Positions 1-64,000 of a stretch of 64,000 nt of DNA are shown piece after piece (the stretch's first letter is position 1; each line of letters starts with the position of its first letter). This DNA comes from Candidatus Zhuqueibacterota bacterium (GTDB lineage: Bacteria; Zhuqueibacterota; Zhuqueibacteria; Residuimicrobiales; Krinioviventaceae): positions 33,108 through 97,107 of the forward strand of contig JAPDQV010000010.1 of NCBI GenBank assembly GCA_034505495.1, written 5' to 3'. The notes under the pieces are model-generated. The model was given only the letters and a program-made list of their open reading frames with translations. It had not been told where the DNA came from and did not search any database. Position numbers and translations under genes: made by a program.

Positions 1-568
1 GATCGTCGCGCGGGATGTAGATCGGCTGCATGGTCTGATTTTCCGGCTGCAGCCGTATGCGATCTTTTTCGCGGTAAAATCGCTTGACAGTCGCCTCGTC
101 TTCCAACAGGGCGATAATAATGTCGCCGTTGCGGCAGCTTTGGGTCTGTTCGACCACCAGGATGTCGCCGTCGCGAATGTCGGCGTCGATCATGCTGTGG
201 CCGTGAACGCGCAAAAGAAAGAGATTTTCCTTGCCCGCCCAATCCAGGTCCAAATAAAGTTCCGCTTCCTTTTCCTCATAGGCCAATTGCGGCATACCCG
301 CCTCCACTTTGCCCAAAAGCGGAAACGGCCGAACGCGGCGCGTCATCGAATCATCCTCGACCAGTCCGAGCGAACGCGATTTGCGCTCATCTTTGCGCAG
401 ATAGCCCTTGTCTTTCAACACCTGCAGGATCTTGTGCACACTGGCAGGCGAAGAAAGACCAAACCACTCCGCCAGTTCGCGCACGGTCGGCGGATAACCG
501 TTCCGGTTCTGGAACTCGCGCACCGCCTCCAGCACCTGGCGCTGCTTGGGGGTCAACTCTTCTTCCAT
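1..568 (-). CDS. lexA: LexA transcriptional repressor (C-terminus runs off the window start)
   Basis: Reverse-strand translation starting at the ATG at 566-568 reads MEEELTPKQRQVLEAVREFQNRNGYPPTVRELAEWFGLSSPASVHKILQVLKDKGYLRKDERKSRSLGLVED..., with the LexA winged-helix and S24 peptidase region (VHGHSMIDADIRDGDILVV). The ORF track shows only spurious plus-strand ORFs here because the stop lies outside the window. Confidence 0.8.
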   Translation of the reverse strand, partial: MEEELTPKQRQVLEAVREFQNRNGYPPTVRELAEWFGLSSPASVHKILQVLKDKGYLRKDERKSRSLGLVEDDSMTRRVRPFPLLGKVEAGMPQLAYEEKEAELYLDLDWAGKENLFLLRVHGHSMIDADIRDGDILVVEQTQSCRNGDIIIALLEDEATVKRFYREKDRIRLQPENQTMQPIYIPRDD

Positions 569-571
569 AGG

Positions 572-604
572 CAAACAGTTTGTCATTTATATGAACATTT
601 GTTT
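572..604. promoter_or_regulatory. Candidate SOS/LexA operator region immediately upstream of lexA
   Basis: Perfect 11-bp palindrome CAAACAGTTTG at 572-582, plus a GAAC-N4-GTTT motif at 593-604 (one mismatch from the GAAC-N4-GTTC Cheo box). Both lie within 40 nt of the lexA start. Confidence 0.25.
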
Positions 605-942
605 GCTTATTATACGAAAATAATGTTCGCTTGTCAAGGATTTTTTTCCTTAAATCGATAAATTTTAAAGCCGAGGTGACGCTTCCTGCGAGCGAACAGC
701 GTATACCGAGCAGAGTGTTCACCAAAAAGCAGGGTTCCATGTTAGGTCGTGGTTTTCTTGGATTGCTGAACAGTCGATTGAACGTTTGACGGTCCGGATG
801 CTGAGGCTCGACCGCCTGCATCATTTTCCGATAAATTTGCTTTGCGTAACTCCATCTCAAAAAATGTCCCCAACTTGACCCGCATCAATATTTGCCGATG
901 CCGCTCAGCGTATATTCTTTTGTCAAATGAAAGGAATCGGCT

Positions 943-1272
943 ATGAAAGAAGAAACCCCACTCGGTGCCGTTAGTTTAGCGGCATCCGTCTCTTATCAGG
1001 AGAACTCGATCGTCAGTCAAACCCTGCTCAAGCGGTCGAGCGGCACGCTGACGCTGTTCGCTTTCGATAAAGGCCAGGCGCTGAGCGAGCACACGGCGCC
1101 GTTCGACGCCGTGGTGCAGGTCATCGACGGCAAGGCGCAAATCATCATCGCCGGCAAGCCCTATCTGGTCAGCGCAGGCGAATATATCATCATGCCGGCC
1201 AATGTGCCGCACGCGGTGAATGCCGTCGAGCGCTTTAAAATGCTGCTGACCATGCTGCGCAGCGCCGAGTAG
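943..1272 (+). CDS. Cupin-domain protein
   Basis: 109-aa ORF with an ATG at 943 preceded by an AAAGGAA RBS-like motif. Small beta-barrel composition with G(x)5HxH-like features (PANVPHAVNAV) typical of cupin_2 proteins. Confidence 0.55.
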   Translation: MKEETPLGAVSLAASVSYQENSIVSQTLLKRSSGTLTLFAFDKGQALSEHTAPFDAVVQVIDGKAQIIIAGKPYLVSAGEYIIMPANVPHAVNAVERFKMLLTMLRSAE

Positions 1273-1331
1273 CGAGCCTAGTTTTTGGCCTCGCAGCAGC
1301 AGATTCGGCTGGATCAAACGGTGCTTTCAGT

Positions 1332-1571
1332 TTAGGCTGCATCTTGTTGCGTACGGCGGAAAAAGCCGGTAAAGATCAGGGCAACTCCGGCCAGCGTCAG
1401 CAAGCCGGCCAAAACCCAAAGCAGAGCGAGAAAAAGCTCGAGCTTGTCTATGCCTAAAAACAAACCGACCTTGGTTTTGGTTTTGCCGATAAGAGCATAG
1501 ACGAGAGGCATTCGAAAGAAAAAAAGAGCTGCCCCGCCGGCCGACAAAATAAGGCCGAATATTTTTCTCAT
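1332..1571 (-). CDS. Small hydrophobic membrane protein (two predicted TM helices)
   Basis: 79-aa ORF with ATG start; two hydrophobic stretches (GLILSAGGAALFFF and LALLWVLAGLLTLAGVALIF). Confidence 0.35.
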   Translation of the reverse strand: MRKIFGLILSAGGAALFFFRMPLVYALIGKTKTKVGLFLGIDKLELFLALLWVLAGLLTLAGVALIFTGFFRRTQQDAA

Positions 1572-1721
1572 CTTAACCTCTGCTGATTCAAATTCGCAAC
1601 TACAAGACTTTTCCGTCGCCGATGAGGAAGTCCTTAAGCCGGCTAATTTGCAGAAAAGCTGGTGTTCGCCAGGTTGTCTTCCCGTGCACTATTTCCAACG
1701 GGCTGATAGGGTGCCGTAAAG

Positions 1722-3551
1722 TTACTCTTCGCCCCATCGCTCTCGTCGGCTCTGCAGCGCCCTTTTTGCCTTGTCGCGCTCCATCTTTGCCAGCCGTATG
1801 CTCTGCGGCGTGACTTCGACGACTTCATCCTCGGCGATGAATTCGATGCACTGATCCAGGGACAGCATGCGCGGCGGCCGAATGGTTACGGCAATGTCCG
1901 AGGTGGAGCTGCGCATGTTGGTCAATTTTTTTTCGCGCGTGATGTTGATGTCCAAATCGCCGCTGCGGTTGCGCTCGCCGACGATCATCCCTTCATAAAC
2001 CAGTGTTCCCGGTTCGAGGAACAGTTCGCCGCGGTCGGCCATCGCCAAAGCCGCATAAGCCGTCACTCTGCCCGGACGATCGGCCACCAGTGCGCCGCTG
2101 GCGCGCTGCGGAATGGGACCCGCCCAAGGCTCCCAGCCGTGAAAAATCGAATTGAGAACGCCGGATCCTTTGGTGTCGGTGAGAAAATGGCTGCGGAAGC
2201 CGATCAAGCCGCGTGAAGGAATGATAAACTCGAGCAGAACGCGGCCGTGCCCCTTGTTGATCAAGTTGATCATTCGGCCTTTGCGCGACGAGAGCTTTTG
2301 TGTCACCACGCCGACATACTCTTCCGGCACATCGATCATCACCTCTTCGGTCGGCTCACACCGGACGCCGTTGATTTCTTTGGTAATCACCTGCGGCTTG
2401 GAAACCATGAACTCGTAGCCTTCGCGCCGCATGGTTTCGATGAGCACGGCCATCTGCAGCTCGCCGCGTCCCTTGACCTTAAAGGCATCCGGCCGCTCAG
2501 TCTCCTCGACTTCAATGGCGACATTGCCGAGCGTTTCGCGCTCGAGCCGCTCACGCAGATGTCGTGATGTGAGGTACTTGCCTTCTTTTCCCGCAAAGGG
2601 ACTGGAGTTGACGTAAAAAATCATCGACAGCGTGGGTTCGTCTACCTGAATGCGCGGCAAAGGCTCCGGCGCATCGCTCGCCGCAAGTGTGTCGCCGATG
2701 CGTACTCCCTCGACGCCCGCAAAGGCGGCAATATCGCCCGCTTCGACCCGATCGACCATTTTTCGACTTAGATTTTCGAATGTATACAGAGCAGAAAATT
2801 TGACGCCGAGCTGTACCCCTTGCTCGCTGCATAATGCATAGGCGGTGTTCATCTCCAAGGCGCCGCGCCACAGTCGACCCACGGCAATCTGACCGACATA
2901 AGGGTCATAGTCCAAATTCGTGACAAGAAACTGCATCGGCGCGTTGTCGTCGGCCTCAGGGCCGGGTATAGTGTCGAGAATCGCTTCAAACAGCGGCTCC
3001 AAAGATGTCGAACCGTCGCCCAGCTGCCGATGGGCAATCCCTTTCTTCGCGTTGGTGTAGAGGATGGGAAAATCGATTTGGCTCTCATCGGCATCGAGGT
3101 CGATAAAGAGGTCGTACACCTCGTTGACGACCTGCTGGATGCGGGCATCGGCGCGGTCGATCTTGTTGACGACGAGAAGCATCGGCAGCCGTTTCTCCAA
3201 CGCTTTCTTTACGACAAAGCGCGTTTGCGGCAGCGGTCCCTCGGCTGCATCGACGAGCAGCAGCGCGCCGTCCACAAGGTTCAGGCTGCGTTCCACCTCA
3301 CCGCCGAAATCGGCGTGCCCCGGCGTGTCGACGATGTTGATCTTGACGCCCTTGTAATTGACCGCCGTATTTTTGGCCATGATGGTGATGCCGCGCTCGC
3401 GCTCTAAATCCAGCGAGTCCATAATCCGCTCCGCCACCTGCTGATTGGCGCGGAAAATCCCGCTCTGGCGCAGCATGCCGTCCACCAAGGTGGTCTTGCC
3501 GTGATCGACGTGCGCAATGATGGCAATATTGCGAATTGTATTCTTTCTCAT
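1722..3551 (-). CDS. typA: Translational GTPase TypA/BipA
   Basis: [25 protein letters not shown]1 motif, [12 protein letters not shown]; the ~610 aa length and C-terminal region match BipA. The ATG at 3549-3551 is chosen over the upstream in-frame ATG. Confidence 0.9.
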
Positions 3552-3818
3552 GCATCCTCTCATTGAATGAAGATCTTTTTACGGGTCTTCGGTCTCCAAA
3601 GTCATTTTGTAAATCTGCAGCGAACCGCCTGCCCCTATGCGCCTGCAGGAAGCGCTTTTATTAAATTCCTTTGTCCGATTGGGAATGCTCTCGACTTTAT
3701 GCGGCAGCAGCTTTCTATGCAGCATTGTCGCGCTCGGTGCGGAGTATTGCCGCCTCGCACCGACCGGCAACAGGCGGGTGGGCAATCCGCAGATCTCTCA
3801 TTACAGTACAATTGCCCG

Positions 3819-5819
3819 TTACTTGAGCAGGAGAATCGGCCGACAAAGTCGCGTCGACCCTGCCTGCAGAATCGCCCAATAAACCCCCGAAGCAACGACG
3901 CTGCCGAACGCGTCGCTGCCGTCCCAATAAACGCTGCCCTCCCGCTGCGGCTCTCCCTGCCCTTCGAGCGTCCTCACGGATCGGCCATCCGCATCGACGA
4001 TTTCGATCGTAACACGCCCTTCATAGGGCACCATAAAGCGGAAAGTCGTCCCGGCATTGAATGGATTGGGATAGCTTTGCAGCAGGAAGGGCGAAATTAC
4101 GGTTTCTCGGCGTTCTTCCACCTTGGTCTCCTGCTTGAGCACAAAGTTCAAGGCGCTTAAATTATAACCGCCGCGCTGAGCGATGTGCGCAAGGTCATGC
4201 GTCCCCTTTTCCAAAACGATGCCGGAGAGCGTAACGGATCGCCACGCCTGCCAGCCGCCAGTATTGGGAATCGCCGCCAAACCCAGCGGCTTGCCGTCGA
4301 GCTGCAGCACGGCCTGCCCTCCGCCGGTAGCAGAAGCGACCCGCAGTTCGATGTCATACACGCCGCTCTTTTCCACCGTCACGGTATATTTTTGCCACTC
4401 GCCGCTCTCGATCCAGCCGATGTTGAACGGCGCTCCCTGGGCATCGCTGCAGTTCTCTATATCGACGCCGTCGTTGCGGTATTTCCATCCCATGTTCCAT
4501 GCGGAGCCCCCGACGCCGTCGGTGTTCTCCGAACGGGTGTCTTTATAGGCCAAGCCGGCGTTGCCGTAATCATAGTCTACGGCGGCAATTTTGCCCGGAA
4601 TGCGGTGCTCTTTGAACGGCAGCCGCCGCACGGCAAAATCCGGCCGCATCAGGGCGTCGATCACATCCGGCAAAAACGTGCAGTTTTCCAGCTTGAGACC
4701 GCGCGCCATCTCCATCAGGCCGTCCATGGCCGCCTGAACCGTCGGCTTGCCGGCTTCTCCGCGCCAATATGCCAACACACGCTCGTATTTGGCCGGAAGC
4801 GGAGCAGAATAGGGACTGCTGATGGTTTCGACCTTTTTGTGCGCCCACCAACACCAGCCGATGTCGTTCTTTTCGCACGCACGAACGACGGCAGAGTACC
4901 ACGGGTTCGAGTTTTCGCCGGATTCCCCTAACCACAAGGGAACATTTTGCTGCGACCTTAAAGCGAGGTAGCTGTTCAGCGTGCTTTCCGCCGTGCTGCT
5001 CCAATACTTGTGAAAGCTGTAGGCCATGTTGTCGTCGATCGGCGGCCCGAGCTGGTTGAAATCGGTACCCCAAGCATTACCTTCGAGAAAAAGCAGATGG
5101 TTTTGATCCACCTGACGGATGGCCTGCGCAATGCGCCGATAAAGCGATCGTAAAGCGCTGTTGGAATAGCCCGAAGGCAAAACCGGCTCGTTGAGCAGAT
5201 CATAGCCGCCGATCCACTCCTCGTTCGCATACCGTTCGGCGATTTTCTGCCAAAGTTCCACGGTTCTGTCCTGATTCGCCTTGACTGTCCACAATCGCGC
5301 AACCTGGCCGTCGCTGTCGCTGATGTTGCCGGCATTCTGTCCGCCCGGTGCACAGTGGAGATCGAGGATCAAATAGAGCCGATACTTTTTACACCATTCC
5401 AGCACATTATCAATGACCTGAAAGCCTTCTTCCAAATAAACTCCCGGCCGGTCTTCCGGCGTCAGCAGCCGATAGTTGAACGGCAGACGCACCGAATTGC
5501 AGCCCCACGAAGCGATGGCGGCGATGTCGGCCTCGGACACATAGTTCGCTTCATACTCACGATAAAAAACCGCGGCGTTCTCCTCGCCCACCAAATCGAC
5601 AATTTGTTTTCGGATCGAAGACGGAGAACCAAAACCGGGGATGTGAAGCATATAGCCCTCAGGTACCAGCCAGCCGCCGAGTCCGTAGCCGCGCAGCAGC
5701 ACCGGTTTGCCGTCGCCGTCGACAATCTGCTTTCCGGAAGCTTTCAAAAAAGCAAAAGCCGGCGATGCAGCAATGAACAGAACAAGCAATATAATGATGC
5801 TTTTTCTTGCCTTTTGCAT
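3819..5819 (-). CDS. Glycoside hydrolase family 5 endoglucanase with a carbohydrate-binding region and T9SS C-terminal sorting domain
   Basis: Signal peptide MQKARKSIIILLVLFIAASPAFAF. GH5 catalytic NEP motif (GYDLLNEPV). C-terminal ~80 aa (PNPFNAGTTFRF...VYWAILQAGSTRLCRPILLLK) is Por_Secre_tail-like. Confidence 0.8.
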   Translation of the reverse strand: MQKARKSIIILLVLFIAASPAFAFLKASGKQIVDGDGKPVLLRGYGLGGWLVPEGYMLHIPGFGSPSSIRKQIVDLVGEENAAVFYREYEANYVSEADIAAIASWGCNSVRLPFNYRLLTPEDRPGVYLEEGFQVIDNVLEWCKKYRLYLILDLHCAPGGQNAGNISDSDGQVARLWTVKANQDRTVELWQKIAERYANEEWIGGYDLLNEPVLPSGYSNSALRSLYRRIAQAIRQVDQNHLLFLEGNAWGTDFNQLGPPIDDNMAYSFHKYWSSTAESTLNSYLALRSQQNVPLWLGESGENSNPWYSAVVRACEKNDIGWCWWAHKKVETISSPYSAPLPAKYERVLAYWRGEAGKPTVQAAMDGLMEMARGLKLENCTFLPDVIDALMRPDFAVRRLPFKEHRIPGKIAAVDYDYGNAGLAYKDTRSENTDGVGGSAWNMGWKYRNDGVDIENCSDAQGAPFNIGWIESGEWQKYTVTVEKSGVYDIELRVASATGGGQAVLQLDGKPLGLAAIPNTGGWQAWRSVTLSGIVLEKGTHDLAHIAQRGGYNLSALNFVLKQETKVEERRETVISPFLLQSYPNPFNAGTTFRFMVPYEGRVTIEIVDADGRSVRTLEGQGEPQREGSVYWDGSDAFGSVVASGVYWAILQAGSTRLCRPILLLK

Positions 5820-5960
5820 AGTCAGCCCTTTCCGCCACTTTGGCAACGGGTAAGTTACGAAAAAGATTTGCAGATTGCATCATTTGTTTTTTTTCATACA
5901 ATTTTGTTTATTGTTTATACCCACATCTCTCAGTCGAAAAATAACTTTGAGGAGCAAGAG

Positions 5961-7514
5961 ATGAAGAATCTAACCAGTTGGGCTAAGCGGAACACCTTGG
6001 TGTTCATCTGTCTTTTCTCCTCGGCCTCCACTCTATCTGCCGAATACCTTCCCGGCGACCAGTTCGAGCCGTGGGAAGGTGGGCCCGCCTACTATGCGCA
6101 GTGGCCGAACGGTCCCTCACCGGCTTCCGACTTTTTCCCCATTGCCGTCTGGCTGCAAAGTCCCGAAGCAGGTACGGCAAAAACCTATAAAGCCGTCGGC
6201 ATCAACACGTTTATCGGTCTGTGGCAGGGCCCCACCGCCGGTCAGCTTAACGCCGTGGCCTCGCTCGGCTTAAAGACCATCTGCGCGCAAAATACGCTCG
6301 GCCTCACCCATTTTCGCAATAACGTCATTATCGCCTGGCTGCAGGATGATGAGCCGGACAATGCACAAAACGGCACGCAGGATCCCGTACCGCCGAGCGA
6401 AATCATCCGCCGTTACCAGGACATGAAGGCCGCCGATCCGACGCGGCCCGTCTATCTCAATCTGGGCCAAGGCGTCGCCTGTGACGAGTGGTACGGCCGC
6501 GGCAATCGGACTAACCACCCCGAGGATTACCGGGAATACGCCAAAGGTGCCGACATCCTTAGTTTCGACGTCTATCCGATGAACGTCTTTCCTTTGCCCG
6601 ACAACGCTGCGCCGTGGTTCAAAGCGTTTCACAATAAAGTGGCGCAGGACATCCGATACGTCGCCTACGGCACCGAAAACCTGCGCAAGTGGTGCGACTA
6701 TGCCAAACCGGTTTGGGTGTGGATCGAAACGACCAACATCGACGGCGATAGCCGCTATGCCCTGACGCCGCAGATCGTCCGCGCCGAGGTCTGGCTGGCG
6801 CTCATCCACGGCGCGCGCGGCATCGGCTATTTCTGCCATCAATTCAGCCCGACCTTTATCGAGGCGGGACTTTTGGCGAATGCCGCCATGGCTAAAGGAG
6901 TCGAGACCGTCAATCTGCAGATCACGGCGCTGGCGGCTGTACTTAACACGCCGAGCGTAAGCAACGGCCTCACGGTCGCATCGGCAAATCCTGCAACTCC
7001 CGTCGATGCAACGCTGAAGCGACACGACGGATACACCTACGTGTTTGCCGCCGCAACGCGGCCCGGATCAACCACCGTCACCTTTACTCTACGCGATTTC
7101 GGCAACGGCATGGTCGAGGTCATTGACGAAAACCGCTCGCTCGCCATGACCGAAGGCGTTTTTCGCGACGAGTTTTCAGACTACGCCGTTCATTTGTACA
7201 AAGTCGCCCATACGGCGGTGACAAAAGTGGGAAAAGCCGAAAAGCAAAATCTCGATTTACGGCTCTTACACGCCGGAAACCCCTTTAATGACGAGACAGT
7301 CATTGCGTTTTTTCTCCCTCAGGAGAGCAACATAACCTTGGATGTCTATGATTCATTTGGGAGAAAAGTCGCTGAACTGATGCGGGGCAGAAAGCCTGCC
7401 GGCAATTATCGGGTGCCGTTCCGGCCCGATCCTAAACTTGCCGGCGGGGTATTCTTTTGCGTGCTGCAAACCGAGCAAAGTACGAGCGTCGGAAAACTGC
7501 TTTATCTTAAATAA
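5961..7514 (+). CDS. Secreted TIM-barrel-like glycoside hydrolase of uncertain family, with T9SS C-terminal domain
   Basis: The real start is the ATG at 5961 (MKNLTSWAKRNTLVFICLFSSASTLSAEY, signal peptide). The upstream part of the track ORF is antisense to the GH5 gene. C-terminus NPFNDETVIAFFLP...VFFCVLQTEQSTSVGKLLYLK is Por_Secre_tail-like. The catalytic region is rich in W/Y/D, as expected of a glycosidase. Confidence 0.55.
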   Translation: MKNLTSWAKRNTLVFICLFSSASTLSAEYLPGDQFEPWEGGPAYYAQWPNGPSPASDFFPIAVWLQSPEAGTAKTYKAVGINTFIGLWQGPTAGQLNAVASLGLKTICAQNTLGLTHFRNNVIIAWLQDDEPDNAQNGTQDPVPPSEIIRRYQDMKAADPTRPVYLNLGQGVACDEWYGRGNRTNHPEDYREYAKGADILSFDVYPMNVFPLPDNAAPWFKAFHNKVAQDIRYVAYGTENLRKWCDYAKPVWVWIETTNIDGDSRYALTPQIVRAEVWLALIHGARGIGYFCHQFSPTFIEAGLLANAAMAKGVETVNLQITALAAVLNTPSVSNGLTVASANPATPVDATLKRHDGYTYVFAAATRPGSTTVTFTLRDFGNGMVEVIDENRSLAMTEGVFRDEFSDYAVHLYKVAHTAVTKVGKAEKQNLDLRLLHAGNPFNDETVIAFFLPQESNITLDVYDSFGRKVAELMRGRKPAGNYRVPFRPDPKLAGGVFFCVLQTEQSTSVGKLLYLK

Positions 7515-7621
7515 CCTCGAGCCGCCCGCGACAAGCACTCTAACCCTGCTGTTCCCTAAGAGAGAAGCCCGGCGGGAAGGCGAGGACGTCTTGCCTCTTG
7601 TCCTTCCCGCCGATGATGTCA

Positions 7622-10162
7622 CTACCGTTGTACTAAATCTTGAAGTGCATGTGCCGCCAAAATGTAATGGGCGCAAATGTCAATGACGTACTCGTTCTCG
7701 CCCCACAGAAACGGCCAATCCTCTTTATTTTCTAAAAAATCAGGCTTTATAAGCAAAAGACCTGGCACAACGCCGCCGGCAATAAAAGTAAAATCAGCGC
7801 GATTGTTGCCGTAGGCAATCTTTTTCGAACGCACGCCGACGCCCGAAACAAACGAAATATTGGAGTAGGGATGACACCCGAAAATATAATCCATACCGCG
7901 GAACGCGTATTCGGCACCGATTATCTCCGGAAAAGCTTTGTGCAGGAGATAATTGGTCTCTACCCAGTCGATGATCGTTCCATTTCCGGCCCAACCGCCG
8001 GTCGTTATGGGAATGCCGAAGGGATTCTGCTTCAAGAGCTCATCATTATAGGCTTTGAATTTCTGCACAAAAGGCAGCAGTTTTTTCCGATATGCCTGAT
8101 CCCGATAAGGCAGAGCCGATACCGCGGTTTTGATGAGCCGAGTCGAGGACCGTTCGAGCTCGGACCATAGCAGCTTGTCAAACAGGTCGGCATAGGCTTG
8201 ATCTTTTGTCGAGATGTACAACTGCAGCGCCGCATTCAGTTCCGGAGCCCCCATGCCGAACGGACCGCCTCGCCGTCCCTCCTGAACGCGCCTCTGCTCT
8301 TCGGCAAAGGCTTTTTTCGCGGCAGTCAAGCACTCCTCGGCCAGCTCGTCAAGGTAGCTGCGCAAAGCGCGCGACGCGGCGGCCAGTGCGGCGATCGAGG
8401 CATAATTGTTCCACGGCAGATCGTTGGTGAAAACCCACCGGTCGTCCGGCGTGCCGCTTGTCAAGCCGTCTGATTGATAGGGCTTCAGTTTCGGATTAAA
8501 AGGCAGGTTGTCCGTAATGTTCGAGGCGTCTCCCAGGTGGTGGTATTGGTGTAAATTCGGCTCGATGATGCCGCTGATCGCCCGGCCGAAAGCGCGGTGC
8601 TGAGCAAGGATTGCCAGGATGCCCTGTTCAATTTGCTGCAAAATGTCCGGTTTACCGTCCGGGTGATGAATATCAACGAATCGTTGCGACTGATCCACCA
8701 GAGTTTCATCGCGCTGCGGTCGGAACCGTTCCCATGTGTTCACCAAGTTCATGACGGCGGCGCAGTGGGAACCGGTGCGAATATCGAAATCGCCGGCGTC
8801 GAACCATCCGCCGATGTTCAAGCCGGGCACGCGCTCGCCGGGCTGGTAACGCGTCTCGGTGCTCCCGCCCATGCGGTATCCGTCAAAGTGCTGATGATTG
8901 ATCGGCGCCTGCAGAGCGTCGTCCAGGTGAGCGGCACCATGCCAGACTCGATAGGCTTCGTTAACGAACATGTGATCCATCTGCACCGGAAACCAGACGT
9001 CCAGCGTCGGATGCCAAATCCCCTCAAAGACATGCGCGCCGATCAAAAAAGGTCCGCTTTGCTCGTCGCCATATTGAATGCGGTATATCCCTTCCTCCTG
9101 CAGCGATGAAAAGTCGAAGCGCAGATAATGATAGCGATAAAAATCGCCCCAATCCTGTGTTCTGCCGCGGTATTTTTCGACCCATTGACCGTTTGCCTCC
9201 AACTTGTGCACAACTGCTTGCTGCAGAGGAACGTCGTTTTTATCCAGCTCGATCACAGCCGTCTTGGGCTGAGTCGGGTGATAGCCGACCTGCGAATAGG
9301 CGATCATGGGTCGACGTTTCCAATTGGGGAGCGTGGTCGGCGTCAGTTGCCACTCGACCACCAGGCCGGTACGATCGGCCGGAAGAAGTGTGCGTACGAC
9401 ATACCAGCCGTTCTGCGCCACGCTGCGCCCGTCAAAAAGCTGCAGATCGCCGTCGAGAAGAGAGCGAATGGTGATGCAGCGTTCGGGATCTTCCGGCGCC
9501 AGAGTAAGCACTTTGCCCGTTGCAAACGGTTTGGGCTCCACATACTCGCCGCGGCCGCGATCGTCGAACGTCGAGTGGCCGGCGTATTGCCGAATCTGCG
9601 TCGACATCGGCTTGACTTCCATCGAATTGCAGGGATAGAGCGGGAAAATGCCTGTACGGTCGTCTATTCGATAGGTCTTTTCAAAATAAGCGGAAGGCAA
9701 AAATTCAAGGTTGAATCCGGTGCGTCCGTTCAGCTTTTCGGGCAAAGGCTGATCGAGATAGACGCGGAAAAAGGCGCTCCGGCCTTGAGCAAAAACCACC
9801 ACTCTGGAGGTAAAATCGAACTCGTCGTAGCGCAGCGTTATCTCGACGCTGTTTTCTTCGCGATTAACTTTTCGCTCTACGAGCCTGGGGATTTGATCCC
9901 ATTGTTCCGGCGTCGGTTTGAGCCTGACCGCTCCGCCGGTGGCCGTCCGCACCCCGTGATGGATAAGAATGATGCCGGAGGTCTTTTCGTCAAAGAACAT
10001 GCCGGTGTAGGCATTTTCGAACGCCAGCACATTAAAGCCCGGCATTTCAAAATATTCTTTGTCATTCAGCTTGAGAAAGCTCTCCTCAGCGGAGAACGCA
10101 TTCCCCAAAAATAAAACGGCAAAAAGCAAAAAGATCCGTTTGCAGAAGCGATGTTTCATCAT
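7622..10162 (-). CDS. Glycoside hydrolase family 9 endoglucanase with an N-terminal Ig-like (CelD_N) domain
   Basis: Signal peptide MMKHRFCKRIFLLFAVLFLGNAFSA. GH9 signature GGWFDAGDFD. ~845 aa. No obvious T9SS tail. Confidence 0.8.
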   Translation of the reverse strand: MMKHRFCKRIFLLFAVLFLGNAFSAEESFLKLNDKEYFEMPGFNVLAFENAYTGMFFDEKTSGIILIHHGVRTATGGAVRLKPTPEQWDQIPRLVERKVNREENSVEITLRYDEFDFTSRVVVFAQGRSAFFRVYLDQPLPEKLNGRTGFNLEFLPSAYFEKTYRIDDRTGIFPLYPCNSMEVKPMSTQIRQYAGHSTFDDRGRGEYVEPKPFATGKVLTLAPEDPERCITIRSLLDGDLQLFDGRSVAQNGWYVVRTLLPADRTGLVVEWQLTPTTLPNWKRRPMIAYSQVGYHPTQPKTAVIELDKNDVPLQQAVVHKLEANGQWVEKYRGRTQDWGDFYRYHYLRFDFSSLQEEGIYRIQYGDEQSGPFLIGAHVFEGIWHPTLDVWFPVQMDHMFVNEAYRVWHGAAHLDDALQAPINHQHFDGYRMGGSTETRYQPGERVPGLNIGGWFDAGDFDIRTGSHCAAVMNLVNTWERFRPQRDETLVDQSQRFVDIHHPDGKPDILQQIEQGILAILAQHRAFGRAISGIIEPNLHQYHHLGDASNITDNLPFNPKLKPYQSDGLTSGTPDDRWVFTNDLPWNNYASIAALAAASRALRSYLDELAEECLTAAKKAFAEEQRRVQEGRRGGPFGMGAPELNAALQLYISTKDQAYADLFDKLLWSELERSSTRLIKTAVSALPYRDQAYRKKLLPFVQKFKAYNDELLKQNPFGIPITTGGWAGNGTIIDWVETNYLLHKAFPEIIGAEYAFRGMDYIFGCHPYSNISFVSGVGVRSKKIAYGNNRADFTFIAGGVVPGLLLIKPDFLENKEDWPFLWGENEYVIDICAHYILAAHALQDLVQR

Positions 10163-10514
10163 GCATCCCTCAGTTTTTTGTTTTTCCACTTGGTATTCAG
10201 CTTTGTCAATCCATACCGTCGATCGACAAACAGCCCGGCAAAAGCCGTCGCATCATCCGGTCATTCAATAGTATCGCATCCTTTGCAAAGCATGCAGTAA
10301 GTGATTTTTGCTGCCCGGCTCGCAAGACGGAAGGGATTGTGATTTGACGAACGCTGGGTACCGGGTTGTTTTGACAAACGCAAAATGATGTTGAATGTTC
10401 TCTAATCCAAGGCAACGGAGAAACTGACGCCGCTCGGCCTCGGCAGGCCAAAGACCAACGCGCCGGCCCTCATCTGCAAAGGCTAAGGTTGAACATTGCA
10501 AAACAACGGCAGTT

Positions 10515-11042
10515 TTACGACCCATCAGTGATTCTTACTCTACCCGCCCCCATATAGCGTCGCCGGTAGTAAGAATCGCTCAGTTTGTTCAATGCGACCC
10601 CTTTTTGCCGACCGGCATCGATGAAATAACCCTTCTGCAGATAAAGCCCGACATGAGTAGGTCTCCCCTTTTCGCCGAAAAAGACAAGATCGCCGAACTG
10701 CAGCGCTCGGCTCGGTATCGGCAGGCAATAGGCGTACAGATCGACCACTGTCCGCGGCAGCGAAACGCCCAAGGCATTCCGATAGAGGGTCGAGACAAAT
10801 CCGGAACAATCCATACCCTCTTCCGTACTGCCGCCCCAACGGTAAGGCACTTGGTAATATCTTCGAATCTCCTGTTTGAGAAGCTCGACCTGCGGAGGTT
10901 GAAGAGGCGGGTATGACTGAATAATGGTTTCCTGTTGAGGAAGCGTGGAAGAGCAGGCACAAATCGCGTAGATCATCACAATTAAAAGGATGATCAGCAC
11001 CAGCTGAAGGTTACGCAATTGTTCCTTTCCCGGATTCTTCAT
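10515..11042 (-). CDS. NlpC/P60 (C40) family cell-wall peptidase, lipoprotein-like signal
   Basis: Catalytic Cys context RWGGSTEEGMDCSGFVSTLY plus downstream His (RPTHVGLYL), typical of NlpC/P60. Start placed at the ATG at 11040-11042 (MKNPGKEQLRNLQLVLIILLIVMIYAICACSS). Confidence 0.75.
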   Translation of the reverse strand: MKNPGKEQLRNLQLVLIILLIVMIYAICACSSTLPQQETIIQSYPPLQPPQVELLKQEIRRYYQVPYRWGGSTEEGMDCSGFVSTLYRNALGVSLPRTVVDLYAYCLPIPSRALQFGDLVFFGEKGRPTHVGLYLQKGYFIDAGRQKGVALNKLSDSYYRRRYMGAGRVRITDGS

Positions 11043-11160
11043 AATGTGGAGGGACGAACAAATCGACGTTTGCAAAGCCAACGGCTGATTTAATAGTGCG
11101 CCTTTCAAAGCCGCGGGAAAAATAAAAAGCCCTTGAACAAATAGGTTCAAGGGCTTGCTG

Positions 11161-11235
<75 letters not shown>

Positions 11236-11323
11236 TGTCATTATAATTTAATAAATATTTTTTTAAAGTCAAGTTTAATTTCCCGACACAAATGTATCTA
11301 AAGCGCTTAAAGCCTGTAGAGAA

Positions 11324-12094
11324 TCATCCGTAGCGTCCTTCGATGTATTCCGCTGTACGCGGGTCCTTGGGCGCAATGAACAGGTCGGTCGTAGCGCTGT
11401 GTTCGATGACCTCGCCCATCAGCATAAAAATACACTCTTCGCTGACGCGGCGCGCCTGCGCCATGTTGTGGGTCACGATAATAATGGTGTATTGACCTGC
11501 CAATTCGCGCATCAACTCTTCGATGTGCAGCGTCGCCTCTACGTCCAACGCCGAACAGGGCTCATCCATCAGAATGATCTGCGGTTTGAGCGGTAAAAGT
11601 CGGGCAATGCACAGCTTTTGTTGCTGCTCCAACAAAAGAGTCGTCGCTTTGACATTCAGCTTGTCCTTGAGATCTTTCCACAGCCCGACTGCCCGAAGGG
11701 ACTGCTCAACCGCTTCGTCCATTTGAGCCCGTGTTAAACTGCCGCGCGGCGTGTGGATGCGCAGCCCGAAAACTACATTCTCATACACGGAAATCGGCAG
11801 CGGGTTCGGCCGCTGAAAGACCATGCCGACCTGCTTGCGCAGCTCTTCCAGCGAAACGTTCGGATCGTAAATGTTGTTTCCCAGTATCTTGATCTCGCCG
11901 GTCGTGGTGACGTTGCCGTAACGTTCGTTGACGCGGTTGAGACAGCGCAAAAAGGTCGTCTTGCCGCAGCCCGACGGGCCGATAAGCGAAGTGATGATTC
12001 CCGCGCGAATGTTCAGGTTGACATTGATCAGCGCCTGGAAATCACCATACCAAAGGTTGAGGTCGCGTGTTGTGACGGCATAGGATTCCATCAA
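11324..12094 (-). CDS. pstB: Phosphate ABC transporter ATP-binding protein PstB (distal copy)
   Basis: Walker A GPSGCGKTT, ABC signature, and the PstB-typical N-terminus (LNLWYGDFQALINVNLNI). Confidence 0.9.
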   Translation of the reverse strand: MMESYAVTTRDLNLWYGDFQALINVNLNIRAGIITSLIGPSGCGKTTFLRCLNRVNERYGNVTTTGEIKILGNNIYDPNVSLEELRKQVGMVFQRPNPLPISVYENVVFGLRIHTPRGSLTRAQMDEAVEQSLRAVGLWKDLKDKLNVKATTLLLEQQQKLCIARLLPLKPQIILMDEPCSALDVEATLHIEELMRELAGQYTIIIVTHNMAQARRVSEECIFMLMGEVIEHSATTDLFIAPKDPRTAEYIEGRYG

Positions 12095-12855
12095 CCGAAT
12101 CTTCCGTTTACATAGTCATAGGTTTTCTGCGAGGCAGGATGATCGGAAAAGATCACGTCCGTAGCGTCGATTTCGACCAATTCGCCGTTAAAGAAAAACG
12201 CCGTGCGGTCTGCCAGGCGCCTCGCCTGCTGCACCAGGTTGGTGACCATGATGATCGTAATTTGTGAGCGCAGCTCTTTCAACGCATCCTCGATGCGCAT
12301 GGTTGTTACCGGGTCGATGGCGATCGAGAATTCATCGAGGCACAAGATTTCCGGATCGTGCGAAAGAGCGCGGGCGATGGTCAGCCTCTGCTGTTGTCCG
12401 CCGGAAAGTTTGGTGCCCAACGTGTGAAGCCGGTCTTTGACTTCATCCCACAAAGCCGCCTGTCTCAGGCAGCGCTCCACCCGTTCATCCAATTCGGCTT
12501 TGTCGGTAATGCCGGCCATGCGCGGCGCAAAGGCCACATTATCGTAAATCGACAGCGGCAGTCCCACCGGCAGCGGGGAAACAATGCCGATCTTGCGGCG
12601 CAGCTCGTAGACGTTTCGGATATCGTAAATATCCTCGCCGTTCATCCAAACGCTTCCCGAGACGCGGGCACTGGGAATGAACTCGATGGTCCGGTTGAGC
12701 ACCTTCAGAAACGTGGATTTACCGGATTGCGCCGGGCCGATGATTCCCAAGATTTCGTTCTCGTAAACATCGAACGAAATGCCCTTGAGGGCCTCGTGTG
12801 CGCCGTAACTGACCCGCAGGTTGCGGATCTGAATTTTTTCTTTTTTGTCTACCAT
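12091..12855 (-). CDS. pstB: Phosphate ABC transporter ATP-binding protein PstB (proximal copy)
   Basis: GPAQSGKST Walker A, LSGGQQQRLTIARAL signature; start at the ATG at 12853-12855 (MVDKKEKIQIRNLRVSYG). Overlaps the distal pstB by 4 nt. Confidence 0.85.
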   Translation of the reverse strand: MVDKKEKIQIRNLRVSYGAHEALKGISFDVYENEILGIIGPAQSGKSTFLKVLNRTIEFIPSARVSGSVWMNGEDIYDIRNVYELRRKIGIVSPLPVGLPLSIYDNVAFAPRMAGITDKAELDERVERCLRQAALWDEVKDRLHTLGTKLSGGQQQRLTIARALSHDPEILCLDEFSIAIDPVTTMRIEDALKELRSQITIIMVTNLVQQARRLADRTAFFFNGELVEIDATDVIFSDHPASQKTYDYVNGRFG

Positions 12856-13733
12856 TTTTTGCGCGACCGTAAGCGGATGCGAATGACAATCGACAGCGCA
12901 TTGACCAACAGCACGGTGCCCAAAAGCACGACAGCCGTGCCGTACGGAAGCGCCTCGGGAACATCGGGAACCTGCGTCGAGATCGTAAACAGATGCATGG
13001 AAAGAGCCATGCACTGATCGAGCAATCCGTAGGCAAAAATGTCGCCTTCACGGATGGCCTTGTAGAACACGGCACCGGTAAACATGATCGGCGCCGTTTC
13101 ACCGGCAGCGCGTGAGACCTGCAGAATAACGCCCGTCAGTATGCCGCTGATCGAATTGGGCAGCACGATGTGGCGAATGGTCTGCCATCGTGTTGCCCCG
13201 ACGTTCCAGCACGCTTCCCGAAAGGCCATGGGAACCGAGGCGAGCGCCTCTTTGGTGCCCGCAATGATCACCGGCAGGGTCATGATGGCGAGCGTCAGAG
13301 AGGCGGCCAAAATGGAACGCCCGATGCCTGCAGCCAGCACAAATGCGCCGAGGCCGAAAAGCGCATGCACAATACTGGGCACGCCGGCCAGATTGACCAC
13401 AGCCAGATTGATGATTCGCGTCAGCAAATTCTCCCGCGCGTATTCATTCAGATAGATGGCGGTCATGACGCCGATAGGAGTGGCGATCAGCAGCGAGATG
13501 ATGACCAAATAAAGCGTTCCCAGAAGCGCGGAAAAAATGCCTCCTTGGCGCATGCCGTGCGTGGGATTTTTGAGAATAAAATCGAGGGAGAGAATCGGCC
13601 ACGCTTTGACAAAGAGATAAACGATGATCAGGATCAACGGAATGATCATCAGCAGGCTCATTGCCAAAAAGATGCTCTTGGCAATTTTCTCACTCCGCGC
13701 GTTTTTCAGCGTCAGTTCGGTAGCGGTGAACAT
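12849..13733 (-). CDS. pstA: Phosphate ABC transporter permease PstA
   Basis: Six-TM permease with an EAA-like loop (AAGETAPIMFTG), immediately downstream of pstC. Confidence 0.9.
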   Translation of the reverse strand: MFTATELTLKNARSEKIAKSIFLAMSLLMIIPLILIIVYLFVKAWPILSLDFILKNPTHGMRQGGIFSALLGTLYLVIISLLIATPIGVMTAIYLNEYARENLLTRIINLAVVNLAGVPSIVHALFGLGAFVLAAGIGRSILAASLTLAIMTLPVIIAGTKEALASVPMAFREACWNVGATRWQTIRHIVLPNSISGILTGVILQVSRAAGETAPIMFTGAVFYKAIREGDIFAYGLLDQCMALSMHLFTISTQVPDVPEALPYGTAVVLLGTVLLVNALSIVIRIRLRSRKKW

Positions 13734-13741
13734 TCGTCATC

Positions 13742-14634
<893 letters not shown>

Positions 14635-14638
<4 letters not shown>

Positions 14639-15564
14639 TGTTGCTTCCCTCCCGCAACTTGAAGCTCCTCCTCAGGATGCACCGGTACATAGCCGGACAA
14701 CTTGACGATATGCTGTCCTTCCGGTGAAAGAATCCAATCGAGATATTTCCGGATGGTTTCATTGGGTTCGCCCAAGGTGTACATCAACAGCGGTCGAGCG
14801 ATCGGATATTTGCCGTTTTGCGTGTTTTCGATCGTCGGGGCATAAGCGGGTTCGCCCTTCTTTCTGCAAATGCGCAGCATCTTGACTCGATCGTTGGCGT
14901 ATCCCATGCCGCTGTAGCCGATCGCACTGGGCGTCCGGCTGACCAGTTCGACGACGTCCTTCGAACCGTGCATGTCGATCGTACCCAGACGCATGTCGCG
15001 CTTTTTGCCGATTACCGCCTCGCGAAAATAGTGATAGGTCCCCGAATTCGACTGCCGGCTGACGACCATTATCTCGTCGCGCGCACCCTTCGGCAAAGTC
15101 ACGCCCAACTGCGACCAACGGGTAATCTTGCCGTGCTCGCCATAGATCTCCGCCAGCTCTTCGATGCTCAGGCTGTCGATCGGATTGTCCCTGTGAACAT
15201 AGATCGCCAACGCGTCGTAACCGACAAGAAACTCGACCGGATCTTTGCCGGTGTGCTCCTTTGCCTTTTTGATCTCCATCGGTTCCATACGCCGGCTGCA
15301 GTTGGCAATATCGACGGTGTTTTCGATCAGCGCGGCAATACCGGTACCGGAGCCGCCGCCCGAGACTTCAATGGACACCTCATCGTTGACATGCGCATAG
15401 GCCTCGGCCCAAGCCTGAGCTAAATTGACCATCGTGTCGGAGCCTGTGTTTTGGATCGTCCGTTTGGCAACTCCGGCGGCCGATTGACTCGACCTTCCAT
15501 ACAGGCAGGAAACGAACAGGCTGCTGCTTACGGCAAGCAGAACTAGGCCGGCCGCCTTTAGCAT
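14635..15564 (-). CDS. pstS: Phosphate-binding periplasmic protein PstS
   Basis: SGSDTM...GGGSGTG phosphate-binding motifs; start at the ATG at 15562-15564 (MLKAAGLVLLAVSSSLFVSC, signal peptide). Confidence 0.9.
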
Positions 15565-15625
15565 CCTCCTGCACGGTTGCGCAGCCGCCGAACGACGTAA
15601 CAACGACGTAGTCAAAGAGTCGCGT

Positions 15626-16729
15626 TTACAGGTTTTCACCGGAAATTGCCTCGATTAGATCGCAAATGTTTGCCCGTAAACTGTCAAAAGCCTTCTCAAG
15701 GTGCGGGAAAAGCGCACCGGGATCATTCGGCTTCATTTTCGGCATTTTCATCGGCCATTCGATCACGATGGTGGTGAGCGGCAGACTGAGCTGTGAAGGC
15801 TTGATATGCGGTGAAAGCAGAATGACGCCGTGTATGGTTTCTTTGCCGGTGACTTCGGCGACGGATTTCGGTTTTTGTTCCGAAATGTTAATGCCCTTTT
15901 CGGCCATAAAGCCGACGATCATCGGATGTATCGGCTGGGGATTAATACCGGCGCTGAAAAAGCGGAACTTTGGTTTCTGCAGCGAGTTGGCAATGCCCTC
16001 GGCCATTTGGCTGATGATTGCGTTGTCATCATCGACAAAAAGAATGTTGTAGCCGCTCGCAGCCGAGTGTCGGACGTTCTCGCCGGTAACCACATAGTAG
16101 GTTTCCTGGCAAATGCTCTTGGCCTGATCGGCAACCCGCTCCAGTCGTCGGGCAATCGTCAGCAGGGGATTAATGGCTTCGTCGCCGAGCACGCCTTTGG
16201 CGCGCAGCTCAAAAATCTGCTGGTTGATCTTGAAACGAAGGTTATCGGCGACGTCCTCAATATCCATCAATTGGCGTGCTTTTTCGAGGTCGCGGTCTGC
16301 AAACGCCTGCACCGCATCGCGGAACATCTTGATCGAGGCATCGGCCAGCTCTTCGAACGGCAAACTTTCATAATCGGCGCCCAGATTCTGCAGCAATACG
16401 ATCTGGCGACACATGCTTTCGGCATAATCGCCGATGCGTTCCAGCCCGCTGACCATCTTGAGCACCGCATAGATGAAGCGCAAATGAATCCCGACCGGCT
16501 GCTGCCGCACGATGAATTGCAGACACAAGCGATCGATTTCATCCTCGAGGTCATCGATCAAATAGTCGCGCAGGATGACGACATAGGCTTTCTGTCGATT
16601 TTTTTCCAACAGAGCGGCCACGGCGCCGCGCAGGGCCGCTTCGTCCAATGCCGCCATGCGCATGAGCGTCTGGCGAATGGTCTGCAGATCGCGCTGCAGA
16701 GTGGCTTCATATCGAGGTTCACTTTGCAT
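15626..16729 (-). CDS. phoU: PhoU phosphate-signalling protein fused to a C-terminal catalytically inactive LMW-PTP/ArsC-like domain
   Basis: The N-terminal ~220 aa are two PhoU repeats (ExxxD patterns, LERIGDYAESM, LERVADQAKSI). The C-terminal ~140 aa align to low-molecular-weight phosphatase/ArsC (ILFVDDDNAIISQMAEG versus the canonical ILFVCTGNSCRSQMAEG; FFSAGINPQPIHPMIVGFMAEKGINISEQKPK), but the CX5R P-loop Cys and Arg are replaced by Asp and Ile. Confidence 0.8.
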   Translation of the reverse strand: MQSEPRYEATLQRDLQTIRQTLMRMAALDEAALRGAVAALLEKNRQKAYVVILRDYLIDDLEDEIDRLCLQFIVRQQPVGIHLRFIYAVLKMVSGLERIGDYAESMCRQIVLLQNLGADYESLPFEELADASIKMFRDAVQAFADRDLEKARQLMDIEDVADNLRFKINQQIFELRAKGVLGDEAINPLLTIARRLERVADQAKSICQETYYVVTGENVRHSAASGYNILFVDDDNAIISQMAEGIANSLQKPKFRFFSAGINPQPIHPMIVGFMAEKGINISEQKPKSVAEVTGKETIHGVILLSPHIKPSQLSLPLTTIVIEWPMKMPKMKPNDPGALFPHLEKAFDSLRANICDLIEAISGENL

Positions 16730-16812
16730 CTTTTGCCGCCTTTTTGAAGAATCGATTCATTTGTTTGATAAAATATGAAAGCTAAACTCAATTTGCAAGA
16801 TTAAGCCGCTTA

Positions 16813-16829
16813 TTAATAAACTCTTAATA
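16813..16829. promoter_or_regulatory. Candidate Pho box (direct repeats for an OmpR/PhoB-family regulator) upstream of phoU-pstSCAB
   Basis: TTAATA hexamers at 16813-16818 and 16824-16829, an 11-bp (one helical turn) spacing, ~85-100 bp upstream of the phoU start in an AT-rich intergenic region. Confidence 0.3.
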
Positions 16830-16855
16830 TTGCAATGACGATTATCCACACTATT

Positions 16856-18982
16856 TCAATGAAGCAAAAGCACACGGCGGACAAAGCGGCTATCGCCGCA
16901 CCGAATGCTGATGAGATACACGCCGCCTGCGTACACACTGCCGTCGAGAGCGAAGCGATGCTCCCCTTTTGCCAACCGGCCTTCAGCAACTAGAGCAATT
17001 CTTCTGCCGGTCAAATCAAAAAGCTCGATTCGGGTCGGCGCCGATTCCGGCAGATAAAGCTCCATGATAAAAGCGGAATTCGTCGGATTGGGATACAAGC
17101 GGCAGTCGAATTGGGCCTCGTCACGGGAGCGGATGCCGGTTGCGTCGGTCGGCAACTCGACGGCGACGTCGCTTTGCGGCTTTTCGAGTTCCGCAACAAC
17201 CTCCTTCACAACGCCCTCATATTCCGCCGCGATGCGGTAGCTGCCGAGAAAACCGCGAATTTCATAGACGCCTTCGGCATCCGTTGTGCCTTCGGTTCGT
17301 GTCCACCATCGATTCAACACCAAATCGACATAGGCGTGGTAGTTGGGCTTGTAACTCCAGTCTTTGCGGATCATGGCGCCCCGAGGCCGCCAGTGAATCG
17401 GCTCCCAAAATCCCCACATGACGAACTTGTTGACGCCGGGGTGACTGAAGATGAGCGTCAAAAAGTCGCGCGTATAATCCGCTTGAGCCTCTTCGTCGTC
17501 GATGTCGATGTCGAATTCGGTGATCTGAATCGGCAGGCCGTAAGCGGCAAACCGGTCGAGAATCTCCTTCAACCGGCGAGGCGTAGTCAGAACGGCGCCG
17601 AAATGCCCTTGAAATCCCAGGCCGTGCAGCGGCGCACCGCGAGAGAGAAGCAGCTCGACGATACGCGCCAGGTTGTCCTGTACCTTGATGTCGCCGCCCG
17701 AGATCAGCACTCCGGTTTCATTGAGGATCAGCCGCGTCTCGGGGTGCAGCTCATGAACTTTTTGGTACCATTCGACCAAAACCTCATCGCCGAGAAGGTC
17801 CATGACGTCGTGATTGGTATAAGGTTCGTTGACGACGTCCCATTCCTCGACGCCCGCTTCCCGTCCCACAGGCACCACGGTTTCCAAATGCTCCAGCAGG
17901 GCTTGGCGCAGGCCGGCCGGATTGTTCGCCAGGGAGCGAAAATAGGGCGTCATCCACGTCCAGCCCGGCCAAATCAGCACATGCCCTTTGGTGCGAAAAC
18001 CGTTATCAACCAGCCATTCCGCTCGGTGACGATAATCCTCCCGCACCTGCGCCGAAGAATACCATCCCCAACTGCCGTCTCCCATGTAAAAGGGCGTTGT
18101 AGCGGCGTTAAAGAGCTTAAAGATTTCTTCCCGATACCTTCGACCGTTCCGGCTGTCTTCGAACAGCGGACCATCCATAAAAGAACCGAACCGAAAAGCG
18201 TGACGCTGCATCTCGACCTTTACGCGCGCATTCTTGATCGGCAGATTGGCCTGGTTTTTGACTACGATCCGCAGATTACCCTTGCGCAGCTGCTCGATTC
18301 TTGCCTCCGCCTCAGCGCGCCAGGGAGCATTCGCCTCGCGACCGGCATAGGTGATTCGATTCTTCGGCAATTTTGCGGGATCGACATTGCGGCCCAAGTT
18401 AAGGGCAATGATGCCGCCGATTTCCAGCACCTGAGGGTAAAAGCCGAGATGAATGGTGAACTCCATCTTGCCGACTGGAAAATCCTGCGGCGCCTGGCCG
18501 TAAATGTAGATTTTATCCCATTCGCCGATCGGAGCCAGGTCGTGCGATGCAATTCCCGTCCAGGGTGATTCGGCAAGCTGAGCATAGAAAAATGCTTTTC
18601 CGGTCTCGTACTCGGGCGGCACCGATAGGCTGCGCACCCACAAAACCCAAAAGAGCATGTCGCCTTGATGCACGGCAATTGCATTTTTGGGTGAGACAAA
18701 CTGCGGCTCCCAGGAATTAGCGCCGACGCGTTTGACGTCGATTTGATACGCCTGGGTAAAAGGAAGATCTGCGGCGGCGGTAACACGCCTCAAAGCGGCC
18801 GTACCTCCGCCAAGCGAATAACCGGTCAACCTGCTGCAGTCATAGAGCAGTTCCCCGGCAACCGGCAGCTTGTCTCGTTCCGCCGCCAAATAGTCGGCAA
18901 ATTTCGGATCCGCTGACTGAGCAAACGTCAATCCGGTGAGACCCAGCAACAGGCAAAAGTATTTTGGTTTGAAGATTTTCAT
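16856..18982 (-). CDS. GH10 endo-1,4-beta-xylanase with N-terminal CBM-like region and T9SS C-terminal domain
   Basis: GH10 motifs WDVVNEP and ITEFDIDI. Signal peptide MKIFKPKYFCLLLGLTGLTFAQS (ATG at 18980-18982). Tail LYPNPTNSAFIMELYLPES...VYLISIRCGDSRFVRRVLLLH is Por_Secre_tail-like. Confidence 0.85.
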   Translation of the reverse strand: MKIFKPKYFCLLLGLTGLTFAQSADPKFADYLAAERDKLPVAGELLYDCSRLTGYSLGGGTAALRRVTAAADLPFTQAYQIDVKRVGANSWEPQFVSPKNAIAVHQGDMLFWVLWVRSLSVPPEYETGKAFFYAQLAESPWTGIASHDLAPIGEWDKIYIYGQAPQDFPVGKMEFTIHLGFYPQVLEIGGIIALNLGRNVDPAKLPKNRITYAGREANAPWRAEAEARIEQLRKGNLRIVVKNQANLPIKNARVKVEMQRHAFRFGSFMDGPLFEDSRNGRRYREEIFKLFNAATTPFYMGDGSWGWYSSAQVREDYRHRAEWLVDNGFRTKGHVLIWPGWTWMTPYFRSLANNPAGLRQALLEHLETVVPVGREAGVEEWDVVNEPYTNHDVMDLLGDEVLVEWYQKVHELHPETRLILNETGVLISGGDIKVQDNLARIVELLLSRGAPLHGLGFQGHFGAVLTTPRRLKEILDRFAAYGLPIQITEFDIDIDDEEAQADYTRDFLTLIFSHPGVNKFVMWGFWEPIHWRPRGAMIRKDWSYKPNYHAYVDLVLNRWWTRTEGTTDAEGVYEIRGFLGSYRIAAEYEGVVKEVVAELEKPQSDVAVELPTDATGIRSRDEAQFDCRLYPNPTNSAFIMELYLPESAPTRIELFDLTGRRIALVAEGRLAKGEHRFALDGSVYAGGVYLISIRCGDSRFVRRVLLLH

Positions 18983-19041
18983 TTGCTTTTTCCGCAATTG
19001 CTGATATTGTTCAAAATGTTGCCGACGACCGAAAGAAGTCT

Positions 19042-21111
19042 CTATCGTGCCGCAAGCAGCACAACCGAGCGCGGTGCGGCATCGTAATAGCTGTCGGCAA
19101 TGGCTTCCGCGAGATGCGGCGGTGAAAAATCCTTTGGATAAGCAAGCGAGGTGTCGATGACCCGCACCCACTCGCGGCCGCCCGGCAGCGCCGGAAGCTC
19201 GAAAACCAAGGGCTGCCAATACATGTTAAGAAGAACATGGAGGCGTTCATCGACTTTGGGATCATGCAGCGTAAAAGCCAGAGTATGCGAAGTCGGACTC
19301 CAATCGGGAGCCCCCAAATGCACACCATGCCAAATGATATGCAGGGCATCCTTTTGCTCTCCGACGGAGACCGGTTCTTCAGAGGTAAAACACCGGCTTT
19401 GCTGAACGAACTCGATCACGCCGCGGACGAACGCAAATAGGTCTTTGCGCCGCTTCAGATCGTCCCAATTGAACCAACTCTGTTCGTTGTCCTGGCAATA
19501 AGCGTTATTGTTGCCCAGTTGGGTGCGTCTGATTTCATCTCCCATCAAGAGCATCGGCGTGCCTTGCGAAATCAGCAAGATGGTGATGAAATTTTTGATC
19601 TGCCGCAGGCGCAGGGATTCGATATCCGGGTCGTCGGTCGGACCTTCAACGCCGCAGTTCCAGCTGAAATTTTCATCCAGCCCGTCGCGATTGTTCTCGA
19701 GGTTTGCCTCGTTGTGCTTTTGGTTATAAGAGACCAAATCGTTGACTGTAAAGCCGTCGTGGCAGGTGACAAAGTTGATGCTGCGGCGCGGTCCGCCTTC
19801 GCGGCCGTAGATGTCCGGACTGCCCAGGAGGCGGTCGGCGATCGACCGCGTCATGCCTTCATCACCGCGCACGAACCGCCGCACATCGTCGCGAAAGCGG
19901 CTGTTCCACTCGGCCCACCGTTCACCGACAAACGAACCGACTTGAAACAGGCCCGCGGCATCCCAAGCTTCGGCAATGATCTTGGCGTGCGCCGTCTCCG
20001 GCATGGTCTCGATCGACAACAGCGTCGGCGGATTGGATAACGCCCGACCTTGCTCGTCGCGACTAAGGACCGAAGCCAGATCAAAGCGAAAACCGTCTAC
20101 ATGCATTTCCATCGCCCAATATCGCAGGCAGTCCAGAATCATCCGCCTGACAACCGGATGGTTGGCATTGAGCGAGTTGCCGGTGCCGCTGTAATTGGCA
20201 TAGCGGGATTTATCTTCTTCGAGGATATAATAAATTTCATTGCCGAGCCCGCGGAACGAATAAGTCGGACCATCGGCGCCGCCTTCGGCTGTGTGATTGA
20301 ACACAACATCCAAAATGACCTCGATGCCTGCCAAATGCAGCGCTTTGACCATGTCGCGAAATTCGTCGAGAACGCCGATCGGGTCGCTCGTCGAGGCGTA
20401 CCAGGGATGCAGGGCAAAGAAAACGATGGGGTTGTAACCCCAATAATTGTGCAGCGGCGGCGGCGCATCGCCGTCGTCGAACAACTGCACCGGCATCAGC
20501 TCCACGGCCGTAATGCCGAGGCTTTTGAGATAGGGGATCTTTTCGATAACGCCCCGAAACGTGCCGCGCACCTTCGGGTCGAGCCCGGAACTGGGATGCC
20601 GCGTAAATCCCTTGACGTGCATCTCATAAATGACGCTTTCGGCATAGGGACGGCGCAAAGGATAGTCGTCTTCCCAATCATAGCGGGAGGGATCAACCAC
20701 CACGGACTTGATGGCCTGGGCGCAGTTGTCGCCGCCGATCCGCGCCGCCTCCCGATCGAATTTTTTGCCGATGGCGACGGCTTTGGCATAGGGGTCAACC
20801 AATACCTTGTGCCCGTTGAAACGCAGTCCCTTGGCGGGTTCAAACGGGCCGTAAGCGCGCCAGCCGTAAAGCTGCCCCTGGCCGATTCCCGGCACAAAAC
20901 AATGCCAATAGTAAGAGGTGCGGTTCATTTTCGGATCGAGCGTAATGACCCGTTCTGGCCGCGGCGCATCGACGTCGTCGAACAGCAGCAGTTCTACGGC
21001 ATAGGCATTTTTGGAATAAATACTAAAATTTACACCGTCGGCATAGACCGTCGCTCCCAAGGGAAAACTGCGGCCGTAAAGGCGGTGAGGATGAAGGTCG
21101 TGCAGGTCCAT
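19042..21111 (-). CDS. glgX: Glycogen debranching enzyme GlgX / isoamylase (GH13)
   Basis: N-terminal CBM48 region (PLGATVYADGVNFSIYSKNAYAVELLLFDD), GH13 catalytic blocks (DVVFNHTAEG, GFRFDLASVL, EAWD) and the usual ~690 aa length. Confidence 0.85.
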   Translation of the reverse strand: MDLHDLHPHRLYGRSFPLGATVYADGVNFSIYSKNAYAVELLLFDDVDAPRPERVITLDPKMNRTSYYWHCFVPGIGQGQLYGWRAYGPFEPAKGLRFNGHKVLVDPYAKAVAIGKKFDREAARIGGDNCAQAIKSVVVDPSRYDWEDDYPLRRPYAESVIYEMHVKGFTRHPSSGLDPKVRGTFRGVIEKIPYLKSLGITAVELMPVQLFDDGDAPPPLHNYWGYNPIVFFALHPWYASTSDPIGVLDEFRDMVKALHLAGIEVILDVVFNHTAEGGADGPTYSFRGLGNEIYYILEEDKSRYANYSGTGNSLNANHPVVRRMILDCLRYWAMEMHVDGFRFDLASVLSRDEQGRALSNPPTLLSIETMPETAHAKIIAEAWDAAGLFQVGSFVGERWAEWNSRFRDDVRRFVRGDEGMTRSIADRLLGSPDIYGREGGPRRSINFVTCHDGFTVNDLVSYNQKHNEANLENNRDGLDENFSWNCGVEGPTDDPDIESLRLRQIKNFITILLISQGTPMLLMGDEIRRTQLGNNNAYCQDNEQSWFNWDDLKRRKDLFAFVRGVIEFVQQSRCFTSEEPVSVGEQKDALHIIWHGVHLGAPDWSPTSHTLAFTLHDPKVDERLHVLLNMYWQPLVFELPALPGGREWVRVIDTSLAYPKDFSPPHLAEAIADSYYDAAPRSVVLLAAR

Positions 21112-21124
21112 CACTTACAAAGCG

Positions 21125-21670
21125 TTACATGCCTAAAACAATGCTGAGCGTCAGCATGGACAGCCGATCGAACGATTTGGTCTCAAATCGTTCCCACTCG
21201 GCGCGGACTCCCAAGCCGCCTAGCTTGGCCACAGCGCCGATTCCCCAGGAAAAGTTCGAGCCGCCCTTGTTCGATTCTCTTGCAGTAATATTGTTCTGCT
21301 GATCCCAGAACGAATAACCGGCTTTGGCAAAAAGCTCGACCAGCGCCAAATCGACGCGGCCGAGTGCGTGCAGATCGTAGGCGGTGATGTTGGATTCGTA
21401 TTTGATGTCGCCGGCTTTACTCTTGACGGTGCCGAAAGAGCGATACCCGCCTTCGAGTGCCAACGACTTGCCGGCCAGCACGCCTGCGTAAATTTTATAG
21501 GCAAAGCCGCTCTCATCGAGTTTCAGATCCGTGTTTTCCAGTTCACCGAGATCAGTCTTGACGTAGCTCTGGCCGACGCCGCCGCCGAAATAGGCGCCGC
21601 TGCTTTTTGCTTCCGTTAATCCCAACCCCGTCAGGATGATACTGCAGACGATCAAAGCACTCCGTTTCAT
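21125..21670 (-). CDS. Outer-membrane beta-barrel protein (OmpW/OMP_b-brl-like)
   Basis: Signal peptide MKRSALIVCSIILTGLGLTEA, alternating hydrophobic beta-strand pattern, aromatic-rich C-terminal strand. Confidence 0.55.
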   Translation of the reverse strand: MKRSALIVCSIILTGLGLTEAKSSGAYFGGGVGQSYVKTDLGELENTDLKLDESGFAYKIYAGVLAGKSLALEGGYRSFGTVKSKAGDIKYESNITAYDLHALGRVDLALVELFAKAGYSFWDQQNNITARESNKGGSNFSWGIGAVAKLGGLGVRAEWERFETKSFDRLSMLTLSIVLGM

Positions 21671-21866
21671 AAGGCCTCCTTATTGCCCGCTTTTTATTCA
21701 CCTGCACCGATTCGCGCTTCTGACGACTCATTCCCAGGCAAATCGGCTCATTTTATGAAATATAGCACAACTATTTCGCAAACGCCAACGAGAAATATCA
21801 TAGGAATAACCGCTGCATCGGACGTGGCCGCGCAGTTGAATTCATACCGTCCTCAGCCTCATTCCG

Positions 21867-23444
21867 TTATTCACTGAATTCTTGTTTTCTTTTAGTTGCT
21901 TTTTTCAATGCCTCCATGCGCCCCATCGGCACGCGAATCGTGCCGTACCATTCCGGCGACGGAAGAATCGGCTTGACTTTAAAAGGAAGGTCCCGCCTCC
22001 TGCGGCCAAACAACAAATAACCAACGAAATGCAGTCCGGCAGCAAATGAGCGGCGGCCTTCGCGCGGCGATCGCACCGCCTGACGCAGTTTGTACCAAAG
22101 GTAACCGGGGCGAAAGTGGAAGCGGCGAAAGGCGCGCTCACAGAATCGTTCGATTTCTTCCGGCGGCAATCCCGGCAGATTGAGCACGCACCGATGGCCG
22201 CCTTCGGCCGTGAGCCATAGGTCAAAAGAATCGGTCGCCAGAAAGCCTTTTTCCTTGTAATAGGCATAAGCGCCGGTTCCGGGATAAGGCATTACCGGAT
22301 AAAACTGCGCGCTGTCCGGTTTTATCTTTATCGCCAGCTGCAGCGTTTTTTTCATCGTCTCACGGGTTTCTCCCGGAAACCCGACCATGAAGCAGCCGTG
22401 CACCAAAATTCCCAGTTTATGGGCGTTTTCGACGAACCGCTGCTGAATCGCGGTATTCTGTCCCTTGCGCATGTTGCGCAGAATCCGGTCATCGCCGGAT
22501 TCGAACCCTACCGCCGTGCTGTGCAGGCCCGCCTCTTTGAGCAGCCGCAGCGTCTCGAAATCGACGGTGGTGCGCAGATTGGCAAAAAAAGGCAGCCGAA
22601 CGCCTTTTTCCTTGACCAGCTGCGCAAAGCGTCGGGCAAACGGCGGATCTGCGGCAAAATTATCATCCTCGAAGGTGATCTCGCGAATTTCCGGCATGTT
22701 CTCCTGCACCCACAGCATTTCGCCGACGATGTTTTCCGGACTGCGGTGTCGATAACGATGACCGTGCATCACTTGGGGATAGACGCAATAGAAACACATG
22801 GCGGTGCAGCCGCGGCCTCCGATCAGCATCACCATAGGGTGATGGCTGAGATTGAAATAATAGTCATTAGGATTAAGAAAGCGTTTGTAGATCGGCGCGA
22901 TCCAAGGGAGATCGTCGAGATTTTCGATCAGCGGGCGCTCCGCATTTTTGCAGATTTCGCCGTTACGACGATAGGCGAGGCCCAAAACTCGGCTCGGCGA
23001 ACCGCCCTGCTCCAACAGTTGCGCCAGCTCCGCCACCGTAAGGTCGTACTCGCCGATGCAGACGTAATCGACGGCCGGGTGACGCTCCAGCGTCTCACGC
23101 CAGAGCGCCGTGACGTGGGTGCCGACCATGGCGACGGCCGATTCGGGAAGTATCGCCTTGAGCTCACCCGCGACGGCACAATCACTGTACCAACTGGCGG
23201 TTACGGACTCGAGGACAATCAAATCCGGTGCAAAGTCCAGCAGGCGACTGCGGATGTCGGCGAGAGTGCGGCGGCTTGCGGGACAGTCGATCAAATCGAT
23301 TTCATGGCCTCGCGATTCGGCAACCGCCGCGGCGGAAGCAAGCCAATAAGGGTAATACATAGTGCCGGACTTGATTACTCCCGGACTCCGCTGCGAACGG
23401 CTGAAACGCTCGAAATAAGGCGGATTAAGGAAGAGAATGCGCAT
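21867..23444 (-). CDS. Cobalamin (B12)-binding radical SAM enzyme (class B)
   Basis: N-terminal B12-binding Rossmann-like region (MRILFLNPPY...IDLIDC), radical SAM CxxxCxxC (GCTAMCFYCVYP), ~525 aa. Confidence 0.85.
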   Translation of the reverse strand: MRILFLNPPYFERFSRSQRSPGVIKSGTMYYPYWLASAAAVAESRGHEIDLIDCPASRRTLADIRSRLLDFAPDLIVLESVTASWYSDCAVAGELKAILPESAVAMVGTHVTALWRETLERHPAVDYVCIGEYDLTVAELAQLLEQGGSPSRVLGLAYRRNGEICKNAERPLIENLDDLPWIAPIYKRFLNPNDYYFNLSHHPMVMLIGGRGCTAMCFYCVYPQVMHGHRYRHRSPENIVGEMLWVQENMPEIREITFEDDNFAADPPFARRFAQLVKEKGVRLPFFANLRTTVDFETLRLLKEAGLHSTAVGFESGDDRILRNMRKGQNTAIQQRFVENAHKLGILVHGCFMVGFPGETRETMKKTLQLAIKIKPDSAQFYPVMPYPGTGAYAYYKEKGFLATDSFDLWLTAEGGHRCVLNLPGLPPEEIERFCERAFRRFHFRPGYLWYKLRQAVRSPREGRRSFAAGLHFVGYLLFGRRRRDLPFKVKPILPSPEWYGTIRVPMGRMEALKKATKRKQEFSE

Positions 23445-23449
23445 AATCT

Positions 23450-24649
23450 CTATAGAAATTTAACATCGGACAAAAACAAATCGCAGCAGCGGTAACAAAC
23501 GGGAAACAGGCCTCGGTGCTTTATCTCCTGCCGCCAACGACGGTATTTTTCGCCGTTCCAAATGTCCAAAAAGGACTGCTCGTGAATGTTGCCGCAAATA
23601 TAATCGGGAAAATCCGGACAAGGCGTCACGTCGCCGTTCGGCAGGATGTACGACTTGACATAGATCGACAGGCAGGTACGGTGACCAAAGGTTTCGTGTA
23701 TGTTCTCATAATAGGTCTCCACCTGATCCGTCTCGAGCGCCGGAGACAGCGAGACCGGCAAAGGCAGATCGGAGCTGTAAAGCTTTTCGAGCTCCTGACG
23801 AATCCCCTCGTACTTGCCGCGGCGCTCGGGATCGAAAATGACGCCGCTTTCGAAGGGCTGCCAGGACACTGCTTTGATGCCGAACAGCTGATGCATCAGG
23901 CGCTGATGCGCCGTGCCGGTCTCTTTGGTGGTAAACCAAGTCCAGTTAAAGTTGAGACTGTCGGCGCCAAGCTCGGCGGCGATTGCGGGCAGGAGCGATA
24001 CCGTTGCAAAGCTCTCGGGACTGATGGTGCCGCGAATCCGTATCAGCGGCTTGGACGCGTTCCGCGCTTTCTTTTCGGCAATGACAGCCGCCAATCCGGC
24101 CTTCACTTCAGCAAAGACGCCCTGTCTGCCGCGCACTCGATCGTGGATTTCTTCCGGTCCGTCAATCGAAACGATGAGATCGTCCAGACCGCTTTCCACG
24201 ATTTCTTTAGCGTGACGGCGCAGCAGCAGGCCGTTGGTGTTGATCTGCACCGTAAACCGGCGCGATTTTGCCGTCCGAACCAGGTCGAACAGCTGCGGAT
24301 ACAGGAACGGCTCGCCGCCCCAGAGATAGAGGTTGGGACGCGCCGGCGCCAGCTCGTCGAGGAGCCGTTCATAAACTTCAAGAGAGGTTCGCTGACGGAA
24401 AAACTCGGGCGGCGCATATTTGGGGTCGCCGGGAGCATGACCTTCGCGCGGCTGTCCGCACATGCGGCAGCGCAAATTGCAGGCATTGCTCAATCTAATG
24501 CAGACGGCATTGGGCGGCGCCGCGCTGCCGTTGCGGAAGTGATAATCCCATAATGCCCGCAGCCGAGTGCTCCAAGTCGTGCGCATCTTGTTGCGCGCCA
24601 ACTCGGGATTCTTGAGAGCCAGCCGTGCGAGCTTTACAATGGTGCGCAT
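23450..24649 (-). CDS. Radical SAM enzyme with a C-terminal SPASM/twitch Cys-rich domain
   Basis: CNLRCRMC radical SAM cluster motif; C-terminal CPDFPDYICGN...CYRCCD auxiliary-cluster cysteines. Only 5 nt downstream of the B12-rSAM gene start, so the two are co-transcribed. Confidence 0.8.
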   Translation of the reverse strand: MRTIVKLARLALKNPELARNKMRTTWSTRLRALWDYHFRNGSAAPPNAVCIRLSNACNLRCRMCGQPREGHAPGDPKYAPPEFFRQRTSLEVYERLLDELAPARPNLYLWGGEPFLYPQLFDLVRTAKSRRFTVQINTNGLLLRRHAKEIVESGLDDLIVSIDGPEEIHDRVRGRQGVFAEVKAGLAAVIAEKKARNASKPLIRIRGTISPESFATVSLLPAIAAELGADSLNFNWTWFTTKETGTAHQRLMHQLFGIKAVSWQPFESGVIFDPERRGKYEGIRQELEKLYSSDLPLPVSLSPALETDQVETYYENIHETFGHRTCLSIYVKSYILPNGDVTPCPDFPDYICGNIHEQSFLDIWNGEKYRRWRQEIKHRGLFPVCYRCCDLFLSDVKFL

Positions 24650-25050
24650 AATCCCTTTCCTGTCGTTGCGGCTTCAAGATAAGCAATTTGCCTATGAACG
24701 TCAACCGAACAAATCCGAGTTCGGCACTTTGTCCGCAAAATTTACCGCTTGTCCAATTCCACGACAGTTTAGCCTTGGGAACCGCCCCCCTCTCGCGCCT
24801 TTTATAAATTCGGATAAAATTCACTATAAATCATAGTCGGGGAGAGACAAGATAAGCTGCTATTTTACATTGATTAAGTCATACTTGAAACCTTTCGGCG
24901 GTTTGGCAAACGTTACAATCCGCCTTGTTCCTTTCCGGGGTGCCGGCACAAGAATTGACTCTTGTCGTTCGGGTTTGGGCGCTTGCCGTTCGGCGAATGG
25001 TATATCCAAAACAGGCATAAATCTCACACAACCGGAGCAAAGCATCGAAA

Positions 25051-25935
25051 TTGGCTACTGCACAGATTTCTTTAAAAGCCATCAAGCTCGAACTGCAAAG
25101 AACCTTGGGCGCCCCCTCCCGATTGTGGGCCTTTGCAGGCACCGTCCAGCGAGATAAAGGCCGCGCCATAGCACAAGCCTTTGCCGAGCTTTTGAAACGA
25201 CAGGGTAAGAGGGTCGAGTTGTTGTCGGCGGATCGTCTTTTCCGGACCTCTGGGTTGGAAAAGACCTCCGCCGCAGCCTCGGAGCCGTCGGTCATGCCTT
25301 CCTATTCGCTGCTGAAGGAAACGGACAAGATTCTGCAGCAGGCGCTCCTCGGCCATGACGAGGTAAACGAGGAGACCCGTTTCATTCTCGTCGACCTGCA
25401 GTCGCGCTGTTCGGCGGCAGCCGTCGATCTCTTTTTGACCGCCGACCTTCCCATCTACATCCTTCAGCCTTCCGAAGCGGCGATCCGCAGCGCCAGGATC
25501 TTTTTCACCTACTGCCTCGTCAAAGCGCTCGACACCTTTTTCGACGACAAGCACCCGCTGATGCGCGCCATACTCGTGCAGTTGCGTCAGGGTACGCCCT
25601 TTTCGCCCGCGGTTCTGCAGCGGATCAAGGCGCTCGAAAAACAGTTCCCGCAGCAGGGCAAATGGCTGGAATCCCTGCTGAAGAGTTTTTCTCCCCAGAT
25701 CATCCTCTGCGAAAGCGAACCGCACCAGCTGCGCGATTTTTCCGAACTATTCTTTGAACGATCGGTCGACATTTTCCCCCCTTCTTCCGGAATTTTAGGG
25801 GTAATTCATGAAAAAATGATGCAGACGACCGAGTGGTATACAGCGCCGAAACGGGCAGCGGAAAACGGCCCCTTGGAAGAGATCGAACGCATCATGCGCC
25901 GCAAGTTAAGCGCCGTCATGCAGTCCGGTACCTAA
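25051..25935 (+). CDS. Hypothetical protein, possibly a degenerate ParA/MinD-fold protein lacking an intact Walker A (TTG start in track)
   Basis: AFAGTVQRDKGRAIAQAFAELLKRQGKRVELLSAD resembles the ParA N-terminus (KGGVGKTT...LAxxGKRVLLVDLD) but the P-loop lysines are lost. FILVDLQS...PIYILQPSE resembles the Walker B region. The start codon is uncertain. Confidence 0.4.
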   Translation: MATAQISLKAIKLELQRTLGAPSRLWAFAGTVQRDKGRAIAQAFAELLKRQGKRVELLSADRLFRTSGLEKTSAAASEPSVMPSYSLLKETDKILQQALLGHDEVNEETRFILVDLQSRCSAAAVDLFLTADLPIYILQPSEAAIRSARIFFTYCLVKALDTFFDDKHPLMRAILVQLRQGTPFSPAVLQRIKALEKQFPQQGKWLESLLKSFSPQIILCESEPHQLRDFSELFFERSVDIFPPSSGILGVIHEKMMQTTEWYTAPKRAAENGPLEEIERIMRRKLSAVMQSGT

Positions 25936-26045
25936 TCCTTCCTGCAAAATCTCGCTTGCAAATTTGCTTATTTTCTTTATTTTTAATATGGTTGATACGT
26001 CGAAAATCAGCGCGGCGATCGACTAAACTCCTATGAGGTCATACC

Positions 26046-26513
26046 ATGGCAAACATTTTGGTTGTCGACGACGAACCGGATTTCCTCGAGCAGATGCCCG
26101 CCATCATGAGCCGATGGGGGCACAAAACCTTTACCGCAACCGACGGATTTCAAGCGCTCGAAATCTTTGAACGCGAGTCGATCGACCTGATCCTTTCCGA
26201 CGTACGCATGCCGAACATGGACGGCATTCAACTGCTGCATAAAATCCAGGACATCGATAAGCGGTGTCCGGTTATCTTGTTGACGGGTTATCCCGCTGAC
26301 GAAACGGCCATTCAAGCCATGCACAGCGGCGCCGAGGACTATTTGGTCAAACCGATCAATTATGACGAGCTGCGTATCCGCATCGAGAAGAGCCTGCAGC
26401 GCAAGGCGCACATGGATTCGATCCCGTTTCTGCGCGGCTTGAACTGGGCTTTGGCGCTTTCGATCCCGTTCTGGCTGATCATCGGTTTTCTTTTAGCCAA
26501 ACTTTTACGGTGA
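26046..26513 (+). CDS. CheY-like response-regulator receiver domain with C-terminal transmembrane anchor
   Basis: DDEPD acidic pocket, the phospho-acceptor Asp (LILSDVRMPNMDG), conserved T and K (LLTGY...KP). The last ~30 aa (LNWALALSIPFWLIIGFLLAKLL) are hydrophobic. No output domain. Confidence 0.75.
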   Translation: MANILVVDDEPDFLEQMPAIMSRWGHKTFTATDGFQALEIFERESIDLILSDVRMPNMDGIQLLHKIQDIDKRCPVILLTGYPADETAIQAMHSGAEDYLVKPINYDELRIRIEKSLQRKAHMDSIPFLRGLNWALALSIPFWLIIGFLLAKLLR

Positions 26514-26666
26514 GCAGAGTTCATCTTATCCATACTTCTCTTATCGCGATTAGCTAACATAGAACATGGCGCCAAGTGTTACGACAAAGGCTAAACATGA
26601 AAGATAACTCATACCGCTAAATGAAAACAAAAAGACAGACGCAGAACCAACTGACGGGAAATACGA

Positions 26667-27011
26667 TTGAGCGAAACGTTGCAACCAAGTGAAAAAGTCA
26701 TGGAACAATCCTCTAAAATCGATCATACCTTTTCCTCGCAAATCTCCTCCGCCGCTCTGGTCAGCGTGTTGATTCGCAAGGGCGTTGTGTCGGCAGCCGA
26801 ACTGCTGGAAGAAGAACGCCGCCTTCGCGCAGCAAATCGGTCGGAGCACGCACCGATCGAAGGTGAACACTCGCATCATCATTCTCGTTTGAAACGCTGG
26901 GCATCCAAACGGCGTTGGAGCCGACGTCTGACCCATTTCTTGTTCGGGTGGGAATTCAAGCGCGTCCGCGTCGAAAGTCACAAAAACAAAGAAACAGGCG
27001 ATCGCGATTAG
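26667..27011 (+). CDS. Hypothetical protein (His/Arg-rich C-terminus)
   Basis: 114-aa ORF with ATG start; predicted helical N-terminal half. Competes with an antisense ORF at 26550-26981; the coding strand is not resolved. Confidence 0.3.
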   Translation: MSETLQPSEKVMEQSSKIDHTFSSQISSAALVSVLIRKGVVSAAELLEEERRLRAANRSEHAPIEGEHSHHHSRLKRWASKRRWSRRLTHFLFGWEFKRVRVESHKNKETGDRD

Positions 27012-27104
27012 AAACCCGTCATTGCGCCGCGAACATCTGTTTGCTTCTCCCCTAAAAAACTTCTATATTATTCGATATACATCCATGAAAGCAAATGAGG
27101 TACC

Positions 27105-28439
27105 ATGACAGAACCGATCAAATTGAATCTCTCATTACTGGGACCCTTCGTTACGGAAGAGCGTCTTGAGGCGTTGCAGCCGAAATTGGCGCAAGTGCAC
27201 GCTTCATTATTGAACAAAACCTGTGCCGGCGCGGATTTTCTCGGCTGGCTCGACCTGCCGTGGAAGATGGAAAGCGAACTGGAACGCATCAAATCCCTGG
27301 CCCAAGAGATACGCAGCCGCGCCGATCATTTGGTCTGCATCGGCATCGGCGGCAGCTATTTGGGCACTCGCGCCGCCGTCGAATTTCTCTGCGATCCGTT
27401 TCTCGGCAATTCCTTTCTGCTCTACGCCGGACAAAATTTGAGCGCCGACGCGCACGCTTCGCTGATCGACTATATCTTGGATAAGCAGGTGTATCTCAAT
27501 GTGATATCGAAATCCGGCACAACCACCGAGCCGGCCATTGCGTTTCGCCTCATCAGCCAGGCATTGGCCAAAAAATATTCCGTAGACGAGCTGAAAAAGC
27601 GCATCATCACCACGACCGACAAACGACGCGGCGTGCTTCGAAAGCTGAGCGATCAGCAGGAATACCGCTCCTTTGTCATCGAAGACGACATCGGCGGCCG
27701 CTTTTCTGTGTTAAGTCCCGTGGGACTGTTGCCCATCGCTGCAGCGGGTTATGACGTTGAGGCCTTGCTTGCCGGTGCGCGCGACATGGCAACGCTCTGT
27801 CGAGCCTCGGCCGATGTTTCCAAAAACCCGGCCGCAGCCTATGCCGCCGCCCGCTATCTGCTGCATCAAGAAGGCAAAAAGGTCGAGGTGCTCTCGTTTT
27901 TTGAACCTTCTCTCTTTTTCCTCGGCGAGTGGTGGAAACAGCTGTTCGGCGAGAGCGAAGGCAAAGACCACACCGGTCTCTTTCCGGCAACGGCCAACCT
28001 GACGACCGATCTGCACTCCCTCGGCCAATATCTTCAGGAAGGCGAGCGAATACTCTTCGAGTCCTTTATGACCGTTTCAGCCCGCAGGACATTGACCATC
28101 CCGCATTTCGAGGACGACGGAGACGGCCTCAACTTTGTCGCCGGCAAATCGCTCGACGAGGTCAACGAACAGGCTTATCTGGGTACACGTTTTGCTCACG
28201 CCGAAGGCAACCTGCCGAACCTGACCATCTCTTTGGCCAGGCGCGATGAATACACCTTGGGAGCTTTGTTCTACTTTTTCGAATTTGCGGTCGCCATGAG
28301 CGGTCTCCTGCTCGGCGTCAATCCGTTCGATCAGCCCGGCGTCGAAGCCTACAAGAAAAACATGTTCGCCCTGTTGGGAAAACCGGGCTTTGAAGAACAA
28401 AAGAAACTGCTGCTGTCCAAGTTTTTCGGGGAAGCCTGA
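27105..28439 (+). CDS. pgi: Glucose-6-phosphate isomerase
   Basis: PGI signatures: SIS domains, GIGGSYLG, PVGLLPIAAAGYDV and the ERILFESF region; ~444 aa short-type PGI. Confidence 0.9.
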   Translation: MTEPIKLNLSLLGPFVTEERLEALQPKLAQVHASLLNKTCAGADFLGWLDLPWKMESELERIKSLAQEIRSRADHLVCIGIGGSYLGTRAAVEFLCDPFLGNSFLLYAGQNLSADAHASLIDYILDKQVYLNVISKSGTTTEPAIAFRLISQALAKKYSVDELKKRIITTTDKRRGVLRKLSDQQEYRSFVIEDDIGGRFSVLSPVGLLPIAAAGYDVEALLAGARDMATLCRASADVSKNPAAAYAAARYLLHQEGKKVEVLSFFEPSLFFLGEWWKQLFGESEGKDHTGLFPATANLTTDLHSLGQYLQEGERILFESFMTVSARRTLTIPHFEDDGDGLNFVAGKSLDEVNEQAYLGTRFAHAEGNLPNLTISLARRDEYTLGALFYFFEFAVAMSGLLLGVNPFDQPGVEAYKKNMFALLGKPGFEEQKKLLLSKFFGEA

Positions 28440-29074
28440 TGAATAAAGCAGATCAAGAAATATTGGTCGTCGATCGGGCGACCCTGTTTGCCGATTCTTA
28501 CTTTCAGGGCTTTTGCGACGCCGCATCGATGGATTATCGCCGCATCATCGACGATAATTACTTTTACCTGCGGCGCGGTGATGTCGAACCCAACCCGGCT
28601 TACAAACAGCCGATCCCCTATGTAATCATCGCTCAAAAAGAGAGCCGATTGATCTTTGCCTATCAGCGCTCCTCGACGAGCAGCTATTCGGAAAAGCGGC
28701 TGCGCGGCAAATGGTCTTGGGGCATCGGCGGGCACGTCGACAAGGACGAGTCGGTGACCGGCGACCCGATTTTGGCGGCGCTGCATCGAGAAATCAGCGA
28801 AGAAATCGATCTGGTCAATTATGAACCGCCCATCCTTCTCGGATACATAAACGATGATCAAACCGAAGTAGGACAGGTGCACTTTGGTCTGCTGTTTCTC
28901 GCTTTTACCGAGGCGCGTAAAATAAAGCCCAAGGATAAGGAAATGTCATGGGGGGGATTTATGTCTTATGATCAATTGGCGGAAATTTGCGCTCTGAGCG
29001 ACGGGAATGTCGAATCCTGGTCGGAAATCGCCCTCGAACCTCTACGTCGGGCTCTCGGATTCGATCAGGAATGA
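28439..29074 (+). CDS. Nudix-family hydrolase
   Basis: Nudix box GGHVDKDESVTGDPILAALHREISEEIDL (Gx5Ex7REUxEExGU). The start overlaps the pgi stop (ATGA). Confidence 0.7.
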   Translation: MNKADQEILVVDRATLFADSYFQGFCDAASMDYRRIIDDNYFYLRRGDVEPNPAYKQPIPYVIIAQKESRLIFAYQRSSTSSYSEKRLRGKWSWGIGGHVDKDESVTGDPILAALHREISEEIDLVNYEPPILLGYINDDQTEVGQVHFGLLFLAFTEARKIKPKDKEMSWGGFMSYDQLAEICALSDGNVESWSEIALEPLRRALGFDQE

Positions 29075-29134
29075 AAAGCTGCAAATTTTTCTTGTCTTTT
29101 TTTGCTCTTTTTGTTATTTTTCTATGCTGGAAAC

Positions 29135-29208
29135 GGCGGTGTAGCTCAGTCGGTAGAGCAGTGGAATCATAATCCATAGGTCGGGGGTTCAAGTCCCTCC
29201 GCCGCTAC
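29135..29208 (+). tRNA. tRNA with CAU anticodon (elongator tRNA-Met or lysidine-modified tRNA-Ile2)
   Basis: GGCGGTG acceptor, D-arm AGCTCAGTCGGTAGAGC, anticodon loop ATCATAA, T-arm GGTTCAAGTCC. 1:72 is a G-U pair and there are no three G-C pairs in the anticodon stem, so it is not an initiator. Confidence 0.8.
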
Positions 29209-29211
29209 AAA

Positions 29212-29248
29212 AGGCGATCGATCAGTAATGGGTCGATCGCCTTTTTTG
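29212..29248 (+). terminator. Rho-independent terminator after the tRNA
   Basis: 10-bp perfect stem AGGCGATCGA/TCGATCGCCT, 11-nt loop, followed by TTTTTT. Confidence 0.65.
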
Positions 29249-29333
29249 TTGACATGCCTGTTCTGAGGAAGCGCCGAGCGGCTTTTACCCCATCCCCTCG
29301 GCGCCGTTCCTGCCCTAACCAAAAGCCATTACT

Positions 29334-31754
29334 TTATTTGAGCAACACAATTTTTTGCGTTGCCACACCGGTTGACCCGCTCAGGCGAACGAGATAGACG
29401 GCCGAGGCAGCCGAGCGCCCGTATTCATCCCTTCCATCCCATACCAGACTGTACTCGCCGGCTTCGAATTCCCGTTCCTCCCACCGTTTCACTGATCTCC
29501 CTGTTTGATCAAAAATGTCAATCTGCGCCCTCGTCGGCCGCTCGAACCGGAAGCGCAAAGTCGTGTAGCCGTTGAAAGGGTTGGGATAGTTGGGCAAAAG
29601 ATCAAAGTCAACAGGAAACGCCGTTTCGCATTTCTCGACTCGGCTTGGATCAAAGCCGGAAATGTAATAGCCGCGGCCGCTCAAACCGACGACGATCTGA
29701 CTGCCGTCGTGCGGATTAAAAGCGATACAGTCGCCGCGCAGCATCGGCAACCCATTGTTCTGCCTTTGCCAGGTCTGCCCGCCGTCTTCGCTTAAATAGA
29801 CTCCGGTGGCGAAGCAGGCGTCATGGTAAGGATGGTCGTTGGTCACAAAAGCGATGATGTTCGAATCGGTCGGGTGCACGGAAGCGGCGGCAATGTAGGC
29901 GTCATTATGGATGCGCGTCCAAGCGCCGTCGCGGTAACGCCACAGGCCGCCGACTTGCCGCCATGAAGCCGCGTAGACTATGTTCTCATCTTGGGGGTCG
30001 ACGGTCAACCGCGTCGTCGGCTGCGGCCCTTTGATGGCGGCAAATTGAACGCCGTCGCGCGCCTCATACACGCCCCTGGAAGTCGCCAGGTACAAATGCA
30101 GAGGGTTGCTCGGCGCGCCGAGCACCTGCTGCACGGCCGCCTCCTGGAAGATAATTTTCCATTTATTCCCTGCATCCTCAGAAAAATAGAGCGCACCGCC
30201 GATCGCCGCCCAAACGCGCGATGAGTCGTTCGGCAACGCATAGATGCTCGTCGCCTTTTTGTTCTCGTATTGATTAGGTAATCCGACGGCAGAACCCATC
30301 ATCAGCTGCCATCTTTTGCCGCCGTCCAGTGTGCGACCGATGCCCTCGAAATTATACTGGCCGAGTGCGACGAACATCGTTTGCCTGCCCGCAAAGCAGA
30401 GTTCATTGCCGCCGCCCCAGTTACCGATCGGCGCCTTGGCTTTTTCCCAGGAAAACAGCCGGTTGGTGCTGTGCCAAAAATTGCCGGCATCCATTGCGGC
30501 AAAGGCGGCGTGGTTTGGATCAGTCGGGTGCCATTTAAAGTCCTTGCACACAAGCCCCGAAAATCCGCGGCCGCGCCAGAGCTTGCTTCCGGGAGGCTGA
30601 TAGGCGGTGGCATCGTCCCACTTGGCGCCGCCGTTCCGGGTGCGGAGAATGTATTCGGAACCGGCGCCGAGGATGAAATTCTCATCGTTCGGATCGACAG
30701 CTGCACATTCGATGCTCTTGCCCGCAGGATACGCGGTAGCAGCTGAACCTCCCGTGGCCTTCCAGGTCTCGCCTCCGTCCTTGCTGATGTAAGGCGTGTT
30801 GTCGGTCCAAGCCGTATTGCCGGTGAACATCACGTTGGGGTTGCTCCTGGAGATCACGACGATTTCATAACGCGCCGTTTGATTGGCGTCGCTGCTTTTA
30901 ACCTGCGAAAGGCCTTTATTTTTCGGCACCCAAGTTTGTCCGAAATCGGTCGTTTTATAGATCCCGCCGGGGGAGAAGGTCGATGCACCGGCCGTCTGAT
31001 AATTACCGAGCGCAACAAATGCCGTCGCCGGTTCGGTCGGATGCGGTTCGATCCAATTGATGTTTGTCGTCGGCAGACCGGCATTGGCTTCCTGCCAGGT
31101 TCTGCCGCCGTCGCGGCTGACGAAAACGCCGAGGCCGTCGACAGCGGCATAAAGGCTGTCCGAAGAACCGGCGGCAAAACCGGCGGCGAGAATGTTGCGG
31201 CTGCGCAAATTGGCGATCTGCCGCCACGTTTCGCCGCCGTCCGTGCTTTCCCAAACCGCGCCCCATTTGGGATTTCCGGGCGAGTTCCAGCGTCGGTGCG
31301 ACCCGCCGACTGCGATCAGCCGTTGCGGATTGTTAGGATCGAACAGAATTTTTTGGATGGGCGCCGAATACATACCGCCGTCAAACGCGCCCATGCCGCG
31401 GCGTTTGGAAACCCAGTTGCGGCCGCCGTCCGTGCTCTTGTACGGCCCGCTCATGGAACCGACCCAGACCTCATTGGGATCTTTCGGATGCCAGGTGAAA
31501 TCGGCCATTTCCCAGCTGTCGAAACCAAACGTCTCGCCCCACGAGTCACCGCGGTCGAGGCTCAAGCCCACCCCCAGCATGTCGCCGCCGACCAAAATGC
31601 GGTTCGAGTCGTGCGGGCTGACGATCAGGGAGACGATCCGGCCGCCGCTGCCGGGTTCTAAAAGGGGTTTCCAGTCAAATTCCAGAGCATAAAGCAGCGA
31701 GGCGGAGAGAAACAAGCCGCTCGACAGCACGGCAACAATAAAACGCTTTGTCAT
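29334..31754 (-). CDS. BNR/Asp-box repeat beta-propeller glycosidase (GH74-like, putative xyloglucanase) with T9SS C-terminal domain
   Basis: Nine SxDGGxTW-type Asp-box repeats (STDGGRNW, STDGGETW, SRDGGRTW, TTDFGQTW, SKDGGETW, ...) in ~720 aa imply two 7-bladed propellers as in GH74. Signal peptide MTKRFIVAVLSSGLFLSAS. The tail PNYPNPFNGYTTLRF...VYLVRLSGSTGVATQKIVLLK is Por_Secre_tail-like. Confidence 0.6.
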   Translation of the reverse strand: MTKRFIVAVLSSGLFLSASLLYALEFDWKPLLEPGSGGRIVSLIVSPHDSNRILVGGDMLGVGLSLDRGDSWGETFGFDSWEMADFTWHPKDPNEVWVGSMSGPYKSTDGGRNWVSKRRGMGAFDGGMYSAPIQKILFDPNNPQRLIAVGGSHRRWNSPGNPKWGAVWESTDGGETWRQIANLRSRNILAAGFAAGSSDSLYAAVDGLGVFVSRDGGRTWQEANAGLPTTNINWIEPHPTEPATAFVALGNYQTAGASTFSPGGIYKTTDFGQTWVPKNKGLSQVKSSDANQTARYEIVVISRSNPNVMFTGNTAWTDNTPYISKDGGETWKATGGSAATAYPAGKSIECAAVDPNDENFILGAGSEYILRTRNGGAKWDDATAYQPPGSKLWRGRGFSGLVCKDFKWHPTDPNHAAFAAMDAGNFWHSTNRLFSWEKAKAPIGNWGGGNELCFAGRQTMFVALGQYNFEGIGRTLDGGKRWQLMMGSAVGLPNQYENKKATSIYALPNDSSRVWAAIGGALYFSEDAGNKWKIIFQEAAVQQVLGAPSNPLHLYLATSRGVYEARDGVQFAAIKGPQPTTRLTVDPQDENIVYAASWRQVGGLWRYRDGAWTRIHNDAYIAAASVHPTDSNIIAFVTNDHPYHDACFATGVYLSEDGGQTWQRQNNGLPMLRGDCIAFNPHDGSQIVVGLSGRGYYISGFDPSRVEKCETAFPVDFDLLPNYPNPFNGYTTLRFRFERPTRAQIDIFDQTGRSVKRWEEREFEAGEYSLVWDGRDEYGRSAASAVYLVRLSGSTGVATQKIVLLK

Positions 31755-31773
31755 AAAGCTCCTCAATAAAAAC

Positions 31774-33786
31774 TCATTTCCGAATCGGTTTAATGACTAC
31801 GACAGCGCCGCCGCTGCCCGCCAGATGCAGCTCCAGCTTGTCGCCGGAAAGCTTTATTTCCTGCTTCTGCAGCCGATCGGGATAATCGGCAGCTTCATCG
31901 GGGTCAGCCCAAATCGTCGCCTTGAATCTTCCTTTACCCAGAAATGCAAGCGGCAAAGAGACGATCCGCGGCTGCTCGTTGGTCATGGCGCCGACAAACC
32001 AAGTCTTGCCGGAACGACGGGCGATGACCACGAATTCTCCCGGATAACCGTCCAGGACCTTGGTCTCATCCCAAGTCGTCGGTACGATCTTGAGAAAATC
32101 GAGTCCGGCCGGCGACACGCGATAGTTGTAGGGCGAATCACACGCCACCTGCAGCGGGCTCTCGTAAACAACGAACATGGCGAGCTGCTGCGCGCGCGTG
32201 GTCATGACGAACGGCCCCGGATCGTCGCCGCCGACGGGGCGAAAGGTCTGCGGCGTCTTGTTGCGAAAGCCGCCGGGCGTATAATCCATCGGCCCGCACA
32301 GCATACGCGTAAACGGCAGCGTCACATTGTGGGTCGGCGTGATGCGTCGACTCCACTTGTTGTACTCGTTGCCGAGCACGCCCTCACGGGTCAGCAAGTT
32401 GGGGTAAGTGCGCTGAAAGCCGTCCGGCTTGTAAGCGCCGTGAAAATCGACGACGAGATGGTGCTTGGCGGCCAGCTTGACCAAACGACGATAGAAATTG
32501 ACCATTTCCTGATCGTCGCGGGCCATAAAGTCGACTTTGACGCCCGCCACACCCCATTTTTCGTAAAGCGGAAACGCCTTTTCCATTTCCCTGTCAGCGT
32601 TGAACCAGTCAAGCCAAACCAGAATTTTGACGCCTTTTTTCGCGCCGTAGCGAACCAGTTCGGGAATGTCGATTTCCGGCGTCGATTTGAGAATGCTGAC
32701 CGCCGGATTGCCGGCCGTTCCGAACGGCTTGCTCGGATCGAAAGGATTGCCGTACCAGAACCAATCGACCAGCTGGTATTCCCAACCCATTTCGGCGGCA
32801 AAATCGATGAAATACTTCATCGAGGGCGTATCCACGCCCAATTTGCCGGGATAGTCCGGCGCATAGCTGCCGCACCACCAACGATCCCAAGCGGAAATGC
32901 CGGGGCGAATCCAGGAGGTATCTTTAATTTCGCAAGGCGGGTTGAGATTCAAAATCAGGTTGGATTCGATCAGGTCGCCCGGCTTTTCGCCGATCAGAAG
33001 GACGCGCCACGGTGAAAGACGGGGAGCGCGGGAAATCACGGCGACCTCTTTTTCATCAAGCCGCGGCGACAACACCGAGACGACGGCATTGGCTGCGGTC
33101 GTGCTGCGCGTAAAATAGATGCCCGCCCAGTCGTCCAAATCGGCTTCGGTCAATGCCGCCCACGCATGCGGAAGCTGCACCAAAAGCGGACATCCGATCA
33201 GATCCCCGGGATGCAGATCGCCGAGCAGTTTTCGAGGATATTCACCTTCCTGATGAGTTTGAAAATGCTCGAAATGCACCGCCCAAACCGTCGGATTGCC
33301 GGGAAAATGGAACTCGGTGCGTTCGGCAGCCAGTTTGAAATCCGTAAAACCGCATTCGGCGGGAAATCCATAGCGCAGGCCGACACCGTCATCGTAAGCG
33401 CGCGCCGTCACGGTCATGATGCGATGCGGCGCCTGCGTTTCCTGCAAGGTAAGGGTCAATTCGTTATAGGCATTAACCACACGACTGCTTTTGCCCCATA
33501 ACGGCCGCCAAACCTCATTTACCGATTGCCGCGACTCGCCGACAACAGCCAGGTTCTCGCCCATCGCCGGCATGCCCTTGAAATCGAGCCGTAAAGGAGA
33601 ATCCAGCAAGACGGCTTTTCCGTCATAAGAGACGGAAAAACAGAAGCGGTCCGCAGACGGATCAGTTTCCAAATTCTTTTTCATTTCCAGGGTTACGGCA
33701 ACCTTGCCGTTCGGCGAGGTAACGACGGCAGCCGAAACGGAAAACGACAAGAAAAACATAAGGATGAATATCACCCAATAGCGCAT
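31774..33786 (-). CDS. Glycoside hydrolase family 97 (alpha-glucosidase/alpha-galactosidase, SusB-like)
   Basis: GH97-typical blocks (GVAGVKVDFMARDDQEM, VDFHGAYKPDGFQRTYPNLLTREGVLGNEY), N-terminal beta-sandwich plus TIM barrel, signal peptide MRYWVIFILMFFLSFSVSA. AAGGAGA RBS before the ATG at 33784-33786. Confidence 0.85.
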   Translation of the reverse strand: MRYWVIFILMFFLSFSVSAAVVTSPNGKVAVTLEMKKNLETDPSADRFCFSVSYDGKAVLLDSPLRLDFKGMPAMGENLAVVGESRQSVNEVWRPLWGKSSRVVNAYNELTLTLQETQAPHRIMTVTARAYDDGVGLRYGFPAECGFTDFKLAAERTEFHFPGNPTVWAVHFEHFQTHQEGEYPRKLLGDLHPGDLIGCPLLVQLPHAWAALTEADLDDWAGIYFTRSTTAANAVVSVLSPRLDEKEVAVISRAPRLSPWRVLLIGEKPGDLIESNLILNLNPPCEIKDTSWIRPGISAWDRWWCGSYAPDYPGKLGVDTPSMKYFIDFAAEMGWEYQLVDWFWYGNPFDPSKPFGTAGNPAVSILKSTPEIDIPELVRYGAKKGVKILVWLDWFNADREMEKAFPLYEKWGVAGVKVDFMARDDQEMVNFYRRLVKLAAKHHLVVDFHGAYKPDGFQRTYPNLLTREGVLGNEYNKWSRRITPTHNVTLPFTRMLCGPMDYTPGGFRNKTPQTFRPVGGDDPGPFVMTTRAQQLAMFVVYESPLQVACDSPYNYRVSPAGLDFLKIVPTTWDETKVLDGYPGEFVVIARRSGKTWFVGAMTNEQPRIVSLPLAFLGKGRFKATIWADPDEAADYPDRLQKQEIKLSGDKLELHLAGSGGAVVVIKPIRK

Positions 33787-34032
33787 AAAATGTTCTCCTT
33801 TCCTGCATTCATATTTCAAGCGCGGGATTTTTCAAAGATATTAAAATTTTATTGAATTCAAAACTCAAATCGTACATTGTTTAAAGTTGATATCGTTTCG
33901 CCTCTGCGTCAATCATTTTGCAATAAAAAATTACGAAGAGTTACTTGAGTTTATTGTTAAGAAAAACTAACATATTTTTGCAATGCATTTCCACAATATT
34001 GCCATCCGTCAACCATTTTAAGGAGAAGCGCA

Positions 34033-35540
34033 TGTCGGAAAAAGCTATGAATCGTCGAGAGTTCATCGGTACGACGGCGGCCGTCGCGGCGGCGGTCATT
34101 GTACCGCGTCATGTCCTGGGCGGCCCAGGGTTTGTTCCGCCGAGCGACAAGATCCAAGTCGGCCTTGTCGGCTGCGGCACCCAGGCGCTGCGCATGATTT
34201 GGGACTATTTGCGCAACGACAACATTCAATTGACCGCCGTCTGCGACTGCAACCGCAACAGCCAGGATTATCCCGAATGGGGACGATTCGATCTGCGCAA
34301 CACTATCCGCCGCGAGCTCGACGAACCCCGCTTCGGCGAAGGCGACATCGGCTGCCGCTGCGGCCGCGAAATCGGCAAGTACGTCGTCGACACCTATTAC
34401 CGCAAGAAACGCGGCCTGGCCGCCTGGCAGGGATGCTCTTCCTGGGAGGACTTTCGCGACATGCTGGCCGACGAAAAGCATCTGGATGCGGTGTGGATCA
34501 TGACGCCCGATCATACCCACGGCGTCATCGCCTATAAAGCCATGCAGGCCGGCAAGCACGTCATCCTGCACAAGCCTCTTTCGAATGTAATCGCCGAGAC
34601 GCGTCTGATGACGCAACTGGCGGAAGAAAAAGGCTTGGCAACGCAGATGTACTGCGCCGCCGACAACCAGATGCGGCCGCTGATCAAAGAGTGGATTCAG
34701 GCGGGCGCCATCGGGGCGGTCCGCGAGGTGCACAATTGGTCGCGTCGGCCGGTCTGGCCGCAGGGCATGGACGCGCCGAAAGAAAAAGTCAAGCCGCCCA
34801 AGGGCTTCAACTGGGATCTCTGGCTGGGTCCGGCCGAAGAACGCCCCTACCATCCCACCTACACCCACACTTACTTCCGCGGCTGGTACGATTTCGGCTC
34901 CGGCCCGTTGGGCGACATGGGACATTACAGCGGCTATCAGATTTGGGACATCCTCGATCTGCATTTGCCGCTCAGCGTGGAAGCTTCGGCCAGCGAGTTC
35001 TGCCGCATCAATGAGACCGGCCAGGCGGAAAAAGTGGTGAACAGGGTTTCCTTTCCGCAGGCTTCGATCGTACACTGGGAGTTTCCGGCCCGCGGCGATC
35101 AGCCGCCGGTTGACTTTTACTGGTACGACGGAGGCATTCGTCCGCATTTATGGAAGGAAATGGAGATCGACGGCCGTGAAATGCCCGACGAGGGGTTGCT
35201 GTTCGTCGGCGATAAAGGCAAGCTGCTGTGCGAATTTTCCGGCGAGTCGCCGCGACTCATTCCTAATAAGGCAATGAGTGAGTTCGTGCGGCCGCCGAAA
35301 ACCCTGCCGCGGCCGATCGATGAGCTGGAGCAGTTTGTCCGCGCCTGCCGCGGCGAAAAACCTTCCGATGCCCGCTTCCAGGTCGTGCAGCCGATCACCG
35401 AGACCCTGCTGCTCGGCACCATCGCCCTGCGCGTGCGCGGCAAGCTCTATTGGGATGCAGAGGCCATGCGCTTCACCAACAGCGACGAGGCGAACCAATA
35501 CGTCACCCGAAAAAACCGCAAGGGCTGGGAACTGGCTTAG
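34033..35540 (+). CDS. Tat-exported Gfo/Idh/MocA-family NAD(P)-dependent oxidoreductase
   Basis: Twin-arginine signal MSEKAMNRREFIGTTAAVAAAVIVP. Rossmann GxGxxG (VGLVGCGTQA) and the Gfo/Idh/MocA C-terminal domain. AAGGAGA RBS. The upstream portion of the track ORF is not coding. Confidence 0.85.
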
Positions 35541-35555
35541 CGGCTCGTGATATAT

Positions 35556-35762
35556 GTAGAGCGAGATTTATCTCGCGCCCGCAGCGCAATCTATCGTAGC
35601 GCGAGATTTATCTCGTGCCCGAAGCGCAATTGTACATAGCGCGAGATTTATCTCGTGCCCGCAGCACGTGCATGATCCCATGCCAGTAGCGCAATTGTAC
35701 GTAGCGCTATATTTATCTCGTGCCTGTAGCGCTAGATTTATCTCGTGCTTATTCAAAACCAC
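35556..35762. repeat. Array of 5-6 imperfect ~40-bp tandem repeats, each containing the palindrome GCGAGATTTATCTCGC
   Basis: Units begin TAGCGCGAGATTTATCTCGTGCC..CGCAGCGCAAT; copies at ~35556, 35596, 35638, 35703 and 35728, plus a partial copy. Located between the convergent 3' ends of the gfo-like gene and the GH44-like gene. Confidence 0.7.
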
Positions 35763-35966
35763 GCCACAAAATTCATCGAGCTGTTCTCCGGCACTACATA
35801 ATACTCATTTTAGTTTCCCAGTGCCGGTCGCAAAAAGCCGCGGGGCGGGATTAAAACCCCGCCCCGCAAAACAATTTGAAAAATCATGCGGCAAAACCGC
35901 GGCGCAATTAAATTCAGCGCTTTTTTTGACCTTCGACTTTGGACTTTCGACCTTGGACCTTTGTCT

Positions 35967-37835
35967 CTATTTTAACAATACCACCTTGACCGCCTTCTGC
36001 TCCTCGCCCGTCCGCAGCCGCAGCCAATAGACTCCTGCCGGCCATTCGGGCTGAATCGTCCATTCGCGGCGGCCTGCTTCGCAAAAGCCTTCATACAACA
36101 CGGCAACGCGCCGGCCGAGAACATCGAAAACTTCAAGCGTTACTTTTCCGGCTGCGGGAATCTCAACTGCCAGGCGAGTCTGGGGATTGAACGGATTCGG
36201 CGCTGCCGAAAGATTCAGCTCAAAAGCCGCCGAAGCGTGACTGACACGTGTCTCGTCGACGCGGCCGGTGAGCAGCATCGCCGTAACCGACAACGGCGGC
36301 AGTTCAAGCGCAAAAGCGGCGTTTTTTACCTCGGCGGAAAACGATTTGAGCGCATTTTTGCTGTGCGATTTAAAGGTTTCGTTTTTCGGCAAGGAATACA
36401 AGGCCAAGGCGGGATAGGTGCCGTCGGCAACGCTAAAGTGCCGCAGCCGTACCGTCGCGGATCGACTTTCCTGCAAGGAGCGATTGACCAGAACGACCGT
36501 CAGCGAATCGCCGGATTCATTGACCGAGCTGTAGGCAGAAACCAGCGGCTCGCCGTCGGAAATCGACTCGACGCGGATTTCCTGGGCATAGCGGCTGAAC
36601 AGGTGCACGACTTCGTACATGCCGACCTTCCAGTCCCACGGCGTAAAGATTTCCACGCCGTAATCGGCAAAAGTGCCCAATGTCGAGGCGTACCAGACGG
36701 CGATGACGTTGGGGTCGTCGCTGCGCACGCCCATTTCACTGACGCTCAGGCCGACGCCGTGGTCCTCGCCCATGTACTTGACCAGCCAGTCGCGGCAGCG
36801 CTGAAAGATGTACTCTTTGGTGATATTATTATCCCAAGCCGTCGGGCCGCTTCGCTTGACGCCGTTAGCGCCGGGATAGTTATACGTTTTATCGAACCAG
36901 ACGCGATGTAGCTGCAGAATGTCTGCAGGGTTGGTTTCACCCGGGTAAAAGTGCAGATCGAGCAGATCCAACAGCCGCATGCCGCTCGCAGTCTGTTCCT
37001 CAGCGACGCGCTTGATGAAATACTCCAGCCAAACGTAGCTTTTTCCGCCGGCTGTGATCTTTTCATTGTTCCAGTTGAACCACTGCCACTCGTTGGTCGA
37101 GACCGGCCCGAGCAGTTTGATCTCCGGAAAAGCGGCCCGCGCCGCCTTGGCGACGGCAAAATAGCGCTGCAGATATTCCTCCACGCCGAAATTCTTGGGA
37201 ATGACGTCGTCGTGCGTACCGTTCCACACCTCGGGCTCGTTGTCCATGTTCCAGTAGACGAACTGGTCCGGATTCAGTCCCAAATCCTCGAACCAATGGC
37301 GCAGAATGCCGACGGTCGAATCAGCAGGCCACTCCATAAGGTACTTTGTCGGGTCGCCGTTGCCGATATTCGGGCCGCCGCCTCCTGCCCAGTTGTTGTT
37401 CACGCCTTCCCACCATTGCGAGCGGTTGTATTCCCAATCATTAAAGTTGTAATCGCGACTTGCCGCCGCCCAGCCGATCAGCTGCAGCGCCCACAGCGCC
37501 TTAGCATAGGGCAGGTTCTGCTGCAGACTCTTGGCCGCATAATCCCAATCGTGCGGATAGACGTTGTTGTACCAATCGGGATGGCTGGTCAGTTTGCGGC
37601 GCCAATTGTATTTTGTCGAGTTGTTGCCGCCGTTGTCGCGAAAGATGCGGATGCCCGTATCGCGCAGAAACTGCCATTGCGCGGCACTCAAAGGTCTGGC
37701 GGGATCATCCGAAAGCGTGTTGTTTTTGCCGTAGATATAGGGCGAAATCGGCCGATGACCGGCTGCGGCATTCACCGTGATTTCGGCTGCTCCGGAGGCA
37801 GAGGCCAGAAAAATTAAAAGGGCTTCGATTCGCAT
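35967..37835 (-). CDS. Secreted glycoside hydrolase (GH44-like endoglucanase/xyloglucanase candidate) with T9SS C-terminal domain
   Basis: NMDNEPEVW motif and a W/N/Y-rich TIM-barrel-like region. Signal peptide MRIEALLIFLASASGAA (ATG at 37833-37835). Tail APNPFNPQTRLAVEIPAAGKVTLEVFDVLGRRVAVLYEG...VYWLRLRTGEEQKAVKVVLLK is Por_Secre_tail-like. Confidence 0.55.
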   Translation of the reverse strand: MRIEALLIFLASASGAAEITVNAAAGHRPISPYIYGKNNTLSDDPARPLSAAQWQFLRDTGIRIFRDNGGNNSTKYNWRRKLTSHPDWYNNVYPHDWDYAAKSLQQNLPYAKALWALQLIGWAAASRDYNFNDWEYNRSQWWEGVNNNWAGGGGPNIGNGDPTKYLMEWPADSTVGILRHWFEDLGLNPDQFVYWNMDNEPEVWNGTHDDVIPKNFGVEEYLQRYFAVAKAARAAFPEIKLLGPVSTNEWQWFNWNNEKITAGGKSYVWLEYFIKRVAEEQTASGMRLLDLLDLHFYPGETNPADILQLHRVWFDKTYNYPGANGVKRSGPTAWDNNITKEYIFQRCRDWLVKYMGEDHGVGLSVSEMGVRSDDPNVIAVWYASTLGTFADYGVEIFTPWDWKVGMYEVVHLFSRYAQEIRVESISDGEPLVSAYSSVNESGDSLTVVLVNRSLQESRSATVRLRHFSVADGTYPALALYSLPKNETFKSHSKNALKSFSAEVKNAAFALELPPLSVTAMLLTGRVDETRVSHASAAFELNLSAAPNPFNPQTRLAVEIPAAGKVTLEVFDVLGRRVAVLYEGFCEAGRREWTIQPEWPAGVYWLRLRTGEEQKAVKVVLLK

Positions 37836-38232
37836 GCGAGCTCCTATCGGATGGCTTAAAAAGTATGATAATGTTAGCAATTCTCATTGAAAAGGCAAAG
37901 TGTTTTTCAGGGAGAAAACAGATTGACAGCAGTCACCATGAGAGAAGATTTTTCAATGTAAAAATCAGGTTTAAATTGCAAATGTATCGTTTTAGCTATA
38001 GAAAACGGCATTCGATCCAAAGGAAAGTTGAAGTCTAATGCTCAATTTTTAAAAGAAAACGAGCCGATTGGCTGCGGGCTGCCCGCGAAAACCTTCGTAC
38101 AAGCCGTAAAGCGTTTCTGCTCGATTCCGCAGGAGGCGATTGCCGACTGTGCAAACGATGTCGTTCAATAGACTGCCCGTAGAACGGCTTTGCAGCAGGA
38201 CATCGAGTCAGGTAGTGATTTTGCGGTAAAAA

Positions 38233-38907
38233 TCAAGCGGCAAGCAGGCGGCCGCCGCTCAGGCGAAAACGACGCCGCATTCGCTCGGCCAATTCGAGCG
38301 AGTGGGTGACGACGATCAACGCAACTCCTTGATCGTGATTTAGTTCGAGAATCAGGTCCGCCAGCGAAGCGGCCGAAACGGCGTCGAGGGAGCCGGTGGG
38401 TTCATCGGCGAGCAAAACTCGGGGGCGATTGATCAGCGCGCGCACCACTGCCGCCCGCTGCAGCTCGCCGCCGGAAAGCTGGGCAGGGAAATGATTCTGC
38501 CGTTCAGCCAAACCGACGCGCTCCAAAAGCGTTCGGGCGCGGGATTCGACTTCCGAGTCCGCACCGAATGCCAGCACCGGAAGCAGCACGTTCTCAAGGA
38601 CCGTCAACTGCGGCAGCAGGTGGTGGAGCTGAAAGACAAAGCCGATCTCGCGGTTGCGGACGCGCGCCAGCTCGTCTTCGGAAAGAGCGGCTAAATTGCG
38701 GCCGTTTAATTCGATTCGGCCGGAGTCGGGACGATCGAGGCCGCCGATGAGGTTCAGCAGCGTGCTCTTGCCCGAGCCGGAAGGGCCGACGACGGCGACC
38801 GAGTCGCCGGCCTCCACCTCCCAGTCAAGATTCTGCAAAACTTGAATCGCCCCGCCGGCCGAGGGATAGGATTTACTGACGCCGACAAGCTGTAGAATTT
38901 TCTGCAT
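38233..38907 (-). CDS. ABC transporter ATP-binding protein (LolD/FtsE/MacB-like) with no adjacent permease
   Basis: Walker A GPSGSGKST, Q-loop, signature LSGGELQRAAVVRAL, Walker B LLADEPTGSLD. Start at the ATG at 38905-38907 (MQKILQLVGVSKSY). Confidence 0.8.
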   Translation of the reverse strand: MQKILQLVGVSKSYPSAGGAIQVLQNLDWEVEAGDSVAVVGPSGSGKSTLLNLIGGLDRPDSGRIELNGRNLAALSEDELARVRNREIGFVFQLHHLLPQLTVLENVLLPVLAFGADSEVESRARTLLERVGLAERQNHFPAQLSGGELQRAAVVRALINRPRVLLADEPTGSLDAVSAASLADLILELNHDQGVALIVVTHSLELAERMRRRFRLSGGRLLAA

Positions 38908-38954
38908 GGCTACGCTCTTTTCCGCCTTAAAAAGTTTATGCCTCAAAAGCGCCG

Positions 38955-40190
38955 TTACTCTTCTACGCGATAGAGAAAACTCCGGCTGCGCAGGATGAGC
39001 GAACGCCCTTTGACCGCCGGCGAAGCCCAAAAGCCGTCGCCGAGCTGATTGACGGCCAGCTTTTTAAACGTCCGTTCGGCGCTCACGACCGTGGTTTTGC
39101 CTTTTTTGTCGAAAAAGTAAACTCGACCCGCTGCCGCAATCGGCGAGGCGCCGAACTGTCCGCCTAATTGCTGCCGCCAGAGCACATTGCCGGTTTTGGC
39201 TTCCAGACAGCTTGCCGTACCCTTGTCGTCGGCCATGAAAATCATGTGGTTGAGAAAAATCGGCGAAGATTCAATCGGCACATGCTCTTCCGCTTTCCAC
39301 ACCACTTTGGCCGTCAGATCGCCGATGCCGTGCGGATCCACGGCCCACAGATCGGCCGACACCTCCTCCCAGCCGCAGTTAATAAAAACCAAACCGTCGC
39401 CAAAGATCGGCCGCGAAATCGTCGAGTCGCCGCCGTACACCACCCGCCAAATTTCCTTGCCGGTATAAGGATCGAACGCCTGGCACACTTTGGAGCCGTT
39501 GCTGATCAGCTGCGGTTTGCCGTTTACGGTAATGACGATGGGCGTAATATAGGCCTTGTAATAGAGCGGATTGCCCGTATAATATTCTTTCGGCCGATCG
39601 GTCTTCCACACTGTTTTGCCGGTCAGCTTGTCGACGGCGGCAATGACCTGCACATCGGAACCTTCCAAATGAAGGATGAGCAGGTTCTCGAACAAAAGAG
39701 GCGAAGAGGCAGGCCCTTGGATGTGATCGCAGGTCACTTCGTTCCACTTCCACAGAATTTTACCGCTTTTGGTGTCGATACAGGCAGTGCCGAAGGTGCC
39801 GAAATGCACATAGACGCGGCCTTCCTCAATGACCGGTGAAGGCGTGGCGTAGCTGTTGAGCGGATGCTTGCCCTGCGGTTTGTCACAGGTAAAAACTTGG
39901 ATTTGCCGTAAGATCCTGCCGCTGTTGAAATCGACGCAGAGGCCAAAGAACTGCTTGCCGTCTTCGGTTGCCGTGGTTAACCATATTTGATCGCCCCAAA
40001 TCACCGGCGTTGACCAGCCATGGTAAGGGATAGCGGTCTTCCATTTGACGTTCTGAGTTTCGCTCCAGGTCAGCGGCAGGGCCGCGTCCACGACGCCGTC
40101 GCAGGTCGGGCCGCGCCAATCCGGCCAGTTTTCGATCGCCCATCCAGACGCATACAATAAAATCAGCAGACCGTAGCCCCGTTTCATCAT
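38955..40190 (-). CDS. Secreted PQQ-like beta-propeller repeat protein (BamB-like fold), paralog 1
   Basis: Signal peptide MMKRGYGLLILLYASGWA, N-terminal NWPDWRGPTCDG motif, repeated (V/I)Y..(S/T).DG.L.A.D..TG...W blades. AAGGAGG RBS. Confidence 0.75.
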   Translation of the reverse strand: MMKRGYGLLILLYASGWAIENWPDWRGPTCDGVVDAALPLTWSETQNVKWKTAIPYHGWSTPVIWGDQIWLTTATEDGKQFFGLCVDFNSGRILRQIQVFTCDKPQGKHPLNSYATPSPVIEEGRVYVHFGTFGTACIDTKSGKILWKWNEVTCDHIQGPASSPLLFENLLILHLEGSDVQVIAAVDKLTGKTVWKTDRPKEYYTGNPLYYKAYITPIVITVNGKPQLISNGSKVCQAFDPYTGKEIWRVVYGGDSTISRPIFGDGLVFINCGWEEVSADLWAVDPHGIGDLTAKVVWKAEEHVPIESSPIFLNHMIFMADDKGTASCLEAKTGNVLWRQQLGGQFGASPIAAAGRVYFFDKKGKTTVVSAERTFKKLAVNQLGDGFWASPAVKGRSLILRSRSFLYRVEE

Positions 40191-40229
40191 CTACCTCCTT
40201 TTGAATGATACTCAGCCGGACCTCATCAC

Positions 40230-41519
40230 TTACGGCCGCAACCGTTGATAGACCTTTAGAATGCTCTCCGCCATTCTGTGCATCGAAAACTGTTCCATGG
40301 CCGCCTTTCGGCCCTGCTCGGCCATGGCGCGCAGCTGCGTCGGGTCATCCAGCAGCGACGCCCAGGCAGCGGCCAAATGCTCGCCGTCGTTCGGTTCGTA
40401 AATGAGTCCGCCGCCGGTCCTTTCAATGAATTCTGGATAACCGCCGACATTCGGCTGCACAATCGGCACGCCTGCCGCCAAGGCTTCGATCTGATAAGCG
40501 CCGAAGGCTTCGCCGTTGAGAACCGGAACGGAGAGCAGCGTCAAGGTTTTGAGAAAGCGGATGCGATTTTGCCGATCAAACCGTTCGACGATTTCGACAT
40601 CCTGCCGCCAACCCGCCTTCTCGGTGCGTTGCAGCATCTGTTTGACGAACGGCCGGTCATCACCGGTATAGCCGCCGGTAAGTTTGAGTCGTACCGATTT
40701 GAAGCGACTCTCCTGCTTGAGGCGCAAAAAGGCATCGACCACAACTCCGAGGCCGAAATATTCGTTCATGCGGCAGAGATAGCCGATGACCGGCGGATCG
40801 AGCGGCAGCGGCGAGGGCTCGTACTCCGACGCATCGATGCCGCCGTCGACGGCAAACGTCTTTTCCTTCGGCAGCTTTAAGAGCGGCTCGACCCGCTCGA
40901 GATAGTGTCGTCCGGTGGAAATAAAGGCATCGACGTCGACGGCGCGCTCGGCCATCAGCTGCCAGACTTTGTCGCGATATTCGGGCCGCATGGGGTCGAT
41001 CCACTCATGTTCGTCCTGCAGCGAGCAGACCACCGCGGCGCCCACGTCGCGTTTGAGCCTACGCGCCAGTCCCAGCAGCAGGGCATTGGACAAATGCACA
41101 ATGTCCGGCTGCACATGTTCTTTTAGGTACCGCACGAGGTGGTCGAGTTCCGACGCCTGTCTTCCCTCTTCGCCGCGCAGCATGGAAATCGTCATTTCTT
41201 CCAGACCGGCTGCGCGTGTGGCGCCGGCGCGTTTGGCGATCAGCTGCAGCAGCGCCGGCGAATCGAGCGCCCGTTCCACCCACAACGGTGCGCGGCGATA
41301 AATCGGCAGCTTTTCTTTCAGGTAGGTATTTACCGCGCCGAAAAAGACCGGCGTGTCGCCCATTAGGCCGTGGACGTCGACGTTGAGCGGCAAATACATC
41401 GGCACCATAATGACCTGCAGACCGAGCGAACGCAGCGCCGTAATCAGCTGATTGTCGCGCAGACAGTTCTGACAATAAAAAGTGCCTCCCGAGCCGGGGA
41501 CGATGTGGACGATTTTCAT
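40230..41519 (-). CDS. Glycosyltransferase family 4 (GT-B fold)
   Basis: GT4 C-terminal domain with the E-x7-E-like region (NGEAFGAYQIEALAAGVPIV), ~429 aa. Confidence 0.8.
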   Translation of the reverse strand: MKIVHIVPGSGGTFYCQNCLRDNQLITALRSLGLQVIMVPMYLPLNVDVHGLMGDTPVFFGAVNTYLKEKLPIYRRAPLWVERALDSPALLQLIAKRAGATRAAGLEEMTISMLRGEEGRQASELDHLVRYLKEHVQPDIVHLSNALLLGLARRLKRDVGAAVVCSLQDEHEWIDPMRPEYRDKVWQLMAERAVDVDAFISTGRHYLERVEPLLKLPKEKTFAVDGGIDASEYEPSPLPLDPPVIGYLCRMNEYFGLGVVVDAFLRLKQESRFKSVRLKLTGGYTGDDRPFVKQMLQRTEKAGWRQDVEIVERFDRQNRIRFLKTLTLLSVPVLNGEAFGAYQIEALAAGVPIVQPNVGGYPEFIERTGGGLIYEPNDGEHLAAAWASLLDDPTQLRAMAEQGRKAAMEQFSMHRMAESILKVYQRLRP

Positions 41520-42748
41520 CGCGTTTCTCCAAAGGCATAGAGTTTACCGTCGACTGCACCTATGAGAATCATGCCGCCGCAGACAGCCGGCGAGCCGATC
41601 AGCTCTGCGCCGACTTCGTAGCTCCAAAGCAGCGAGCCGGATTTCAGACTCAACAGGTACAGCCTGCCGTCTTTGGAAGCAGCGACCACTTTGTCGCCGC
41701 AGATGACCGGAGAGCCGTCGATGTCGCCGCGGGCGGTAAACGTCCACACGGCGCGGCCGGTCCGGCGATCAACAGCGTGCAGGCGCCGGTCGCGGCCGCC
41801 GATGACCACCAGTTCCTCGTTCACGGCGGGCGAGGAAAAAAAGGCGCCGGCCTTGCCTTCGGCGTCGTAATACCAGATTTCCTTTTTTTGCGTCAAATCG
41901 AAGGCAATCAGGCTGCCGTTGAATACGCCGATATAAGCAACGTGGTCCAAGACAGCCGGAGAACCGGCGACGAAAGCGCCGACTTTAACGCTTTCCGCAC
42001 GGCTGCCGTCGACTGCATTGAGCAGATGGAGCTGCGAGTCGCAGCCGCCGAAAACGACCAACTCCTCGTCGATCGCGGGAGCGCCGTTGATGTAATTGGC
42101 GGTCTCGTAGCTCCAGATCAAGCGGCCGTCGCGGCTGAAGCAGCGCATTAGGCCGTCGTAGCAGCCGACGACTATCCCCTCTCCTGCCGCGTTTGCCGAC
42201 CCATAGATCTCACCATCGACCTGTCTTTCCCAGAGCACCTCGCCGCTGCGTGCGTTCAACGCATAGAATTTTCCTCCCAAGGTTCCCAGATAGAGGGTGG
42301 AATCGACCAACAGCGCCGGCGCTTCGATATCGTCGCCGAGTCCGACCGCCCATCGCCGTGCGCCGTCCGCCGGATCGACGCAGTAGAGCGTGTCGTTCAG
42401 CGAGCCGACGTAAACGCAGCCGAGTCCCACAATAGGCGATGCCTTGATGTCGTCGCCGGCCGAAAACGTCCACAACAGCTTCAGCTTTGCCGACAATTCG
42501 CCCTCGGCCGTTCCCTGCAGGGCAGGATTGCCGCGAAAAATCGGCCAGGAAAGAGAAGCGTAATCCGTTTGGCTTGAACGTTCCGAATCCTGTCGTGCGC
42601 AAGCAAGGAGCAGGCAAACGACGAAAAGGACCGCGCCGATCTTTATCCGGCTGATAAATAGGCCGGTAACTTGCCGATCACCCAGGCGGCGTTTATGCAG
42701 GAATGCATCGGCGGCAGCGCGCAGATTTAAAGGGTTCGGCTTGTTCAC
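41516..42748 (-). CDS. Membrane-anchored PQQ-like beta-propeller repeat protein, paralog 2 (GTG start)
   Basis: N-terminal TM helix (IGAVLFVVCLLLAC), SWPIFRGNPALQG motif, eight-fold repeats of the ...DG.LY...G..YA.D..TG..LW pattern. GTGA overlap with the upstream gene's stop. Confidence 0.7.
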   Translation of the reverse strand: MNKPNPLNLRAAADAFLHKRRLGDRQVTGLFISRIKIGAVLFVVCLLLACARQDSERSSQTDYASLSWPIFRGNPALQGTAEGELSAKLKLLWTFSAGDDIKASPIVGLGCVYVGSLNDTLYCVDPADGARRWAVGLGDDIEAPALLVDSTLYLGTLGGKFYALNARSGEVLWERQVDGEIYGSANAAGEGIVVGCYDGLMRCFSRDGRLIWSYETANYINGAPAIDEELVVFGGCDSQLHLLNAVDGSRAESVKVGAFVAGSPAVLDHVAYIGVFNGSLIAFDLTQKKEIWYYDAEGKAGAFFSSPAVNEELVVIGGRDRRLHAVDRRTGRAVWTFTARGDIDGSPVICGDKVVAASKDGRLYLLSLKSGSLLWSYEVGAELIGSPAVCGGMILIGAVDGKLYAFGETR

Positions 42749-44346
42749 GGTTCAGCCTCTTCGTGATTTTTAAGCGATATGGCGCCGGTTGGACAGGCTT
42801 CGGCGCATTGCCGAGCTGTCTTTTCCAACCCGCGCTCGAGCGATTCGTGAAACGGCACGGCAAGGCGCACCTGAAAGCCGCGTCCGACAAACGCCAATCC
42901 CAGCCGTTCCTGCGCCGCTTCGGCAATCTGAATGCAGATGCCGCATTTGATGCATTTGCCTGGTTCAAAAACCACCAGATCGTGGCGGTCTTCCACTTCC
43001 ACCCGTAATCGCTGACCCAACCGATAGCGCTTTGGGTCGGCGCCGTACTCGTGGGCATAAAGGCGCAGGCGACAGGAATTCGGCTTGCGGCAGTCGCAGT
43101 GCAGGCAGCGCTGCGCTTCGGCTACGGCTTCCTCCTCCGTAAAGCCGCCGGCCGGATCTTGGGGAGAGATTCGGTCAACCGGCGAAGCAGCTTTAGCCAT
43201 GCGTTCGACCTCTTCGGGCCGCAGGCGTCCGACGATCGAATTGAATCGGCTCGGCCTGCCGCTAATCGGCAGTCCTTTGAGATACTGATCGATCGAGTGA
43301 GCGAGGGTCTTTCCGTGGGCGACGGCGCGTACGGCCATGCGGCTTTCGGCAATCAAATTGCCGCCGGCAAAAACGCCTGCAAGCATAGTCTGCAGCGTCG
43401 TGCGGTCGACCTGAACGCCTTTGTCGCCGACTTGCAGCACGCCGCGGTAAAGCTCTGCGCCGGCGCCGGTTGTCAGAGCGACGGCGTCGTATTGATCGCG
43501 CAGCTGCCCGAGGCTGACGTCTTTGCCCAGCTCGACGCCAAAGTGTGTGCGGATGCCTAGTGCGAGGATGGTTGCGATTTCAGCATCCAGCACCTCGCGC
43601 GGCAGACGCTCGACAGGCACCGCCGAACGGAGGTTGCCGCCGGCTGCCGATTCCTTTTCATAAAGATCCACTGCATGTCCGAAGCGGCGCAAATAATAAG
43701 CGGCGGCGAGTCCGGCCGGACCGGCGCCCACGACGGCGACCCGCTTGCCGGTATCCGGCAGACACTCGGGCTGAAACGGCGTATCTGCGGCCAAATCGAG
43801 GTCGGCAACGATCTGTTTGAGCAGGCAGATCGAGACGGCGCCGTCTTTGAGTCGGCGCGTGCAGGCGTTTTCGCAGGGCGCCGGACAGATGCGGCCCAGC
43901 ACGGCCGGTAAGGCAATCTCCGCCTTGACCGTCGCGATTGCCGCCCGCCAATCGCGGTTCTGAATCTGACGAGTCATTAGCGGGATGTTCATTTGCGCCG
44001 GACAGGAGCGCTGACACGGAGCAGTGCAGTCGCCGACGTGTTCGCTGAGCAGCAGCTCGAGCGCCGAGCGCCGAAAGTCCCGCACCCGCTCGTTTTCAGT
44101 TTCAATGACCATGCCGTTCTCGGCCGGCGCCGAGCAGGACGGCATGAGTCTTCCCGAGGTTTTTTCTTCAACCATGCAGACCATGCAGGAGGTGTTGGGC
44201 GGAAAGCCTTCCAAGCGGCAGAGCGCGGGAATGAAAAAGCCCGCCGCCTCTGCGGCTGAAAAGAGGGTCGTGCCGCGCGGTACGTTCACCTCTCGGCCGT
44301 TGATGGTCAATCGCACGGCGGCTCCCTCCTCGACCTTGCGCTTCAT
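42745..44346 (-). CDS. Fe-S flavoprotein: N-terminal 2Fe-2S ferredoxin fused to a GltD/NfnB-like NAD(P)H:FAD oxidoreductase core with C-terminal 2x[4Fe-4S] ferredoxin
   Basis: LTINGREVNVPRGTTL...CRLEG..C..C (plant-type/NuoG-like 2Fe-2S). CTAPCQRSCP and CPAPCENAC (GltD N-terminal 4Fe-4S). VAVVGAGPAGLAAAYYL (FAD/NAD Rossmann). C-terminal CLHCDC...C and CIKCGICIQ...CAEACP clusters. Start at the ATG at 44344-44346, directly after the upstream stop. Confidence 0.8.
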   Translation of the reverse strand: MKRKVEEGAAVRLTINGREVNVPRGTTLFSAAEAAGFFIPALCRLEGFPPNTSCMVCMVEEKTSGRLMPSCSAPAENGMVIETENERVRDFRRSALELLLSEHVGDCTAPCQRSCPAQMNIPLMTRQIQNRDWRAAIATVKAEIALPAVLGRICPAPCENACTRRLKDGAVSICLLKQIVADLDLAADTPFQPECLPDTGKRVAVVGAGPAGLAAAYYLRRFGHAVDLYEKESAAGGNLRSAVPVERLPREVLDAEIATILALGIRTHFGVELGKDVSLGQLRDQYDAVALTTGAGAELYRGVLQVGDKGVQVDRTTLQTMLAGVFAGGNLIAESRMAVRAVAHGKTLAHSIDQYLKGLPISGRPSRFNSIVGRLRPEEVERMAKAASPVDRISPQDPAGGFTEEEAVAEAQRCLHCDCRKPNSCRLRLYAHEYGADPKRYRLGQRLRVEVEDRHDLVVFEPGKCIKCGICIQIAEAAQERLGLAFVGRGFQVRLAVPFHESLERGLEKTARQCAEACPTGAISLKNHEEAEP

Positions 44347-46736
44347 GCCGACCCTCCTTGTCTGGAAACAACCTTGACCGCCTCGATCGGGCAGACCTGC
44401 CTGCAGGCATCGCACTGGGTGCATTTATCCTGCAGAATTTCGTGCCGCTGATAAGGCGTAATCGGGATCGCCTGCACCGGACACTTTTGCGCGCAAAGCG
44501 TGCAGCCGATACAGGCGTCGGTGATTTCATAACGGATCAGCGGCCGACATTTGCCGGCGGGACAAACGCCGTGCAGATGAGCTTCATATTCATCATAAAA
44601 ATAGCGCAGCGTCGTTAATACCGGATTGGGTGCGGTTCTCCCCAAGCCGCACAGGCTGCCTTCGCGGGTTTTTTCGGCGAGCTCGCGCAGTTTTTCCAAA
44701 TCTTCTTTCTGCCCCCTGCCCTCGCACAGTTTTTCGAGAATCTCGAGCATATGCTGCGTGCCGATGCGGCAAAAAGTGCACTTGCCGCACGAATGGTCGC
44801 GGGTAAAGGTGAGAAAATAGCGGGCGATGTCGACCATACAATCGCCGTCATCCATGACCAGCAGGCCGCCCGAGCCCATCATGGCGCCGACGCGGGTGAG
44901 CGCTTCGTAATCGACCGGCGTTTCGGCAAGCTCCGCCGGCACGCAGCCGCCGGAGGGTCCGCCGACCTGCACCGCCTTGAAGCGCCTGCCGCCCGCTACG
45001 CCGCCGCCGATCTCTTCGACGATTTGACGCAGCGTCATTCCCATCGGCACTTCGATCAGACCGCCGCGCTTGACTTTACCGGCCAAGGCGAAAACTTTGG
45101 TTCCCTTGCTCTTTTCGGTCCCCAGCGCGGCAAATTTTTCCGCGCCGTGACGCAGAATCCACGGCACGGTTGCAAAGGTCTCGCAATTGTTGACCAGCGT
45201 CGGTTGACCCCACAACCCTTTCTGCGCCGGATAAGGCGGCCGATAGCGCGGCATGCCGCGGCGGCCTTCCAAAGAAGCAATCAGCGCCGTCTCTTCGCCG
45301 CAGACGAAGGCGCCTGCACCCTCTTTCACGCGCAAGCGCAGAGAAAAACCGCTTCCGAAAATATCATCGCCTAAAATCCCTTCTTCTTCGCAGCGACGCA
45401 GAGCGGCGTTGACTCGTTCCACGGCCAGCGGGTATTCGGCGCGGATGTAGAATATTCCCTCATGCGCACCGACGGCAAAGGCGGCGATGACCATGCCTTC
45501 GATGACGCGATAGGGATAGGATTCAAGAATCATGCGGTCCATAAAGGCGCCGGGATCGCCTTCGTCGCCGTTGCAGATGACGAATTTTTTATCGCTTTGC
45601 TGAGCCGCCACGAGGCGCCATTTCTCGCCGGTGGGGAATCCTGCGCCGCCGCGGCCGCGCAGACCGGAGGCCGCCACTTCGGCGATGATCTCTTGCGGCT
45701 GTTTATGCAGGAGGCATTCTCGCGCGGCAGCAAAACCGCCAGTGGTACAATAGTCCTCCAAATCCAACGGATCGAGCGAACCGGCGCGGTCGGTGACAAT
45801 GTGAACCTGGCGGTCGAGAAAGGCGGTAACCTGCGGATCGCGCACGTGCAGCGGATGGCGGGTAAAGCCGCCGTCGGATGACGGAGCAAACCATTCCTCG
45901 ATCCATTGCAGCGCGCGGCCTTTCAAGCGGGCGAACGGCGAAGCGGGCGGGAAATGCCGTAAAACGATTCCCTCGACTTGTTCGGGCGTGACGCGGTCAT
46001 AGACCACCGGTGTCTGATTCGGCTTGACAACCTCGACCAGCGGCACGCGATGGCACATGCCGACGCAGCCGACGCGTTTGATGCGCGCCGGGGCTTCCAA
46101 AGACTGAACGACCTGCAGCAGCTGTTCATGGACCTGCGCGCTGCCGCTCGATTGACAACAGGAACCCAAGCCGACGCGGATTTCGCCCGCCGCCTGAGCG
46201 GTAAAAGTCTGATCTGAACTCTGCTTGCCCGATGTTTTTCTTCGCGTCAAAAAATCGTGCAGCATGTTGCCGACCGACGCAGGCTCGACATGGCCGTAAG
46301 TAACGCGGTCGATCTGCACCACCGGCGCCAGGGTGCAGCAGCCCAGGCAAGCGACTTTTTCGACCGTAAAGAGACGGTCGCCGTCCGTGTCTTCTCCCTC
46401 TTTGAGGCGCAGCTCGCGCCTCACAGCGTCGTGAACCAAATCGGCGCCCTTGACGTGGCAGGCGGTGCCGTGACAAATATGAATGATATGCTGACCGGCC
46501 ACCGCATGCCTGAACTGGGTGTAGAACGTGGATACGCCGGCGACGGCGGCCGGGGTAATGCGCGTCAGCTCGCAGAGTCGCCTTAAAAGCGGCTCCGGCA
46601 GATAGTGAAAAGTGGTCTGGATGTCCTGCAGAATGGGGATCACGGCGTCCGGGCCGTCGCCGTGTGCGGCGATCAGCCGCTGAACGTGCTCATCCCATTC
46701 TGTGGTGGACTGCACTATGTCATTCACGATCGTCAT
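44343..46736 (-). CDS. NuoE-NuoF fusion (24-kDa 2Fe-2S thioredoxin-like + 51-kDa FMN/NAD(H)-binding subunit) with C-terminal 2x[4Fe-4S] ferredoxin; HydB/HoxF/StnC-like
   Basis: NuoE block CHGTACHVKGA...CLGCCTLAPV. NuoF blocks GRGGAGFPTGEKW, CGEETALIASLEG, SCGKCTFCRIG. Terminal CIGCTLCAQKCP...CTQCDACRQVCP. 797 aa. Confidence 0.85.
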   Translation of the reverse strand: MTIVNDIVQSTTEWDEHVQRLIAAHGDGPDAVIPILQDIQTTFHYLPEPLLRRLCELTRITPAAVAGVSTFYTQFRHAVAGQHIIHICHGTACHVKGADLVHDAVRRELRLKEGEDTDGDRLFTVEKVACLGCCTLAPVVQIDRVTYGHVEPASVGNMLHDFLTRRKTSGKQSSDQTFTAQAAGEIRVGLGSCCQSSGSAQVHEQLLQVVQSLEAPARIKRVGCVGMCHRVPLVEVVKPNQTPVVYDRVTPEQVEGIVLRHFPPASPFARLKGRALQWIEEWFAPSSDGGFTRHPLHVRDPQVTAFLDRQVHIVTDRAGSLDPLDLEDYCTTGGFAAARECLLHKQPQEIIAEVAASGLRGRGGAGFPTGEKWRLVAAQQSDKKFVICNGDEGDPGAFMDRMILESYPYRVIEGMVIAAFAVGAHEGIFYIRAEYPLAVERVNAALRRCEEEGILGDDIFGSGFSLRLRVKEGAGAFVCGEETALIASLEGRRGMPRYRPPYPAQKGLWGQPTLVNNCETFATVPWILRHGAEKFAALGTEKSKGTKVFALAGKVKRGGLIEVPMGMTLRQIVEEIGGGVAGGRRFKAVQVGGPSGGCVPAELAETPVDYEALTRVGAMMGSGGLLVMDDGDCMVDIARYFLTFTRDHSCGKCTFCRIGTQHMLEILEKLCEGRGQKEDLEKLRELAEKTREGSLCGLGRTAPNPVLTTLRYFYDEYEAHLHGVCPAGKCRPLIRYEITDACIGCTLCAQKCPVQAIPITPYQRHEILQDKCTQCDACRQVCPIEAVKVVSRQGGSA

Positions 46737-48437
46737 TTATCGGCCGATGCAGTAGAGATTTTCCGTTCCGCGAATATAGATGCGATTTTTGACGAATGCG
46801 GGGATTGTCAGCACCTCTTCGCCCAGCGGATTATCGGCTTCGAGCGTAAAGGTTTCGGACATACGAAAGATATGGGTGATGCCCTTTAGGTCTGTCAAGT
46901 AGACGCGGTCTCCGACCAGGATCGGCGAGGAATAAAAGCCGCGGTCGAAATCGTGCGACCATACCTTTTCGCCGGTATCGGCGCGCAGGCAGGTAACCGT
47001 TCCATAGCTTGCGGCCATGATGACGAAACGCTCGTCGGCGACCGGGCTGGAGACCTCGGAGAGGTCGTCGCCGTATTCCCAAATCTGTCGTGCACCGTCC
47101 GCACCGATTTCTATTGCCGCCAGTCGGGCATATTCATTGACGACGAACACGCGGCCTGCCGCAAAAGCCGGCGACGGCGCCACTTCACCGTCCATGCATT
47201 TGACCCGCCAAAGCTCCTTGCCGGTCGCCGGATCGTAAGAAATAACGAACGGGTTGGAAGAAAGTACGACTTCATCGCGATCCGCGCCGAGAATAAGAAG
47301 CGGCGAGGTCCAGGAAATCTGTACATCGTCGCGCTTGGTCTGGTAAACCAATTTGCCGTCGGTCAGGCGAAAGGCGCGCAGACTGCGCGAGCCGCGATGG
47401 TCGTACTGAACGAGCAAAAGGTCGCGATAGATGATCAGCGAAGAAGCATGGCCATAGTGATTGTCCGGTAATCCCAAATTTTTCGCCCAGATTCTCTTGC
47501 CGGAAAAATCATAACAGGCCAGATCGCCGGTGGCGAAAATCGCGCAGACGACCCGGCCGTCGGTTGCCACGGTCGGCGCGGCATAGCCGGTATCGTCCGA
47601 GACTTTGGGCAGTTCTTTGGGATGCCCGGGCACGTCGTTGATCTCGGCGCGCCATAATAGGTCGCCGGTCGCGGCATTCCAGCAATAGAGTTCCTGCGAC
47701 GATTCATCGGCGCCGGTAAAAAAGATTCTGTCTTCCCAAACCACCGGCGAGCAGTTGCCGAATTTCGGCACCGCGGTTTTCCACAAAATTCCTTCTCCTG
47801 AGGCGCCGTTCCACTTGACGGGAACAGAATCAGGGTCGACATAAGCGCGGCCGGCGCCTTCGGGTCCGCGAAAACCAGGCCAGTTGCGTCGCAGTTCTTC
47901 GAGAGAGACGGCCGGAGCTGCAGAAGAAACGGATGCAGGCTTTTTCGGTGCAAACTCTTGTTCAGCGAGAATGCCTGCCGTCAGCGCACCGACAAATAGA
48001 ACCAGCGCGCTCCAAGCCAAAGCGCGGCTTCCGGCCAGTCGAGTTTGCCATGAAATCTGCTGCGGTTGTCCTGCCAGGTCGGGAAGCGCCGGCACGCGCG
48101 ACCGAAGGTATTTCAAGGAAAGCAGGAAAACGATCATGCCGACAAAAAGCATGCGTCCGCCGAGACGGAGCTGTTCGCGTCGGGTAAAGAACGCTTTGCG
48201 TGCCAAAAGATCGAGCGCGCGAATCTGCTCCTTGAGCGCTTCATTATCGGGATCATCCTGCAGCTGCGCCATGAGCTGCTGCAGCGCCGGGCTGCGCAGA
48301 GGTGTGTTCCAACGCAACTGCAGATAATTGGCCGTCAGCAGGAGCGCCAGCACGGCGATAAAGATGCCGCTGATGATCAGCAGGCGCTCTGCCAAGGGTT
48401 TGAGAAAAGCTTCGTTCTGCAGATCTTTCCAGTTCAT
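46737..48437 (-). CDS. Membrane-anchored PQQ-like beta-propeller repeat protein with N-terminal two-TM/coiled region, paralog 3
   Basis: Two N-terminal TM helices flank a ~90-aa helical region. NWPGFRGPEGAG motif followed by PQQ-like blades (ELYCWNAATGDLLW, YDPATGKELW, RADTGEKVW). Confidence 0.7.
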   Translation of the reverse strand: MNWKDLQNEAFLKPLAERLLIISGIFIAVLALLLTANYLQLRWNTPLRSPALQQLMAQLQDDPDNEALKEQIRALDLLARKAFFTRREQLRLGGRMLFVGMIVFLLSLKYLRSRVPALPDLAGQPQQISWQTRLAGSRALAWSALVLFVGALTAGILAEQEFAPKKPASVSSAAPAVSLEELRRNWPGFRGPEGAGRAYVDPDSVPVKWNGASGEGILWKTAVPKFGNCSPVVWEDRIFFTGADESSQELYCWNAATGDLLWRAEINDVPGHPKELPKVSDDTGYAAPTVATDGRVVCAIFATGDLACYDFSGKRIWAKNLGLPDNHYGHASSLIIYRDLLLVQYDHRGSRSLRAFRLTDGKLVYQTKRDDVQISWTSPLLILGADRDEVVLSSNPFVISYDPATGKELWRVKCMDGEVAPSPAFAAGRVFVVNEYARLAAIEIGADGARQIWEYGDDLSEVSSPVADERFVIMAASYGTVTCLRADTGEKVWSHDFDRGFYSSPILVGDRVYLTDLKGITHIFRMSETFTLEADNPLGEEVLTIPAFVKNRIYIRGTENLYCIGR

Positions 48438-49744
48438 ACGCTTTTGCCTGCATTAGAGTCGTTGCCGAGGGATTCGATCGGGAAAAGGGTGTTGCCGTCT
48501 TTATCGACCGGGCAATAACTGAAACAGCGGCCGCAGCTGAGGCATTCGCCGCGATCGATTTCGTACTCACGACGAAAAGAAGGCGCAACCAAGCCGATCA
48601 GCTTGAGGCTCAACACCAGGCCGAGAAACCCGCCGAGCAGCATGCCGCCGCGTCGGAAGCGGTTCCGGATCATCGCGGCATCGGCAAAAAGCTCATCCGG
48701 TGTTTCTCCGGAAGAGCGAAAAGCGCGCACCGCCGGTGTGGCCGCTCCGCCCTTTTCTTCCGCCAGAACGTCTGCCGCCAGGGCGACGCGGGGATGCAGG
48801 CGCGCCAACGGCGCATCGAATTGGGAAAAGGCAAAGGCGCCGGCCAAGATTAAAAGCGGCGTCAGCAGGAGAAACCGCAGGATGAGGCGGCCGGACGCGG
48901 CTGCGGCCGTCGGCTGCAGGGACGGCTTTTCGATGGCGTCGAACGGACAGGAAGCTTCGCACAGCCGGCAGTTGATGCAGCGGCTTGGGGTGATGCGCAC
49001 ATGTCTTTTCGACAACCTCGACATCCAATTCAAGAGCACGCCGTAAGGGCAGAGAAAACGGCAATAAGGCCGCGCCACCACCGTTCCCAAGAGCAGCAGA
49101 GAAAAGCCGAGCGCGATCATGCGAAAACTGCTGCTGAAGCGGAAAAAGCCGACAAAGGGATCATAACGGCAAATAAGGAAACCGGCACCGACCGCCGCAG
49201 CAAGAACGGCCAAACCGAGATACAGATACGGCAGCAGGCTCAGAACGGCGCGCACCGGCAGCGGCACCGAAATCGGTTTAATAATCACGGCATCCTGTAT
49301 TGCACCCAAGGGGCAGACGGAAGCGCAAAAAGTCCGGCCGAAAAAGAGCGTCGTCAGCAGCGGCAGGGCAAAAAAGAGGATCACCGTTAAAGGGATTGCA
49401 TAGGCTGGTGAAAACAACGCCAGAGTAACGTTCTGCAGCGAACCGACCGGACAGACGCAGCCCTTGCGCCAAAAGCCGAAATAAACCAAAGAAAAGATCA
49501 TCAGCATAAAGAGTGCGCGGCGCGAGCGCAGACGGTGGGCGAAAACGACGGATGCCGTCAGTGCCGCAGCCAGAACGAACACATCCAGGTACTCCAAAGC
49601 CAAAGCCCGCGGCACCGGCGTCTGCAGTTCAGGCCGCTGATAGCCGGATTGGAAATCGGGCTTGGGAAAACGCTGCTGCACTTCCGCCAAAAGGGGCTGC
49701 GCAACGATAAAAAAGATGAGCCAAGGCAAGGCGTGACGTTTCAT
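48434..49744 (-). CDS. NapH/MauN-like integral-membrane polyferredoxin
   Basis: Signal/TM N-terminus. Two membrane CxxxCP motifs (GCVCPVG, CASVCPLG). C-terminal cytoplasmic 2x[4Fe-4S] (CINCRLCEASCP, CLSCGRCFSYCP). Confidence 0.75.
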   Translation of the reverse strand: MKRHALPWLIFFIVAQPLLAEVQQRFPKPDFQSGYQRPELQTPVPRALALEYLDVFVLAAALTASVVFAHRLRSRRALFMLMIFSLVYFGFWRKGCVCPVGSLQNVTLALFSPAYAIPLTVILFFALPLLTTLFFGRTFCASVCPLGAIQDAVIIKPISVPLPVRAVLSLLPYLYLGLAVLAAAVGAGFLICRYDPFVGFFRFSSSFRMIALGFSLLLLGTVVARPYCRFLCPYGVLLNWMSRLSKRHVRITPSRCINCRLCEASCPFDAIEKPSLQPTAAAASGRLILRFLLLTPLLILAGAFAFSQFDAPLARLHPRVALAADVLAEEKGGAATPAVRAFRSSGETPDELFADAAMIRNRFRRGGMLLGGFLGLVLSLKLIGLVAPSFRREYEIDRGECLSCGRCFSYCPVDKDGNTLFPIESLGNDSNAGKSV

Positions 49745-49821
49745 TGGACTTGTCTCAATATCGAGTTGACTTTGCCGTATGCAATCGCTGCAATTTACTC
49801 GGATGATTCATCGCCGCACGG

Positions 49822-50409
49822 TCAGGCTTTCTTTTCGGGAAGCTTTTTAGCGTACCTTAGGCCTTCCTCGCCGCGCAGAATGTACGGCGTGGAAGCGGGC
49901 ACGCGGCGAAACGCCTGTGCGGGACAGGCGCGGGCAATGGCGCACTCGTTGCAGTTGAGGCAGCGGTCGTGACGCACCTGCAGATAGAGCGAGCCGTTGC
50001 CGAACGATCCGCATCCCTTGACGCACTTGCCGCAGCCGATGCACAGCTTTTCATCGATGGTGTATTCGAAATAAGGGTCTTCCACAAAGGTGCGCTTGAT
50101 GGCGCCGGTGGGACACAATTGGCTCTCGGCGCCGGTATCGCGCGAATGCGCGCCCGGCTCCAAATAGCCGCTGCACAAGTCGCAGTAGCCGCACATCGAG
50201 TAGGAATGCACCGCCTTGACGGCCGACTCGGTCAGCACGCAGTTGATCGAGCACTTTTCGCACTGAGTGCACTTTTCCGGATCAATCTGCCACACCAGAT
50301 CATCACGTTGCGAGCGAGAAAGCGCAGCGCCTGCTGCTCCGACTACCGACAACCCGGCGGCAGTCTGCAGCACCGAGCGGATGAATTGACGTCGAGTGTG
50401 TTTTTCCAT
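49822..50409 (-). CDS. Tat-exported NapG/MauM-like ferredoxin with four [4Fe-4S]-type Cys clusters
   Basis: Twin-arginine signal MEKHTRRQFIRSVLQTAAGLSVVGAAGAA. Cys clusters CTQCEKCSINC, CGYCDLCSG, CIGCGKCVKGC, CLNCNECAIARACP. Confidence 0.75.
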   Translation of the reverse strand: MEKHTRRQFIRSVLQTAAGLSVVGAAGAALSRSQRDDLVWQIDPEKCTQCEKCSINCVLTESAVKAVHSYSMCGYCDLCSGYLEPGAHSRDTGAESQLCPTGAIKRTFVEDPYFEYTIDEKLCIGCGKCVKGCGSFGNGSLYLQVRHDRCLNCNECAIARACPAQAFRRVPASTPYILRGEEGLRYAKKLPEKKA

Positions 50410-50412
50410 TCC

Positions 50413-50634
50413 TTACCTCCCTGTCGGCGAAGCGACTGTTTCCTTCACCGCTTCAAGATCAAACCGATATTTGCAAGCCGCATATTGCGCACAGCTTGAG
50501 CACGATTCATGCTGGGAACAAGTCCGGCCATGCCAAAGGATTTTTCCCCGCATCATTCCTGCCGTGCCGACGGCCGCGGCGGCGGCAAGAACGAGCCATC
50601 TGGCGGCATCGAAGAAAAATTCTCGCCTGTTCAT
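50413..50634 (-). CDS. Small (~73 aa) Tat-signal Cys-rich protein
   Basis: ATG at 50632-50634, immediately after the stop of the upstream NHL gene (TAAGATG). MNRREFFFDAARWLVLAAAAAVGTAG Tat-like signal, then CSQHESCSSCAQYAACKY (four Cys plus His). Only visible as an internal segment of the 240-aa track ORF. Confidence 0.4.
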   Translation of the reverse strand: MNRREFFFDAARWLVLAAAAAVGTAGMMRGKILWHGRTCSQHESCSSCAQYAACKYRFDLEAVKETVASPTGR

Positions 50635-50635
50635 C

Positions 50636-51622
50636 TTAATGATCCTTTTTTTCAAATCGTCTGACCTGTTTCCGCAACGGATCCAAGGCATAGATCCGGC
50701 CTTCCGCATCGACCGCCAAATCGATGCCGACCACGGCCTCATCGAACTTTTCCGGTCCCGCGACCAGAGCGAGGAACTCACCGTGCAGGCCATGAATTTT
50801 GATGCGCGGCAATCCCTTTTCCGAGGTGACGAACGATCCGTCCGGCAATAGGGCGATGTGCGAAGGATTACAGCAGCCGCTGAATCCGTCGAGCGCAAAC
50901 GAAGACCGGCTCCACGCCGTGCGCATGCGACCGTCCGGCGTATAGTTTTCGAACTGATGCTTGCCGGGATTGACGACCCACAGCGATCCGTCTTGGTCGA
51001 GGACAAGGTCGAAATAAAAACTGGGGATGATGAATCCCTGCGAGTCATCAGAGGTCGAGCGCCGATCGATTTTGCCCAACAGGTTTCCTTGGCGATCGAA
51101 CCGCCAGACGACCTTTTGCCCGGCATCGGCAACAAAGACCTGATCTTTACCTACGGCAATCGAGGTCAGCACCGCATCGACGCCCAAATCCTGCCATTGC
51201 GCCCGCACGACACCGACAGCATCGCGAATCTGGATCGATTCGCCGTGCCCCAGATAGAGATTTCCCTGCTCATCGAAAGCCAGGCAGCTGACCGGCCTAT
51301 CCGTGGGCCATTGGGCAAGCCGGCGGCCTTCCGTCGTCAATACGAGCACCATCCGATCGCCGGAAACCGCCAATCGGTTGTCGAAAAGGGCGATCGCAAA
51401 CGGCTGCTGCAGCGGCAGGACAATCGGCTCCAGCTCATTGTAAAGTGTCTGGTGAGCCTCGCTCCGGCGGTAGCGATCGAGCCGATATTCGAAAGGATTG
51501 TCCGACCGTTGCCGAGCATCATCGCGCACGGCAGTCAGGCCGAAATAGACGGCACCGGCTACTCCTACGGCAATCACGGCATAGGTGAAAAAGCGATCGC
51601 GTTTTGTTTTTGGAGCGCTCAT
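50636..51622 (-). CDS. Membrane-anchored NHL-repeat / six-bladed beta-propeller protein
   Basis: N-terminal TM (FFTYAVIAVGVAGAVYFGL). Repeated ~40-aa blades containing DxxGNLY/DxDGSLWV/DAEGRIYALD patterns, characteristic of NHL repeats. Confidence 0.55.
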   Translation of the reverse strand: MSAPKTKRDRFFTYAVIAVGVAGAVYFGLTAVRDDARQRSDNPFEYRLDRYRRSEAHQTLYNELEPIVLPLQQPFAIALFDNRLAVSGDRMVLVLTTEGRRLAQWPTDRPVSCLAFDEQGNLYLGHGESIQIRDAVGVVRAQWQDLGVDAVLTSIAVGKDQVFVADAGQKVVWRFDRQGNLLGKIDRRSTSDDSQGFIIPSFYFDLVLDQDGSLWVVNPGKHQFENYTPDGRMRTAWSRSSFALDGFSGCCNPSHIALLPDGSFVTSEKGLPRIKIHGLHGEFLALVAGPEKFDEAVVGIDLAVDAEGRIYALDPLRKQVRRFEKKDH

Positions 51623-51628
51623 TATCTT

Positions 51629-53050
51629 TTACTCTCGCAAATCCAAACAGATCAAACGACGCGAATCGCGGCAGAGGAGCCTGCCGTCAACCAGGGCCAT
51701 AGGGCCCCATGCATCGCTGCCGTTCAACACTTTTGCCCGCGCCAAAGGCTGAAATCCGGCCGTCGTCGCACGCGCCAGAGTCAATTCGCCCTCGTCGCTG
51801 AGGATCAAAAATTTGCCGTCGGCTATAAGGTAAGGGCCGAGACCGAAACGCCATTCTCCCTCGCTGCTCCACACGATTTTTTCCGGAGCGCTCGCATGGG
51901 CGCATACAAACCGATTGCGCCTGGTGCCGGCATCTTTCGGCAAAATCGAGAACAGACAGCCTTGAAAAAAAATCGGCGTTTGCTGTTCGGAACAGAGCCC
52001 CTGATCGGGTTTATAGGCCTGCAGCAGTTCAGCGGAAAATTCCTCGCCGTTGCGGCGGATCTGGAAAACGGCGGCGCCGTTGCCGTAACCGGCGGTAAAA
52101 AAGATGCGGCCGTCACCCAGATGAATCGGCGACGGAGCAATCACGTTCGGCGCCCAAGCAGCGGACGAAAAGAGCAATCGGCCGCGATCCTCCCTTTCGG
52201 CGGAAACGCCGACGACTCCGCCGATCGCGGCATAAACGTACATCCTTTTGCCGTGAATAGTCATGGGCATTACGGACGAATGAGACATTTTCCAACCGTT
52301 GGGATTGGGCGTCTGCCAAAGGATTTCGCCGCTGCGCAGGTCGACGCCGACCAAAAGGGCGCTGCCGCCGGTGCCCAGGATCACCTGACCGTCGTCGATC
52401 AGCGGGCACTGACCGGTATACCAGAGCGGCACTTCGGCCTTGAATTCGGAAGCAATGTCGAGTCCCCAGCGGAATTCGCCGCTGAACCGGTTGACGCACA
52501 TCACCTGACATTGCGGCCCGATGGTGACGACAAAGCTGTCGGCAATTGCGGGAACCGTGCGCGACATGCCGTGATTGCGTTTGGTGTAAATGTCGTAGCC
52601 GCGTTGCCACAGCTCGGTGCCGTCGGCAAAAGAGAAACAGCGCAGCAGATCACGCCGCTTTTCTTCATCATAATCCAGCACATAGACGCGGCCGTCCGCC
52701 ACCGCGGGTCCGGCGTGCCCTTCTCCCAAATCCACAGACCAAAGTACCTTGGGACCTCCCTCCGGCCAGCGTTCGGCCAACCGATAAGAGTCTCGGCTAA
52801 TGTTGTCGAATCGCTCGCCGCGAAAGCGCGGCCATGCGCCGGAAGCAGGCGGAACGATCGGATTCAGCAGTTGAAAAAAAGAACCAATGCGCACGCCGGC
52901 AGCCGCCTGCAGCTCCGCCGGTCGGCCGTCCATGCCCGGACGAAATTCTGTGAAATGAGCGGCCGGATCATAAAGCAACCAATAAGCCAAAGCAATGACG
53001 GAAGCCAGACTGAAGAAAAACGTGAGGAAATTTTGGATTCTTTTGCTCAT
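51629..53050 (-). CDS. Membrane-anchored PQQ-like beta-propeller repeat protein, paralog 4
   Basis: Start at the ATG at 53048-53050 (MSKRIQNFLTFFFSLASVIALAYWLL TM anchor). AWPRFRGERFDN motif; blades with DGTELW, RSGEILW, DGRLLC. Confidence 0.7.
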   Translation of the reverse strand: MSKRIQNFLTFFFSLASVIALAYWLLYDPAAHFTEFRPGMDGRPAELQAAAGVRIGSFFQLLNPIVPPASGAWPRFRGERFDNISRDSYRLAERWPEGGPKVLWSVDLGEGHAGPAVADGRVYVLDYDEEKRRDLLRCFSFADGTELWQRGYDIYTKRNHGMSRTVPAIADSFVVTIGPQCQVMCVNRFSGEFRWGLDIASEFKAEVPLWYTGQCPLIDDGQVILGTGGSALLVGVDLRSGEILWQTPNPNGWKMSHSSVMPMTIHGKRMYVYAAIGGVVGVSAEREDRGRLLFSSAAWAPNVIAPSPIHLGDGRIFFTAGYGNGAAVFQIRRNGEEFSAELLQAYKPDQGLCSEQQTPIFFQGCLFSILPKDAGTRRNRFVCAHASAPEKIVWSSEGEWRFGLGPYLIADGKFLILSDEGELTLARATTAGFQPLARAKVLNGSDAWGPMALVDGRLLCRDSRRLICLDLRE

Positions 53051-53166
53051 GGCCGGAGCTGGTTTTCCTGGAATTTGAAAAAACGGCAAGGGCTACCGAC
53101 AGAAAATCTCCGATGCACTGTTTATAAGCCGGACGGGCTGCCAGGCTGTCCCGCCGGCATGAATCT

Positions 53167-54375
53167 CTATTGGGGTCGGCTGAGATCGTAGACCAACATT
53201 ACCTCTCCATGTCGAATGTAGAGGCGGCCGTTTTTGATCACCGGGTGCGCCCAATGCGGGCCTGAACCTTGTTTGATCTTGAATGTGCTGATCAACCGAA
53301 AGGTTTTGGGATCTGGTTTGATCAACGACACGGCGCCGTTTTCACTATACGCATAGATCATACCGTCGGCCGTGATGACGGCGGCGCGACGGACGAGCGT
53401 GCGATCATCAAACCCGACGGCACCGGTACGCCAATCCAGCGCCGTAAACCCGCCGTTGGAATAACCGGCGCCGTAGATGAAACCGTCGATCAGGACATAA
53501 TGACCGATTAAAGCGTCAAGCCGGTCGCTTTGCCATACTGGACGAACCGTTCTGCCGTCCGCCGAAATCTGCAGCAAAGCGCCGGTTCCGGTTTCGCCGC
53601 TATGGAAAAAGACGGCACCGTCATGGTAGATCGGCGTGTTGGCGTGAATGTCGTAGGGCGCCGTATGAGGATAACGCCACAACAACTCGCCGCTCTGTGC
53701 ATGCACGCCGATGATCGATTTCTGCAGGGCAGTAATCAGCATGGGGATGCCGTTATGCTTGACAAGGATCGGCGAGCAGTAGGAAGAGGATTCGCCGTTG
53801 CCTGCACACGTCCACAAAGTTTTGCCGCTCCACCGATCCAAGGCCGCCATGGCGGTTTTGCCGCCGGGCGTACAATAGATTGTGCCCCCGTCCACCAAAA
53901 GCTGCTCGGCAATGCCCCACTCGACCTCTATGCCGCCGAAACGTTTGTAAAGATCGGCGCTCCATATTTTTTCGCCGTCCAATGAAAGACAATAGAGGAC
54001 ACCTTGACCGCTCAACAAATAGAGACGATCGTTCGTCACCACCGGCGTGGATCGGGTGCCGGGGTAATTGCGCGTCCATTCCGGGCCATAGTCCTTTTCC
54101 CACAGCTTTTTGCCCTGCAGATCAAAGGCGAACAGGCGACCGACGCCGTCGAACTGGCCGGTCACATAAACGCGCTGCTCGGTGACTGCGGCGGATGTAT
54201 AGCCTTGTCCAAGACCATCCGCCTGCCAAAGCAGTTTCGGTCCTCCTTCCGGCCATACAGTCAGCAAAGATTCGTCGGGATAATGGCCGTCCCGTTTGGG
54301 GCCGCGCCATTGCGACAAGACTTGAGCGCCTGCCGCGGCGGCCAGAAGAAAGACGAGGAAAAGGCCTTTATTCAT
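53167..54375 (-). CDS. Secreted PQQ-like beta-propeller repeat protein, paralog 5
   Basis: Start at the ATG at 54373-54375 (MNKGLFLVFLLAAAAGAQVLSQWRGPKRDG). ~45% identical over its length to paralogs 6 and 7 (LWEKDYGPEW / LWKTIYGKEW / RWKTALSGQW). Confidence 0.75.
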   Translation of the reverse strand: MNKGLFLVFLLAAAAGAQVLSQWRGPKRDGHYPDESLLTVWPEGGPKLLWQADGLGQGYTSAAVTEQRVYVTGQFDGVGRLFAFDLQGKKLWEKDYGPEWTRNYPGTRSTPVVTNDRLYLLSGQGVLYCLSLDGEKIWSADLYKRFGGIEVEWGIAEQLLVDGGTIYCTPGGKTAMAALDRWSGKTLWTCAGNGESSSYCSPILVKHNGIPMLITALQKSIIGVHAQSGELLWRYPHTAPYDIHANTPIYHDGAVFFHSGETGTGALLQISADGRTVRPVWQSDRLDALIGHYVLIDGFIYGAGYSNGGFTALDWRTGAVGFDDRTLVRRAAVITADGMIYAYSENGAVSLIKPDPKTFRLISTFKIKQGSGPHWAHPVIKNGRLYIRHGEVMLVYDLSRPQ

Positions 54376-54388
54376 ATTTTCTCCAAGG

Positions 54389-55597
54389 TTACTTGGAAAT
54401 ATCGTAAACGAGCAAAACGTCGCCATGCCGAATATAGAGACGGCCGGCGTGGATGACCGGATGCGCCCAATGGGGACCGCTGCCCTCGGTAATGGAAAAG
54501 GCGCTGACCGGTTCGAATTTCTGCGGATTCGGCCTGACCAACACCACATCGCCTCGCTCGCTGTAGAGGTAGAGAAGACCGTCTGCAGCGATCAGCGGTC
54601 CTTTACCGCCGTACTCACGCGCAGTCCACATCAGTTTGCCGGTCTTGGCGTCCAAACAGGCCCAACCGCGGCTATTATGGCCTGAACTGTAAATGAAATC
54701 ACCGATCCATACCGCGCCGGCCATTTGGCTGTCCGGCGCTTTGGCGGTAAAAAGCTGCTTGACTTTACTGCCTTCCGGCGACAACTCGAGCATCTGCCCG
54801 CCCGTTCCATAGCCGCTGAGCGCAAATACCCGACCTTCGGAATAAAGCGGTGTGTTGGGATTCACGTCCCAACTTGTGATGTGCGGTTGACGCCAAAGCA
54901 GCTCGCCGCTTTCGGCGTCGACACCGATAACCGACTTTTGCGTCATGGTCAGGATCAGAGAGCGATTGCCGTGCTTGACCAACAGCGGCGAGCAATAAGC
55001 CGACAGCTCACCGTTGCCTTTGCACTGCCAGACGGTTTTGCCGGTGTGGCGGTCAAGGGCCGCCATCAGCACCGATACACCGCCGGGGGTGCAGATCATC
55101 CGGTCGCCGTCGATGAGCGGTGATTCCGCCATGCCCCATTCCGGCAGTCGGCCGCCGAAGGTTTTGAGCAGATCGACGCTCCACACCACCTTACCGGATG
55201 TCGTGAGACAAACCGCCGTCCCCACGCCGCTTATCAGATAGATGCGATCGTCGACGACGGTCGGTGTACTGCGCGCCCCCTCATGACCGCCGCTCCATTC
55301 CTTGCCGTAGATAGTTTTCCACAGCAGCTTTCCCTGATGATCCAACGCAAATAGAATTCCATTCTCGCCCACCAGCGAAGTTACGTAAACCGCCTGCGAA
55401 GTGACGGCCGGGGAAGAATAGCCGATGCCCAAGCCGGAAGCAGACCACACCTTTTGCGGTCCGCCGGCAGGCCAGGCGCTTATGAGGTTCTGTTCCGGGT
55501 ATTTGCCATCCCTCTGCGGTCCGCGCCATTGCGAAAGGACCTCGGCATGGAGATTAAAACAAAGGATCAATAAAAGAAAAAGCAAACTCTTTTTCAT
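54389..55597 (-). CDS. Secreted PQQ-like beta-propeller repeat protein, paralog 6
   Basis: MKKSLLFLLLILCFNLHAEVLSQWRGPQRDG. ATGA overlap with the stop of paralog 7. Confidence 0.75.
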   Translation of the reverse strand: MKKSLLFLLLILCFNLHAEVLSQWRGPQRDGKYPEQNLISAWPAGGPQKVWSASGLGIGYSSPAVTSQAVYVTSLVGENGILFALDHQGKLLWKTIYGKEWSGGHEGARSTPTVVDDRIYLISGVGTAVCLTTSGKVVWSVDLLKTFGGRLPEWGMAESPLIDGDRMICTPGGVSVLMAALDRHTGKTVWQCKGNGELSAYCSPLLVKHGNRSLILTMTQKSVIGVDAESGELLWRQPHITSWDVNPNTPLYSEGRVFALSGYGTGGQMLELSPEGSKVKQLFTAKAPDSQMAGAVWIGDFIYSSGHNSRGWACLDAKTGKLMWTAREYGGKGPLIAADGLLYLYSERGDVVLVRPNPQKFEPVSAFSITEGSGPHWAHPVIHAGRLYIRHGDVLLVYDISK

Positions 55598-56862
55598 TCT
55601 AACCTCTCATTTTTGGTTGCGCTGCACAAGCTGGTACAGACATCGTAAACCAAAAGGGCATTGCCGCGGCGAATGTACAACCGGCCGTCGGCAAGCGAAG
55701 GATGCGCCCAATGCTGCCCTGAACCGGCCGTGATCGCAAATGAACTGATCAATTCGAATTGCTTGGGATTGGGTCTGACCAAGCCGACACGACCTTCCTT
55801 TTCCGTGTAAAGATAGAGCATGCCGTCGGCAAAAATGATTGAGCCTTTGTTGATCCAGTGATGTTCCCAGAGCACTTTGCCCGATTTCAAGTCCAAGGCG
55901 ATCCATTTGCCGTTCGTATTGCCCTCCCAGCTTGCCCCGTAGATGACGCCGTTGACAACGACCACACCGCCGATGTGGACATCAAGCGTTTTGTCGGTCC
56001 ACAGCCGCTTGAGGGTCAGGCCGTCCGGTGAAATTTCATAGAGCGCCCCGCCGTCGTCATAACCGCTGGTCGCATAGAGCAATCCGTCGACGTAAACCGG
56101 GCTCACCGGATTGATGTCTTTGGGGCTATCTTGATAGGCCGAAAAGGCGTCTTTCCACAGCAATTTGCCGTCCAAAGCATCGACCCCGACGAGATAATGC
56201 TGCAGCATGGTGACGATGATCTTGCGGCCGCCGCGTTCCACCAGAATCGGCGAACAGTAGTTGGCCGTCTCTTCTTCGATTTTTGTCGTCCAAATAATGC
56301 GTCCGCTCATTTTATCCAGAGCAGCCATCGTTGCAAGTGCGCCGCCGGGTGTTACGATGACTTTATCATCAACGATCAGCGGTGACTCTGAAATGCCCCA
56401 TTTGTGATATTTTCCGCCAAATTTTTCCATAGCCTGAAGCCGCCACCGGATTTTGCCGTCCTTTGCGTTTACACAGGCAATTTCACCCATGCCGGTTATT
56501 GCATATACACGATCATCGTCCACGGTCGGCGTAGTGCGCGGCCCCGGATAGGAACGATCCCATTGCCCGGAAAGTGCAGTCTTCCAGCGAAGCCTGCCCT
56601 GCAGATTAAAGGCAAACAATGTTTCGACGCCCTTTTCCTCGCCAATAATGTAAACAGACCCCTTGGCGATTGCAGCAGAGCCGTAACCGGATCCGAGGTT
56701 CTCGACTGACCATAAAAGCCTTGGACCGTCTTCCGGCCATTGCTGGAGCAGACCGCTCTCCAAAGAGATGCCGTTGCGGAATGGGCCGCGGAACTGCGGC
56801 CAATCGGCGCTGTATAGACAAGTTGAAAATATAATTAAAATGAGTGTGGTTGTTTTTTGCAT
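55594..56862 (-). CDS. Secreted PQQ-like beta-propeller repeat protein, paralog 7
   Basis: MQKTTTLILIIFSTCLYSADWPQFRGPFRNG; the same blade pattern as paralogs 5 and 6. Confidence 0.75.
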   Translation of the reverse strand: MQKTTTLILIIFSTCLYSADWPQFRGPFRNGISLESGLLQQWPEDGPRLLWSVENLGSGYGSAAIAKGSVYIIGEEKGVETLFAFNLQGRLRWKTALSGQWDRSYPGPRTTPTVDDDRVYAITGMGEIACVNAKDGKIRWRLQAMEKFGGKYHKWGISESPLIVDDKVIVTPGGALATMAALDKMSGRIIWTTKIEEETANYCSPILVERGGRKIIVTMLQHYLVGVDALDGKLLWKDAFSAYQDSPKDINPVSPVYVDGLLYATSGYDDGGALYEISPDGLTLKRLWTDKTLDVHIGGVVVVNGVIYGASWEGNTNGKWIALDLKSGKVLWEHHWINKGSIIFADGMLYLYTEKEGRVGLVRPNPKQFELISSFAITAGSGQHWAHPSLADGRLYIRRGNALLVYDVCTSLCSATKNERLE

Positions 56863-56996
56863 GCCGTTCCTTTACGCGAGATTGTAACAATTCTAAGGAA
56901 TGTAATTCAGCGGGACCTTGCAGCCAAGTCAACAATTGTCAATCCGGGCAACAGAACGGCAAAAAACAGTTGAGCAAGGACGGTTTTCAGTTTGCG

Positions 56997-58427
56997 CTAA
57001 AGAACTGTCGGCAAGCGAAAGGGCTCTCGGTAGATCCTGTCAAGAAACATGTCGGCTTCGTAACTCATATCGCCGATGAATTCATGTTTCACCGGATCGA
57101 AAGTGAGAACTGCGCCGAGGCGCAGAGGTTCTTTTTCCAAATCGACTCCATTGGCCGCGACATGCGCCTCTATGCTTTCGAGGCGTTCGAGAGCCTGGGG
57201 GCAGTTCTGCAATGCGGTTTTGGCTTGAGCAAAAGTCGAGCGGCGCCCTAACCGCCAGCTGATGTTGGCCACATGTGCAGCTAGCGCTGAAAAATGTCCT
57301 TCCTCGGCTTCGGAGTGCAAAAGCGAGCGGTCGCGTTTGCGCACCGCCTCGATAAAGTTGGCCGCATGTCCTTCGCCGCCGTCGCCGGGGAACTGCTTGA
57401 TGCGCTTGCCGCTGCGGTCATACACCCAGCCGCCGCCGCGACCGCCGGCAAAGTAACCGTTCTCGCACATGATAATTTCGCCTGCACGCACCCCAAGTAC
57501 ATGATCCTCAACCGTGCTGCCCTTGCTCACCGGCAAATTGCGGATTTCGATGATCAAAGGAATGTCGTATTCGAACCAGGCGAGCTGCGTGTTCGGCGTC
57601 TGTCCGTCATCGTCGAAATTCCAGCGCGCCCCCAAAGAGACGACGCGGCGCGGCGCACCAACCAAGTCGCAAAGAAAACGGCAATCGTCGATTTGATGTA
57701 CGCCCAGGTTGGCCATGTCGCCGTTGCCGGTTTCCCAAAACCAATGCCAGTCGTAATGAAGATTCTGCCGCATTAGCGGCTGCAGCGGCGCCGGGCCGCA
57801 CCAAAGGTCATAATCGACCTCAGGCGGAATCGGCACCGGACCATCGGTCTTGCCGATCGGGTCGCGACGCTTGAACCACAAGCCGTGCGCCCAAAGAATT
57901 CTTCCAAGTCGGCCTTCTTTGAGATAATCTTTAACCGCCCGCAGACAGATATCGGAGCGGTTCTGCATACCCGACTGCACAATGCGGTTGTATTTTCGGG
58001 CGGCCTGAACCAACTTTTGCCCTTCGCGAATGTTGTGAGAAACGGGCTTTTCGACATAGACATCTTTGCCGCTCTGCATGGCCCAGACGGCGGCCAGCGT
58101 GTGCCAATGGTTGGGCGTGGCGATCACCACCGCATCAATGTCGACGGCGTCGAACAGTCGCCGCATATCGCGATAGAGCGCCGGTCTTTCCCCCTGCTGA
58201 TGCAGCTTTGCCGCTTCACGATTCAAAATCGACTGGTCTACATCGCATAGGGCTGCAACGCGCACGCCTGCAAGCTTGCGAAACCATACGATATGGTCCG
58301 CACCTTTACTGTTGAGACCAATGATGCCGACCCGCACCGTGTCGTTGGCCCCCAGCACCCTTCCATAGGAAAAAGCACTCAAAGCTGCAGCCGCTGCCCC
58401 CGTTTTGAGAAAAGATCTCCTCGTCAT
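56997..58427 (-). CDS. Tat-exported Gfo/Idh/MocA-family oxidoreductase (second copy)
   Basis: MTRRSFLKTGAAAAALSAFS twin-arginine signal (ATG at 58425-58427; the track's upstream TTG start is unlikely). Rossmann IGLNSKGADH and the EKP motif (VYVEKPVSH) of the family. Confidence 0.85.
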   Translation of the reverse strand: MTRRSFLKTGAAAAALSAFSYGRVLGANDTVRVGIIGLNSKGADHIVWFRKLAGVRVAALCDVDQSILNREAAKLHQQGERPALYRDMRRLFDAVDIDAVVIATPNHWHTLAAVWAMQSGKDVYVEKPVSHNIREGQKLVQAARKYNRIVQSGMQNRSDICLRAVKDYLKEGRLGRILWAHGLWFKRRDPIGKTDGPVPIPPEVDYDLWCGPAPLQPLMRQNLHYDWHWFWETGNGDMANLGVHQIDDCRFLCDLVGAPRRVVSLGARWNFDDDGQTPNTQLAWFEYDIPLIIEIRNLPVSKGSTVEDHVLGVRAGEIIMCENGYFAGGRGGGWVYDRSGKRIKQFPGDGGEGHAANFIEAVRKRDRSLLHSEAEEGHFSALAAHVANISWRLGRRSTFAQAKTALQNCPQALERLESIEAHVAANGVDLEKEPLRLGAVLTFDPVKHEFIGDMSYEADMFLDRIYREPFRLPTVL

Positions 58428-58494
58428 CGCGAACCATCCTTGCAAAGAGTTAGGATTTCAGCGTAATGTAAAACGTCACGGATCATAATTGATG

Positions 58495-60246
58495 CTATCG
58501 TAGAAGAACAAATTTCTGCGGACGAACCGCCTGATCGGCCTGGATAAACACCATATACACACCCGACGGCAAGGGTTCATCGTCGTTGCTTCTTCCGTCC
58601 CACCAAAAGCTAAAATCGCCGCATTTCTGAGAGTCCAAGCGGACATCGGCACGATACACCGAACGGCCGTTTTCGTCCAAGATGAACCACGAGAACTCGC
58701 GCACCCGCTCGACCAGTCGCACGTCGATGCGTATCTTTTCATCGTGGCGATCGGGCACAAAAGGATTGGGAGAAATCTTGCGAACCTCGGCTTGGAGCGT
58801 GCTGGTCTTGCCGAATGTCAGCTGATACTGATAGCTCTCCTTTACCCTCAAGTCGTTTACCGGAATACCGACATTGGTCGTGATGACCATAATCTCGGAG
58901 GAGGCACTCAGATCAGCAATCATCGAAGCCTCATTTCCTACACCGCCGTGGATTTCCGCCGGCAGATTGACCGTCTTGGAAATGATCGCGTAGCGCCAGC
59001 GATGCGGCGAGGCGAACTGCGGCTGTACGCTTAGGTCGCCAAAATTCTGAACATTGACCCGCACGTAGCGGCCGCTCAACAACTGCGTCTCATCGCTGAA
59101 GGAAAGGGTCTGCTGCAGGTCCTGCGTCAGGTTCGGTTTGAGTTCGGGATAATCGGCGCCTTCCGAATAGTATTGTACGGTGTCGGCGCGGCTGCCGGTA
59201 AAATAGTTCCACACCAAGTGGTCCATGAGTTCGTTTGCCAAGCTGCTGTTCCGTCGCTGCAGAACTTGATCTATCGCATCATAAAGCTCTTCGCCGGCAA
59301 ATTTCTCCCACAGATTTCGCACGATCGACCTTTCATACTTTTTTTCGAGCATGTGCAAGAAGAGCGCAGTTCCATATTCATGAATGCCGTTGAAGGTATA
59401 GATTCCTTCATCCAAATGATTGAGATAATGCGGCAGATACTGCAAATAGTCGTTGATCTCATCATAAGCGACGTCCTCCATCCACGAGGCGCAGGCTTCA
59501 TAGAACCAACGGGTGTCCAGGCGGGTGGAGGTAAAGGTGCGCATGCCGAGCTGTACCATGTGAAAAAATTCGTGCGCCGCCGTCACCTTCATGCCGTCGA
59601 TGCCTTTGGTGTAGGTGTTGATGAAATCATTATCGATCTGCACAAAACTGGTGTAACCGTAGGGAAAGTCCGCCGATCCGCTCGGTTCCTCAGGCGTCGA
59701 AAAACCGTAATCGCCGATGTTGTGGATATAGACATCGTATTCCGGGCCGTCGACGGGATCGGGTGGCGGCGCCGGATAACCCAATTCCTCGACGATCAGA
59801 TAATAAGCCCGATCAAAGGCTTCGGCTGCCTGGATCAGAAAGGCATCGGCAACCGCATCCGGCCCTTCGAGCGCGTAATGCAGGCGAAATTTTTTCGAAG
59901 CCGATAATCTGCTGAACGGCAGCTGGATCGGCCGGCTGAGCGCCTGCTGCAAGAGCCGTTGATCCTCCCCCGCCGCCGTCGTCAAAAGCTGCCTTGCCCT
60001 CATGGCCAGCCCGGTCCCAAGGCGCACGATCGGCTGCTCCGTAGCGCGATAAGCTTCCGGCAGCGCTTCCGACCGCCGAATTGCAAGCAGTTGATAGGCA
60101 GTATACTGAGCCTCCGTCAAGTACCCCTGCCGATAATCGGCTTCGAGAGCTTCATAGACCGTAGGCTGTTTCGGTTCGGATCGCCCATCCGTACTGAGCA
60201 CGAGCAGGCCGAAAACAATCAAAAGACTGGAGCGTAGTGCGTTCAT
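58495..60246 (-). CDS. Secreted HExxH zinc-metallopeptidase-like protein with T9SS C-terminal domain
   Basis: Signal peptide MNALRSSLLIVFGLLVLS. HEFFHMVQ zinc-binding motif. C-terminal ISPNPFVPDRHDEKIRIDV...GVYMVFIQADQAVRPQKFVLLR is Por_Secre_tail-like. Confidence 0.55.
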   Translation of the reverse strand: MNALRSSLLIVFGLLVLSTDGRSEPKQPTVYEALEADYRQGYLTEAQYTAYQLLAIRRSEALPEAYRATEQPIVRLGTGLAMRARQLLTTAAGEDQRLLQQALSRPIQLPFSRLSASKKFRLHYALEGPDAVADAFLIQAAEAFDRAYYLIVEELGYPAPPPDPVDGPEYDVYIHNIGDYGFSTPEEPSGSADFPYGYTSFVQIDNDFINTYTKGIDGMKVTAAHEFFHMVQLGMRTFTSTRLDTRWFYEACASWMEDVAYDEINDYLQYLPHYLNHLDEGIYTFNGIHEYGTALFLHMLEKKYERSIVRNLWEKFAGEELYDAIDQVLQRRNSSLANELMDHLVWNYFTGSRADTVQYYSEGADYPELKPNLTQDLQQTLSFSDETQLLSGRYVRVNVQNFGDLSVQPQFASPHRWRYAIISKTVNLPAEIHGGVGNEASMIADLSASSEIMVITTNVGIPVNDLRVKESYQYQLTFGKTSTLQAEVRKISPNPFVPDRHDEKIRIDVRLVERVREFSWFILDENGRSVYRADVRLDSQKCGDFSFWWDGRSNDDEPLPSGVYMVFIQADQAVRPQKFVLLR

Positions 60247-60252
60247 AAGTCA

Positions 60253-61569
60253 TCACTTGTTCTTTTTACGGAAAACCATTCGAATCGGCACGCCGAAAAA
60301 GCCGAACCGTTCGCGCAACTTGTTTTCTAAATAATGGCGATAATTGCTCTTGATACCGCGCGGCTCGTTGGTGAAAAAGATAAAAGTCGGCGGTGCGCTT
60401 TTAACCTGCGTCGCATAATTGATCTTGATCCACTTGCTGCCGTAAGCGGGCGGATGGTTTTCGGCCACGGCATCCTGTAGACAGCGGTTCAGGTCGCCGG
60501 TCGCCAGGCGTTTCTGCCGCTCCTGATGCACCGAAAGGGCGACGTCGATGACCTTAAAGATGCGCTGTTTGGTCACGGCGGAGATGAAGAGAATCGGCAA
60601 AAAGCGCAAATCCCGCAACTCTTCGCGCATGGTCATTTCAAAATGTCGCGCCGTGTTTGTGTCTTTTTCGACGAGATCCCATTTATTGACGGCTACGACG
60701 ACTCCCTTACCCAGACTTAGAGCGTTGCCGATGATCGACTTGTCCTGATCGGTAAGCCCTTCGACCGCATCGACGAGCACGACGGCAACGTCGCACCGTC
60801 GGAGCGCTTCGGCAGTGCGCAGAGTGCTGAAATATTCAATATCCTCCTTGATGCGCGAGCGCTTGCGCAGACCGGCCGTATCGACCAGCACGATGCTTCT
60901 GCCGTAGTAGCGCAGTATCGAGTCTACAGCGTCGCGCGTCGTTCCGGCAATCTCGGTGACGATCATCTTTTCCTGACCGAGCAGCGCATTGACCAAGGAA
61001 GATTTTCCGACATTGGGGCGGCCGACGATCGCCAGGCGCATCTCGGGCAGTTCTTCGGCTGCCGCTGCTCGCTGAGGCAAAAGATGAACGACGCGGTCGA
61101 GAAAATCGCCGATTGCCCGTCCGGCCATGGCCGAGATGGCGGACGGTTCGCCCAAGCCCAACTGAAAGAATTCGGCAACGTCCGCCTCGCGCTTTTCATT
61201 ATCCACCTTGTTGACGGCGACAAGCGATGAAACGCCGGAACGGCGCACCATTTCGGCAATTTCGAGGTCCAGCGGCGTCACCCCGTCGGTTACGTCGCAC
61301 AGCAGCACGGCCAAATCGGCTTCGTTCAGCGCCAATTCGACCTGCCGGCGTATGGCGCGCTCGAAAACATCGTCCGAGAACGGCACATAGCCGCCGGTAT
61401 CGAGCAGATCGAATTCAACGCCGGCCCACTCTGCCGCGGCCTGCTTGCGGTCACGCGTCAAGCCCGGCGTGTCATCGACAATCGCTTCGCGACGGCGGAT
61501 AATGCGGTTGAAAAGCGTCGATTTGCCGACGTTCGGTCGGCCGATAATAGCCACAATCGGTTTTTTCAT
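60253..61569 (-). CDS. der: Ribosome-biogenesis GTPase Der/EngA (tandem GTP-binding domains)
   Basis: Two G domains (GRPNVGKST twice, DTGG/DTAG, NKxD) and a C-terminal KH-like domain; 438 aa. Confidence 0.9.
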   Translation of the reverse strand: MKKPIVAIIGRPNVGKSTLFNRIIRRREAIVDDTPGLTRDRKQAAAEWAGVEFDLLDTGGYVPFSDDVFERAIRRQVELALNEADLAVLLCDVTDGVTPLDLEIAEMVRRSGVSSLVAVNKVDNEKREADVAEFFQLGLGEPSAISAMAGRAIGDFLDRVVHLLPQRAAAAEELPEMRLAIVGRPNVGKSSLVNALLGQEKMIVTEIAGTTRDAVDSILRYYGRSIVLVDTAGLRKRSRIKEDIEYFSTLRTAEALRRCDVAVVLVDAVEGLTDQDKSIIGNALSLGKGVVVAVNKWDLVEKDTNTARHFEMTMREELRDLRFLPILFISAVTKQRIFKVIDVALSVHQERQKRLATGDLNRCLQDAVAENHPPAYGSKWIKINYATQVKSAPPTFIFFTNEPRGIKSNYRHYLENKLRERFGFFGVPIRMVFRKKNK

Positions 61570-62837
61570 ACCTGCTCGAACAATTCCAAAAAGCTGTCGT
61601 GAATTTGTTGCACGGGGCGTCCGAGTGTTTTCTCAAGTCGGGGGACTGTCCAGTCGTCGAGGAAAAGACCGTCGTCGTTGAGACAGTTCGGCGGTAAAAT
61701 GACCCGATCGCCGCGCGGCGTTCCTGCCAACTGTTCGGCAATGTCGCCGCCGGTGAGCAAACCGGAAACCGCCACGTTGCCGCCGAAGAAACAGTTCTCG
61801 ATCGCCTGCAGACGGACCGTACATCCCGTCACGCGCTCGAGTTGAGGCACGACGTATTCCGCCAAAATCGGCGCCGCCATTTTGCCGGTCACGATTTCAA
61901 AAACGGTCGGCCGAATCGCAGCGGGTAAATGCTGCGAATCCAGATCAAACTCATCGAGCAAGCGGCGCACCATGCCCACGCCGTTTTCGATCTGCGGAAA
62001 GTCGTCATAGTAATCAGCGTCGGGGACCTTTTCTCCGGCTAAAAGAAAGAACTCGTCGGCCGGATAGACCAGCCGCTTGCCGTATTTCCGTTTGAATAGC
62101 GCTCCCTTTTCATTCAGTCGGCTGAGAATCTGCACGGCATCCTGTTCGGAAACCGGCCGCAGCGGCACGAGCTTATCACGGTACTTCGTCAAACCGACCG
62201 GCACCACGGCGATGCCGGCGATCCACGGAAAAAAGCCTGCCAGCGTTTCGATCGTCTCGTCGAGCGCGGCGCCGTCGTTCCAGCCGGGACAAAGAACAAT
62301 CTGCGTCTGCATCTCGATGCGATGCTCCGCCAGAAAGGCAATCTTGTCGAGCAGACGATCGTCCCGACGCAGCCCCAGCATTCGGCGTCGCAAATCGGCA
62401 TCGACTGCATGAACGCTTATATACAGCGGCGACAGGCGCTGTTCGACGATGCGCTGCAGTTGGCGCCGCGATAGATTGGTCAAAGTAACATAGCTTCCAT
62501 GCAGAAAAGAGAGCCGAAAGTCTTCATCCTTGAACAAGAGTGTCGGGCGAACGCCGGGTGGATTTTGATCGACAAAGCAAAAGATGCAGCGATTGCCGCA
62601 AGAGCGGCACTGCATCTCTTCGAACCAAAGCCCTAAATCCTCGCCGCCCGCTTCAATCTCGTAAATTGTCGTCTCGCCGTTGCGGCGAATTTCCAGCGTC
62701 AGCTCCTCTTCTTGAGCATAGAAACGATAATCGATCTCGTCCTCCACCTTTCGGCCGTTGACGGCAATCAATTCATCGCCGATTTTTATCCCGACTTTAT
62801 GCGCAATGCTGTTTTTTCGAACACCGACAATCTTCAC
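61566..62837 (-). CDS. DUF512-family radical SAM-like Fe-S protein with N-terminal PDZ domain (GTG start)
   Basis: PDZ-like N-terminus (VGIKIGDELIAVNG) and a CRSCGNRCIFCF Cys cluster. Confidence 0.75.
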   Translation of the reverse strand: MKIVGVRKNSIAHKVGIKIGDELIAVNGRKVEDEIDYRFYAQEEELTLEIRRNGETTIYEIEAGGEDLGLWFEEMQCRSCGNRCIFCFVDQNPPGVRPTLLFKDEDFRLSFLHGSYVTLTNLSRRQLQRIVEQRLSPLYISVHAVDADLRRRMLGLRRDDRLLDKIAFLAEHRIEMQTQIVLCPGWNDGAALDETIETLAGFFPWIAGIAVVPVGLTKYRDKLVPLRPVSEQDAVQILSRLNEKGALFKRKYGKRLVYPADEFFLLAGEKVPDADYYDDFPQIENGVGMVRRLLDEFDLDSQHLPAAIRPTVFEIVTGKMAAPILAEYVVPQLERVTGCTVRLQAIENCFFGGNVAVSGLLTGGDIAEQLAGTPRGDRVILPPNCLNDDGLFLDDWTVPRLEKTLGRPVQQIHDSFLELFEQV

Positions 62838-62918
62838 GTGTTTACCTTTTGCATTGAAATGTAAGAAAAAGATCGGCCAGATTAAAGCGGTGTTTATACC
62901 GACGGCACAAGGCGACCG

Positions 62919-63983
62919 CTAAAAACCCTCCAGTTTGCGGATAGCAGTCAGCGCCTCGATCCCGCTTAAGGGTCGATTAGGAGCAAAGGCATCTTCAATA
63001 GTGCTCATAATGCCGCGTTCGGTCATAAGGCACACAGCATTGTATCCGTAATGTGAAGGTTTGACGTCGATAAATCGTTTACCGCTGTTGAGATATGCCG
63101 TATCGAGAGCTCGGTCGCCGGTGATCAAAATGAGAGCCTGTTGAAAAATCAAGGCGGCATCCATCCTAGTAACCACCTCGAAAGGTCGAAAACAACGGTC
63201 AGGATAGACGCTCATAACTCCCAATCCGACGATCGTGCGAATCTCAAGTTCTTCCTTGAGGCCGGCAATATCGACGATCGGTACGTTCGATGGCGCTTGA
63301 GTGGTGGTGCTGCGCGCCGGATTCGGATTGCGCTTTGCGATCAAACGATCAATGCCGAGTTCTCGGATCAGCAGGACGGCCAAATCGGCGCGCGTCAGAG
63401 CCTCTTTTTGTAAAAGCCCGTCGCCGTACGGGGTGCGAGGCGAAGCCGCAATCCGCGCCGAAATGAACCGCAGACGCTCACGTGCCGTTTCCGCAAATCG
63501 CCCCTCTCGAACCGCGCGAAAGCCGTCGGCGGCCTTTGCATAGTCACCTAGCTGAAAGAAAATTTCGGCTCTATAAAAGCGCGCTTCCTGATTGTCCGGC
63601 GAAGCGGCCAGCACGGCCTCGAAAGCAGCGGCCGCCTTGTCCGTCCAGCGGTTCGGCTTGACCAGCAGGTAAACCTTGCCGCGCATCATCTGCACGTCGA
63701 GGGAGCGGCTGTTCTTCGCCGCAGCTTTTTCCACAGCCTCTACCGCCTTTTCTCCCTCTCCCCGTAATGCCGAAAGATAGGCCAAACCGGCAAGAGCTTC
63801 CGCATGGTTAGGATTTGCCTTAAGGGCTCGTTGAAAGGCGATTGCCGCGTTCTGATGATCCTCTCGTTGCAGGAATTCTATGCCCTGCTGATAGGCTGCT
63901 TCCGACGCTGCAGGATCAAAAGCGGACTGCCGATGCGGCGGCCTGGTGCAGGCCGCAATCAACGGTAAAAGAAAAAACAGCAC
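62919..63983 (-). CDS. TPR-repeat lipoprotein with C-terminal SLH-like or other conserved domain
   Basis: Lipoprotein-like signal (LLPLIAACT); three or more TPR units (AIAFQRALKANPNHAEALAGLAYL, AAFEAVLAASPDNQEARFYRAEIFFQLGDYAKA). The C-terminal half has TRADLAVLLIREL-type SLH-like segments. The start lies close to the window end. Confidence 0.55.
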   Translation of the reverse strand: MLFFLLPLIAACTRPPHRQSAFDPAASEAAYQQGIEFLQREDHQNAAIAFQRALKANPNHAEALAGLAYLSALRGEGEKAVEAVEKAAAKNSRSLDVQMMRGKVYLLVKPNRWTDKAAAAFEAVLAASPDNQEARFYRAEIFFQLGDYAKAADGFRAVREGRFAETARERLRFISARIAASPRTPYGDGLLQKEALTRADLAVLLIRELGIDRLIAKRNPNPARSTTTQAPSNVPIVDIAGLKEELEIRTIVGLGVMSVYPDRCFRPFEVVTRMDAALIFQQALILITGDRALDTAYLNSGKRFIDVKPSHYGYNAVCLMTERGIMSTIEDAFAPNRPLSGIEALTAIRKLEGF

Positions 63984-64000
63984 GTTCGCACGTTTCCATC

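What the first reader, a model, noticed from the sequence alone, without database searches (positions are those of the whole stretch)
48434..50634. NapG/NapH-like Tat-ferredoxin + membrane polyferredoxin pair without NapAB, followed by a small Tat-exported Cys4 protein
The 195-aa Tat-signal protein with four [4Fe-4S]-type Cys clusters and the 436-aa membrane protein with two CxxxCP membrane motifs plus two cytoplasmic 4Fe-4S motifs match the NapG/NapH (MauM/MauN) quinol-dehydrogenase architecture. No nitrate reductase, methylamine dehydrogenase or N2O reductase genes are nearby. Immediately downstream is a 73-aa ORF whose ATG starts 2 nt after the upstream stop. It has a Tat-like signal and a C-x5-C-x2-C-x5-C (+His) cluster and is invisible in standard ORF calls because it is nested in a longer out-of-frame ORF. 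This could be a dedicated periplasmic electron carrier.
Basis: partly seen in the sequence, partly recalled or inferred. Interest (0 to 1): 0.6.

Follow-up and report, generated by a model that had tools for sequence, protein, structure and literature searches.

The report
Tat ferredoxin, NapH-like partner, unannotated microprotein
The three reported genes are real and sit in a tightly packed gene cluster of unknown function that recurs in hundreds of bacterial species; it appears built to carry electrons from cytoplasmic NAD(P)H across the membrane, and its 73-residue cysteine-rich member is a conserved protein family that genome annotation mostly misses or leaves unnamed.

Summary
All three ORFs exist on the minus strand with the reported motifs. 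The gene order was misdescribed: the 73-aa ORF lies upstream of the ferredoxin, 2 nt after the stop of an NHL-propeller gene. The window comes from a candidate division KSB1 MAG.

The ferredoxin has a twin-arginine signal and 16 Cys. The membrane protein has two CX3CP and two CX2CX2CX3CP motifs. They resemble NapG/NapH in architecture but score far below the curated NapG/NapH/MauMN cut-offs. No nap, nos or mau genes occur in the 64 kb.

The pair belongs to an operon conserved in at least 575 species of more than 10 phyla. Its order is PQQ_2 beta-propellers, NHL propeller, small ORF, ferredoxin, NapH-like protein, membrane-anchored propeller, a NuoE-NuoF fusion and a GltD-like protein. The last two match NfnABC/Stn electron-bifurcating enzymes.

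The small ORF is present in 69 of 83 evaluable loci. It has an [ST]RRxFLK motif, a weakly hydrophobic helix with basic residues after it, and C-x5-C-x2-C-x5-C. That motif and its conservation pattern match E. coli RseC, whose motif binds a [4Fe-4S] cluster. No Pfam or NCBIfam family covers it, and the source MAG does not annotate it.

Best reading: a Tat-inserted, membrane-anchored Fe-S subunit of a transmembrane electron conduit, not a soluble HiPIP- or rubredoxin-like carrier. The function is inferred, not shown.

The parts
50413..50634 (-). Small ORF, 73 aa. It has a Tat-type N-terminus (MNRREFF), a weakly hydrophobic helix, RGK, then C39-x5-C45-x2-C48-x5-C54. An AGGA sits 8 nt before the ATG, and the ATG lies 2 nt after the NHL stop. 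The ORF's stop is 3 nt before the ferredoxin ATG.
49822..50409 (-). Tat-signal ferredoxin, 195 aa, 16 Cys, predicted to bind four [4Fe-4S] clusters. It is more than 68% identical across phyla.
48434..49744 (-). NapH/NosR-superfamily polytopic protein, 436 aa. It has two Fer4_5 CX3CP motifs and two CX2CX2CX3CP motifs, the latter split by a two-helix insertion.
50636..51622 (-). NHL/SGL-like beta-propeller, 328 aa, with an N-terminal hydrophobic anchor and an invariant G-C-C-N-P motif.
46737..48437 (-). PQQ_2 (BamB-like) beta-propeller, 566 aa, with three N-terminal hydrophobic helices. Its start overlaps the NapH-like stop as ATGA.
44343..46736 (-). NuoE-NuoF fusion, 797 aa, with an extra 2Fe-2S domain and a C-terminal 2x[4Fe-4S] domain, the BfuC-BfuB architecture. 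Best solved match is NfnB 9n5u_B, E 1.7e-217.
42745..44424 (-). NfnA/StnA-like protein with an N-terminal 2Fe-2S domain and a GltD-like NAD(P)H/FAD domain. The true start is probably the ATG at 44346, which overlaps the upstream stop.
51629..56862 (-). Four tandem PQQ_2 (BamB-like) beta-propeller genes upstream: 56862..55594, 55597..54389, 54549..53167 and 53089..51629.
38955..42748 (-). Downstream PQQ_2 propeller (42748..41516), GT4 glycosyltransferase (41519..40230) and PQQ_2 propeller (40190..38955).

Best explanation
Shown by sequence. The three genes are the centre of a tightly coupled minus-strand operon in a KSB1 bacterium. The order is PQQ_2 beta-propellers, NHL propeller, 73-aa protein, Tat ferredoxin, NapH-like polytopic Fe-S protein, membrane-anchored propeller, NuoE-NuoF fusion, GltD-like protein, then further propellers.

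Inferred.
- The cytoplasmic NuoEF/GltD pair is an NfnABC/Stn-type (Bfu-family) flavoenzyme that exchanges electrons with NAD(P)H.
- Its iron-sulfur chain hands electrons to the cytoplasm-facing 2x[4Fe-4S] domain of the NapH-like protein.
- The NapH-like protein passes them across the membrane to the Tat-exported four-cluster ferredoxin.
- The ferredoxin serves the periplasmic or membrane-anchored beta-propeller proteins, whose substrate is unknown. The flow could also run in reverse.
- The 73-aa protein is a real microprotein. Its N-terminus is a Tat-type signal very like that of the ferredoxin. The signal is probably not cleaved, so it would act as a membrane anchor.
- Its C-terminal tail of about 35 residues would then sit in the periplasm. 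It carries an RseC-type CX5CX2CX5C motif that most likely binds a [4Fe-4S] cluster.
- Translational coupling to the ferredoxin suggests a stoichiometric accessory subunit (electron relay, docking or assembly) of the ferredoxin/NapH-like module.
- It is dispensable in some lineages, being absent in 14 of 83 loci.
For: Operon and synteny:
- Gaps or overlaps between successive genes are 2 nt, 3 nt, 77 nt, an ATGA overlap, 0 nt and an ATGA overlap.
- The same order holds in 80 loci from at least 575 matching species of KSB1, Latescibacterota, Aminicenantes, Calditrichota, Acidobacteria, Planctomycetota, Kiritimatiellae, Bacteroidales, Spirochaetes, Poribacteria and others.
- Counts of loci with each neighbour in place: NapH-like 73/74, TM-propeller 70/71, NuoEF 63/66, GltD-like 58/63, NHL 72/74.

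Cytoplasmic module:
- The NuoEF fusion matches NfnB 9n5u_B over its full length (E 1.7e-217) and Stn 8oh5_B.
- The GltD-like protein matches NfnA/StnA N-terminal regions (E 1e-101 to 1e-94).
- These enzymes are described as NADPH/NAD/ferredoxin bifurcating enzymes (abstracts listed).

Small ORF:
- It is present in 69 of 83 evaluable loci, and in 59 its stop lies within -20..+40 nt of the ferredoxin start.
- RR and the last three Cys are invariant, and F is nearly invariant.
- pN 0.245 is below pS 0.727 against the closest relative.
- The summed Hessa hydrophobicity of the h-region has a median of +2.8. The ferredoxin Tat signal gives +3.0 and the NHL anchor gives -2.0. A median of 3 basic residues follow the h-region.
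- That is the signature of Tat-dependent transmembrane segments reported in PMC5449189.
- Sub-threshold hits go to Tat-signal models: TIGR01409 in 6/33, TIGR02811 in 8/33 and PF10518 in 6/52 members.
- hhalign of the small-protein profile against the ferredoxin profile gives 95.9% probability and E 6e-9 over 62 columns.
- AlphaFold2 gives a confident helix for residues 3-28.

Cys motif:
- E. coli RseC has the same CX5CX2CX5C motif, with the first Cys variable. It reconstitutes an O2-sensitive [4Fe-4S] cluster and acts with the Rsx/Rnf membrane complex (PMC11729352).
- hhalign aligns the two motifs in register.
Against: - No experiment supports any step.
- Nothing shows physical contact between the Bfu-like module and the NapH-like protein. 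Synteny is the only link.
- RseC's motif is cytoplasmic, and similarity to it is at motif level only (hhalign probability 3%).
- The segment after the helix is strongly basic (KRRRLLREGK in Planctomycetota). By the positive-inside rule, that could also keep the Cys tail in the cytoplasm.
- 8 of 69 homologues have RK, RQ or no twin arginine, and 9 of 69 lack the first Cys.
- The Cys region is modelled at pLDDT below 50.
- Cluster type and metal were not tested.
- The protein is missing from 14 loci that keep everything else.
- The propellers have no recognisable cofactor site or substrate.
- The literature search covered only an open-access library.
Confidence: 0.5

Rival explanations
1. The ferredoxin/NapH-like pair works as in NapGH or NosGH. 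It would be a (mena)quinol dehydrogenase feeding periplasmic acceptors. The neighbouring NuoEF/GltD enzyme would be a separate soluble transhydrogenase that is merely co-regulated.
For: The pair has the NapG/NapH-like architecture: a Tat four-cluster ferredoxin plus a CX3CP polytopic protein. The weak best NCBIfam hit of the membrane protein is NapH/MauN. NapGH-like modules occur outside nap operons (PMC5449189).
Against: Scores are far below the NapG/NapH cut-offs. The pair is followed by the NuoEF and GltD-like genes in 63/66 and 58/63 loci across more than 10 phyla, with overlapping start and stop codons in the window. A membrane-anchored propeller gene is wedged between them. No quinol-site evidence exists either way.
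Confidence: 0.25
2. The small protein is an RseC-like cytoplasm-facing Fe-S accessory or assembly factor. The hydrophobic helix would tether it to the membrane, or to the NapH-like protein, with the Cys tail inside. It would help mature or regulate the complex, and the RRxF motif would not be a Tat signal.
For: The CX5CX2CX5C motif and its conservation pattern are identical to those of RseC, whose motif is cytoplasmic and acts with a membrane redox complex. The segment after the helix is strongly basic. Some homologues lack RR. The protein is dispensable in 14 loci.
Against: 61 of 69 homologues keep RR in a full [ST]RRxF[LI][KR] context. The helix is too weakly hydrophobic for Sec/YidC insertion and matches the co-encoded ferredoxin's Tat signal. 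The domain order is the reverse of RseC, and no RseC_MucC hit reaches threshold (1/52 members at E 0.03).
Confidence: 0.2
3. One reading: the small protein is a soluble, Tat-exported periplasmic electron carrier of the HiPIP or rubredoxin kind, released by signal peptidase.
For: It has a Tat-type N-terminus and four Cys, and it is syntenic with redox proteins.
Against: There is no HiPIP or rubredoxin family hit, even at E up to 1. No conserved A-x-A-like site follows the h-region. The released peptide would be only about 35-45 residues. The first Cys is not invariant.
Confidence: 0.07
4. The 73-aa ORF is a chance ORF in a GC-rich intergenic spacer, or the pair is a fragment of a split nap operon.
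For: The ORF is not annotated in the source MAG. A single-sequence word search found nothing.
Against: The ORF is conserved in frame, position and motif in 69 of 83 loci from many phyla. pN is below pS. A profile search finds 51 database proteins. No nap genes occur in the 64 kb.
Confidence: 0.01

Closest known systems
NapG/NapH (and MauM/MauN, NosG/NosH) quinol-dehydrogenase modules
   Same: A Tat-targeted ferredoxin with four Cys groups is paired with a polytopic membrane protein. That protein carries two CX3CP motifs (Pfam Fer4_5) and two cytoplasmic CX2CX2CX3CP motifs.
   Different: Scores are 5-10 times below the curated family cut-offs. The two 4Fe-4S motifs of the membrane protein are split by a two-helix insertion, and the protein is 436 aa with an N-terminal signal-like segment. 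There is no NapAB, MauAB or NosZ. The pair is always linked to an NfnABC/Stn-like module and to beta-propellers.
NfnABC / StnABC (BfuABC family) electron-bifurcating transhydrogenases
   Same: The NuoE-NuoF fusion matches NfnB/StnC over its full length, including the extra 2Fe-2S and C-terminal 2x[4Fe-4S] domains. The GltD-like protein matches the N-terminal part of NfnA/StnA.
   Different: The C and B subunits are fused. The A-like subunit is about half length (559 aa against 963-1178 aa). The enzyme is encoded in one operon with membrane and exported Fe-S proteins, instead of acting on soluble ferredoxin. This context was not found in the Bfu survey PMC9304861 when the paper was searched for propeller, PQQ and NapH.
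RseC / RnfF N-terminal domain (Pfam PF04246), accessory of the Rsx/Rnf complex
   Same: Identical CX5CX2CX5C spacing, with the first Cys variable and the last three conserved. The window reads C-SQHES-C-SS-C-AQYAA-C and E. coli RseC reads C-DVKAS-C-SS-C-ASRAG-C. Both are small membrane proteins attached to a membrane electron-transfer system. In RseC the motif binds an O2-sensitive [4Fe-4S] cluster.
   Different: The order is reversed: here helix then motif, in RseC motif then two helices. There is one helix instead of two, a Tat-type motif is present, and the flanking beta-strand domain is missing. Similarity is not significant, so membership is not claimed.
Dual Sec/Tat polyferredoxins (NapH-NapG fusions) and Tat-dependent transmembrane anchors such as Rieske proteins (PMC5449189)
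   Same: A twin-arginine motif sits directly before a weakly hydrophobic helix, followed by basic residues and a cofactor-binding domain.
   Different: Here NapH-like and NapG-like are separate genes. The Tat-anchored element is a free-standing 73-aa protein.
TIGR02811 'formate dehydrogenase region TAT target' small proteins
   Same: Proteins of 70 aa or less, consisting of a Tat signal plus a short conserved tail, encoded beside a redox enzyme. 8 of 33 small-ORF homologues give sub-threshold hits.
   Different: The similarity lies in the signal only. The tail motif and the genomic partner are different.

Membership tests
NapG / MauM ferredoxin (TIGR00397, NF007012) | Score at or above the curated HMM cut-off | tested here: not met
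   15.4 bits against 178.85, and 21.8 against 269
NapG / MauM ferredoxin | Twin-arginine signal and four [4Fe-4S] Cys groups | tested here: met
   TRRQFIR, with R6 and R7 invariant in 60 homologues, and 16 invariant Cys. No TatP or SignalP tool was available.
NapG / MauM ferredoxin | Encoded with napAB (or mauAB, nosZ) | tested here: not met
   None in the 64 kb. None among the 25 commonest Pfam families of 124 flank ORFs of related loci.
NapH / MauN (TIGR02163, NF007013) | Score at or above the curated HMM cut-off | tested here: not met
   39.5 bits against 213.05, and 36.3 against 234
NapH / MauN | Two CX3CP motifs and two C-terminal CX2CX2CX3CP motifs on a polytopic protein | tested here: met
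   C140-C144P, C228-C232P, C256..C266P and C401..C411P, with 2x Fer4_5. The two 4Fe-4S motifs are separated by a two-helix insertion.
NapH / MauN | Quinol oxidation | not testable with these tools
   Needs biochemistry.
Tat substrate (small ORF) | [ST]RRxFLK motif, weakly hydrophobic h-region, basic c-region | tested here: met
   RR in 61 of 69 homologues. h-region Hessa sum +2.8, against +3.0 for the ferredoxin signal and -2.0 for the NHL anchor. Median of 3 basic residues after the h-region. Tat-signal HMM hits are sub-threshold only. Export itself was not tested.
HiPIP / rubredoxin (small ORF) | Family HMM match or characteristic Cys spacing | tested here: not met
   No Pfam or NCBIfam hit at E up to 1. 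The spacing has one CX2C only, not two knuckles.
RseC/MucC (PF04246) (small ORF) | HMM match; N-terminal Cys domain followed by two TM helices | tested here: not met
   1 of 52 members at E 0.03. hhalign probability 3%, though the motif aligns in register. The architecture is reversed.
RseC/MucC | CX5CX2CX5C with the last three Cys conserved | tested here: met
   C45, C48 and C54 are invariant and C39 is at least 90% conserved. Compared with PMC11729352.
BfuBC / NfnABC-Stn | NuoE-like 2Fe-2S; NuoF-like FMN/4Fe-4S with an extra N-terminal 2Fe-2S and a C-terminal 2x[4Fe-4S]; GltD-like partner | tested here: met
   Pfam and NCBIfam domain order. 9n5u_B at E 1.7e-217 over residues 186-791. 9bov_A, 8oh5_C and 9n5u_A at E 1e-101 to 1e-94. 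Bifurcation itself was not tested.

The most novel reading that the evidence does not exclude
The cluster is a previously undescribed, widespread type of respiratory or biosynthetic machine. A Bfu-type flavin-based bifurcating enzyme would be wired through a NapH-like protein, rather than to soluble ferredoxin. That would export low-potential electrons to a Tat-delivered ferredoxin, and to a roughly 35-residue Tat-anchored [4Fe-4S] ectodomain, among the smallest Fe-S proteins known. This would power unknown reductive chemistry by BamB-like and NHL beta-propellers in the periplasm of anaerobic polysaccharide degraders.
Probability: 0.3. Interest if true: 0.85.

Novelty: new variant of a known kind. 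Interest (0 to 1): 0.62.

Why it matters
If the reading holds, it defines a conserved electron-export system in hundreds of mostly uncultured species, plus cultivable Marinifilum, Labilibaculum and Perlabentimonas. It would link the recently defined Bfu bifurcating enzymes to the membrane and the periplasm. It would also give a role to the large and enigmatic 'BamB-like PQQ_2 propeller' families of Planctomycetota, Kiritimatiellae and related phyla. Finally, it adds a conserved microprotein family that annotation pipelines miss or leave as 'hypothetical'. That family offers a second, independent context for the poorly understood RseC-type Fe-S motif.

Tried and rejected
Searches for the small ORF:
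- A word-index search with the single 73-aa sequence found nothing.
- An exhaustive phmmer search gave only 3 true small homologues at E about 1e-4, plus two spurious repeat proteins.

Structure prediction:
- AlphaFold2 of the small protein resolved only the helix. The Cys region had pLDDT below 50, so no fold search was run.
- AlphaFold2 of the ferredoxin with a 60-sequence but low-diversity alignment failed (pLDDT 43.6). Its fold search was therefore dropped as meaningless.
- PDB sequence searches for the ferredoxin, NapH-like, NHL and PQQ_2 proteins gave only generic Fe-S, NHL or BamB hits.

Literature and other scans:
- Six of the eight searches looked for the cluster or its parts and found no description of it. 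One hit (PMC6797604) was a false lead, matching 'NaphS2'.
- The promoter/terminator scan was at background level.
- A bulk Pfam survey of 124 flank ORFs found only more propellers and some GT4 glycosyltransferases, and no terminal reductase.

Ideas considered:
- I considered that the small ORF arose by duplication of the ferredoxin's 5' end. With signals included, hhalign gives 95.9%. With signals removed it gives only E 0.053, though in the same register. This remains a suggestion.
- I considered TTQ/CTQ-type small subunits (MauA, QhpC) and rejected them. There is no conserved Trp or Tyr in the tail and no radical-SAM or protease partner inside the operon.

Full report
OBSERVATION

All genes in question lie on the minus strand. 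Reading 5' to 3' on that strand, the order is:
- four PQQ_2 (BamB-like) beta-propeller genes (56862..51629);
- a 328-aa NHL/SGL-like propeller with an N-terminal hydrophobic anchor (51622..50636);
- the 73-aa ORF (50634..50413);
- the 195-aa ferredoxin (50409..49822);
- the 436-aa polytopic Fe-S protein (49744..48434);
- a 566-aa PQQ_2 propeller with three N-terminal helices (48437..46737);
- a 797-aa NuoE-NuoF fusion (46736..44343);
- a GltD-like protein (44424 or, more likely, 44346..42745);
- another propeller, a GT4 glycosyltransferase and a last propeller (42748..38955).

The gaps are those of a translationally coupled operon:
- 2 nt between the NHL stop and the small-ORF ATG, with AGGA 8 nt upstream of the ATG;
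- 3 nt between the small-ORF stop and the ferredoxin ATG, with GGGAGG upstream;
- 77 nt to the NapH-like gene;
- ATGA overlaps at 48434-48437 and at 44343-44346;
- 0 nt at 46736/46737.

The small ORF, however, is upstream of the ferredoxin, not downstream of the pair. The stop it follows belongs to the NHL gene. It is the in-frame 3' end of a spurious 240-aa TTG ORF.

The window is a candidate division KSB1 MAG, shown by a 100% match of the ferredoxin. In that record the NapH-like protein is MDZ7315739 ('4Fe-4S binding protein') and the NHL protein is MDZ7315741 ('hypothetical protein'). That leaves one accession, presumably the ferredoxin's. The 73-aa sequence is absent from the 15-billion-protein collection, so it was not annotated.

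FAMILY TESTS FOR THE PAIR

The ferredoxin has TRRQFIR and 16 Cys in four groups. R6, R7 and all 16 Cys are invariant in 60 homologues.

The membrane protein has two Fer4_5 CX3CP motifs and two CX2CX2CX3CP motifs. The latter are about 130 residues apart, with two hydrophobic helices between them. Both therefore face the same side. Given the very basic flanks, that side is presumably the cytoplasm.

Both proteins fail the curated models by a wide margin:
- mauM_napG scores 15.4 bits against a cut-off of 178.85;
- NapG scores 21.8 against 269;
- napH_ scores 39.5 against 213.05;
- NapH scores 36.3 against 234;
- NosR scores 30.6 against 1000.

No solved structure is close. They work like a NapG/NapH pair in architecture, but they are not members of those families. 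No NapA, NapB, NosZ, MauAB or cytochrome c family occurs among the large ORFs of the 64 kb. The rest of the window is otherwise rich in glycoside hydrolases.

CONTEXT IS CONSERVED ACROSS PHYLA

The ferredoxin is extraordinarily conserved. Its best 120 homologues are about 70% identical or more, and they include proteins from KSB1, Latescibacterota, Gemmatimonadetes and Aminicenantes. In all, 6138 database clusters score E <= 1e-10.

The 80 best loci come from the following groups:
- KSB1, Latescibacterota, Aminicenantes, Calditrichota and Acidobacteria;
- Planctomycetota, Kiritimatiellae, Lentisphaeria and Verrucomicrobiota;
- Spirochaetes, Poribacteria and Firestonebacteria;
- Bacteroidales, including cultured Marinifilum fragile, M. 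flexuosum and Perlabentimonas gracilis, plus a Labilibaculum MAG.

tblastn with the window proteins shows the same order almost everywhere:

| Neighbour | Loci with it in place |
|---|---|
| NHL upstream | 72/74 |
| NapH-like | 73/74 |
| TM-propeller | 70/71 |
| NuoEF | 63/66 |
| GltD-like | 58/63 |

Distal flanks hold mainly more PQQ_2 propellers (29 of 124 ORFs) and some GT4 glycosyltransferases (7 of 124). No known terminal reductase appears among the commonest families.

THE CYTOPLASMIC MODULE

- Residues 186-791 of the NuoE-NuoF fusion align with the whole of NfnB (9n5u_B, E 1.7e-217). It also matches the Stn and NfnABC B subunits and HydB.
- Residues 1-185 are NuoE-like.
- It carries the extra 2Fe-2S domain and the C-terminal 2x[4Fe-4S] domain.
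- The GltD-like protein matches the N-terminal roughly 290 residues of NfnA/StnA (E 1e-101 to 1e-94).
- These enzymes oxidise NADPH while reducing NAD and ferredoxin (abstracts of PMC11829005, PMC12018979 and PMC10482914).
- The Bfu family survey PMC9304861 lists many BfuB clades of unknown function. It does not contain 'propeller', 'PQQ' or 'NapH'.

THE SMALL ORF IS A REAL, CONSERVED GENE

A relaxed scan finds the ORF in 69 of 83 evaluable distinct loci:
- It is always on the ferredoxin strand, between the NHL and ferredoxin genes.
- In 59 loci its stop lies within -20..+40 nt of the ferredoxin start.
- 60 of 69 have four Cys and 61 of 69 have RR. The exceptions have RK or RQ, and two lack the motif altogether.

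It is truly absent from 14 loci. Most have NHL-ferredoxin gaps of 110 nt or less, and no copy was found elsewhere in their locus. One of the 14 (L052) keeps an N-terminally truncated copy, and one (L031) has only 382 nt of upstream sequence.

Alignments give the pattern [ST]-R-R-x-F-[LI]-[KR], a conserved Arg about 8 residues later, and an h-region of about 17 residues rich in G, A and L. Basic residues follow, then C-x5-C-x2-C-x5-C-x-[LE]-P-x-A. RR and the last three Cys are invariant. The first Cys is 90% or more conserved.

Against the closest relative (ferredoxin 91% identical), the small protein is 59% identical, with pN 0.245 below pS 0.727. In that relative there is no upstream in-frame Met, which supports the ATG at 50634.

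A profile search returns 51 database proteins. All are unnamed or 'hypothetical protein' and none has a Pfam domain. Gene callers often skip the ORF (L086, L088) or call the out-of-frame extension (L087). No Pfam or NCBIfam family matches.

TAT-TYPE ANCHOR

- The summed Hessa hydrophobicity of the best 17-residue window is +2.8 (median, n=56). That is indistinguishable from the ferredoxins' Tat signals (+3.0) and far from the NHL proteins' anchors (-2.0).
- A median of 3 basic residues follow the h-region.
- Low hydrophobicity plus C-terminal positive charges, directly after a twin-arginine motif, is the signature of Tat-dependent transmembrane segments established in PMC5449189.
- Sub-threshold hits go preferentially to Tat-signal models. 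The best PDB 'hit' is the Tat signal plus first Cys of a formate dehydrogenase.
- The small-protein profile aligns with the ferredoxin profile at 95.9% probability (E 6e-9, 62 columns).
- On an equal footing (profile against single sequence), the ferredoxin gives 31 columns and E 4e-5. An unrelated Tat protein from the same window gives 18 columns and E 0.009.
- With signals removed, the Cys regions still align in register: C45/C48/C54 with ferredoxin C47/C50/C57, and 'LP' after the last Cys in both. This is not significant (E 0.053). Origin by partial duplication is therefore only a suggestion.
- No conserved small-x-small cleavage site follows the h-region, so I infer an uncleaved signal-anchor.
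- AlphaFold2 models residues 3-28 as a confident helix and leaves the Cys tail undefined.

THE CYS MOTIF

The only paper in the library with this spacing concerns E. coli RseC (PMC11729352):
- RseC has a CX5CX2CX5C motif in which the first Cys is not conserved or needed.
- The other three form an O2-sensitive [4Fe-4S] cluster.
- RseC is an accessory of the Rsx/Rnf membrane electron-transfer complex.

The window motif (C-SQHES-C-SS-C-AQYAA-C) aligns in register with RseC (C-DVKAS-C-SS-C-ASRAG-C), but without statistical support (probability 3%). The architecture is reversed, and RseC's motif is cytoplasmic. I therefore claim 'works like', not membership. Weak hits to WhiB (3 of 52 members) point to the same CX2CX5C cluster-binding logic.

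MECHANISM

Shown: gene order, coupling, motifs, conservation and homologies.

Inferred:
- Electrons pass between cytoplasmic NAD(P)H, at the NfnABC/Stn-like flavoenzyme, and the periplasm.
- The route runs through the NapH-like protein's cytoplasmic clusters and its CX3CP region, then through the Tat-exported four-cluster ferredoxin.
- The periplasmic partners are the NHL propeller and the BamB-like propellers. The NHL propeller has an invariant vicinal GCCNP motif.
- The microprotein would be a Tat-inserted, membrane-anchored [4Fe-4S] subunit made in step with the ferredoxin. It could serve as an extra relay, a docking element or an assembly aid.
- It is dispensable where it has been lost.

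Direction of flow, substrate, quinone involvement, cluster type and topology are all untested. The main rivals are a NapGH-style quinol dehydrogenase with an unrelated neighbouring transhydrogenase, and a cytoplasm-facing RseC-like accessory.

NOVELTY

The parts belong to known superfamilies. The combination, and the microprotein family, were not found in curated family libraries or in the searchable literature. That library is open-access only, so prior description cannot be excluded. I rate the finding a new variant of a known kind, of moderate to high interest. Cultured carriers make it testable.

Noticed in passing
window 50636-51622 (-), residues 247-253: The NHL-like propeller has an invariant F-x-G-C-C-N-P motif with vicinal cysteines C250-C251. 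It is conserved in at least 90% of 71 homologues across phyla. It could be a redox-active vicinal disulfide or a metal site.
   Followed up: partly
window 44343-44424: The GltD/NfnA-like ORF is listed from the ATG at 44424. Met27 (ATG at 44346) overlaps the NuoEF stop as ATGA, and many homologue alignments begin near residue 37. The real start is probably 44346.
   Followed up: partly
window 53167-54549 (-): This PQQ_2 ORF probably starts at Met59 (54375, MNKGLFLVF..., a signal peptide). The listed ATG overlaps the upstream gene by about 160 nt.
   Followed up: no
window 40230-41519 (-); flanks of L006-L085: A GT4-type glycosyltransferase is embedded among the propeller genes. GT4 domains recur in 7 of 124 flank ORFs of related loci. 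This hints that the system may touch envelope or glycan chemistry.
   Followed up: partly
window 50413-50634 vs 49822-50409: The small protein's N-terminal 60 residues resemble the ferredoxin's own N-terminus: its signal plus the first Cys motif, with 'LP' after the last Cys in both. This suggests origin by partial tandem duplication, or a shared Tat-chaperone recognition.
   Followed up: partly
window 56997-58445 (-) and 33945-35540 (+): There are two Gfo/Idh/MocA oxidoreductases, and the first has a clear twin-arginine signal (MTRRSFLKTGAAAAALSA). A Gfo/Idh/MocA gene also sits upstream of the cluster in L005.
   Followed up: no
window 21867-24649 (-): Adjacent B12-binding radical SAM and radical SAM/SPASM genes. 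No peptide substrate was looked for.
   Followed up: no
L087 3-506; L086 2957-3169; L088 4768-5001: Gene callers either skip the small ORF or call a 167-aa out-of-frame-extended product. This is a systematic annotation error for the family.
   Followed up: yes
L075 and L081 (Rikenellaceae MAG, Perlabentimonas gracilis), upstream of the ferredoxin: This variant of the small protein lacks the twin arginine and has only CX2CX5C (MSKNTLNKVLRFF...SPCSTCSKVSSCDLPEA). L029, L037, L046, L061, L079 and L083 have RQ or RK in place of RR.
   Followed up: partly
window 50858-53191 (+) and 50413-51135 (-): Long ORFs (777 aa and 240 aa) overlap the real genes out of frame or antisense. They have no family support and look like GC-rich artefacts.
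   Followed up: partly
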